Below are positions 1 through 39,411 of a DNA stretch of 39,411 bases, in pieces; within the stretch, counting starts at the first letter, position 1, and each line of letters starts with the position of its first letter. The notes beneath the pieces are model-generated. The model made no database searches and was not told the origin of the DNA. It was given only the letters and a program-made list of their open reading frames with translations. Position numbers and translations under genes: made by a program. Source of the DNA: a virus (lineage: Duplodnaviria; Caudoviricetes); the IMG/VR virus record IMGVR_UViG_3300025018_000279, positions 1 through 39,411 of that record. One strand, 5' to 3'.

Positions 1-163
1 GACCAACAAAGTAACAATATAGACCGCGACATTCCAATTCAGCTTCGGATCAAATTTAAATGGCATTGCTGCCTTCTTTCTTTTTTGCAATTTCCTTCTC
101 GCGTTCGGTGATCGGGCGGGCCGTGGCCTCGACCTTGCACCGCTCCATCGCGTTGATCAGATC
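1..163 (+). repeat. Terminal direct repeat, left copy (assembly circularity overlap)
   Basis: Identical to 39249-39411 except A37 vs C39285. Confidence 0.97.
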
Positions 164-277
164 GGTCACGGCACCTTGCGGCGCCCGGCCATAAGCCTCC
201 GCTGGCACCGTTCGCAGCACGTTGCACACAGCAGCAAACATGCCCTTCGGCATCACCACGGTTTCGGTTTCCATCAT
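56..277 (-). CDS. Small hypothetical protein (73 aa, MMETETVV...), possibly a tail-fibre accessory/chaperone
   Basis: ATG at 277 overlaps the upstream stop (ATGA); lies between tail genes and the lysis cassette; function inferred from position only. Confidence 0.65.
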   Translation of the reverse strand: MMETETVVMPKGMFAAVCNVLRTVPAEAYGRAPQGAVTDLINAMERCKVEATARPITEREKEIAKKKEGSNAI

Positions 278-1503
278 GCCACCATCACATAGTTGCCATT
301 TTTCCAGAGATCCCCCGGCGCCAGCCCCGCCGCGGACAGCGGCAGGGTGCCGCCGTTCAGGTTCAGAGTGCCCGTGCCCTTGAAATTCATGCGCTGGCCG
401 ATATTGGTATCGGGCCCAGCGACAGCGCAAGTTGGGGGCAAGCCTGCGCCGGCGGATGAAATCGACAGGTAGTTTACCGCCGCCGTGTTCGGCCCGTTGT
501 TCAGAAAGAAGAACGGCTCGCCAATGTCGTTCACGAAGCTGATACCACTATCGTTGAATTTCATCTGCATGGCATTGGCTTCCGCGCTGATCGAGGAAAC
601 CAGTGACATCACGATGGAACCGGCGCCACCCGTCGGCGCAAACCATCGGATCGCGGCACCGGTGGGCAGCAGCATCGCGTCCTTCTGCGAGGCATACACC
701 GAGGCATCGGCCGGCCGCGCTTCCAGTGCGACCGCCTCCATGTTGATGCCAACCTTGAATGTCTGACCGGTGCCGGGGCCGCGGCCGATCTCCAGTGCAA
801 CATCAGCAGGGAAAAGTTCCGCGGTCGGGTTGCCGCCGCCACTCTGGATCCGTTGACCGATGGTCTGGCCTTCCCATCCGCCGGCGTAGGGGGTGCGCCT
901 GGAGGTGCTTTCGGCATGGAAATTGTAAACCGCCAGTTCGATGCCCCAGACTGATCCGAGTGCCGCCGTGCGCACGCCCTCGAAATAGCCCGCCCAGTTG
1001 TTCAAGTTGCCTGTCTGCCGCACATACCCGACCAACCCGAGGGCATTACTACCACCGCTGTCCGTCGCCGCACCTGTGACGGCGATGCCGTGCGTGGTCG
1101 TAGATACCACCTGCGCCGCGGTCTCCAGCCACTGCGCCCGGTCGCCTTCGTTGATGATCAGACTCGTTGCCACCGCCACGGCACCCTGCCGCTGGTATTG
1201 CGTGTAGCGGTCCAGCCCCAGCACCACGGTCTTGACGTAGAACGTCTCAAGGTCTGCGACTGCTGCCAGCCCCAAAGCGGTGCTTGCGTAGGACACGAGC
1301 GGGATACGTTCAGAGCCGGGGTCATTGGCCTGCACCCACGATCCAGTGCTTGCGTTGTTCCCAGCCGTGGCCCCGAGAAAGCCAACGCTGTCGCCGAAGA
1401 AGGCGCGATGCCCGCGCAGCACATCCGCCATCGGCTCAATCGCGTTGGCAAACCAGGCCCCAGCCTTCGGTTGCCCCAGCAGGGAAAAGTCCATCTGCTT
1501 CAT
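274..1503 (-). CDS. Putative tail spike/fibre-like virion protein (409 aa)
   Basis: Gly/Ala/Thr-rich, beta-type sequence; C-terminal LPLSAAGLAPGDLWKNG motif like those ending many phage fibre proteins; ATGA-coupled in the tail operon. Confidence 0.55.
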   Translation of the reverse strand: MKQMDFSLLGQPKAGAWFANAIEPMADVLRGHRAFFGDSVGFLGATAGNNASTGSWVQANDPGSERIPLVSYASTALGLAAVADLETFYVKTVVLGLDRYTQYQRQGAVAVATSLIINEGDRAQWLETAAQVVSTTTHGIAVTGAATDSGGSNALGLVGYVRQTGNLNNWAGYFEGVRTAALGSVWGIELAVYNFHAESTSRRTPYAGGWEGQTIGQRIQSGGGNPTAELFPADVALEIGRGPGTGQTFKVGINMEAVALEARPADASVYASQKDAMLLPTGAAIRWFAPTGGAGSIVMSLVSSISAEANAMQMKFNDSGISFVNDIGEPFFFLNNGPNTAAVNYLSISSAGAGLPPTCAVAGPDTNIGQRMNFKGTGTLNLNGGTLPLSAAGLAPGDLWKNGNYVMVA

Positions 1504-3557
1504 ACGTCACCTATCATTGTTTCGAAGTGATCAAAGGCATGGGTCCAGAAGCCGGGCCGGTTGGTCACGTCAGGGGTGCAGGCGTTGGCGGATCGGTATG
1601 GCACCGAACCGACCACATTCCAGTTCTTGTCCGTCACCGAGTAGGGCACGAAGGTCTGGCCCCAATCATCCGCAAACAAGTTCAGGCCGCTGTCCGGCAG
1701 GCCGGGGTCGGTGTTCAGGTTTCCGGTGTAGACGAAATTGCGCAGCGCCTTAACGAGACCATCACTGACCCGAACATCATTCGCCGTGACCAGGGCGATT
1801 GTTGGTTGGGCTAGCGTAGCTGGCGCTTTGTAGTGCGGGTTTCCTAACATCATTGTGGTCGTCCAGCCATGGCCGCACATTCTGGTGCCAGTGTTGTCCA
1901 CCACATAGTTGCCATAAAGCAGCCAAGCCGTTCCGCCGGCTTCCGTCACCGCCTGCGAAATTCGCCGCGCCCCATGCTGGTAGGCAAAGTTGAACGTGTT
2001 GCGATTGACTTCATAGCTGCTCCACGCCACCGGCGCGCCGTTGTGGTCCGTGTTCACAACAGGGCCGGCCAGATATTCCGCCCAGGTCTCGCCCGACAAC
2101 TCGTCCAGTTCCCGGTTCCAACTGAACGGCAACAGCCCGTAGCCAATGACGCTGCTTTCCTGCTGCCCCGCCGCGCAAACCACGTCATGCGCGCCGTCGA
2201 AGGCCCCGGCAATCGCCGCTGCCCGGTTGTTCGAGTGGAAAACCGTGATCCCGTCGTTCACTGTCGTCAGGCCCCGACCTTGAATGACCGCCAGCTTGTC
2301 GGTGCGGACCAGCCAATCATTTATCGGGTTTTCAGGATCGGTGCCGTAGTCGGTCCAAAAACTTGCAGACGAGGTATAGCCGGCTTTGATCACCTGGTAG
2401 AGGCGACCTTCGTAAACCACACGAGCGCCTTTGATGAACGCGGTCAGCGGCGTCCAATTTTGCAACTGCTGGCCAGTGAAATCCCGCCCGCCACCGTCGA
2501 GCGCCATGAATGTGGCGATGTCCAGATTTTCCCGCACCGCGGCAAGAAAGCCTTTCTCTGCAATCGCCTCTGACCACGGGCGGGCAGGGTTTTGGCTGTC
2601 CTTGATGTAACTTGCCGCGCTGTTCAGCGCCGCATGGCGCACGCCGTGCCATTGCTCGATGCCTTTGGTGTGACGGTAGGGGCCGAACTGCCAGCGGGTA
2701 TTGGTCGGCCACGAGGCGCTATCCATCCATGAGCGGCGATGAAGCGTCTTGGCATAGGGATGCACCAGCAGGCTGGCGCACATGCTGCCGCCAGCCGACC
2801 CTCCGGTGGTCGTGATCAGGCTCGCGTTGCCGCCGAAGTCGGCAATGTATTCGTGCAGCCATTCCAGCGCGGCAATTGCATCCGTCAGCCCGAAGTTGAC
2901 CCCTTGATAGTCCGCGTCCGAGGGCATGCTGGGGTGCCACCATGTGCCGAGCGTGCCGAGACGATATTCGAGCGAGCAGACAATAAGCCCCTCGGCCACC
3001 GCCCGGTGGGGCCGCCATGATGGCGGCATGGTGCTGAAATAGTTTGACCCGCCGGGGTGCATGAACAGCACAACGCCCCAACCGCCGGCCGGTGCCTTCC
3101 CGGTCGGCACCCATATATTCAGTCGATTGCTGTCCTCGGCCTCGCGGGTGCCGCTAGCCGCGTAGTTGGTAGCGTTGTCATCCTGCCATTCTTCGCGGGT
3201 GCCGCCGGCAAAACCCTCTCCGCCATAACCCTGAATGGCAAGCGGCCCCCACCGCGTGCAATCCTGCGGTGCCCAGGGCGCGCGCATCAAGGCCGGGCGC
3301 AGGCGGCGGGTGCCAACAGGTTGATAGCTGAACTCGACCCCAAGATACGCCTCGACCAGGACATACTTGTTTTCCACCGGGTAATTCTGCGCCCGGTAGA
3401 TGGCGTTGGCCGCGATGGTGGCGGCAAGTTGCGCCGGGCCTCTGCGATCGACGTCCTGCACTTCTACCGGATGCGCCTTCCAGTAGCGCCCCGTAAAGGC
3501 GTGCCCGCCGACCGAGCGGGTGCAGGGGATTGTGGTGACCGGATATGGTTGCGCCAT
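1500..3557 (-). CDS. Type-B carboxylesterase/lipase family alpha/beta hydrolase with an inserted CBM5/12-like module
   Basis: Motifs EDSNRLNIWVP, FMHPGG, YRLGTLG, NFGLTDAIAALEW..IADFGG, GGSAGG nucleophile elbow, later E (QQES) and H (CGHG); start 3557 overlaps the tail-fibre stop (TGATG). Confidence 0.88.
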   Translation of the reverse strand: MAQPYPVTTIPCTRSVGGHAFTGRYWKAHPVEVQDVDRRGPAQLAATIAANAIYRAQNYPVENKYVLVEAYLGVEFSYQPVGTRRLRPALMRAPWAPQDCTRWGPLAIQGYGGEGFAGGTREEWQDDNATNYAASGTREAEDSNRLNIWVPTGKAPAGGWGVVLFMHPGGSNYFSTMPPSWRPHRAVAEGLIVCSLEYRLGTLGTWWHPSMPSDADYQGVNFGLTDAIAALEWLHEYIADFGGNASLITTTGGSAGGSMCASLLVHPYAKTLHRRSWMDSASWPTNTRWQFGPYRHTKGIEQWHGVRHAALNSAASYIKDSQNPARPWSEAIAEKGFLAAVRENLDIATFMALDGGGRDFTGQQLQNWTPLTAFIKGARVVYEGRLYQVIKAGYTSSASFWTDYGTDPENPINDWLVRTDKLAVIQGRGLTTVNDGITVFHSNNRAAAIAGAFDGAHDVVCAAGQQESSVIGYGLLPFSWNRELDELSGETWAEYLAGPVVNTDHNGAPVAWSSYEVNRNTFNFAYQHGARRISQAVTEAGGTAWLLYGNYVVDNTGTRMCGHGWTTTMMLGNPHYKAPATLAQPTIALVTANDVRVSDGLVKALRNFVYTGNLNTDPGLPDSGLNLFADDWGQTFVPYSVTDKNWNVVGSVPYRSANACTPDVTNRPGFWTHAFDHFETMIGDV

Positions 3558-5821
3558 CAGAACCACCTTCCGGTAAAGGTTGCGGTGATGGTAAAGTCGG
3601 TGTTGGAGGCCGTTACCGCCTTGATCATCTGCACCGTCCCGCCCGTCGTTGTGGTTGGTGCCGTCGCCGATTGAATACCCGCCGCTACACCGCTGGGTTG
3701 AAAAACATCAACAGACCGTGCGGGCGCGGCAATGAAAGTCACCGGCAACGCGCCAATCGCCAGACCGGGCGATTGGATAAATGACGAACCGGAAGCTGTG
3801 CTGATCGGCCCTTGCCCGGTTGATACCGTGACGCACCACATCGTGCCATCGGCCCATTTGGTCCAGTTAGCCCCACTCTCGATCTGCCGATCCGCGATAA
3901 AGTTGGTGCCGTCATAGGTGATCACCGTATTGGCATCAGTGCGGATGTAACCTGCCGGAAGTGCGGCCCCGGTGATCGTCTTGATCGCCACGGCAGTCAG
4001 GCCATCCACCGCCACAGTCGCAGGACCGGTATTCGCGGCAGTCGCCCGGAACCGCAATTGCAGTCCGGCCGGCAGGGTCGCCAATCTAGATCCCGTGGTC
4101 AGGGTGATCGCGTTGGCTGTGCCACCATAGGCGGGCACAGAATACAGCAGGTTGCCGCTGTGAAATACCTTGTCCCAGGCCGACCATGTGCCGGCGGCCT
4201 TGCGCCGCAGCCACATCTCATTGGCCACCACCCCGGCCGAGCGCAGCGCCAGTTGGCTGGCGGTGCCATCGGGGGAATGGGCGATGTGCAGCACCGAGTA
4301 ATACAGCCCGGTGGTGGGGGCCCCGGTGGCCACCGCATTGTTGCGATAGAACCCGGTGACGGTCAGCACATTGTAGTCGGTAACAAGTGTCACCGCCGTG
4401 GAACCCAACCCATGCGCGCCATTCAGCAGAACCCGGCCGGCGCTGGCATCGGTGGCGCTGGCCTGCACTGCCGAGCCGGTCAGCGCCACGTCGAGTTGCA
4501 GGGCGGCGTCAGAAAGCAGCACCCGCTGCACGCCGTTGGTTGCCAGCCCGACCTGATCTGCCAGCGGGAAAAACATGCCGGTATCGAGGAAACTTGCTGA
4601 CTTGATCGCGGGCGCAGCCGCCGTTCCACTGGGAAACGAAATGTCGGCTCCGTTCACCGCCATGCTGTTGGCAACCTCGGTGCCGATGGCGATTGCATCG
4701 TCGAGCGTGATAGAGCCCTTTACCCAGGTGCGCAGGTCGCCGGTGATCAGATCAGTTGCCGCTGCGACGGCGATGTAAGTTGTGACGATATTTCCCGCGC
4801 CAGCGACAAGGATTACATCGTGATCTGGCGACGACAAGAAGGTCGTGGCTTGCACCTCGGACAACGTGAATTTGCGCGCAACGTTGACCGCCCGCCAGCC
4901 CGGCAAATCGACAATGCCACTGTAGCCGGTCTCAACGATATACATCCAGCCGCGCGCGAAGGCGACGTAGCCGGGATAGACCGTGATGCCAGCAGCTACG
5001 GCCGCGACAAAATCTTCCCGCGTGCTGAATGACAAGGCAGTGTTCAGGCTGTCGGGCACATTCACGACGCCCCAATAGCGGGCGATCCACGTAATGTCAT
5101 CCCGCATCGGCACCGTGGTCTGCACCCCGACACCGCTCGGCGTCGCCATTGCGACCACAGCGTATTCGCTGGCGTCCAGCCGCTTGCCGTCCGCGTAGAA
5201 GTCAACGATCTGGTTCAGGCCGGGGTTCTGCGACAAGGCAAACGGCCCATTCGTTCCGTCCGCTGTGCCGGTATCCACCACGCCATAGGACAGCCCGGTG
5301 ATGCTGGCCGCCGCCGCCTCGGCCCGCTCGGCATAATCTTGCGCCTGCGTGATGTCCGCAGCCGTCGGGCCTGATGCCGGCTGGCCGTCGATCAGGATCG
5401 GCACGGTGCCCTCGTCCCAGACAAAGGGGTTCAGCGTGCCGGCCACGCGCAAGGTGCCCTGTTGCCGGGCCGACAGTTCCTGCACGGTCATCACGGTGCG
5501 GTCAAGCTGTGCTTCCAGCCCGCGCTCGCGCGCGCCCATCAACCCCTGCCAGCCCTGTTCGGCGATGGTGCTCCGCTCGATCACGATCACCGCACCGGCA
5601 TGCAGCGCGGCGGCGGCCGGGGTCAGAAACAGATCGCCGACCGTGGTCGATGACGCCGGGGATACAGAGAAATTGTCTGTCACCACCAGCCCGATGCGCA
5701 CGCCGCCCGTTGTTTCGATGACCGCGGCCACGCCATCGCTGGCATAGGGCCAGGGCAGCGCGTAGGGGCCGGTGCCGGCGACAGTGTAGCGTTGGGTGGG
5801 CGTGCTCAGCTCGACTGTCAT
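3557..5821 (-). CDS. Tail fibre protein
   Basis: Start MTVELSTP (ATGA overlap); T7 gp17-like N-terminal anchor (YALPWPY...LEAQLDRTVMTVQEL); pyocin-knob-like segment (TGFYR...MWLRRKAAGTWSAW); gp53-like C-terminus (WTKWADGTMWC...ATFTGRWF). Confidence 0.88.
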   Translation of the reverse strand: MTVELSTPTQRYTVAGTGPYALPWPYASDGVAAVIETTGGVRIGLVVTDNFSVSPASSTTVGDLFLTPAAAALHAGAVIVIERSTIAEQGWQGLMGARERGLEAQLDRTVMTVQELSARQQGTLRVAGTLNPFVWDEGTVPILIDGQPASGPTAADITQAQDYAERAEAAAASITGLSYGVVDTGTADGTNGPFALSQNPGLNQIVDFYADGKRLDASEYAVVAMATPSGVGVQTTVPMRDDITWIARYWGVVNVPDSLNTALSFSTREDFVAAVAAGITVYPGYVAFARGWMYIVETGYSGIVDLPGWRAVNVARKFTLSEVQATTFLSSPDHDVILVAGAGNIVTTYIAVAAATDLITGDLRTWVKGSITLDDAIAIGTEVANSMAVNGADISFPSGTAAAPAIKSASFLDTGMFFPLADQVGLATNGVQRVLLSDAALQLDVALTGSAVQASATDASAGRVLLNGAHGLGSTAVTLVTDYNVLTVTGFYRNNAVATGAPTTGLYYSVLHIAHSPDGTASQLALRSAGVVANEMWLRRKAAGTWSAWDKVFHSGNLLYSVPAYGGTANAITLTTGSRLATLPAGLQLRFRATAANTGPATVAVDGLTAVAIKTITGAALPAGYIRTDANTVITYDGTNFIADRQIESGANWTKWADGTMWCVTVSTGQGPISTASGSSFIQSPGLAIGALPVTFIAAPARSVDVFQPSGVAAGIQSATAPTTTTGGTVQMIKAVTASNTDFTITATFTGRWF

Positions 5822-8322
5822 TTCCCGTCTCCAAAGGCATTCATCAGGTTGGGCGCGCGCAACTTCTGGCCCATGCCCAGACGCGGCACAAAGTTCTGGG
5901 TGCCGTAATCCTTCTGCATCTGGCGCAATTGCCGCCGCATCTGGATTTTGGCCTGCGGGTCGAGAAAGGTTTGCAGCCCGTCGGCCACCAGCCGGGAAAA
6001 GGCGGCGCGGCCATACCACAGGCTCGACGCCACCGGGGTGGTGCCGCGCACCAGGTTCGTGGCATCGCGGCCCCAGTGGGTGTTTTCGCCATTCACCGGG
6101 GCCGTGGTGTTGCGGACGATCGGACCTCCGATATCGCTGATCAGCCCCACCACCGGCCCGGCTAACGTCTCGGCAATGCCGCCCCCGGCGCGGCTGGCTT
6201 CGGCGGCGAAGAAATCACCGAAGATCCCGAGGCCCCCGCCTTGCAGCGCGGCGGCAAGCCAGAATTTGAGGGTGTTCATCGGGCGCGGATCGTTGCCCTT
6301 GGCGATCTCTTTCAACTGGATCGCCAGCGCCCCGGTCAGTTCCAGCAGCACCGCAATTTTCGCCAGATACCTGGCCTTGTTCCAGCCGCCTTCGATGTTC
6401 AGGAAGCGCCGGTATTGCCCCAGCATCAGCGACAGCGGAAAGCTTTTGTACATCAGCCCCGAGCGTGCGACTTCGCCGCCGATCGTGCCCGCCTTGGTGC
6501 CAAACAGCAGCCCGGCGCGGGCTTCCAGGCTGGCGGTCGGCACCGCGAATTCCAACTGCTCGCGGATGATCATCTGCATCCGCATCGCCAGATCTTCGGC
6601 CTCGCGCCGCGGCATCGCTTTCTGCGCTTCCAGCCAGTGGAACGGCGCGATGAAATCGGCCCCGTTGTCGGCAACAAACCGGCCTTCGCTGGCGCGCAGA
6701 AAATCCCAGTCCCTGGCGCTGATGCCGCGCGCCTCGAATATCCGCCGCAGGCTGTGGTCTATCTGTGCGAAATCGCGCCCGGCGTTCTCGGCCAGATAGC
6801 CCGAAAACTCCATCTGGAAGGCGATCTTGCGCATGTCGGTCACGAACGCCAACCCCGAGGCCTTCATGGTGATCCCGCTCAGCCGTTCGGCAATCCCGCT
6901 GCCGAACATCTTGCCCATGAAGCGCGCCGAACCGGCCCCGGCGTCGGCCAAGGTTTCGGCGGTAAAGCCCATCCGGTTTGCGGTCGCGCGGGTCGAGTGT
7001 TTGGCGGTCAGCTCGATCGAGCGCGACAGCACATTGCGCGCATTCATCCCCACGGTCTGCGCCGCCACCGTCATCGTGGCCAGATCGGTGACCGAGGAAA
7101 TCACCGCGCTCCCGAGTTGCGCCGAAGAAAGCACCGCCCGGGTGCCGGACATGAAGCGGGCCGTGGCCTGCCACTCGGTGATGCTGGCCGATCCATTGGC
7201 CTCGTGCAGCATCGCCTTGGCGCGCGCCGCCTCGCGGTCCACCCGCGCCATCAGGCGGGGGTCGCTGCCCAGCTCGGCGGCGCGCGCCAGGGCGGCTTGA
7301 TGCGCAAATTCCAGCATCGCCGCCGGGTTTGGCCCCAGCACATCCATCAGCGCGACATCGCGCGCCATGCCCATCAGGCTGTGGATCATCGAGGAAAACG
7401 GGTCGGCGGTGCCGAACTCGCGGTTGTATTCCAACTGCGTCGTGCCGTTCTTGAAATGCAGCAGCCGGTGTTCGGCGCGGCGGTTGAACAGCGCCTTGCC
7501 GCCGGTCACCATGCTCGGGTCGCGGCTGTTCCAGCCGCCGCTGATCCGGCCATCGTAAACATCCTGCAAAAAGCGCTGGGTCACGGCGCGCGGCGGCACC
7601 TGGCCGGGGGCGGCGGCAAACGGCTGGCCGGTGGCCAGATCGTCGATCTTGTCCCAGGCCAGCCGGGTTTCCGTGAAGGCTGCCCATTTCTCGAACCCGG
7701 CGGCGCGCATCCGCCCGCCGTCATGGCTTTGCCCCATGCCACGGTTTTTCAGGATCGTGATGTTTGCGCCGCGCTCGTTCAGGGCGCGGATCAGCATGTC
7801 TTCGGCGTCTTCCAGCACCTTGGCCAGTTTCTTGGCCACCACGTCGCCGGTCGCCTCGCCGTGGCGCTCGCGGATGATGTTGTCCATCCGGGCGGTGTCG
7901 CGGCTGCTGCCGACCATGTTCAGCCCGACCTCGTCAAGCACCTCCTGCATCTTCATCCGGGTGCGGTCTTCCCAGGCTTCGATCATCTTCTCGACGTTGT
8001 TGCCCTTGAAGCCGTGGCCCTCGGCCTGGCGCATCAGGCCGGTCAGCACCCGCGACGGATCGGGGGTGGTGTCGATGAAATGCTTGATCTTGCGCATCGT
8101 CTGCAACTGATGCAGCACCTTGTGATAGCGCTCGCGCTGGCTGGCCTGGGCCGCTTCTTTCAGATCGGCGGTGGCCCGGATCGAAGCCTGCCCTTCCGTC
8201 ATGTCCAGCGCCAGATAGCGCGCTTTCAGGCGGGCATACTCAGTTTGGGCGGCGCGCCCGCGCACCTTGTCGATCTCGCCGTTGTCGATCGCGGTCTGGA
8301 TGCAGTCGTGCATGGTGGTCAT
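5818..8322 (-). CDS. Internal virion/ejection protein (834 aa)
   Basis: Large helical protein with hydrophobic C-terminal segments (QGGGLGIFGDF) just before the tail fibre, as in BPP-1/T7-type podoviruses. Confidence 0.75.
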   Translation of the reverse strand: MTTMHDCIQTAIDNGEIDKVRGRAAQTEYARLKARYLALDMTEGQASIRATADLKEAAQASQRERYHKVLHQLQTMRKIKHFIDTTPDPSRVLTGLMRQAEGHGFKGNNVEKMIEAWEDRTRMKMQEVLDEVGLNMVGSSRDTARMDNIIRERHGEATGDVVAKKLAKVLEDAEDMLIRALNERGANITILKNRGMGQSHDGGRMRAAGFEKWAAFTETRLAWDKIDDLATGQPFAAAPGQVPPRAVTQRFLQDVYDGRISGGWNSRDPSMVTGGKALFNRRAEHRLLHFKNGTTQLEYNREFGTADPFSSMIHSLMGMARDVALMDVLGPNPAAMLEFAHQAALARAAELGSDPRLMARVDREAARAKAMLHEANGSASITEWQATARFMSGTRAVLSSAQLGSAVISSVTDLATMTVAAQTVGMNARNVLSRSIELTAKHSTRATANRMGFTAETLADAGAGSARFMGKMFGSGIAERLSGITMKASGLAFVTDMRKIAFQMEFSGYLAENAGRDFAQIDHSLRRIFEARGISARDWDFLRASEGRFVADNGADFIAPFHWLEAQKAMPRREAEDLAMRMQMIIREQLEFAVPTASLEARAGLLFGTKAGTIGGEVARSGLMYKSFPLSLMLGQYRRFLNIEGGWNKARYLAKIAVLLELTGALAIQLKEIAKGNDPRPMNTLKFWLAAALQGGGLGIFGDFFAAEASRAGGGIAETLAGPVVGLISDIGGPIVRNTTAPVNGENTHWGRDATNLVRGTTPVASSLWYGRAAFSRLVADGLQTFLDPQAKIQMRRQLRQMQKDYGTQNFVPRLGMGQKLRAPNLMNAFGDGK

Positions 8323-11300
8323 GGGGTGCCTTTTGGAATGATGCCGCAGCCGCGCAAGGCGGCGGTGGCATTGGCGTCATCGCTCACGTCGTCCAGTATC
8401 TCGCGCAGGCTGGTGGGGGTGCCGTCTTCGCCGGTGAATTTGATCGCCAGCATCTCGTCGCCCAGATCGGCGCGGGCGGCGGCGATCTCGGCCAGCGCCG
8501 CCGCGCGTTCCGGGTCAACCGCCTGCCCGGCGGCCAGATCGGCGCGTTGTTTTTCACTGGCTGGCTGTTCCAGCGCATCGCGCAGCGCCGCATCGGCGGC
8601 CTCGGCCTCGGGGCTGGCGGCACCGGCGTCATAGCCCCTGGCCGGGGCCGCGACCGGGGGCGCGGGCTTTTGCGCAAAGCCGCGCACCGCGCCAAGGTTT
8701 TCCGGCAGATCGCCGAAGGTCTCGGGGTCGATCGCGCGCAGCACGTCGCGCGGGCCGGGGCCATCGAACAGCCCGCCCGCAGCCCCGGCCTTGCGGGCAT
8801 CGTCGGCATAGCGGGTCAGAAACGCGGTCACATCGTCGGCACTGGCCGCGCGGCCGTTGCGCCAGAATTTCCGGATCAGCGCCGTGGTCAGCGGCGAAAC
8901 CGCCCCGGCATAAAGATCGACATCATCCAGCAGCTCGGCCAGCGCCTTGCCGATGCTCATGCCCTCGCGCCCGGCCAGCGTCCGGGCGGTGGCGATCATC
9001 CTCATGGCATCCAGCACATGGCCGGAAATGTCCATTTCGGGGCGCACCAGCCCGGCCTCGATGTCGGCCTTCAGCGCCGCCCAGTTCGGCGCCGACCGCC
9101 CCAGCGCATCCATCAGCGAGCGCAACTCGCCGGCGTCGGTCTCGGCAAACATCTCGATGATGTCGGGGTCGCTCCAGGCGCGGGCAAACAACGCCTCGCG
9201 CAACTGGCGCTCGCCGGACTTGTTCAACAGGCCGCCCGCGTCGAACATCGCATTGCGGGCAGATCGCGGCAGACCCGCCAAAGCGGCCCGTATGAAGGCG
9301 GCATTGGCCTCGACCCCAAGGGGCAGCGCCGGGTCAAGACGGCCCAGTACCGGCGCTGTCATGGCGCGGGCGGCGGTTCTGGCCATTTCCGTCGGCGTCA
9401 GCACTGCCACGCCACTGTCCTGCGCGTCATTGACAAGCCGCACCCGCTCGTCATGGCTCAGCTCGGTCTTGCGCCGGGCGATCAGCACCGGGCGCGTCAC
9501 GCCCTCCGGTATGGCAAATCCGTTAGCCTCGATCTCGGCGCGGTAGGCAGCGGCGCGGTCGGGGTTCAGATCAAAGGCGCGACCGATCGCGGCGACCCGA
9601 CCGTTGCCGCTTTCAATGATGTTGTCCGGCCCGACAATCGGCGCGCCATTGGCCGCATCGGGCGCGGGCATCAGCTTCGCCGGGTCCAGCCGCGCCGCAA
9701 TATCGGCGATCTGGGCGTCCGAGGCGATCCGGCTGCGGTCGCGCGGCTGCAGGTCGCCAAAGGCCCGCACCAGACTGCTGGCATCCACCACCTCATAGGC
9801 CACATCGATGCGCATGCTGTCACCGACCGCCACCTGGTCGCGGCCAGTGTAGCCGCGGCTGGTGCCGGAATAGGCGGGGCCACCCGATGATGGGTCAGTC
9901 CAGCGGGCGGCATTGGCACCGGGGACGAAATTCGGACGTGGCCCGACATATCCCGTCCAGGCCCCAGTTCCCTGGGTGCGGTAAATCCACACACCCAGGC
10001 GCTCCTGCAGGTCCGGCGTCATCAGCTCGCTGCCGCGCAGACCAAGGCCACGTTTGGCCGCGCGCAGCGTGGCACCGACAATCTGATAGGCCCCCATCGG
10101 GGTAGCAACGCGACCGATCTTGCCTTTTACCCATTGCCCGTAGGCCCCCGATGGGTCGGCAAACGCCAGCGCATCATCAACCGTCAGCTCGGTCAGCTTC
10201 ACATCCTGAAACGGGCCACCCGCCCGGTTGGAAAATCCGAACAGCGCGTTGTAGTCGCCGCCGCTTTCGCCCTGGAAAATGCCGCCGCGGATCGCCCGCC
10301 AGTTTTCCGGGGCATCGGGCGCAATCGGCGGCAGTGCTCCGGCACCATTGCCATCGGCCAGCACCGCGCTCAGCGTGCCGGCCTCGGGCTTGGCATTGGC
10401 TTCGGCGCGGGCGATGCGCTCGGGCACCGTCTGCTGGTCCTGCATCCTGGCCTCGGCCTTGTCGATCGCGATCTCGCTGGCCAGATCGTCACCGCCGCCC
10501 GGCGTGGCGGCGCGGATCGCGGCGCGGCGCGCCGACACCAGGCCGAAGCCCTTGATGATGCCCAGAATGCCCGCCGACAGCCCGCCGCCCAGTGCCGCCG
10601 ACAAGGCGATGCGCGACACCACGTCAGGCGTGGGCAGCCCCAGCTCGTCGGCCACCTGAAACTCGCGCGGCAAGGTCGCAGCACCGCCAATCCCGCCAAG
10701 AACCGTTTCCGTCAGGATCGTGCGCACTGCGCCGCCGCCCACCCCCAGCGGCATCAGCATCAGGCTGGTCGCGTCAGTCATGGCGCGGGCCGAGCTGCCG
10801 ACGAATTCGGCCACGGCACCGCCGGGCTGGTCCAGCACCCCCTGCGCTTCCGCCATGTCGCTCTTGCGCTGCGCCAGCAGTTGGGCGTCGAACGCCGCGC
10901 GCGACAGCGGTTGGTCGCCCCACGCCTGCGGATCGGCCGCCGCCGCCTTTGCCACTTCGGCCAGCACCATGTCCTCGAAGGCGATCCCGTTGTTGTCATG
11001 ATCCCAGCGCCGGTCCATCACCCGCTGCCTGGCGTCCTTTGGCAACCGGGCAAACAGATCGTCGGTCAGCGCCTGGCGCTGCTTTTGCGAATAGCTCCAG
11101 GCGTCGGTGCGGATGGTCTCGGCCTGCCAGCCTGCGGCCATCACGTCCCAGGTGCTGGCGTCGGTCGCAGGCAGCGGCGGCAACCCGGTCTCCGGCGGCG
11201 GCAGGCCAGACGGGATGGGGCGGGTGAGCGGTTTCGCCACGGTGGCACTTGCCCCCGCCGCAGCACCTGCCCCTGCCGCCGCAGGCTGGGGCGCAGGCTG

Positions 11301-11510
11301 CACGGCGGCGGGGGCAAGTGCTGCGGGCTGGGACGCAGCCGCAGCCGACGCAGGCTGCACGGCGGCAGGGGCAGGTGCTGCGGGCTGGGACGCAGCCGCA
11401 GCCGCAGCCGCAGCCGACGCAGGCTGCCCGGCCCCACGCGGCACGCCCAGCCCCAGCGCCGCCGGGGCCTGGTTGGCATGGATCAGGGCCAGTTCTTCGT
11501 CCACGGTCAC
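8319..11510 (-). CDS. Multidomain internal virion protein: lysozyme-like domain plus ddrB-like ParB domain (1063 aa)
   Basis: ESGGDYNALFG...GAYQIV...TPDLQERLG (muramidase-like); LQPRDRSR...LDP...GAPIV...IESGNGR (ddrB-ParB signature); GTGA-coupled in the ejection cluster. Confidence 0.8.
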   Translation of the reverse strand: MTVDEELALIHANQAPAALGLGVPRGAGQPASAAAAAAAASQPAAPAPAAVQPASAAAASQPAALAPAAVQPAPQPAAAGAGAAAGASATVAKPLTRPIPSGLPPPETGLPPLPATDASTWDVMAAGWQAETIRTDAWSYSQKQRQALTDDLFARLPKDARQRVMDRRWDHDNNGIAFEDMVLAEVAKAAAADPQAWGDQPLSRAAFDAQLLAQRKSDMAEAQGVLDQPGGAVAEFVGSSARAMTDATSLMLMPLGVGGGAVRTILTETVLGGIGGAATLPREFQVADELGLPTPDVVSRIALSAALGGGLSAGILGIIKGFGLVSARRAAIRAATPGGGDDLASEIAIDKAEARMQDQQTVPERIARAEANAKPEAGTLSAVLADGNGAGALPPIAPDAPENWRAIRGGIFQGESGGDYNALFGFSNRAGGPFQDVKLTELTVDDALAFADPSGAYGQWVKGKIGRVATPMGAYQIVGATLRAAKRGLGLRGSELMTPDLQERLGVWIYRTQGTGAWTGYVGPRPNFVPGANAARWTDPSSGGPAYSGTSRGYTGRDQVAVGDSMRIDVAYEVVDASSLVRAFGDLQPRDRSRIASDAQIADIAARLDPAKLMPAPDAANGAPIVGPDNIIESGNGRVAAIGRAFDLNPDRAAAYRAEIEANGFAIPEGVTRPVLIARRKTELSHDERVRLVNDAQDSGVAVLTPTEMARTAARAMTAPVLGRLDPALPLGVEANAAFIRAALAGLPRSARNAMFDAGGLLNKSGERQLREALFARAWSDPDIIEMFAETDAGELRSLMDALGRSAPNWAALKADIEAGLVRPEMDISGHVLDAMRMIATARTLAGREGMSIGKALAELLDDVDLYAGAVSPLTTALIRKFWRNGRAASADDVTAFLTRYADDARKAGAAGGLFDGPGPRDVLRAIDPETFGDLPENLGAVRGFAQKPAPPVAAPARGYDAGAASPEAEAADAALRDALEQPASEKQRADLAAGQAVDPERAAALAEIAAARADLGDEMLAIKFTGEDGTPTSLREILDDVSDDANATAALRGCGIIPKGTP
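11292..11427. repeat. 57-bp tandem duplication with a nested (CAGCCG)n microsatellite
   Basis: Unit 1 at 11292-11348 has 2 hexamers, unit 2 at 11349-11417 has 4; encodes QPASA(n)SQPAAPAPAAV. Confidence 0.9.
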
Positions 11511-13660
11511 GGGCGTGTCTCCCGGATCAGGTCGGACAGCACAAACCGATAGGCGGTGCCATTCGGATCATCAGCCTGCGGTATCGTGTAGGTGCGGCCA
11601 TCCACTGTGACCTGCATCTCGTAGATGTCGCTCTCGCCCACCCGACGCAGATGCACCATGTCAAACCATGCGCGCGGATCGGGGCCAAAGGCCGGGGCTG
11701 CGCCCGTGATGCTGGCGCCTTTCAAGGCGCGCAGCGGATCGGGCGGGGTGGCCGTCGCGGCACTGGTCCAGCCGCCCCCATCTTCGGGGGTCCAGCGCTG
11801 GCCTTGCAGGTGCTTGCTGCCGATCACATCAAGCGCAGCGTCAACCTCCGCCGCCGCCACCCCCGGCGGCAGGGCGACCATCGCGCCGTTGATTTCCTGC
11901 ACCCCGCCGATGGTCAGCGCGCCTTTCGTCGTCGGGGTGGCCCCCAGTACTTGCTGCACCGCGTCGGTGTAAAGCTGAACCGCGGCCGGGTCGTCGCGCC
12001 AGCCGACGCCCAAGACCGTGATGCCTGCGCCTTTTTGGCTCGGATCCACCCCGGCGGCCAGATCGGCATAACGTGCGCGCGCCGCAGCGCCGTATTGCGC
12101 CCTGAGGGTGGGGTCGTCGGCAAAAATCCCGCCGGTGACCTCGTCGAACGTCAGGTTCATGGCGTCTGTGCTGGGCAGCGCCACGGTGCCCAGCGCGTCC
12201 TTCTGCTCGCCGCGCAGAATTGACTGGGCCAGGGTGCTGTTGCCGGTGGTCGCCATGATACCGGCCGCATGCACGAACGCTGGCGACGCGCCGATCTGGC
12301 CTGCCAGCGCGCGCGGGTCGCCTTGGGTTCCGGCGGCAAGCGCTTCGGCCAGCGCCAGTTTCGGCCCGAAGTCGGCCTTGGGGTCCAGCACGGGTTTCAG
12401 CTTGGCCTTGTCGCTTGGCGACAGCGCCGCCGGGGCGGTGGTATAGCCCTGCGCCTGCACCCATTTTTCGAAACTCAGACGGCTGAAAATCCCGGCGGCA
12501 TAGGTCTGCGGGTCGGCGGGATTGAAGTCGGGCAGTTTCGGCACCGGCAGGCCCGCCTTCTCGGCTATCGCCGGGGCATCGGTGGCCCAGCCCACCGCCG
12601 CCTCGTCGCGCCATTGGCGCAACACCGCCAGCCTCTCGGTCTGATAGTCGTGGGCCACCGGGCTGGCTTGCTCGGCGGCAATCGCCCCATCCAGCTCGGC
12701 CACGGTCAGTTGCCGGATGCCGGGTATCTCGTTGCGCAGATCAAGTGCTGCCTTGGCCGCACCGTATTTTTCGCTCGCCATCACTTCCGGGTCCGACAGA
12801 AATGCCTCGTCTGTGGCACGCGCGCCCGTTCGGATGATCTTCGTCATTTCCGTCAGGCGGATGTCGATGGCATCCGACCGCGCCTTGGCCGTCATCTTGG
12901 CCGCTTTTTCGGCCTCGGTGGCACGCCGCGCGAGCTCGCGCTCGGCGGCCAGACGGTTGCTACCCAGCAGATCGCCGCCCATGGCATCGAACTGGCCAGC
13001 GTCGGCGGCGGTCAGAAAGCCCTGCGGATCGTTCTGGATTGCCGCCTCGGCCCGGCCCTGCAATACCTCGCGGCGCAGGGTCTGCTTTTCGGTCGCCGCA
13101 GCGGCGGGATCGATCCGGCCACTGGCGGCGCGGGCATCGATCCAGGCCTCGCCTTGTGCCAGCAAAGCCCCAAAGGTCTCGGGGTCTGCTGTCACGGCTG
13201 CGGTGGTGATCTGGTCGCGCGCCTCGATCCAGGTCGCCTCCTGCTGCGAGCGGGTCAATTCGATCACCCGGTTGCCCAGCGCCAGACCGTGCTGGTCGGA
13301 CAGCCCGGTAAGGGTCAGACCCAACTGCTCGGCCAGCTTCGGGTCAATCGTCAGCTTGCCGCTTTCATCGTGGGTAATGTAGCGATCGGTGATTTCCGCC
13401 ACCTTGGCATCCCAGGCCGGGCCGATCGCAGCCGGGTCGGCGATCTGCTCGACCTCCTGGCGCGCCTGCCCCAGATCGCGGGTGATGGCAAGCTGGGCCT
13501 GCTGGCCTTGCAGTTGCAGCCGCTCGGCTTTCCACTTGGTGCCGACCTCGACCATCTTGGCCCCGAAATCGCTCAGGATCGCGCCAGTATCGGGCGTGGC
13601 AATCCGCACCGTGGCCGAGCGGCCGGCAATCACCCCTGCGGTGGGAACGGTCAGGCTCAT
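11507..13660 (-). CDS. Internal virion/ejection protein (717 aa)
   Basis: Ala-rich helical protein between the gp14-like gene and the large ejection protein; ATGA-coupled. Confidence 0.7.
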   Translation of the reverse strand: MSLTVPTAGVIAGRSATVRIATPDTGAILSDFGAKMVEVGTKWKAERLQLQGQQAQLAITRDLGQARQEVEQIADPAAIGPAWDAKVAEITDRYITHDESGKLTIDPKLAEQLGLTLTGLSDQHGLALGNRVIELTRSQQEATWIEARDQITTAAVTADPETFGALLAQGEAWIDARAASGRIDPAAAATEKQTLRREVLQGRAEAAIQNDPQGFLTAADAGQFDAMGGDLLGSNRLAAERELARRATEAEKAAKMTAKARSDAIDIRLTEMTKIIRTGARATDEAFLSDPEVMASEKYGAAKAALDLRNEIPGIRQLTVAELDGAIAAEQASPVAHDYQTERLAVLRQWRDEAAVGWATDAPAIAEKAGLPVPKLPDFNPADPQTYAAGIFSRLSFEKWVQAQGYTTAPAALSPSDKAKLKPVLDPKADFGPKLALAEALAAGTQGDPRALAGQIGASPAFVHAAGIMATTGNSTLAQSILRGEQKDALGTVALPSTDAMNLTFDEVTGGIFADDPTLRAQYGAAARARYADLAAGVDPSQKGAGITVLGVGWRDDPAAVQLYTDAVQQVLGATPTTKGALTIGGVQEINGAMVALPPGVAAAEVDAALDVIGSKHLQGQRWTPEDGGGWTSAATATPPDPLRALKGASITGAAPAFGPDPRAWFDMVHLRRVGESDIYEMQVTVDGRTYTIPQADDPNGTAYRFVLSDLIRETRP

Positions 13661-14259
13661 TCTCTGGCCCTGCTGTTGCCCGACAGCAGGCCGGGCCGAA
13701 GATCAGGGGCGGCGGTCAGCAGGCCGGGCCGAAGATCAGGGGCGGCGGTCAGCAGGCCGGGCCAAAGATCAGGGGCGGCGGTCAGCAGGCTGGAGGCCGC
13801 CCTGAATGTGCCCTTCAGCATCGACGACAGGCCCTGAGCCTTGGCCATGCGCTGCTCGGCCGTCAGTTCGCGCTGGCGGGCTGCACCGCCGGAACGGGTG
13901 GCCTGACTTTCGAAACTCATTTCCTGCGCCGCGGTCTGGCCCAGGGCGATTGCCGTCACGCTGTCCAGTTGCACGCCTCGCGCCGCCAGCTCGGCCCGCT
14001 GGGTGGCAATGGCCGAGGCAAATTTGGCACGCTGGCGCTGGTCCTGCACCGCGGTCAGTTGCGCCTCGGTGCGCTTTTGCTCCGCGATGGCCGCGACCTG
14101 CTGGTTGGCGGCCCGCATGCCGGCCGCGCCCTGCACCAGCGCGCCGCCAATGCTGACCAACGTGCCGATGGTCTGCAAGGTGCTGGCGGCCGCCACAGCA
14201 CCGGTGGCCGTTGCGGCGCCGCCCATGCCCAAAGCTCCGATGATGCCTAGAATGCACAT
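13657..14259 (-). CDS. Small internal virion protein, T7 gp14-like
   Basis: MC N-terminus, hydrophobic Gly/Ala segment, QRAELAARGVQLDS motif; follows tail tube B. Confidence 0.8.
   Translation of the reverse strand: MCILGIIGALGMGGAATATGAVAAASTLQTIGTLVSIGGALVQGAAGMRAANQQVAAIAEQKRTEAQLTAVQDQRQRAKFASAIATQRAELAARGVQLDSVTAIALGQTAAQEMSFESQATRSGGAARQRELTAEQRMAKAQGLSSMLKGTFRAASSLLTAAPDLWPGLLTAAPDLRPGLLTAAPDLRPGLLSGNSRARE
13684..13790. repeat. 33-bp tandem repeat, 3 copies plus 8 bp
   Basis: Unit CAGCAGGCCGGGCC(G/A)AAGATCAGGGGCGGCGGT at 13684, 13717 and 13750; encodes LLTAAPDL(W/R)PG. Confidence 0.95.
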
Positions 14260-16478
14260 TACCGGCCCGCCTCCTGCACCGTCGGAATGATTGCCGTGAT
14301 GGTCAGCGGCGCACCGCTGTAGGGCCGGATGCGGATCGACAGTTCCTTGGCATGGCCGCTCGGGGCGTCGATCCGCACCAGGCCGCTGAAAGCCTGCGTC
14401 AGATCCATCGCCACCGCGCGCGGCACCAGATTGGTTTGCTGGCCTTCACGGGCCGGGGTGGCAAAATCGCGCTCCACCACCGAAATCTTGCCCTGCGCCG
14501 AGCGGTGCAGACCGACGCCGAACCCGCTGTAAAGCCGCTTCTGGCGGCCCATGCTGTTGCCGTCCGGCGCCGCCGCCTGAATGTCCAGCGTCTCGGCCTG
14601 GTGCGTGGCGTCGAACAGTCCGATCACTGCGCGCCCCACTGCCGCGCCCAGATCGACAGAACCGCCGGCGGGCACCGTGATCGGCCCGAACTCTCCGGCA
14701 TCGGTCCAGGCAAAGACTTCGCGGCCCACCAGATGCGCCACCACAAATGTGGCAGTCGGGGTCGCGGGCTCGAAGGCCATGGCGCAGTAGAAATGGCAGG
14801 CGGTGGCAATCGGCTCGGCCCCGGTCAGGATGCCGAACACCGGTGCCAGGTCTTCGACGCAGCGCACCGTGGTGCCATCGATCTGGCGCTGCACGATGGC
14901 GGTGACGGTATCGTTGGCGCCCGTGGCATCCGGCGTCACCGCCAGACTTTCCGCGATCCCGCCTGCAATCGGCACGACAGCCCAGCCCAGCACATCCTCG
15001 CCGGGATCGTGGATCATCGCCACCAGATTGCCGTCGCCCTGGCGCAGCCAGGCGATCGGCTCGGGCGAGCCTTGCCACACGATCTGCTCGAAACCGGCGG
15101 CGCCCAGATGCTGGGCGATCCGCGACAGGGCAACCACCTGGTTGGCATCTTCCTGGAACGAATAGACCACCATCATCACGCGGCGCTTGTCGCGGCTGAT
15201 GAACATCGGGTTACCCTTCGGGGCGATCGGGCGGGCCGGGCTTGATCCCACGGTGCCATTGGTGCCGAATACGGCCGTGGTCGGGCCGATCACCTGGGTG
15301 CGGCTTTCCGAGCGGGTGGAATACTCTTCGCCCAGGGCCAGAATATGCAGGCCGGTGGCCCCGCGTTTGAGGTTGATCACCCGGTTGATGCTGCCATCGC
15401 CGGCGATGGTATAACCAAACGCGCTGTCCGCCTCGACGCCGGGGGTGAAGTCGGCAAAATCGCCGACCGCCGAAAACCACAGACTGCGCGGCTCGGCCGG
15501 TGTGGCGGCAAACACCAACCGCTGGTCGAACATCTCGATCGCCGCCGGATAGCCATACCGATCAGACCACGCACCCTCGGACCAGCGATAGGTCGGATCG
15601 TCCACGCAGGCCTGTGGCACGGTCTTCAGCACGGTCGCACTGGCCAGCGTCGGGCTGGTGATCGCGGTGATCCGCGCCACGCCCGCGTTGTCCGACACGA
15701 ATTTCCACTTGGTGTTGTTGTCGGTCAGCGCCTCGCCTTCTTCATGGATCGGCGCGTTCTGCCCGACATTGGCACCGGTGCGCATGGTCAGCTCATAGAC
15801 GTTGTTGCCGTTTCGGCGCTTGCTCCCGACCGTCGCTGCCTCGTTGCTGGTGAACAGCGGAATGGTAGTGTTGTTGCTTGGCACCAGATGCAGCAGGCTG
15901 CCGGCATGATCGGCGGCAAACAACGCCGAACTTGCGGTCAGCGTGATGCTGCCCGTCATGGCGCTGGCCTGCACCGTATGGCTTTCGGTCAGGTTCTGCA
16001 CCCGGAACGGGCCGGTCGAATAGACCTGCGCCGCGATGGTCCAGTTATCCAGGGCAAGGCGGGCCAGCCGCTGCACCGGATGGATGCCGTCGCACAGATA
16101 GATCACATCGGCCGACTGAACCCAGCGCAAGGCGGCGATCGCCGCGTCATTGAACGGCGTCACCAGTTCGTAAGGGCTGGCGCCAGCCATCACCAGCGCC
16201 CCATAGCGCCAGACGCGCATGCAGTTGGCGGTGAATTCAAGGGTCAGGGCATCGTTGGCGGCAAACTGGAACGGCACCAGAATGCCCGGCCGGTTGCCCT
16301 TGGTGGTGCCGCGGTAGAACGTGCCGGGGGCGCGGGTGAAACCGCCCTGGGCCAGTGGTAGAAAGCCCCGGCAGGTGGCCATGCCGGTCTGGAAGCGCTG
16401 ATAATCAAAGCGGCGGTGCAGCAGCGGGTCCAGCTCGCCGCTGGAAAAGGCCACTTGCGGCGGGCTGGTGCGTGTCAC
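14259..16478 (-). CDS. Tail tubular protein B / nozzle (T7 gp12-like)
   Basis: N-terminal QVAFSSGELDP...GGFTRAPGT, QSADV and YP....FDQRLVFA motifs; size 739 aa. Confidence 0.9.
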   Translation of the reverse strand: MTRTSPPQVAFSSGELDPLLHRRFDYQRFQTGMATCRGFLPLAQGGFTRAPGTFYRGTTKGNRPGILVPFQFAANDALTLEFTANCMRVWRYGALVMAGASPYELVTPFNDAAIAALRWVQSADVIYLCDGIHPVQRLARLALDNWTIAAQVYSTGPFRVQNLTESHTVQASAMTGSITLTASSALFAADHAGSLLHLVPSNNTTIPLFTSNEAATVGSKRRNGNNVYELTMRTGANVGQNAPIHEEGEALTDNNTKWKFVSDNAGVARITAITSPTLASATVLKTVPQACVDDPTYRWSEGAWSDRYGYPAAIEMFDQRLVFAATPAEPRSLWFSAVGDFADFTPGVEADSAFGYTIAGDGSINRVINLKRGATGLHILALGEEYSTRSESRTQVIGPTTAVFGTNGTVGSSPARPIAPKGNPMFISRDKRRVMMVVYSFQEDANQVVALSRIAQHLGAAGFEQIVWQGSPEPIAWLRQGDGNLVAMIHDPGEDVLGWAVVPIAGGIAESLAVTPDATGANDTVTAIVQRQIDGTTVRCVEDLAPVFGILTGAEPIATACHFYCAMAFEPATPTATFVVAHLVGREVFAWTDAGEFGPITVPAGGSVDLGAAVGRAVIGLFDATHQAETLDIQAAAPDGNSMGRQKRLYSGFGVGLHRSAQGKISVVERDFATPAREGQQTNLVPRAVAMDLTQAFSGLVRIDAPSGHAKELSIRIRPYSGAPLTITAIIPTVQEAGR

Positions 16479-17071
16479 CGCAACGCCTCCGCCACCCAGT
16501 CGCCCTGATCTTCCTGCCCGTCATAGCGCGCCTGGCTGGCGTTGCGGGCGTCATGGCGCATGGCTTTTTTCAGCGCCACTTCGGCTGCGGCTTTAAGGCT
16601 TTCCATCTTGGAGTGGCTGGTCAGCCAGCGCGGCCCCAGCAACACGGCCAGATGCAGCGCCACCGCCACCTGAAACGTCGCAGGCAGCAGGGCCTCGTTC
16701 ACCACCATGGCGGTATAGCGGATCGACAGCGGGCCGGGATCGTCGGCCCGCAGGCCGATCGCATCGCGCGACCAGCGGGTATCGCCGTCGCCGACCTCCT
16801 GCACCGTCACGCAATCGCCGGGCAGCATGAAGACATACGGCATATCCGGGTTTGCCGCCGCCCCGGCTGGCAGCGCGGCGGCCGGCAGATCGGCCCAGGT
16901 CGAGGCAAAGGACCAGTCGGCCTCTTCCAGACACTGCGCCATCGCGGCCGGATACTGTTCGCGCGCCGCCTGCGCCTGCTCGCTGTCATCGTCGAAACTG
17001 GAAATCGGGCTGGCTTCCATGAACCGGAACGCCTGGGCGACAATGGTGCTGGCGGCAATCGGCGTCGGCAT
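16475..17071 (-). CDS. Tail tubular protein A / head-tail adaptor (T7 gp11-like)
   Basis: I...A...ISSFDDDSEQA...WSFA...LPGDC motif; position before tube B. Confidence 0.88.
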   Translation of the reverse strand: MPTPIAASTIVAQAFRFMEASPISSFDDDSEQAQAAREQYPAAMAQCLEEADWSFASTWADLPAAALPAGAAANPDMPYVFMLPGDCVTVQEVGDGDTRWSRDAIGLRADDPGPLSIRYTAMVVNEALLPATFQVAVALHLAVLLGPRWLTSHSKMESLKAAAEVALKKAMRHDARNASQARYDGQEDQGDWVAEALR

Positions 17072-17091
17072 GATCGGTCCTTGTGGCAGGG

Positions 17092-17114
17092 CCGGGGCCT
17101 GATGCGGCCCCGGC
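17092..17114 (-). terminator. GC-rich hairpin after the decoration gene (weak terminator or mRNA-stabilising stem)
   Basis: GCCGGGGCC-loop-GGCCCCGGC inverted repeat; no clear U-tract. Confidence 0.4.
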
Positions 17115-17134
17115 GGGGTTCAACCGGCCATCCC

Positions 17135-17593
17135 TCAGTGGTGGCGGTAGACGATCTTGCCGGTCAGCGTGCCCGCCCCGGTGGCACCGGCCACGGCATG
17201 GGCATAGATGCCGACCATGGCGCCATCGGGCATTGCCGCCAGACCAAGCGCCTGCCAGATCGGCAGGCCGTGCCGGGCATCGCCGACCACCACCGGCGAC
17301 AGATAGGTGCCCACCGAGATCAGGCCGGTGTAAAGCGCGTCCACGTCGGTCGCGGTGCCGATGCTGATCGTGGCAAAACCCCAGCCATTGACCTTGAAGA
17401 TGGTGCCCTCATCCCACAACGCATCGGCGGGAACATCGGCCAGATGATAGCTGCTGCCCGAACTGTCGGTCGCAAGGTTGGTGACGGTGAACGTCGCGCT
17501 GCGGGTGCGCCCGCGCGCCTTCGCCGGATCGGGCGCGGTGCTGGAAAGCGGGGTGTCCGGGAACAGGTCGGACTTGCCTTTGACGACTGCCAT
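17135..17593 (-). CDS. Putative capsid decoration/cement protein (152 aa)
   Basis: Small beta-rich protein directly after the major capsid gene; strong GAGGAGG RBS. Confidence 0.65.
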   Translation of the reverse strand: MAVVKGKSDLFPDTPLSSTAPDPAKARGRTRSATFTVTNLATDSSGSSYHLADVPADALWDEGTIFKVNGWGFATISIGTATDVDALYTGLISVGTYLSPVVVGDARHGLPIWQALGLAAMPDGAMVGIYAHAVAGATGAGTLTGKIVYRHH

Positions 17594-17626
17594 AGCATGG
17601 CCTCCTCGATGGATGAAAACGGGAAC

Positions 17627-17655
17627 GGCGGGCCGGGGCTGACCCCCGGCCCGTC
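17627..17655 (-). terminator. Hairpin downstream of the major capsid gene
   Basis: GGCGGGCCGGGG-loop-CCCCGGCCCGTC stem followed on the minus strand by an imperfect U-rich tract. Confidence 0.5.
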
Positions 17656-17658
17656 AGC

Positions 17659-18594
17659 TCATTCCTGACATTCGATCACGATCACGCCCTTGTCCTGGTT
17701 GCGCACGCAATCGACATAGGCCGAGACGTAGGCATAGGGCAGGTTCTTGGCACTGGTGTCGTTCCACATGTCGCCGGTGATGTCCTGCCAGACACCACGG
17801 ATGATGTTGGCCTTGGAAAAGATCGGGCACAGCCGCACCGTGTTGGCAGTCGCTGACACCGGCAGGCGGTTGGTCATGATCCAGTTGACACCCAGCAAGG
17901 TGGTGGGTTTGCCGGACTGCAACTGCTGGATATTGAAGGTGTTCAGGTTCACCCCCGATGCCACGGCAATTGCCAGCAGATCGTCGTTCTGCTGCGGCGT
18001 GATGATGCAGAACAGCGGGTCATCATCTTCCATGCCGAACTCGGCCTTCTGCAGCGTCAGCTTGGCGTCGCGCAGCTTGTCCAGCGTCAGGCCGGTCGTG
18101 CCGACCGGCACATACTGCCCGGCTGGCAGGGTGGTCTGGGTCTGTGCCCGCTTGCCTTCGTTGGCGTAGCCCATGATGCCGCCATCGGCCACCAGGTAAA
18201 GTCCGCTCACCGCATCCTTGCGGATCCCCAGGGTGCGGTCATGCACCCCGCGCCGCACCCGGTTGGTGTGGATGGTGACGTAGGTCGAGGTCGGATCGGT
18301 CGCCGTGGCGAACTTGTCTTCCTTGTCGATGTGATCGCCGCTTTCGATCACCGGCGGCTGGATCAGCCAGCGCCGGGTGCCGGTGATCGGGTTCTGCGGG
18401 TTGGTGCGGCTGCGCGCCTCGCCATACTGGTATTCGCCCGCATCGAACAGATCGGTGGTCGATTGCGCCTCGCCATTGGCCGAAATCACGGTCACGGCAT
18501 CTTTCAGACGGTCCAGCTTCTGCTGGGCCACCATGGTCACGGAATTGGCATACATCAGCCGGTGATGTGCCTCGACGTTCATTGCACGGGGCAT
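17659..18594 (-). CDS. Major capsid protein (311 aa)
   Basis: Y...V.MVAQQK..RL N-terminus, ITPQQ..DLL, G....LLGVNWI.TNRLP, C-terminal VR..DKGV..IEC.E; strong AAGGAGG RBS; follows scaffold. Confidence 0.9.
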   Translation of the reverse strand: MPRAMNVEAHHRLMYANSVTMVAQQKLDRLKDAVTVISANGEAQSTTDLFDAGEYQYGEARSRTNPQNPITGTRRWLIQPPVIESGDHIDKEDKFATATDPTSTYVTIHTNRVRRGVHDRTLGIRKDAVSGLYLVADGGIMGYANEGKRAQTQTTLPAGQYVPVGTTGLTLDKLRDAKLTLQKAEFGMEDDDPLFCIITPQQNDDLLAIAVASGVNLNTFNIQQLQSGKPTTLLGVNWIMTNRLPVSATANTVRLCPIFSKANIIRGVWQDITGDMWNDTSAKNLPYAYVSAYVDCVRNQDKGVIVIECQE

Positions 18595-18599
18595 CTTCC

Positions 18600-18745
18600 C
18601 CTCCTTCTTGAAAACTGACGACGATGTGTGAGCTTTCGGAAGGGGTGCCCGATCGATGCGGACCCGTCCTGATCATCCGCTGATCTGGGGCGGCAGTCTT
18701 TGCTGCTGTCATCTGGACCCGAAAATACCGGGGTGCCCGTCAATA
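18600..18745 (-). promoter_or_regulatory. Structured 5' leader of the capsid mRNA
   Basis: Two GGGCACCCC/GGGTCC bulged stems flanking two small hairpins (see findings). Confidence 0.55.
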
Positions 18746-18792
18746 TCTGGTGAAGCACAGATCGCAACAAACTTCAAGTGGTATCCGACCAT

Positions 18793-18821
18793 AAAAAACC
18801 CCGGTGCGCGCGGCACCGGGG
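18793..18821 (-). terminator. Rho-independent terminator after the scaffold gene
   Basis: 9-bp stem CCCCGGTGC/GCACCGGGG, 5-nt loop, then TTTTTT on the minus strand. Confidence 0.85.
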
Positions 18822-18851
18822 CTTTACAGAATGCCGAATATGTGCAGTGCC

Positions 18852-19841
18852 TCAGGAGGTGCCCGCTGCGATCTTCGAAAGCTGTTCGATGCGCGGTTTC
18901 AACGCGGCCATCGCCCTTGCATCCTGGGCGGAAAAGGCCTTGGCATACTCCCCCTCCGGCGCGTTCAACCGGGCGAGCTCGGCCCGTGCCTCGGCGGGCG
19001 TCATGGTCAGCGGCCCGCCCTTGCCGATGCCCACCGCCGTATCCTCGCCCATCATGTCGGCCATGGCCGCGAACAACCGGATTACCCCGGCATCGCCGGT
19101 CTTTGCGGCCAGCACCTGGCTGATGCCGCTCAACTGGTCGGTTGACATGCCCGCCTTCTCGGCCAGCAGTTGCGCCGCCTGCTTTGCCGCAGTGATCCTG
19201 GCGCCGGTCTGCGCCCCGAAGTCGCGCTGCAACTCGGCCATCATGTCGCCCTGCGCCTTGACCATGCCTTCCTTGGCAGCGGCATCCATTTGCTTGATCT
19301 TCTCGGCAAACAGCCCGACATAGGCCTTGTGCACGTCGGGCGGCACGCCCGCCTCGAACGCCACCTTGCGGGCCTTGGCCTCCAACTCGGTATCCCAGGC
19401 GGCATCCTTCGGCCAATCCTCGGGCGGGGCGGCGGTGTAGCCTTCTTCCTTGTCGGGCAGGCCAAGAATGGCGCCATTGCTGCGCATCCAGTCCGCCAGG
19501 TTCTGATCCTTGGCCGGGCGGTCCATGATGGTATCCAGTCCCTTGCCGATGCGCTGCTCGGCGGCGCGGTGACCATGGATCGTCTTCGGCAGCACCTTCA
19601 GCGGGTCATCCTCGGCCAAGCCGCGCGCCGCCAGCCACGCCCGATCTTCCGCCGAGTAGTCCGCCGCCTCGAACCACTTGGCCGCAGACGCCGCAGCGGC
19701 GTCACCACTGGCGGCTGCCGCTGCTCCGGTATCTGCGGCAGCACCTTCGGCCGCCGCCGCAGCACCGGCAGCACCGCCTTCAGTTGCAAACAGCCGGGTC
19801 GCCACCGGCAGGGCCGGGAAAAGCAGGGTCTTAAACATCAT
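18852..19841 (-). CDS. Capsid assembly (scaffold) protein
   Basis: Ala/Gly-rich N-terminus, LGLPD...Y, LQRDFG, MGED, TPAEARAEL motifs; between Bbp19-like gene and capsid. Confidence 0.8.
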   Translation of the reverse strand: MMFKTLLFPALPVATRLFATEGGAAGAAAAAEGAAADTGAAAAASGDAAAASAAKWFEAADYSAEDRAWLAARGLAEDDPLKVLPKTIHGHRAAEQRIGKGLDTIMDRPAKDQNLADWMRSNGAILGLPDKEEGYTAAPPEDWPKDAAWDTELEAKARKVAFEAGVPPDVHKAYVGLFAEKIKQMDAAAKEGMVKAQGDMMAELQRDFGAQTGARITAAKQAAQLLAEKAGMSTDQLSGISQVLAAKTGDAGVIRLFAAMADMMGEDTAVGIGKGGPLTMTPAEARAELARLNAPEGEYAKAFSAQDARAMAALKPRIEQLSKIAAGTS

Positions 19842-20127
19842 TGTCCTCCATCAGGGTGTTCATCTCGTCAAGGCTCAGGTTCATCATGGCCAGCAGTTGC
19901 AGGGCCAGATCGCGGCGGCCGGCCTCGTAGGCTAGCCGCTGCGGATTGCTGAGGTCGGGCGCGCCGTTCTCGATCGGCTGCAAGGTCAGCAGCCCGCCCA
20001 TGCGGATCACGTCGGCGGCAAGCTCGCGCTCGCGGGTGGCGGCGGCACGCCAGCGCCGGGCCACCTCTCCCGCCGTAGCGCGGCTCGGGAATATCGCCCG
20101 CAGAATTGTTACCCGGTCCCAGATCAT
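19831..20127 (-). CDS. Bbp19-like small head-associated protein
   Basis: LAYEAGRRDLALQLL motif; ATGA-coupled start at 20127; position between portal and scaffold. Confidence 0.75.
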   Translation of the reverse strand: MIWDRVTILRAIFPSRATAGEVARRWRAAATRERELAADVIRMGGLLTLQPIENGAPDLSNPQRLAYEAGRRDLALQLLAMMNLSLDEMNTLMEDNDV

Positions 20128-20357
20128 GCGGCCCCCCCCATGCTTGCGGCCTGCATCTGTTTCACGCAGGCCGTCGCGTCCTGGCGGAAATGCACGATGC
20201 TTTCGACCAGCGCCCAGACCATGCATTCCCGCTCGACATCGCCTGCGAGCAACGGCTCGATGGCGGCGCGAAGGGCGGTTTCGCAGCCAGATTGCAGGTG
20301 CAGCGCATCCTGCGCCGCTTCGGCAGCGTCGAATATGTCCTGCATCGGGTCACGCAT
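20124..20357 (-). CDS. Hypothetical protein (77 aa)
   Basis: GAGGAGG RBS before ATG 20357; overlaps both neighbours. Confidence 0.7.
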   Translation of the reverse strand: MRDPMQDIFDAAEAAQDALHLQSGCETALRAAIEPLLAGDVERECMVWALVESIVHFRQDATACVKQMQAASMGGAA

Positions 20358-20613
20358 TGCCCTCCTCCTCTGCGACCGCAAGCACAGCGAAGGGCACCAC
20401 GGCAAAGCCTTCCATGTCGTCGCGCGTGTTGAACCGCATCGCCAGCGCGTCCTGCCACAACTCCAGCGCCTGCGGGATTGTCAGCACCTGCTGGCCCCTG
20501 ACCATCTCCGCCAGATACTGCCGCCCGATGTCGCAGACCAGCGGCGCGTAACCCCGCATCAGCATGGTGGCCCGCGCCTGGGCGATCTCCTGCAACTGAT
20601 CCACTGCCATCAT
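20350..20613 (-). CDS. Hypothetical protein (87 aa)
   Basis: ATGA overlap with the portal stop codon. Confidence 0.7.
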   Translation of the reverse strand: MMAVDQLQEIAQARATMLMRGYAPLVCDIGRQYLAEMVRGQQVLTIPQALELWQDALAMRFNTRDDMEGFAVVPFAVLAVAEEEGNA

Positions 20614-22271
20614 GCACCACCGCCTTGGCCCGCCGCCGCCATCTGGGCCTGCGCCCCGGCGACATCCTTCATCATTCCGGCCCCGGCTTGCGCCGCCGCC
20701 ATCATCTGCTGGGCCTGCTGCGCCTGGGCGCGTTGCTGTGCCATGGCATCCGCCGCCTCGCGCGAGCGGAACATCTTCGCCGGGGCACCCCGCGCATCGC
20801 CCAGCGTCTCGAGCAACCCGTCCTCGTCGATCCGGTCGGCCAGCCGGGGCTTGATCTGCAACAGCGGTGCGATGTCCTGCAACACCCGCAGCGCGGCATT
20901 ACCCTCGACCGAGCGCTGCGCGGCGGCGGCAGCGCTGAGATACTGGATATCCAGCGCCACCCCCTGCATTTCCGGCGGCGGGGGCGGCAGTTGCCCGGCC
21001 CGCCACAATAGACTGAACCGGCGCGCGATCTTGGGGGCCAGAAACTCTTCCTGCACCCGGCCCTGGTGCGGGGCCCACAGCCGTTGACGCTCTTCGTTGA
21101 TCGTCATGACCTCGGTCGCCGTCATCCCGGTGCGCCCGGCCAGGTTCATCAGCGTGAAATGGAACGCATCGCGGATTTCCTCCATCTTCTGCTGTTTTTC
21201 CTGCAAGGTCAGGCCAAGCGCGCCGTTCATTTCCAACGGGCGCAGCATCGCCTGCCCTTGGGTGTTCAGCCCACCATAGACCACCGCCCCCGGTCGGGCT
21301 TTGCCGTTCAGCGGCCAGTCCTGCCGATCCGGTGCCAGCAGCGTCGGGTCGGCTGCCCGCTGCGCCGCTCGCATCGTGGCATCCTCCATCCGGTTGTGCA
21401 TCCGCGCCGAGGCGAGCGCCACGAACCCGGGGCCGGTGCCGTAAACCGCGCCGGTATCCACTTCCCAGCGCGCGGCATAGAACGGCATTTCGTCATAACC
21501 ATTTTCGCGCACCAGGGTGCGCTCGATCTCGCAGGAATAGCGCGACAACCAGCGCTTGCCGCGCGGCCCCAGCCGCCCCGGCTGAAACCCGTCATTCGGC
21601 AGCACATGGTGGTAAAAGGTGATCAGCCCGCGGTCGCCCTTCTGCGCCAGATCGTCGATCCTGGCGGGCAGCGCTTTTGCCCCGAACATCCGCAAGGCGG
21701 AACTGGGGCTCAATCCGAACTTGCGCACCACCTCGTTCACCCGCCCGAAGCCATCGATGTCGAAACACACCTCCGACAGCGAAATCGTCACGTCGAGGAT
21801 TTTGCGCTCGGCCAGCACCACCTCGTCATACTGCGCGGCATTGCCGAATGCCGCGAGGTCCGAGAAAATCTGGGTGGCGCTGGTGTAGAACGGGCTGACC
21901 GACGGCATGAAACTGGCCAGCACCCGGTCGGTCACCGCGTCCATCCACAGCCGCGCGGGCTGCCAGGCGTTCAGATCGCTGTCATTGGTGCGAAACCCGA
22001 ACCAGCGGTTGGCCGGGTTGGTCAGGGTGCCGTAAAGCCCCGCTGCGAAATTCGACTGCGCCATGATCGGCGCACTCGACAACGGCTTTTCCAAGGTTCG
22101 GTCGCCCACCGGCGTGCTGCCGGAAAAGCCGCCACGCTGGGGCCGGAACAGCCGGGCGATGTCTTCCCACATCGCCTCGTGCTGGCTGCGGCCGGATTTC
22201 ATCTCTCCCCAGCGCCGCTCGGCCTCCCCGGCCGCCGGGTGCTCGGTGCCGATCATCGACATCTGGCTCAT
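20610..22271 (-). CDS. Portal protein (head-to-tail connector, T7 gp8/Bbp21-like)
   Basis: LTNPANRWF, DLAAFGNA, RW....G.VYG.GP, MTATEV motifs, Q-rich C-terminus; ATGA start at 22271. Confidence 0.95.
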   Translation of the reverse strand: MSQMSMIGTEHPAAGEAERRWGEMKSGRSQHEAMWEDIARLFRPQRGGFSGSTPVGDRTLEKPLSSAPIMAQSNFAAGLYGTLTNPANRWFGFRTNDSDLNAWQPARLWMDAVTDRVLASFMPSVSPFYTSATQIFSDLAAFGNAAQYDEVVLAERKILDVTISLSEVCFDIDGFGRVNEVVRKFGLSPSSALRMFGAKALPARIDDLAQKGDRGLITFYHHVLPNDGFQPGRLGPRGKRWLSRYSCEIERTLVRENGYDEMPFYAARWEVDTGAVYGTGPGFVALASARMHNRMEDATMRAAQRAADPTLLAPDRQDWPLNGKARPGAVVYGGLNTQGQAMLRPLEMNGALGLTLQEKQQKMEEIRDAFHFTLMNLAGRTGMTATEVMTINEERQRLWAPHQGRVQEEFLAPKIARRFSLLWRAGQLPPPPPEMQGVALDIQYLSAAAAAQRSVEGNAALRVLQDIAPLLQIKPRLADRIDEDGLLETLGDARGAPAKMFRSREAADAMAQQRAQAQQAQQMMAAAQAGAGMMKDVAGAQAQMAAAGQGGGA

Positions 22272-22459
22272 GCCGCCACCCCGCCCAGCGTGCGCGAACC
22301 GGCCGGAATGCCGGTGGGCGCGGTCAGCACATTGGCCGCCGCCCCGGCGCGGCGCCGGCGCAACCGGGCCTCGATGTCGGCCTGTTTCAGCGCCTCCTGA
22401 TTGTCGAATGCGGCAACCTGCAGCGGCTGGATCTTCGGGGTCTTGGGAAAGATGCACAT
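22268..22459 (-). CDS. Small virion protein, T7 gp6.7-like (63 aa)
   Basis: MCIFPKTPKIQP start, RRRRAG...VLT...G...TLG end; directly upstream of portal; AAGGA RBS. Confidence 0.75.
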   Translation of the reverse strand: MCIFPKTPKIQPLQVAAFDNQEALKQADIEARLRRRRAGAAANVLTAPTGIPAGSRTLGGVAA

Positions 22460-22461
22460 GT

Positions 22462-22989
22462 TCACGTCCTTTCGGTTGCGGGGGTGATGGTGGGGCAGGT
22501 CCAGGCGAACTGGCGGAAGGTGATACGCCCGGTCAGGCCAAAGCCCGGCATGTCGCATTCGGGGCTGAACCCTAACGACACCAGCAGGGCCGATGCCGTC
22601 GGATGATCGGCCCAGGCACGGGCCTCGATGCGGTGAATTTCGTGCCTTGCGGCGAAATCGGGCATACCTTGGCGGATCGCCAGCGCCAGCTCGGCCAGCG
22701 GGCGGCGAAAGGCGTGGTGATCGCGCGCCAGCAGGGCGGCCTGCGCCACACCGGCCTGCCCGGTATTGGCCAGCGCGAACACCGCGAAAGGCCTGGCACC
22801 GCGCCGGGGCGAGGTGATGGCGACATAGCTGACCAGCCGCACCGCCTCCATCGCCCGCCACTCGGCAAACAGCGCCAGATGGCCGGAAAGCGCGCCCCGC
22901 ACCAGTTCGGCCTCCATGAAATCATGGGGATCAAGCCGCGACAGCACCGCCATCGCCGCCAGATCGTCATAGGGGCGCACCTCGATCAT
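22462..22989 (-). CDS. GNAT-fold virion assembly protein (T7 gp13-like)
   Basis: IHRIEARAWADHPTASALLVSLGFSPEC GNAT C-terminal pattern; LDPHD..E N-terminus. Confidence 0.7.
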   Translation of the reverse strand: MIEVRPYDDLAAMAVLSRLDPHDFMEAELVRGALSGHLALFAEWRAMEAVRLVSYVAITSPRRGARPFAVFALANTGQAGVAQAALLARDHHAFRRPLAELALAIRQGMPDFAARHEIHRIEARAWADHPTASALLVSLGFSPECDMPGFGLTGRITFRQFAWTCPTITPATERT

Positions 22990-22991
22990 GC

Positions 22992-23339
22992 TCAGACCGC
23001 CTCGCCGCTCAGGCAGGCGCGACGGGCCTTGCTGCACCAGGTGGTCAGGGCCTGCGCCAGCCCGGCGGTGTTGGTGGTCTCGATCCCAGCCAGCCGCACC
23101 AGCGCGGCACTGCCCGAGGTGTCGATTTTTGCGTGCGGCAGTGCCGCCAGCGCCTGCACCAGGCTGTCGCGGCCCAGATTGTTGTTGCCCGCCTCGATCT
23201 GGGCGATCAGCCCGCGCAACACCGCCGCATCGAGCGGCTTTTTCGCCTTGGCCTTGGTGTCCGCACCCGTCGATCGGTCCGCCAGCGCGGCCTTTTCCAT
23301 CACGGTATATTCCTGCGGTAGGGTTGTTTTCTCGGTCAT
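22992..23339 (-). CDS. Hypothetical protein (115 aa)
   Basis: GGAGG RBS before ATG 23339, right after the terL stop. Confidence 0.75.
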   Translation of the reverse strand: MTEKTTLPQEYTVMEKAALADRSTGADTKAKAKKPLDAAVLRGLIAQIEAGNNNLGRDSLVQALAALPHAKIDTSGSAALVRLAGIETTNTAGLAQALTTWCSKARRACLSGEAV

Positions 23340-23340
23340 G

Positions 23341-25143
23341 TCAAATTCCTCCATAGGGGTTGAGAACATCAAAGCCGGTCATCAGCCGATCGTCAGGCTC
23401 TTGCGGTCGGCCCATCGCGGGACCGCCGCTCAGGCCCAGCAGGGCAGCCTTGCCCGCCGGGAAACTGATCTGGTTGATGCCGCTGCCCGCCAGGCTGCGC
23501 GACAGCAGCGCGTATTGCAGCGCATCCATCACGTTGGCCTCGGTCAGCCGCTTGTCGGGCACCTTGCGCTTGTCGCCCGAGGCGTCGATCTGGTCGGTCC
23601 AGACATAGCGTGCCTCAAAGCCCCGGATCAGGAAGCGGCACGATGGATCGATCTCCAGCCCCGGCTGGCCGCCGTGCATGAACTCCAGCGCCGCGCGCAC
23701 CGCCTCAAGCCGCGGCTGAATGCGGTTGGTGCCGATCTTCTGGGGTCGGATGCGAAACCCCACCGCCTGGCTGACCAGCTTGTTCCAGGTGGCGTTTTCA
23801 TTCGCCGCCTGACTGGCCCCCTGTTCGCCCGCCATGTCGGCAAAGCCACCGAAGATCGGCCAGTTGGGCCAGCGCCGTTCCAGAAGGTCAGCCAGCCGCC
23901 GCCCGAACTCGGCTGCCATCAGCCGCTCGTTCGGAAAGTGCAGCTCGGCCAGTGCCCGCCAGCGGAACGGCTCGACGAATTGCAGCACCACCGCCGCTCC
24001 CTTGAAACCCTGATCCAGCCCGATGGTCAGCGGCACCCCGCCGATCGGCACCAGGGTGGCCTCGGCGACATGGATGCGGCGGTTGAACTCGCGCCCGAAC
24101 ACCGGATCCCCCGCCCGCAGATAGACGATCTTGTTGAACACCAGCCGGTCGTTCATGTCGCCCCGGCCCGCCAAGCTGTTGGTGGCAATCTGGCGCGGGT
24201 AATAGCCCGGCGACAGGTTTTGCAGGTTCTCGCAGCCCGGCTGACCATAGCCCGGCTGGTTGTGAAAGCTGATGGCGATCTGCCGCGCCAGCGCCTGGCC
24301 CTTTTCCTTGGCAAGATCGGCCATGATCTGGTTCATCAGCCCGGCCATGCGGCTGCGCTCGGCGGCGTCATGGAACACCTTGAAGGTCCAGTTGTCCTCG
24401 TCGGGCGCATTGAAGTCGCAGACGATCTGGCCGTAACCCTGCTGCTCGGGCGCATAGCCGGCGAAATGCGCCAGCCCGGGCCAGCGGTCGATCCGCCCGA
24501 TGCCTGTGGTCAGCACATCGACCGGCACGGTGTCGGCCTCGTTCAACCACATGTCGGTGGTCTGGATGCCGCGCATCGAAGCCACGATGTCATCGCCGAA
24601 GGCCATGAACTCGGTGATGAACTCGATCGGTCCCTGGCCGTCATCGAATTCGATGGCGTGGCGCACCGGATCGCCGCGCCCGCCCGACCACTGCCCCAGC
24701 GCCTTGGGAAAGGTTTCCAAATAGCTCGGTATCGTGGTCGACCACAGTTGCCGGTAGGTCTCGCGCACCACCAAGAGCTTGTAGCGCCGCCAGCCGTCGA
24801 TGGTCGAGCGCGGCATCATCACCGCCCGGCGCAGCCGCGATTTCAGCAAGGTGGTGGTCTTGCCACTGCCAACCGGCCCCTGAATAGCGGCGATGTCGCT
24901 GTCATCCCAAAAGAAGGCTGCCGAGACCGGGCCGGGAAAAGTAAAGCTTTCCACATCCGGCATCTTGTCGGCGGCATTTTCCGCAGCTAGGGTCGCAACA
25001 GCTTCGGCCGCACCCATCGCGGCCAGCGCGTCAGCTTGCTCCTGACCACCCGCAACCGGCCCTGCCCCGCCCCGCATCGCGTCGGCGGGGGCAGAAAGCA
25101 TTCCCCCCTGACCCCAATGGCGATGGTTCCATTTCGCGGTCAT
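23341..25143 (-). CDS. terL: Terminase large subunit (start uncertain)
   Basis: Walker A GPVGSGKT, VVRETYRQL, Walker B WLNEA, coupling motif CDFNAP, nuclease GLDQG and DALQY. Confidence 0.93.
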   Translation of the reverse strand: MTAKWNHRHWGQGGMLSAPADAMRGGAGPVAGGQEQADALAAMGAAEAVATLAAENAADKMPDVESFTFPGPVSAAFFWDDSDIAAIQGPVGSGKTTTLLKSRLRRAVMMPRSTIDGWRRYKLLVVRETYRQLWSTTIPSYLETFPKALGQWSGGRGDPVRHAIEFDDGQGPIEFITEFMAFGDDIVASMRGIQTTDMWLNEADTVPVDVLTTGIGRIDRWPGLAHFAGYAPEQQGYGQIVCDFNAPDEDNWTFKVFHDAAERSRMAGLMNQIMADLAKEKGQALARQIAISFHNQPGYGQPGCENLQNLSPGYYPRQIATNSLAGRGDMNDRLVFNKIVYLRAGDPVFGREFNRRIHVAEATLVPIGGVPLTIGLDQGFKGAAVVLQFVEPFRWRALAELHFPNERLMAAEFGRRLADLLERRWPNWPIFGGFADMAGEQGASQAANENATWNKLVSQAVGFRIRPQKIGTNRIQPRLEAVRAALEFMHGGQPGLEIDPSCRFLIRGFEARYVWTDQIDASGDKRKVPDKRLTEANVMDALQYALLSRSLAGSGINQISFPAGKAALLGLSGGPAMGRPQEPDDRLMTGFDVLNPYGGI

Positions 25144-25373
25144 CCCCGAACCCGCCGACCTTCGGAATTCCCGAATGGGGTCACACGGAGGGGGAGTGAG
25201 ACTGGCCCGCGATGCCCCCCCCGGGGGGTCGAGGAGGCCGCGCGCGTCGTTGGCCCGGAAGGCAAAAAGGGGGGGGTGTTGCCTGCCAACACCAGTGCGA
25301 ACCCGCTGCGGCCGCCTTGCTGCGTCAGATTGGCAATCTGACGGTTGCCGCGTTTTTGTTCTTGGCTTTTCAA
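25140..25373 (-). CDS. Possible 77-aa bridging ORF between terS and terL
   Basis: TTGA overlap with terS stop and ATGA overlap with terL start, but the protein looks unstructured and overlaps cis-acting sites. Confidence 0.3.
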   Translation of the reverse strand: MKSQEQKRGNRQIANLTQQGGRSGFALVLAGNTPPFLPSGPTTRAASSTPRGGHRGPVSLPLRVTPFGNSEGRRVRG

Positions 25374-25441
25374 CGCCTTATTCCTTCCGTCCGAATTTCA
25401 GCGTCCGAATGCTCTTTGACCGCATCGGCAAGCCCTTGATT
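25323..25441. promoter_or_regulatory. att-like site: core-type palindrome, IHF-like boxes and TCGGACG repeats
   Basis: CGTCAGATTG-G-CAATCTGACG at 25323-25343; IHF-like TTTCAACGCCTTA at 25368-25380 and AATCAAGGGCTTG (minus) at 25429-25441; CGTCCGAAT at 25388 and 25402. Confidence 0.7.
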
Positions 25442-26041
25442 TCGCTGTATTTCATCCGGCATCGGCGGCGGCGCGATCCGCCGCGCCTGCGGCGTCACAT
25501 CGCGGGCACCGGCACCCGGCACGGCAGGTGCCGCGCCACCCGGCATGACGATCGTTACCGCTGACGTCACCGCCACGTCCGGCGTCAGCTTGGCCAGGCC
25601 GTAGGGCGCCAGCGCCTCGGCCGCGCGCAACTGGATGGTGTAAATCTGGATGAACAGCGCCGCCCGCTGTGCCGCGCTCGGCCCGCTGACCCGCACCACG
25701 CGCCCATCCATCATCTTGCGATACTCCGGCGCGCCGGTTTCCGCCGCCAGCACGATCCGCTCCATCGTCGCCAGGGCGGTGGTCACCGCATCATCGCGCG
25801 ATGACAGCCCCGCCATCTCGGCCAGCACGTCTTCAGGCATCTTGAAACCGCGATGTGCCAGCCAGTCGCGCAGCCGGTTGACCGCCTTGGCCTTGCCGCG
25901 CCGCCCGGTGCCCGGCCCGCCCGCGCCCTCGCCCGGCTCGTCCGGCAGCAGCGGCAGTTGCCGACCGGCGGCGCGCGACCTCTCGACCCGCGCCGCAGCC
26001 TCGGCGGCAAGCTCATCATACCGATTGTCGGGCTTTGCCAC
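25370..26041 (-). CDS. terS: Putative terminase small subunit (223 aa)
   Basis: Upstream of terL; GRRGKAK basic patch and LRAAEALAPY...KL motif; GTG start with AAGGGGG RBS. Confidence 0.7.
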   Translation of the reverse strand: MAKPDNRYDELAAEAAARVERSRAAGRQLPLLPDEPGEGAGGPGTGRRGKAKAVNRLRDWLAHRGFKMPEDVLAEMAGLSSRDDAVTTALATMERIVLAAETGAPEYRKMMDGRVVRVSGPSAAQRAALFIQIYTIQLRAAEALAPYGLAKLTPDVAVTSAVTIVMPGGAAPAVPGAGARDVTPQARRIAPPPMPDEIQRNQGLADAVKEHSDAEIRTEGIRR

Positions 26042-26059
26042 GTCAAATCCCCCCTTTTT

Positions 26060-26390
26060 CGAAGGTTTTCAACAACTTGCACGACCAAGGACCGGTGCCA
26101 ACGCCAGCCCCTACAGATTTTCCGGGCAACGTAGTGGCAAAATAGTGGGTTTGTAGGGGCTTTTTGTCTATATCTTTCAATAGGTTGTTATATACTACTA
26201 CACCCCTACGCCACATCTGGGCATACCCAAGCATGCGCACAGGTGCGCGCAGGCGCATGTGAGGGTGGGTATTTAGTTCTGTAGGGGCGTAGGGGGCTCT
26301 TATTATCCAGCCGAGCCAAGGGCTTACTCCACTACTTTGCAACGTAGGGGCCTTGTAGGGGCGTAGGGGGCTTGACTTTTCCAAAGTCAG
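26060..26390. other. Putative replication origin with GTAGGGG iterons
   Basis: 8 perfect GTAGGGG copies plus GTAGTGG variants in both orientations around an AT-rich patch; IHF-like boxes; right after the helicase gene. Confidence 0.75.
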
Positions 26391-26436
26391 TGTTTTCTGC
26401 CCCTGACCCAAATCTGCCAAGACGTCGCGCGTAATC

Positions 26437-26465
26437 ATTATCGGATCAAACGGGTGTGGGTGCAA
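26437..26465 (-). promoter_or_regulatory. Putative sigma70 promoter facing terS and the late genes
   Basis: TTGCAC-N17-GATAAT on the minus strand. Confidence 0.45.
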
Positions 26466-26527
26466 GCAAGAACGGGCGGCGGAATGGCCGTTGCAGATCA
26501 GTGCCTTAAACGCGCTCGTGGCGGGTA

Positions 26528-28567
26528 TCATGTATAATCCCCCTGATCATCGGGGGCGAACCGGGGGCTGGGTGCGGCGCTGCGCACCTCGTCGCCATCC
26601 AGCGCCATCAGGCCCGGCATGGCGCTGAAGGGCACATCCGTGCCGCGCGTCTGCACCCCTTGCAGATAGCGCGATGCAGCCGATGGTTTGGCTCCCGGCG
26701 CCCGCAAAAGCGACTGCGACCACGCCCCGCCAGCCCATTTCGACCCGATGAACACATCCTTCAGTCCCTGCACCTTCTGTGTGGCGACAAAAAGCACCGG
26801 CACCTCGCGTGTGCCAACCACCCGCAAGCCGATGCTGGCCAGCGAGACGTTGGCCCGCCGCGCCTGGTCATCGAGATGGTCCAGCGATGCCTCGCCAAAC
26901 AGCCGGTTGCCCGCCCCAGGGCGGCCCGCCGCGGCCTTCAGCCAGATCGCCACGGTAAAGCGCTCGCCGCGCCGGAACGGATCGAATTGCTGGCTCAAGA
27001 GATGCGTCAGCACTTCGTCATCGTCGCTCTGACCCTCTTTCGACAACGCCTTGAAGTGCCGCGCCAGCTTGGCCGTCCAGCCCGCCAGCTTGTCCTCGGA
27101 TGGCAGCTCCGCCGCCTCGGCCATGTCGGCCATGGCAATGGTGGTGGCCCAGTTGGCGGCGTCGCGCCCACTGATGCCATGCACCGCAAAAGCCTCGCGC
27201 CACATCTCGAGGCGCTGCGCCCAGGTCGGCCAGCGATCGATCAAAAGCCGCTTCAGGGCCGCGCCACGCTTGCGCCAGGTCTCGGCGCGCAGGTTTGGCG
27301 GCACTGCCCCGTCGCCGACCTTCTGCAGGCTCAGGACGATGATCCGCTGCAAATCCTGCGCCTGCAAGACGCCGGGGATCAGGATCGAGGACGCCATGAA
27401 GGTGCTGCGGATGATGGTCTCCGAAACCCCCTGCGCCGCATCCGACCGCAACCGCCGCCCGCCGGATGAGGCGATGCGGATCAGCTCGACAATCGCCTTT
27501 TCCTTGGGGCTGCCCTCGTCGGTGGCCTCAAGCTCGTCCAGCATCACCGGCAGGGTGGACATGCGCAAAAAGTTGGCAATCGACGCGGATGTTGCGTTTT
27601 CGGCCTTGATCTGGCCCTTGTCGCCGCCGTGCAACAGGCTGATCAGGGTATGCAGCAAGGACTTGCCAGCCCCAGCGCCACCCGTCACCCAGAACTGCGG
27701 CCGCCATTCCAATGCCCCGCCCAGCATCTGGCAGCCCAGCATGCCAAGCGCCAGCATGGCGTCGATCTCGGGCCGCTCCCAAGCCCACGTCTCCAGCGCC
27801 TCCATGATGTCGGGCACCGGGTCGGTGACCTTGCCGGTCATTATTGGGTGCGGGATCGGGCTGTAGGCCGGGTAAATCTTGCCCTGGTGCGCCTGCGTCG
27901 TGATCTCGGCCCCGGCAATCAGCAGCCGGTCGCCCAGGTGATAGATCAACTGGCCGTCATCATCGACCCAGGCCCCAACACCGCGCACCGCACCCTGCGG
28001 ATCGAAAATGCCGCAATCGGCACAGGCGGCAATCACGTCGGTGCTGCACTTGTCCTGGTCAAACCGGCCCGCCGTCGGGGTGTGCGACCCCTTGGCATAG
28101 GCCGGGTATTGGTGATGCAGCAAGTGCTGGCGGTTGCCAAACAGCGTCTTGATGGTCTGCAGATCAATCTTGGTCTCGGGCCGAAGCTGGCCGTGGATAT
28201 CCAGCAGGTATTGCACCTTGCCGTTGACCCCCAGCGCCTTGACCGGGCAGCCCTGCCAGATCTCGCCAAACGGGCGCGGCCGCGCCGATAACCGCCCCTT
28301 GCCGGGCACCGGCTCGGGTGCGCCCTCGGGCGGATCGAGGTCGCCCGGCGCATAGGGCGGTGCCTGATCGCGACCTGGTGCATCCGGGCCACCCACGACC
28401 GGCGGGTTGTTGAGCCGCGCCCCCAGCGCCTCCAGCGGGCGCAGCGACGTCACCTTGCCCCTGGCCTTGGGCGCGGGCTGGTCGGGTGCGGGAAACGCAT
28501 CCGGCATCCAGCTATCGTCAATCGGGTCGGTGCTCGGGCCTGGGGGCGGGGTGTCAGGCTGCGTCAT
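26528..28567 (-). CDS. Replicative helicase/initiator (P-loop ATPase) with a putative C-terminal origin-binding domain
   Basis: Walker A VTGGAGAGKS, Walker B VMLDELE, LIRIASSGG; downstream of primase and adjacent to the iterons. Confidence 0.85.
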   Translation of the reverse strand: MTQPDTPPPGPSTDPIDDSWMPDAFPAPDQPAPKARGKVTSLRPLEALGARLNNPPVVGGPDAPGRDQAPPYAPGDLDPPEGAPEPVPGKGRLSARPRPFGEIWQGCPVKALGVNGKVQYLLDIHGQLRPETKIDLQTIKTLFGNRQHLLHHQYPAYAKGSHTPTAGRFDQDKCSTDVIAACADCGIFDPQGAVRGVGAWVDDDGQLIYHLGDRLLIAGAEITTQAHQGKIYPAYSPIPHPIMTGKVTDPVPDIMEALETWAWERPEIDAMLALGMLGCQMLGGALEWRPQFWVTGGAGAGKSLLHTLISLLHGGDKGQIKAENATSASIANFLRMSTLPVMLDELEATDEGSPKEKAIVELIRIASSGGRRLRSDAAQGVSETIIRSTFMASSILIPGVLQAQDLQRIIVLSLQKVGDGAVPPNLRAETWRKRGAALKRLLIDRWPTWAQRLEMWREAFAVHGISGRDAANWATTIAMADMAEAAELPSEDKLAGWTAKLARHFKALSKEGQSDDDEVLTHLLSQQFDPFRRGERFTVAIWLKAAAGRPGAGNRLFGEASLDHLDDQARRANVSLASIGLRVVGTREVPVLFVATQKVQGLKDVFIGSKWAGGAWSQSLLRAPGAKPSAASRYLQGVQTRGTDVPFSAMPGLMALDGDEVRSAAPSPRFAPDDQGDYT

Positions 28568-28850
28568 GACGCGCCCCCACGTCTGCGCGAGGCGCGGCCT
28601 CGGGATGGCTCGGACCGTAGGCTTTCAGGGTCTGGGCGCGGTCGCCTCTGATCATGTGGCGGATCAGCGTCTGGGCGGCCTGCGCGCGGCCTGACTTGGC
28701 CGCAATGGTGCAATAGTGGTGCTGCAGATGCCACGCTGACCAGGGCGACACCGCATAGGCCACCGCCCGGCGCAACAGCGGCGGCAGGGCATCATAGGCC
28801 CGCAAGTCCTCGCTCCGCGTCACCAACTTATCGCCATAGCCGTTGCTCAT
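28554..28850 (-). CDS. Hypothetical protein resembling DUF6525
   Basis: AYDALPPLLRRAVAYAVSPWS motif; ATGA start at 28850. Confidence 0.7.
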   Translation of the reverse strand: MSNGYGDKLVTRSEDLRAYDALPPLLRRAVAYAVSPWSAWHLQHHYCTIAAKSGRAQAAQTLIRHMIRGDRAQTLKAYGPSHPEAAPRADVGARHDAA

Positions 28851-29026
28851 GCCGACACCCGCTTCTTGCAGGCAAACGCCACCCACAGGCCAGGATTTGC
28901 GGCCTGCAACACCGTCGCCATGCCGTACCCCGCCACCTTGCAGGTCTGCTCGCTCACCAGATAGCCGACCTGCGTCTGGCTGACCGGGCCGCCCATGGTC
29001 ATGATCAGGATCAAGGCCCAGTCCAT
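28847..29026 (-). CDS. 59-aa protein not in the ORF track (MDWALILIMTMGG...CKKRVSA)
   Basis: Translated by hand; TGATG overlap upstream and ATGA overlap downstream; hydrophobic N-terminus and two Cys. Confidence 0.75.
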   Translation of the reverse strand: MDWALILIMTMGGPVSQTQVGYLVSEQTCKVAGYGMATVLQAANPGLWVAFACKKRVSA

Positions 29027-29307
29027 CAGCGGGCCTCCCTGGCGTAAGCGGCCATGATCCCCGGTGGGATATTGAGGCCCAGAGAATTTAGCGGCGCGTA
29101 CGCATCACGCAGCCGCGCCCGCAATTTGCGCAGCCGGTCGCTTTCGTGATACTCGCCGCGGGCCCGAAGTATTTCGATGACATCACCCAGATCATCGGCT
29201 GTGAAGTGGGAGGCAAATAGCAGGTCAGCTATGCCTGACCGGCACGCGAAATCGTCGGCGCTGGTGGCACGCTCAAAGGCCCTGTTGATCCGTGGATCGT
29301 CCATCAC
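29026..29307 (-). CDS. Hypothetical protein (93 aa)
   Basis: Coupled to the primase stop and to the next ORF. Confidence 0.7.
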   Translation of the reverse strand: MMDDPRINRAFERATSADDFACRSGIADLLFASHFTADDLGDVIEILRARGEYHESDRLRKLRARLRDAYAPLNSLGLNIPPGIMAAYAREAR

Positions 29308-30458
29308 GCCGCCCCCTCCTGCTCGTCGCGCAGCAGCCGCTGCAGCCGGTCGTTCAGATCCTCGCCGGGCCGGTCCGATTGCCAGAGCCGCACCAGCCGC
29401 CCCGCCTTGGCATGGGCCGCCACCGCTTGCGCCAGCCCGGCCTGCGCCTGCGGATGCGCGTCGGCGTCACCGATCAGCACCACCTCGGCCACATTGGCGG
29501 GCAGCTCGACCAGCGCCATGTTGCTCAGCGATACCGCCGCCAGCACCCGCAGGTCAGGCCGCAACATCACCGCCGACAGGGCGGTTTCAATTCCCTCGGC
29601 GATGTAAACCCTGGTGCCGGGCGGGCAGGTCGCCAAAGGGCAGCCCTTGCCGCCCTTCGGCCCGGCCCCCGACCACAGCCGCACCGCGCCGCCGCGATAG
29701 TCGCCCAGCACCTTCTTGGCGTCGCGCAGCGCCGCCTTGGCCCACAGCCCGGTCGGCCCATAGGCCAGATAGGTGCGGTGGGTGGCGATGTGCTCGCCCT
29801 TGGCGTTGGTGATCGCCGTCACCATCGCGGGCAGATTGACCCGGCGCGGCGTCACCTCGCCGGTCTCGGGGTTGATCACCTCGTCGAGATACAGACAGTC
29901 GGGGTGATAGCGGATCGCCCGCGGTTGCCGCCCCAGCGGTGCCAGATCAAGGCCGCGGTTCGCCAGATACAGCGCCACCGGCGTGCCTGCGATCCGCTCT
30001 TGCGCCGACAGCCACAGCCCCCGCGCCGCCTTGCGCCGCCGCACTGCCTTTTCCGCCTGCGCCGCCACCTCGGCCACCCGCCGCTTTGCCGCCGCCTGCG
30101 CCGCCAGATTGCGCGCCCGGCGTAGCTCGGGGCTCTCGGTCTCCAGCCCCAGAAACGCCCGCGCCTCCCTGATCGTATCCGCCAGCGTGAGGCCCAGCGA
30201 CAGCGCGATCAGGTCGATCACATCGCCCTTTGCGCCGGTGGCAAAGTCGCACCACCGCCCCGCCATCGGCCCGGCCAGATGGATGCAGAAACTGCCGACC
30301 GACCGGTCAGCCCGGCCCGGATTGAGGGTGAAATACAGCCCGCCCTTGCGATAGCTGCCTTGCGCGGGCGGCGCATAGCGATCGACCACTGCGGGCAACT
30401 GGTCCAGCAAGCGCCCCTTGATCTCGTCCAGGCTGTAGGTCTGGCGGACCTCGGCCAT
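29304..30458 (-). CDS. DNA primase (Toprim domain; degenerate Zn-binding N-terminus)
   Basis: YLANRGL, HRTYL, KKVLG, IAEGIETALS, IGDAD, EDLND motifs. Confidence 0.92.
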   Translation of the reverse strand: MAEVRQTYSLDEIKGRLLDQLPAVVDRYAPPAQGSYRKGGLYFTLNPGRADRSVGSFCIHLAGPMAGRWCDFATGAKGDVIDLIALSLGLTLADTIREARAFLGLETESPELRRARNLAAQAAAKRRVAEVAAQAEKAVRRRKAARGLWLSAQERIAGTPVALYLANRGLDLAPLGRQPRAIRYHPDCLYLDEVINPETGEVTPRRVNLPAMVTAITNAKGEHIATHRTYLAYGPTGLWAKAALRDAKKVLGDYRGGAVRLWSGAGPKGGKGCPLATCPPGTRVYIAEGIETALSAVMLRPDLRVLAAVSLSNMALVELPANVAEVVLIGDADAHPQAQAGLAQAVAAHAKAGRLVRLWQSDRPGEDLNDRLQRLLRDEQEGAA

Positions 30459-30462
30459 CGCC

Positions 30463-31491
30463 CTATTCCGCTGCCGCTTGGGTCGGGAACAGCCGGGCCA
30501 GCCCCTCCTGCACCGCCGACCGGGTGAACCGCCGCGCCCACTTGTCATCGGCATCGCGGTGCAGCCCGGTCAGCAGATCGAACCGCGACTTGACCGCGCC
30601 CACATCAACCCCGAGGTCGGCCGAAATCTCGGTAAACTGCCAGCCCGTGCAGGCCAGATCGATCAGGTCGATATCCATCGCCGCAGTCCAGGGCGCGCCA
30701 TTACGCCGGATCGCCAGCAGATGCGCATCGAGGTCGGCGGTGAAGTTTTTGCCCGGTGCATTCGGGGCGAGCTCTTGCTGATGATCCGGCGGCGTCACCA
30801 CGGCCGCCACCTCAGGCGCTGGATCAGGGGTCGCAGCGCCGCCCGCCGCGATCGCGGCCGCCAGCTTGTGGCTCAACCGAAACCGCGTCGCGTCAAGCGG
30901 TCGCCCGACGATCTCGGCCACCTGAACTGCGGCTTGGTTCCGCGATATGCCACGCTCCATCAGCCGCACACATTCCGTAATCGCCAGGCGATCCTCCTGC
31001 TCGGTCCAGGGCTGTTGTCGGGTGTACCTCGGCACCTGCGGCGCGGGCTGATCGGCAGGGGCGACCGCCGCGACCTGCGCCACCGCTACCGGCTCCGGCT
31101 CCGGCTCGACCACAACGGGCGACGGAACCGGGGCTGCCACCTCAGCCCCGTCGCCCTGATCGACCAGCCCCGCTTCGGAAAGCGTCTGCCCGGGCTGGTC
31201 GGTTGCTACGGCGCCGCACAGACCGAGCTTTCGCGCCCAGTCCGTCAGCCGCGCAAGCTCGTCCTCATATCCCTCGGTCCCAGCATCCGGCCACCGGTGG
31301 CCAGGCGGCAGCGGCACTTCCGCCGGCAGCACGATGGCATTGAGGTGGATCACCGGTGCCCGCCCCGGCGTCAGATCGACCTTGGGCGCAAAACCGGCAT
31401 CCGACAGCAGTTCCATGACCCTGCTGATCGTCTGCAATTTGTCGCACAGCGCGTTCAGATCATCGCGATTAAGTTCATCAAGCACCAGCAT
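30463..31491 (-). CDS. Putative DNA-binding protein with two Myb/GcrA-like HTH repeats
   Basis: PWTEQEDRLA...VAEIVGRPLDATRFRL and PWTAAMDIDL...EISADLGVDVGAVKSRF. Confidence 0.7.
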   Translation of the reverse strand: MLVLDELNRDDLNALCDKLQTISRVMELLSDAGFAPKVDLTPGRAPVIHLNAIVLPAEVPLPPGHRWPDAGTEGYEDELARLTDWARKLGLCGAVATDQPGQTLSEAGLVDQGDGAEVAAPVPSPVVVEPEPEPVAVAQVAAVAPADQPAPQVPRYTRQQPWTEQEDRLAITECVRLMERGISRNQAAVQVAEIVGRPLDATRFRLSHKLAAAIAAGGAATPDPAPEVAAVVTPPDHQQELAPNAPGKNFTADLDAHLLAIRRNGAPWTAAMDIDLIDLACTGWQFTEISADLGVDVGAVKSRFDLLTGLHRDADDKWARRFTRSAVQEGLARLFPTQAAAE

Positions 31492-31855
31492 CGTCCCTGT
31501 CTCCCTCTGCAAGCCTGCGAAACGGTTCGGCGGCCGCAGCCCCGCGCCAATAGAAAAAATCGGCCAGCACGGCCCGGGCATCCAGCATCACCTTCACCCA
31601 GATCGCCGCACCGGCCGTGGTCCGGCTCGCAGGCTCGGCCGCCAGCACCGCCCATCCCGCCGCTTCCAGCTTCTGGAACAGCGGCACCGGCACCGGCTGA
31701 CACGCCGCCTGCACGTCGCGCAGATCGGCCATCATCAGCGGCCAGCGATCGTCGCGGATGACCTGGCAGGCCATGAAAGCCAGCACATTCACCAGCGCCG
31801 CATGGGCGCGCGGCATCGTGGCCGGCGTGGCGGCGGGGGCTGCGATCTCAGCCAT
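31478..31855 (-). CDS. Hypothetical protein (125 aa)
   Basis: GGAGG RBS before ATG 31855; overlaps neighbours. Confidence 0.75.
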   Translation of the reverse strand: MAEIAAPAATPATMPRAHAALVNVLAFMACQVIRDDRWPLMMADLRDVQAACQPVPVPLFQKLEAAGWAVLAAEPASRTTAGAAIWVKVMLDARAVLADFFYWRGAAAAEPFRRLAEGDRDDAGA

Positions 31856-32141
31856 CGATATCCCTCCGGAACCGGCGGGCGGGCGCATCCGGCCGCAATG
31901 ATACGTCCAGCGCCGCCTGCAAATTCTCGCCCAGCAGCCGCAGCGCATAGGCGTCGCGGTGCAGCGCCTGGTATTGCGTCGCAAACAGGATCACCGCCGA
32001 GCGCAGATCGTCGCCCGGCGCCAGCAGCTCCTCGGCCTTGCAGCGCATGTCATCAACCGCGAATTCTTCCAGCTCGCCACAGCGCGCCTGCATCGCCGCC
32101 GCGAAAACCGCAATCCGCACCACCACCGCCGGGTCACTCAT
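31848..32141 (-). CDS. Hypothetical protein (97 aa)
   Basis: ATG 32141 in an ATGA overlap; helical composition. Confidence 0.7.
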   Translation of the reverse strand: MSDPAVVVRIAVFAAAMQARCGELEEFAVDDMRCKAEELLAPGDDLRSAVILFATQYQALHRDAYALRLLGENLQAALDVSLRPDAPARRFRRDIDG

Positions 32142-32365
32142 CGCCAAATCCTGCGGGTGCGGCAAGAGGCCAGGGAGGCCACCCCTGCCGCACCCTTGGC
32201 CGCGCGGGCTTGCAACCACGCGACCGCCGCCGGGTTGCCTAACCCCGGACGGAACCGAATAGAAAAGGCGGAGATGCCAGCATGCACCTCCGCCAGGTGG
32301 GGGGATGGGGTCGATGCGGGAACCCACAGACCCGCAGACACGCCTGAACCCCCTGGAAACCTCAT
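32138..32365 (-). CDS. Hypothetical protein (75 aa, MRFPGGSG...)
   Basis: ATGA overlaps at both ends; GGAGG RBS inside the cro 3' end. Confidence 0.45.
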   Translation of the reverse strand: MRFPGGSGVSAGLWVPASTPSPHLAEVHAGISAFSIRFRPGLGNPAAVAWLQARAAKGAAGVASLASCRTRRIWR

Positions 32366-32673
32366 GCCGCTGCCTCCATCCGGCAACTGCTGAACGCCGC
32401 CACCGCCTGACGCTCGGCCAGAATGCGCGCCACCTCGGCCTCGGGCGCGCCCCAGATCAGATGATCGGCCACCAGCCCCAACTGCCGCGCCGCCGAATAG
32501 GCCAGCAACCGGCGCATTACCCAGGCCGACGGCAGGTCGCCCGCCCGCCGGTTCGAGTTGGCATGCCGCCAGTGATAGGCCGCCTTGCCCCGCTGACCCG
32601 CCGCCCGCGCGACCTGCTCGGGCTTTCCGATCAGCGCTTCGCATACCTGCATTGGGGTGAGGTTAGGTGACAT
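32362..32673 (-). CDS. cro: Cro-like repressor
   Basis: Divergent from cI; LIGKPEQVARAAG...AAYHW...GDLPS HTH pattern. Confidence 0.8.
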   Translation of the reverse strand: MSPNLTPMQVCEALIGKPEQVARAAGQRGKAAYHWRHANSNRRAGDLPSAWVMRRLLAYSAARQLGLVADHLIWGAPEAEVARILAERQAVAAFSSCRMEAAA

Positions 32674-32680
32674 GATACAG

Positions 32681-32733
32681 GATATAGATCGCAAATTTCC
32701 TTTCGCGCAAGGCATATTTTGCCAATTCGGCAC
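32681..32733 (-). promoter_or_regulatory. Lytic promoter with operator (immunity region)
   Basis: Minus strand: TGCC-N5-GGCAAAATATGCC abutting TTGCGC (-35), then CTATAT/TATATC (-10) just before the cro ATG. Confidence 0.7.
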
Positions 32734-32769
32734 ATTAAATACCGGGCCGAGGTGCTTATCTGTCGCACC

Positions 32770-33384
32770 ATGGATGACAAGTGGTTCAAACAGCAGCAAA
32801 AACTCGTCGGAAAAACCGCTGATCAGATCGCCGCCGTGCTTGGCCGGGATCGCTCTGTCGTCTCCAAAATACTGGCCGGAAAGCAGAAAATGACGCTGGA
32901 GTGGGCCACCGCCTTCGCTCAGGCGCTAGAAGTGCCGCTCGCCACCGTGCTGGAAAAGGCCGGGACCGCCGATTTGCCCGTGGCGCGCCAGATCGCACCG
33001 GGATTTGCCGAAAGCGATGCCGCCGTCTGGCTGCCGGGGCCGGGTCTGGCCGAGGCCGCTGTGGTGAAATCCGTCGCCGCCGCCCTTGGCGAACGCCCCG
33101 GCGTCGATGTCTGGCGGGTCAACGGCCCGTCGATGGCACTGGCCGGGCTGCTGACCGGCGATCTGATGCTGGTTGACAGCCACCAGGCCGAACGGGTGCG
33201 GGCTGGCGACGTGGTGATCGCCCAGGTTTACGGCCGCCACGCCAGCGCCAGCACCGTGCTGCGCCGGTTTGAACCACCGGTGCTGGTCGCCGCCAGCACC
33301 GACCCCGCCGACGCGCGGGTGCATGTCGTCGATGGCGAAAACGTGGTGATCCGCGGCAAGGTGGTCGCAAGCTGGAGGGTATGA
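32770..33384 (+). CDS. cI: CI-like repressor (XRE HTH plus S24 peptidase-like domain)
   Basis: TADQIAAVLGRDRSVVSKILAGK HTH; VNGPSM...GDLMLVD...GDVVIA...IRGKVV S24 pattern. Confidence 0.9.
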   Translation: MDDKWFKQQQKLVGKTADQIAAVLGRDRSVVSKILAGKQKMTLEWATAFAQALEVPLATVLEKAGTADLPVARQIAPGFAESDAAVWLPGPGLAEAAVVKSVAAALGERPGVDVWRVNGPSMALAGLLTGDLMLVDSHQAERVRAGDVVIAQVYGRHASASTVLRRFEPPVLVAASTDPADARVHVVDGENVVIRGKVVASWRV

Positions 33385-33644
33385 TGCTACGATGGGCAGA
33401 CCTCGAATTCTTGTTTATGTTCTTGTTCTTCGGGGGTATGTTCTTCGGCTTGGTTTTTCTGTTTTTTACGGCTGTCGTTGAGTTGTTTCACAATTCGATT
33501 GCGCGCGACGAGGCACTGAAAGACATCACCAGAAAGCCCGGCGAATTTATCTTCGCGCTTGCATGTGCCGTCTTTGGAGTTCTCCTGTTCGGTATGCTCT
33601 TCTTCTCATTGCTAGGATTTCACACATGGATACGCTTCTATTGA
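33381..33644 (+). CDS. Small Phe-rich membrane protein with 2 TM segments (moron; possible superinfection exclusion)
   Basis: ATGA-coupled to cI; two long hydrophobic segments; visibly lower GC than the genome. Confidence 0.75.
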   Translation: MMLRWADLEFLFMFLFFGGMFFGLVFLFFTAVVELFHNSIARDEALKDITRKPGEFIFALACAVFGVLLFGMLFFSLLGFHTWIRFY

Positions 33645-33661
33645 CCTAGTCGCGCCCGCTT

Positions 33662-33985
33662 GTGATCAACGCCTGCGCCATTGCGTTCGCCGTGATCGCT
33701 ACTGCCTCGCCCGCAGCGAACTTTTGCCGCGAACCATCGCAACCATATTGCCTTTCCAGCTTTACGACCTGGGACGATGGATATTCTTTCGAGGCATGCC
33801 GCCAGGCAATGGACAGCTACCTGGCAGAAGTTGCCGCTTTTTCACGATGCCTTGGGGATTGGGTCCAAGAAACCGCAGACGAGGCACAGCGCCTTAGCGA
33901 TGCTGCCGTTTCCAGATATCAGAACGCGGTGACTTACTGGAACTGCCAGGCAGCAGGCCCTGACAGCTATTGCGGATCACCATAA
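33662..33985 (+). CDS. Putative secreted Cys-rich protein (moron)
   Basis: Signal-peptide-like N-terminus (AIAFAVIATASPAA); 6 Cys in the mature part. Confidence 0.7.
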   Translation: MINACAIAFAVIATASPAANFCREPSQPYCLSSFTTWDDGYSFEACRQAMDSYLAEVAAFSRCLGDWVQETADEAQRLSDAAVSRYQNAVTYWNCQAAGPDSYCGSP

Positions 33986-33986
33986 T

Positions 33987-34047
33987 CGCAAAATTTGCCA
34001 TATCGGCATATTTTGCCTTGACAGTCACGGGGGCTAACCCTTAACTC
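33987..34047 (+). promoter_or_regulatory. Operator plus promoter of the xis-int operon
   Basis: CGCAAAATTTGCC-ATATC-GGCATATTTTGCC (34005-34017, identical to 32711-32723) directly followed by TTGACA at 34018-34023. Confidence 0.8.
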
Positions 34048-34078
34048 TTGTGCACAAAGCTTGCACAGGAGTAGCCCC

Positions 34079-34318
34079 ATGCCGCCGCTTGCCGTTCCCC
34101 TTGCCCGCCCCGCGCCGATCGATGACCGCGCCTTGGCCCTGCTGCGCCGTGTTGCCATCGACTGCCGCAGCGGCCTTTCGACCGAGGCCGAGGCCGAATG
34201 GCTGCTGGCAAGTTGCGGTGCCCTGCTTGACGAGCTGGCCCGCCGCCGCGCCGCCATGGCCACGCTCACCCCCGCCATGGATCTGAGCAACGTCGTCATC
34301 CTCGATGCGGTGCGGTAA
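34079..34318 (+). CDS. Hypothetical protein (79 aa)
   Basis: AGGAG RBS before ATG 34079; first gene after the operator; ends with an NVV-type tail. Confidence 0.75.
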   Translation: MPPLAVPLARPAPIDDRALALLRRVAIDCRSGLSTEAEAEWLLASCGALLDELARRRAAMATLTPAMDLSNVVILDAVR

Positions 34319-34863
34319 TGGAACTGTGGCGCGTCACCATCGAGACCAAGGTCACACGCCACGTCGATGTGCCCGCCGCCACCGCCGCGCAGGCCCGCGA
34401 CCGCGCCGGGCTGCGGCTGCGCGCCGGGGAACGGATGGCGTCGGCGGTGCCGCTTTCCGAACTGGTCGCCGATCCCGACGCGACCACCCTGCTGCGCCAC
34501 CTCTCCAGCCGCGCCTACCTCGATCACGACGGCCAGTCGCAACTGCTGCAAGACTGGCTGCTGCGCGCCCGTGATCCAAGCACCACCAGGATCGGCAACG
34601 AGGCCCTCGCCATGGCCGGGATGCGGGTGCTGGCCCCGGCGCTGCCGCCCGCGCCCTGGCTGGTCGCCGTGGTTCACCCCAGCCGCAATCACGTGCTGGC
34701 CGACTGGCTGCAAGGCACCTGCTGGGCCAGCCTCGATCTTTTCAAGGTGCTGACCACCCTGCCCGGTGCCACGCGCTCACGCTGCTCGCGCTACTTCGCC
34801 GGGGTGTAATCGCGCTACGTCGCCGTGCCCTTCGATCTGTTCGTCCCGCCCGAGGATTTGTGA
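34318..34863 (+). pseudogene. Paralog of the helicase C-terminal domain with an in-frame TAA at 34807-34809 (truncated 163-aa product, or readthrough)
   Basis: Aligns by eye with the helicase C-terminus; similarity continues past the stop (GV*SRYVAVPF vs GVQTRGTDVPF) to a TGA overlapping the next ATG. Confidence 0.7.
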
Positions 34864-35141
34864 TGGTCGGCCTGATCCTGCCTGGTGACCGCCCGATGAC
34901 CGAAGACGAACGGCGCGGCTTTCGCATCGCCTGCGCCTGCTTTGCCACCTGGGGCCGGATGTTGCACCACGAGGCGGTCAAGCTGGCAGGCCCGGCCCAG
35001 CCGGTGGCGGGCTCGGCCCTGGCCGAAACCGGCCACCGCATGGTGTTCATGGCCGAGGCGCTGGACCTCACTCTTGGCCGGGGTCGCATCCCGCTGCCCG
35101 AAGATACCGAATTTCCGCAGGCCGCGCTGGCCTGCCCCTGA
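34863..35141 (+). CDS. Hypothetical protein (92 aa)
   Basis: GAGGA RBS; TGATG start. Confidence 0.7.
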   Translation: MVGLILPGDRPMTEDERRGFRIACACFATWGRMLHHEAVKLAGPAQPVAGSALAETGHRMVFMAEALDLTLGRGRIPLPEDTEFPQAALACP

Positions 35142-35245
35142 CGTCGCTGGCCGGGGTCGCTTCGGGTGCGCTGCTCGCCACCCGCCCGGAAACCGCAACA
35201 GCCCGGCCGCAAGCGGCAGACCGGGCCAGCCCCAAGGGGTGCACC

Positions 35246-35425
35246 ATGATTTACTGGTTTCTTCTCGGCCTTGCGCTCGGCATCGCCAATGGCGCGGCCA
35301 TGCTGGCCCTCTGGTATCGCTGGCAGGCATTGGCCGATCGCGATGCCGCGCGCGACGACGATGAATTTGCCGCCTCGATGGCCGAATGGGGTTACATCGG
35401 CCTGCGCCGGGGCGGCTCCAAATGA
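35246..35425 (+). CDS. 59-aa single-TM protein not in the ORF track (MIYWFLLGLALG...RRGGSK)
   Basis: Translated by hand; AAGGGG RBS; ATGA overlap with xis. Confidence 0.75.
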   Translation: MIYWFLLGLALGIANGAAMLALWYRWQALADRDAARDDDEFAASMAEWGYIGLRRGGSK

Positions 35426-35715
35426 TCACCGCACCCGCATTCATGCCCTTCTTCCTGACCGCCGACCAGGTCGCGGCCTGCCTCGGCCTTGACGATGGCC
35501 GCGCCTTCCTGCGCCGCCGTCCGGCGCTGGAAGCCACCGCGCTGTTCCCGCTGGCGATGCCGCACAGCCGCCGCCCGCTTTTGTGGAAGGCCGACGAGGT
35601 GCTGGCCTGGATCACCCGCAACGGTGGCCCCGCCCCGGCGCACGATCCCGGCGTCGACCCGGCGCTGATCGCCTCGGGCAAGGTCGCCCTGCTGGAAATG
35701 GCGAGGACCATCTGA
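35422..35715 (+). CDS. xis: Excisionase / AlpA-like winged-helix protein
   Basis: FLTADQVAACLGL...FP...LLWKADEVLAW pattern; immediately upstream of int. Confidence 0.8.
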   Translation: MITAPAFMPFFLTADQVAACLGLDDGRAFLRRRPALEATALFPLAMPHSRRPLLWKADEVLAWITRNGGPAPAHDPGVDPALIASGKVALLEMARTI

Positions 35716-35716
35716 C

Positions 35717-36901
35717 ATGGCCCGCAAATCCACCGTGACCGGCCCCGTCGTCGATGCCGCCCCCGGCCTGCGCCAACGGCTGCGCAGCGACGGCACGTGG
35801 CGCATCTGGTGGGAGCCGACGCCCGCCATGCGCAAGGCCGGCGCGAAGGTGGTGGAATTTGCGGCCGATGCCCCCGGCCATGCCGTGCGGCAGGCCCGCG
35901 GCCTGCACGAAAAGTGGTGCGCGCTTTTGGCTCCCGCTGCCGGGGCGCAACCTGTTGCGAAAAAGCGGATGCCGACCGCCAGGACCATCACCGATCTGAT
36001 TGCCGACTATCGCGCCGCGCTCGACTTTACCCGCAAACCGGCCAGCACCCGCCGCGTCTATGACGCCGATCTGCGTGCCATTGCCGGCAAATGGGGGCCG
36101 CAGCCGGTGGCGCTGTTTGACAAGCCAACGCTGGCGCGCTGGTATGAAACGCTGCATGCCGCCAGGGGTGTCACCCGCTCGCGCGCCATCCTGCGGATGA
36201 TGTCGGTGCTGATGAGCCATGCCGAACTGCGCGGCTGGCGGCCGGAAAACTCCAACCCGTGCCGCGGCCTGCGCACCGAAACGCCGCTGGAACGCGAACG
36301 CACCGCCAGTTGGGCCGAGATCAACGCGCTGCTGGCCGCCGCCCGCCGCCTGCGCACCCGCGCCGTGCTGACCGCGCTGTATCTGGTGCTGCTGGGCGGG
36401 CAGCGGCAGTATGACATTCTGCGTGCCCGCCCGGGCGACTTTTATCCGCTGCAACTGCCCGGCGAAAACCGGCCGATATGGGTCTGGCAGCTTGTGCAAT
36501 CCAAGCGCAAACGCGCGATCGAGGTGGCGATCCACACCATCGCCGTGCCGACCCTGCGCACCCAACTGATGCGCGCCCCCGATGGCCCCGGCACGCTGAT
36601 CTGGGACGAGGCAACCGGCAAACCGTTCACGCCCGACAGTTTTTTTCGCGCCTGGGAAAAGGTGCGCCTGGCCGCCGTTGCCGCCGCACCCAGCATCGCC
36701 ACCCTGCAATGGCGCGATCTGCGCCGCACCTTCTCGAACCTGTCGCGCGCGGGCGGGTCCAGTGATGCCGATACCGGCGATGCCCTTGGCAACACCGCCG
36801 CGAAAAACCCCAAACTGCGCCGCACCTACATGGCCCCGCAGCTCGCCACCACCCTGCGCGCCGTCACCGCCATCGTCACCCCCAAACAAAGGAAAGCCTG
36901 A
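35717..36901 (+). CDS. int: Tyrosine recombinase (integrase) with non-canonical catalytic residues
   Basis: STRRVY core-binding domain, NPC, GQRQYDIL (R), QSKR (K), RDLRRT, LGN, RRTY (Y). Confidence 0.93.
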   Translation: MARKSTVTGPVVDAAPGLRQRLRSDGTWRIWWEPTPAMRKAGAKVVEFAADAPGHAVRQARGLHEKWCALLAPAAGAQPVAKKRMPTARTITDLIADYRAALDFTRKPASTRRVYDADLRAIAGKWGPQPVALFDKPTLARWYETLHAARGVTRSRAILRMMSVLMSHAELRGWRPENSNPCRGLRTETPLERERTASWAEINALLAAARRLRTRAVLTALYLVLLGGQRQYDILRARPGDFYPLQLPGENRPIWVWQLVQSKRKRAIEVAIHTIAVPTLRTQLMRAPDGPGTLIWDEATGKPFTPDSFFRAWEKVRLAAVAAAPSIATLQWRDLRRTFSNLSRAGGSSDADTGDALGNTAAKNPKLRRTYMAPQLATTLRAVTAIVTPKQRKA

Positions 36902-37161
36902 TGATCACTTTTCGCGTGGCCTTTTGCCACGAAGGCATGTTCTGGAACGCCTATCTGGCGCAGCCCGATACCATGAAGGACGCCGTTCTGATCGGCTCCA
37001 TCGTCATGAGGGCAGTCGCCATCAACCCGGAGTGCCGGGCCGCTTTCGTGTCTGCGATGCGCGGCGTCATGGAGACGGCGAGTGCTGATTTGGGCGTGCC
37101 GATTGACGGCTGGAATGACCCCGTGTCCTGTCCGGAACACGAAAAGGCCAGCCGCGCATGA
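36901..37161 (+). CDS. Hypothetical protein (86 aa)
   Basis: Start overlaps the int stop; AAGGA RBS. Confidence 0.75.
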   Translation: MITFRVAFCHEGMFWNAYLAQPDTMKDAVLIGSIVMRAVAINPECRAAFVSAMRGVMETASADLGVPIDGWNDPVSCPEHEKASRA

Positions 37162-37391
37162 CCGCCCCCGCCCTGCAAATCCGGGGCTGCGGCACCAGTT
37201 GGTCGATCCTGGCTGACGGCGTGCCGCTGCCCACCCGCTACCATGGCCACCACCTCGCCACCGCCGCCCTGCGCGGCGTGCAACAGCGGCTCACCCCGCT
37301 GGTGCCGCGCCAATGCCTGCGCTGCACCACCCCATTCCCAAGCACCGGCAAAGGCAACCGCCTGTGCCGGGCATGCCAAAAGGATATCTGA
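37158..37391 (+). CDS. Small protein with a C-terminal C4 zinc finger
   Basis: CLRC...F.S.G.GNRLCRAC; ATGA-coupled. Confidence 0.8.
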   Translation: MTAPALQIRGCGTSWSILADGVPLPTRYHGHHLATAALRGVQQRLTPLVPRQCLRCTTPFPSTGKGNRLCRACQKDI

Positions 37392-37437
37392 TCCCGGTGC
37401 CGGGGAACATCGGCACGCCTCCCCGCTGCCTAAACTT

Positions 37438-37467
37438 GCCCCGACGCACCCGCGGCGGGGCTTTTTT
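37438..37467 (+). terminator. Rho-independent terminator of the int operon
   Basis: GCCCCGACGC-ACCC-GCGGCGGGGC followed by TTTTTT. Confidence 0.85.
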
Positions 37468-37474
37468 CGTGCAA

Positions 37475-37663
37475 GCGTCCGAGCGGCCGAATTCGGACAA
37501 CTCGGACGCTCGGACGGCATAACAGCCAAGTGTTTGAAAAATGGTGCACCCGGAGCGATTCGAACGCCCGGCCCTCAGATTCGTAGTCTGATCAGGTTCT
37601 TTGCATTTCAATGACTTAGATTAATCTATGTCATATCTTAACCCGATATATTGCAATGGGTTG
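37475..37663. promoter_or_regulatory. attP region with arm-type repeats and IHF-like sites
   Basis: TCGGAC repeats at 37475 (inverted), 37491, 37501, 37509; IHF-like boxes at 37527-37539 (minus), 37606-37618 and 37651-37663. Confidence 0.8.
37542..37592 (-). other. attP core: 3' half of tRNA-Arg(ACG), not a complete tRNA
   Basis: Minus strand ATCAGA-CTACGAA-TCTGA-GGGCC-GGGCG-TTCGAAT-CGCTC-CGGGTGC-ACCA gives anticodon arm, T arm, acceptor 3' strand and CCA; no D arm or 5' strand. Confidence 0.93.
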
Positions 37664-37685
37664 CAAAGGCTGCTTTGCTGGCAGG

Positions 37686-37946
37686 CTACTTTCCAATCGC
37701 CCGCCGCAAGTCATTGTCGCGCTGCACCAGCACGGCCTTTTCGGCCCCGCACTCGTTCAGTTCATCACCCAGCCGACCGGCCATGATCTCCCAGTCACGC
37801 ACGCCCAGAAAGGTTTCGGCCCGTGGGCACGGGGCTGTGATACTGGCATCAGGGGCCGGGATTTGTTGCCCGCCAACGGGTTTCAAGCCGCCGCAGGCTG
37901 CCAGCGGCAGGCACACGACAAGGATCAACATCGGCACGCGCTTCAT
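37686..37946 (-). CDS. o-spanin (Rz1-like lipoprotein)
   Basis: MKRVPMLILVVCLPLAAC lipobox; Pro-rich with two further Cys; overlaps the i-spanin in another frame; GGAGG RBS. Confidence 0.85.
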   Translation of the reverse strand: MKRVPMLILVVCLPLAACGGLKPVGGQQIPAPDASITAPCPRAETFLGVRDWEIMAGRLGDELNECGAEKAVLVQRDNDLRRAIGK

Positions 37947-38166
37947 CTTCGGCCCTCCTGGCAAGCGCGGCCTGGTCCGCGCGATAGGTCTCAAGCTTTG
38001 CACTGGCGGCCGATGCCAACTCGGCCGCGCGAAACAGATCGCGCTGCAGCGCCTGCTGGGCAGCCACATATCGCGCCTCGGTCGCCGCGACCCCACCATG
38101 CCGACCGTAGGCGTACGACCCCGACAGCAGCGCCACGGCGGCCAGAATGACCCATGGCGACGGCAT
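37849..38166 (-). CDS. i-spanin (Rz-like)
   Basis: N-terminal TM helix followed by coiled coil; follows the endolysin (TGATG). Confidence 0.8.
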   Translation of the reverse strand: MPSPWVILAAVALLSGSYAYGRHGGVAATEARYVAAQQALQRDLFRAAELASAASAKLETYRADQAALARRAEDEARADVDPCRVPAAGSLRRLETRWRATNPGP

Positions 38167-38780
38167 CAGCGCCATGCCGCCACCCGCGCGCGATGCTGGG
38201 CTTCGCTCAGCCGATAGTGCGGGGCCATGAATTCTTCGGCGCGGGTGATCCAGCCGCCCTTGCCACCATCGCGCCGGCGGGCATATTTGCGGCTGGCCGG
38301 GCGCAGGTCTCCGATGCGGTAGTAGAAGTCCCGCCGCGCCGCTCCGTAAGCATCGACAAAGCGACCCTCGGATACGTCGACGGCCCTGCGCGCGGCCTCT
38401 GCCGTCTTCGGCCCGATCTGGCCATCAACCGCAAGGCCGGCCCGGTAAGCGCTGTTCAGCAACCGTTGCAGGATTTTGACCGCGGTATCCCCGGCATTGA
38501 CCTGCATGTCGAACACACTGGCCTGAAGCGGCTCCGGCAGCGTGTTGATTTTTGGTCCCGTGAAATAATGGCGCAGGAATATTTCCGCAGCAAGGTCGGC
38601 GTTGACCAGTCGCACGTCGGCCGTGGTCACCCGCCCGTCGTGGTTCAGGTCCAGCCCCAGTCGCTGCATGGTCCCGATGGTGACGCCGAAGTTCGTTGCT
38701 CCGCCCGGATCGGCGGGGTCATCCACGAACCCGCCTTCCCGTTCCACAATGTCATCGGCAATTTCCTGCACGGTTTTCAT
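38166..38780 (-). CDS. Endolysin, GH108 muramidase with PG_binding_3 domain
   Basis: EGGFVDDPADPGGATNFGVT, VFDMQVNAG, LQRLL...VDGQIGPKT, GWITRA. Confidence 0.95.
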   Translation of the reverse strand: MKTVQEIADDIVEREGGFVDDPADPGGATNFGVTIGTMQRLGLDLNHDGRVTTADVRLVNADLAAEIFLRHYFTGPKINTLPEPLQASVFDMQVNAGDTAVKILQRLLNSAYRAGLAVDGQIGPKTAEAARRAVDVSEGRFVDAYGAARRDFYYRIGDLRPASRKYARRRDGGKGGWITRAEEFMAPHYRLSEAQHRARVAAWR

Positions 38781-38986
38781 TTTTTATCTCCTGACTGTTT
38801 CGTCCATGCGTCAAAGCCGAAAGCCGCACCGACGACGGCGAAAGTCGGCAGCAGCAGGGCGTTGGCCGCCAGCGTTGCCTGTGGCGCGATCACCCCCCAG
38901 CCGTAAAACCCCCACAGCACGAACAGGGCGAGCGTCGCCAACTCGCGCTTGTAGGTTTTTTCGGGTTTTGGTGGGGTATCGGTCAT
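38777..38986 (-). CDS. Putative holin (69 aa, 2 TM)
   Basis: Two hydrophobic segments and charged termini; ATGA-coupled to the endolysin. Confidence 0.7.
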   Translation of the reverse strand: MTDTPPKPEKTYKRELATLALFVLWGFYGWGVIAPQATLAANALLLPTFAVVGAAFGFDAWTKQSGDKK

Positions 38987-39005
38987 TGGTGATGGCCCTC
39001 TTTCC

Positions 39006-39314
39006 TCACGGTTTCCCTGCTGCCGCGAGCAGCAATTCTCGCAGCAGACTGTTTGTTTCGCTCTGCGTCGTTCGGATCAGCCCGATGTCGCGCTGCACTG
39101 CCGTCAGTGTGGACCGATCAGCGGCACTTTCCACTTCCAGCGCCAGGGTGCGCACTTGCTGCGCTGCAATGGCGGCCCTATTCTCCTTGGTCGCCTCCGC
39201 CAGGGATGTAATAGCGGCATCAAAGCGGCCAAAAAGCAAAGTCCCGCCGACCAACAAAGTAACAATATAGACCGCGACATTCCACTTCAGCTTCGGATCA
39301 AATTTAAATGGCAT
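39006..39314 (-). CDS. Single-TM coiled-coil membrane protein (possible holin/antiholin)
   Basis: MPFKFDPK start; one TM then heptad repeats; first gene of the lysis cassette; 5' end also present at 1-66. Confidence 0.7.
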   Translation of the reverse strand: MPFKFDPKLKWNVAVYIVTLLVGGTLLFGRFDAAITSLAEATKENRAAIAAQQVRTLALEVESAADRSTLTAVQRDIGLIRTTQSETNSLLRELLLAAAGKP

Positions 39315-39411
39315 TGCTGCCTTCTTTCTTTTTTGCAATTTCCTTCTCGCGTTCGGTGATCGGGCGGGCCGTGGCCTCGACCTTGCACCGCTCCATCGCG
39401 TTGATCAGATC
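39249..39411 (+). repeat. Terminal direct repeat, right copy
   Basis: Matches 1-163 with one mismatch. Confidence 0.97.

Follow-up and report, generated by a model that had tools for sequence, protein, structure and literature searches.

Organisation of the window genome

The window, that is, the whole stretch of 39,411 nucleotides analysed here, is a complete circular genome of 39 kb whose first 163 bases recur at its end. It belongs to a temperate podophage, relatives of which sit in the genomes of Rhodobacteraceae, the named hosts of its close relatives. According to PHROG and Pfam matches, the terminase, portal, capsid, tail and lysis genes are on the minus strand and presumably make this a podophage of the BPP-1/epsilon15 kind. 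The early region encodes a primase, a helicase, a CI-like repressor and a tyrosine integrase. No cultured phage close in terL, int, portal or primase was found; the best cultured TerL match had 32% identity and the integrase had no cultured match. The genes and the likely origin are as follows.

23341..25143, minus strand: terminase large subunit gene, terL (phrog_2, E 3e-14; weak Terminase_3 match)
25370..26041, minus strand: terS-like gene, assigned by position only, whose C-terminal codons carry the arm of the site named J below
26108..26369: likely iteron origin, eight GTAGGGG repeats with IHF-like boxes close by
26528..28567, minus strand: primase/helicase-type replication protein gene (phrog_35358)
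29304..30554, minus strand: Toprim primase gene (family matches)
32770..33384, plus strand: CI-like repressor gene (HTH and S24; family matches)
35422..35715, plus strand: small gene directly before int, kept in relatives; an excisionase gene by position only
35717..36901, plus strand: tyrosine integrase gene, lambda Int-like, with an N-terminal three-stranded domain (phrog_1; model pLDDT 89)

PHROG, Pfam, fold and atlas comparisons gave no assignment for the terS-like protein, and none of its 208 relatives at E<=0.001 carries a name. The frame before int (35386-35715) had no family match. The likely origin lies between the helicase and terS, about 0.8 kb from J; an intergenic stretch was obtained at this place in 18 of 20 relatives, most of them with a different 7-mer repeated 7-12 times, and the origin repeat may co-vary with the initiator. 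Rfam returned nothing of note over 24900-39411, and ARAGORN called no whole tRNA in the window. Elsewhere, similar repeats of the GGCA-TATT-TTGCC type on either side of the repressor region (32690-32740 and 33985-34020) are likely operators, a large virion-module gene (8319-11510, minus strand) has a ddrB-like ParB domain and N-terminal tandem repeats (11277-11432), a small internal virion gene contains three 33-bp tandem repeats (13684-13793), and a tail-region gene (1500-3566, minus strand) with carboxylesterase and weak carbohydrate-binding domains possibly encodes a receptor-modifying spike.

A lambda-type integrase and its attachment site

The best match of the integrase by sequence and fold in the PDB was full-length lambda Int, over 376 aligned columns, and the comparison of sequence and predicted structure found the tyrosine recombinase fold together with an N-terminal arm-binding domain. 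Tyrosine recombinases usually have the catalytic set R-K-H-R-H/W-Y. Here R230, K263, R336 and Y371 are conserved, and R333 and N359 occupy the two His-type positions; in place of the usual His-containing motifs the family carries RDLRR and LGN, which are invariant in 25 aligned members. Downstream of int lies the attachment site.

37477..37539, plus strand: attP left arm, with an inverted GTCCGA, three TCGGAC and an IHF-like box
37542..37591, minus strand: 3' part of a tRNA-Arg(ACG) gene from the anticodon arm, including the attP core (37575-37591)
37606..37663, plus strand: attP right arm, with IHF-like boxes at 37606 and 37651

With a core containing a 7-bp spacer, arm repeats and IHF boxes, this att has what a lambda-type site requires. 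The left arm had been described from the window alone as TCGGAC repeats, an IHF-like box and a core, and all were found at 37477-37539 and 37575, the repeats starting at 37493, 37502 and 37510 and the inverted copy at 37477. The right arm had been described as free of TCGGAC, which is true of the window, but four relatives in circular form (L078, L084, L094 and L250) have one copy or its reverse. The att spacer is identical to that of a tRNA-Arg acg called by ARAGORN in the relative L161, and contigs from two sequencing runs pass at 37592 into the 5' half of a tRNA. In run X2, loose ends at 37542-37589 point to other elements in that sample that use the same tRNA-Arg core with different arms.

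A second core-type site between terS and terL

Between terS and terL lies a second site, which we named J, with the following parts.

25175..25276, minus strand: stretch separating J from terL, with a C-run, a CnGn palindrome (25216-25228) and a conserved GACCCCAT-type motif
25323..25343: 21-bp palindrome containing the J core (25325-25341), inverted half-sites TCAGA/TCTGA around a 7-bp spacer
25368..25380, plus strand: IHF-like box on the side of the core, which overlaps the stop codon of the terS-like gene; its position is conserved in the family consensus
25388..25410, minus strand: two TCGGAC arm-type repeats, the proximal one 47 bp from the core
25429..25441, minus strand: distal IHF box, a perfect WATCAA-N4-TTR, of which the window has just one other copy

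The J core, TCAGA-TTGGCAA-TCTGA, is identical to the att core, TCAGA-TTCGTAG-TCTGA, at 14 of 17 positions, and the window holds no other TCAGA-N7-TCTGA site even with one mismatch allowed. Across 300 dinucleotide shuffles, the exact core turned up at a rate of 0.017 per genome, and two TCGGAC spaced 6-10 bp apart at a rate of 0.027. The original prediction of a palindromic att-type core at the terS/terL junction was thus confirmed, as were the positions of both IHF boxes and of the repeats, which read CGTCCGAAT at 25388 and 25402. The arm does lie mostly within the C-terminal codons of terS, the terS-like ORF ending at 25370. By its position, the stretch with the C-run, CnGn and GACCCCAT-type motif is a candidate packaging signal.

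Conservation of J in the phage family

Related loci were collected in three overlapping sets, comprising 70 viral loci found via TerL, 80 genome loci via a primase alignment and 52 viral loci via an integrase alignment; a pattern-seeded search from a single integrase had given no loci, and the integrase alignment found them. Read on the terL strand, the family J consists of an IHF box, about 22 bp, TCGGAC-N8-TCGGAC, a reverse IHF box, 26 bp and a core of the form xxxGA-T-N5-A-TCxxx. The stretch 3' of it is variable and contains C-runs, CnGn and a GACCCCAT-type motif, the distance from core to CnGn being highly variable among relatives.

A strict search recovered J in 102 of the 117 loci that hold the terS end, and the remaining 15 have the same layout by eye. 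Within the search range of 42-53 bp, the distance from arm to core was 47 bp in 102 of 112 hits, 46 bp in eight and 42 bp in two; L048 and L051, which fall outside that range, have 58 bp, one helical turn more. At att this distance is roughly three turns or one turn longer than at J and more loosely kept (75-81 bp in 50 of 68 undeduplicated arms, 59 bp in the window). A relative of the integrase is encoded in 37 of the 40 records searched, including all 28 near-complete ones, as a single match in 36 of the 37; the other, G034, has a split one.

In distant relatives the arm motif differs, yet it is common to J and att in L185 (TTGGAAGGG) and L200 (TCTAAC), the only two such relatives in which both sites are visible. 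Four Sphingomonadales loci (L179, L182, L185 and L189) have the arm pair upstream of a terS-like gene, so that the J arm is not tied to terS coding; C/G runs adjoin the pair in L179 and L182, and the core is clear in L179 only. A motif scan detected the module in further distant phages, but the records, including the group G042-G045, end before the att core and were left out of the co-variation set. BcepC6B lacks an IHF-arm-core module at terS/terL, and its att region shares no telling repeat with that junction; MT835534 has no clear J module. Two other elements came up among these loci. L164 and L177 are one prophage at both ends of a single Sulfitobacter profundi contig, probably an assembly overlap, and L193 contains a 12-kb element with a primase and a distant terL between two tRNA-Lys 3' copies (7443 and 19526), the first preceded by a CnGn run, in a layout unlike that of the window's family.

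The half-sites of J follow those of the phage's own att

Both J and att could be parsed in 51 records, of which 41 were kept after dropping integrases more than 95% identical; the J finder made no use of the att sequence. The 41 phages target eight tRNA types, namely Thr, Asn, Lys (two), Arg (two), His and Leu, as called by ARAGORN except for Leu, which is our own reading. The left half-sites of J and of the phage's own att agreed at 192 of 205 bases (shuffle mean 157.6) and the right half-sites at 177 of 205 (shuffle mean 147.0), with p<1e-4 in both cases. Agreement extended to the six bases upstream (129 of 246; shuffle mean 110.0; p<1e-4), and the half-site result held at integrase identity thresholds of 80% and 65%. 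When the sites were sorted into classes, J and att were concordant in 39 of 41 phages, and among the CTGA types the outer base agreed in 26 of 27. Even between two phages that both target tRNA-Arg(ACG), J follows att where the outer pair differs, being T/A in the window and C/G in L161.

On FastTree phylogenies the J class changes six times on the integrase tree, compared with ten on the terS tree (without L161), nine on the helicase tree and eleven on the terL tree (without L153 and L239). Independent pairs agreed in 7 of 7 cases on the terL tree (p=0.016); on the other trees, that of the integrase included, they agreed in 3/3, 1/1 and 3/3, too few for significance, with none against. Among the rows that the parser could not read, L151, L156 and G025 agree by eye and L173 has one change. 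One true exception, L162, was missed by the parser and seen by eye, with ATTGA/TCAAT at att and ACTGA/TCAGC at J. The original prediction had named co-variation of the palindrome with the stem of the target tRNA as the way to check it, and this check is passed strongly. From the agreement of the half-sites it is most likely that the same integrase recognises both J and att, as had been proposed.

Spacers and rearranged forms

The spacers behave differently from the half-sites. Those of J and att agreed at 168 of 287 bases, compared with 166.5 in shuffled pairs, so that there is no co-variation, and the two were identical in none of the 41 phages, in either direction, which makes an exchange between J and att unlikely. 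The first T is nevertheless common to both in 40 of 41. Among 82 distinct J sites the spacer is fully self-complementary only in the window's own and asymmetric in the other 81; 40 pair at one of three positions and 41 at two. The commonest spacer, TTGAAAA (27 of 82), presumably resembles a tRNA-Phe loop, and J spacers loosely resemble Thr and Lys att spacers, at 4-6 of 7 positions in the Thr phages. The idea that J is an attachment site for another tRNA was rejected, as many spacers cannot be tRNA loops, no tRNA half is present and J is never joined to host DNA.

J was followed by terL at 104 of 112 sites, the other eight reaching the end of the fetched sequence, and a terL flank was found after none of 68 att cores; one att core with a C/G run after it turned out to belong to host DNA. 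In four runs no joint linked 25333 to 37583. Contigs run through J in five of six runs without any strand-changing joint; those of run X6 leave a gap at the core. The fold-back and inverted joints that a telomere or an inversion at J had been expected to give did not appear in the Logan contigs, nor did J-att joints or end pile-ups, although such contigs cannot show absence.

Possible functions of J

What the sequences show directly is the anatomy of J and its fixed spacing, half-sites and an arm motif that co-vary with those of att, and a spacer that does not match the att spacer. As the half-sites match the phage's own tRNA target and the centre differs, the integrase likely has a second job at J. 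We see an even chance that this job is recombination of J with J, which would circularise terminally redundant DNA or make multimers. The integrase and IHF would build on J a complex like that of lambda attL, which according to an excerpt of PMC4880445 has two arm sites, one IHF and one core; J would likewise offer two arm sites, one bend and one core. Since exchange needs matching spacers, as in the spacer checking of lambda-type integrases, J would pair only with another J. Two copies could come from the terminal repeats of headful-packaged DNA, as in P22, where pac lies inside terS and about 105% of the genome is packaged (excerpt of PMC8575938), or could be sisters present just after the nearby origin fires. 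A crossover would then close the linear genome, much as two lox sites serve to close the DNA packaged by P1 (PMC2841073, in part), or join sister circles into multimers for the terminase, work given to Erf, Red or Cre in other phages. A broader version, in which the integrase is also a lytic-cycle enzyme that, at a dedicated site between origin and packaging signal, fuses sister circles for the terminase and closes injected DNA, replacing rolling-circle replication and Erf/Red-type recombinases throughout this family of alphaproteobacterial phages, is tentative and on the doubtful side.

Several observations bear on J x J recombination, which would not itself be visible in assemblies because it leaves no new junction. 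Erf, RecT, Rad52/Sak and AAA_24/Sak4 gave no match in 29 genomes, the controls being detected; this is weak support, because such absence is common and host RecA could circularise the DNA. The contig over J was deeper than both neighbours in five of six runs (49.7 versus 30.9 and 25.4 in X2), a weak hint, as Logan contig depth is not copy number and the runs are perhaps from one campaign, two of them perhaps from the same sample as the window. Identity steps near the J core in three of nine close pairs are a similarly weak hint. Of 34 upstream contig edges, 11 lie at -410 to +166 of the terL start, downstream of J, a cluster that fits a packaging cut there or a plain sequencing failure at G-runs; if the cut were made at the CnGn motif 3' of the core, the first headful would not have J at both ends. 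Against J x J recombination count the L162 exception, the clear core in only one Sphingomonadales locus (L179) and the J spacers, which are more alike across phages than homotypic exchange requires.

The evidence of half-sites, arms and co-variation would apply equally to the main rival, a regulatory role in which a non-catalytic integrase-IHF wrap of J blocks or licenses terminase access or transcription into terL and ties packaging to excision status. J abuts the CnGn motif and sits between terS and terL, the genome has no partner of matching spacer, the arm pair is kept where the core is unclear (L182, L185 and L189), and P22 does package in situ from a pac site within terS (excerpt of PMC8575938). 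We consider the regulatory role unlikely, however, because conservation covers both half-sites and the exact 7-bp length of the spacer, and the arm-distal half co-varies too (177/205), beyond the need of high-affinity arm binding, the distance from core to CnGn is highly variable, and no sigma-70-type promoter was found at J. An exchange of J with att despite the mismatched spacers, giving a transient inversion (for example a Flp-like fork flipping near the origin that leads to concatemers) or excision of the 12-kb early module, is quite improbable. Some integrases, such as those of the Tn1549 type, tolerate spacer mismatch, and the Tn1549 integrase is a weaker fold match to that of the window; moreover, J looks like an inverted att left arm, is close to the likely origin and shares the first T of the spacer. 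But the spacers are no more alike than shuffled ones, terL follows 104 of the 104 J sites with readable flanks and none of the att cores, the joint expected between 25333 and 37583 was not found in the four runs, and an inversion should leave both isomers among the circular genomes, where none was seen. Thus, among the other roles that the original prediction had listed, multimer resolution and integrase occupancy stand, whereas inversion is disfavoured.

That J is a cos- or pac-like signal read by TerS and IHF, with only an incidental likeness to att, is very unlikely. A site with repeats and IHF boxes at the terS/terL junction does recall lambda cosB, which has repeats and IHF boxes beside the terminase genes, but the same repeats make up the att arm, the arm motif changes jointly at J and att, and the core tracks the tRNA target and the integrase tree, not the terS or terL tree. 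The hairpin telomere of the original prediction, for which the integrase would cleave J and fold back the overhangs like a protelomerase, was suggested by the perfect 21-bp palindrome of the window, which folds as a hairpin (z -2.9). With a self-complementary spacer in only one of 82 sites the idea fails, and it is hardly credible given the contigs running through J, the relatives being integrated prophages, and an enzyme that folds like lambda integrase, with no telomere resolvase among the fold matches listed. We give as little credence to J being a remnant of an ancient att duplication that linkage has preserved; the loose likeness of J spacers to Thr and Lys att spacers would suit it, but the 47-bp geometry is fixed though the terS proteins share only about 45% identity, and matching changes with att have occurred repeatedly.

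The textbook view gives a lambda-type integrase a single task, carried out at one set of att sites. Throughout this phage family, the packaging genes carry a second, co-evolving site that most likely serves the same integrase, which would limit the enzyme's freedom to change tRNA targets. Should J x J recombination take place, it would explain circularisation and the packaging substrate in a phage without an annealing recombinase, would be the natural counterpart of the lambda attL x attL reaction, and would provide a ready set of natural specificity variants of enzyme, att and J with which to study or engineer core recognition.

Comparison with known systems

A search of openly available full text found no earlier description of such a second integrase site. 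We conclude that J is real, family-wide and apparently undescribed, although a prior description is possible. With lambda Int and attL it shares a heterobivalent tyrosine integrase, a 7-bp spacer between inverted core sites and an IHF box between core and arm repeats. The difference from lambda is that J stands apart from att as a natural site, 12 kb away at the packaging genes and with a spacer of its own; we know of no second site of the J kind in lambda, whose bent-L pathway is a laboratory reaction. J has the parts of the lambda attL complex (IHF H' and arm sites P'1 and P'2; excerpt of PMC4880445), and a reference title in PMC1807965 gives attL x attL 'bent-L' as a lambda pathway. The identical spacers needed by lambda-type partners are lacking between J and att in all 41 phages and trivially present between J and J.

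The BPP-1/BcepC6B/epsilon15-type podophages have related portal and tail genes, and TerL is about 29% identical to that of BcepC6B; they differ in terS and the replication genes, and BcepC6B in its lack of the module. N15-type TelN/telRL has in common with the window, and with this one genome only, a palindromic site between early and late genes; it differs in that the spacer of the J family is not self-complementary, the enzyme is lambda-like in fold and the prophages are integrated, at tRNA genes.

Cre/loxP of P1 closes linear packaged DNA at two copies of one site (PMC2841073, in part). It also resolves multimers, and the role proposed for J is of the same kind. An asymmetric spacer between inverted half-sites, as in loxP, is present in 81 of 82 J sites. 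Cre, however, is a dedicated monovalent recombinase with no arm domain or arm sites, no need of IHF and no integration at tRNA genes, whereas here one integrase, with an arm domain and IHF boxes at its sites, would serve both att and J. XerCD at cer or psi acts on a core with one-sided accessory sequences in a homotypic recombination, as J x J would be, and differs in its use of host recombinases with PepA and ArgR or ArcA instead of a phage integrase and IHF. J x J recombination would thus combine the mode of action of Cre/loxP or cer with components of the lambda type, without belonging to either system.
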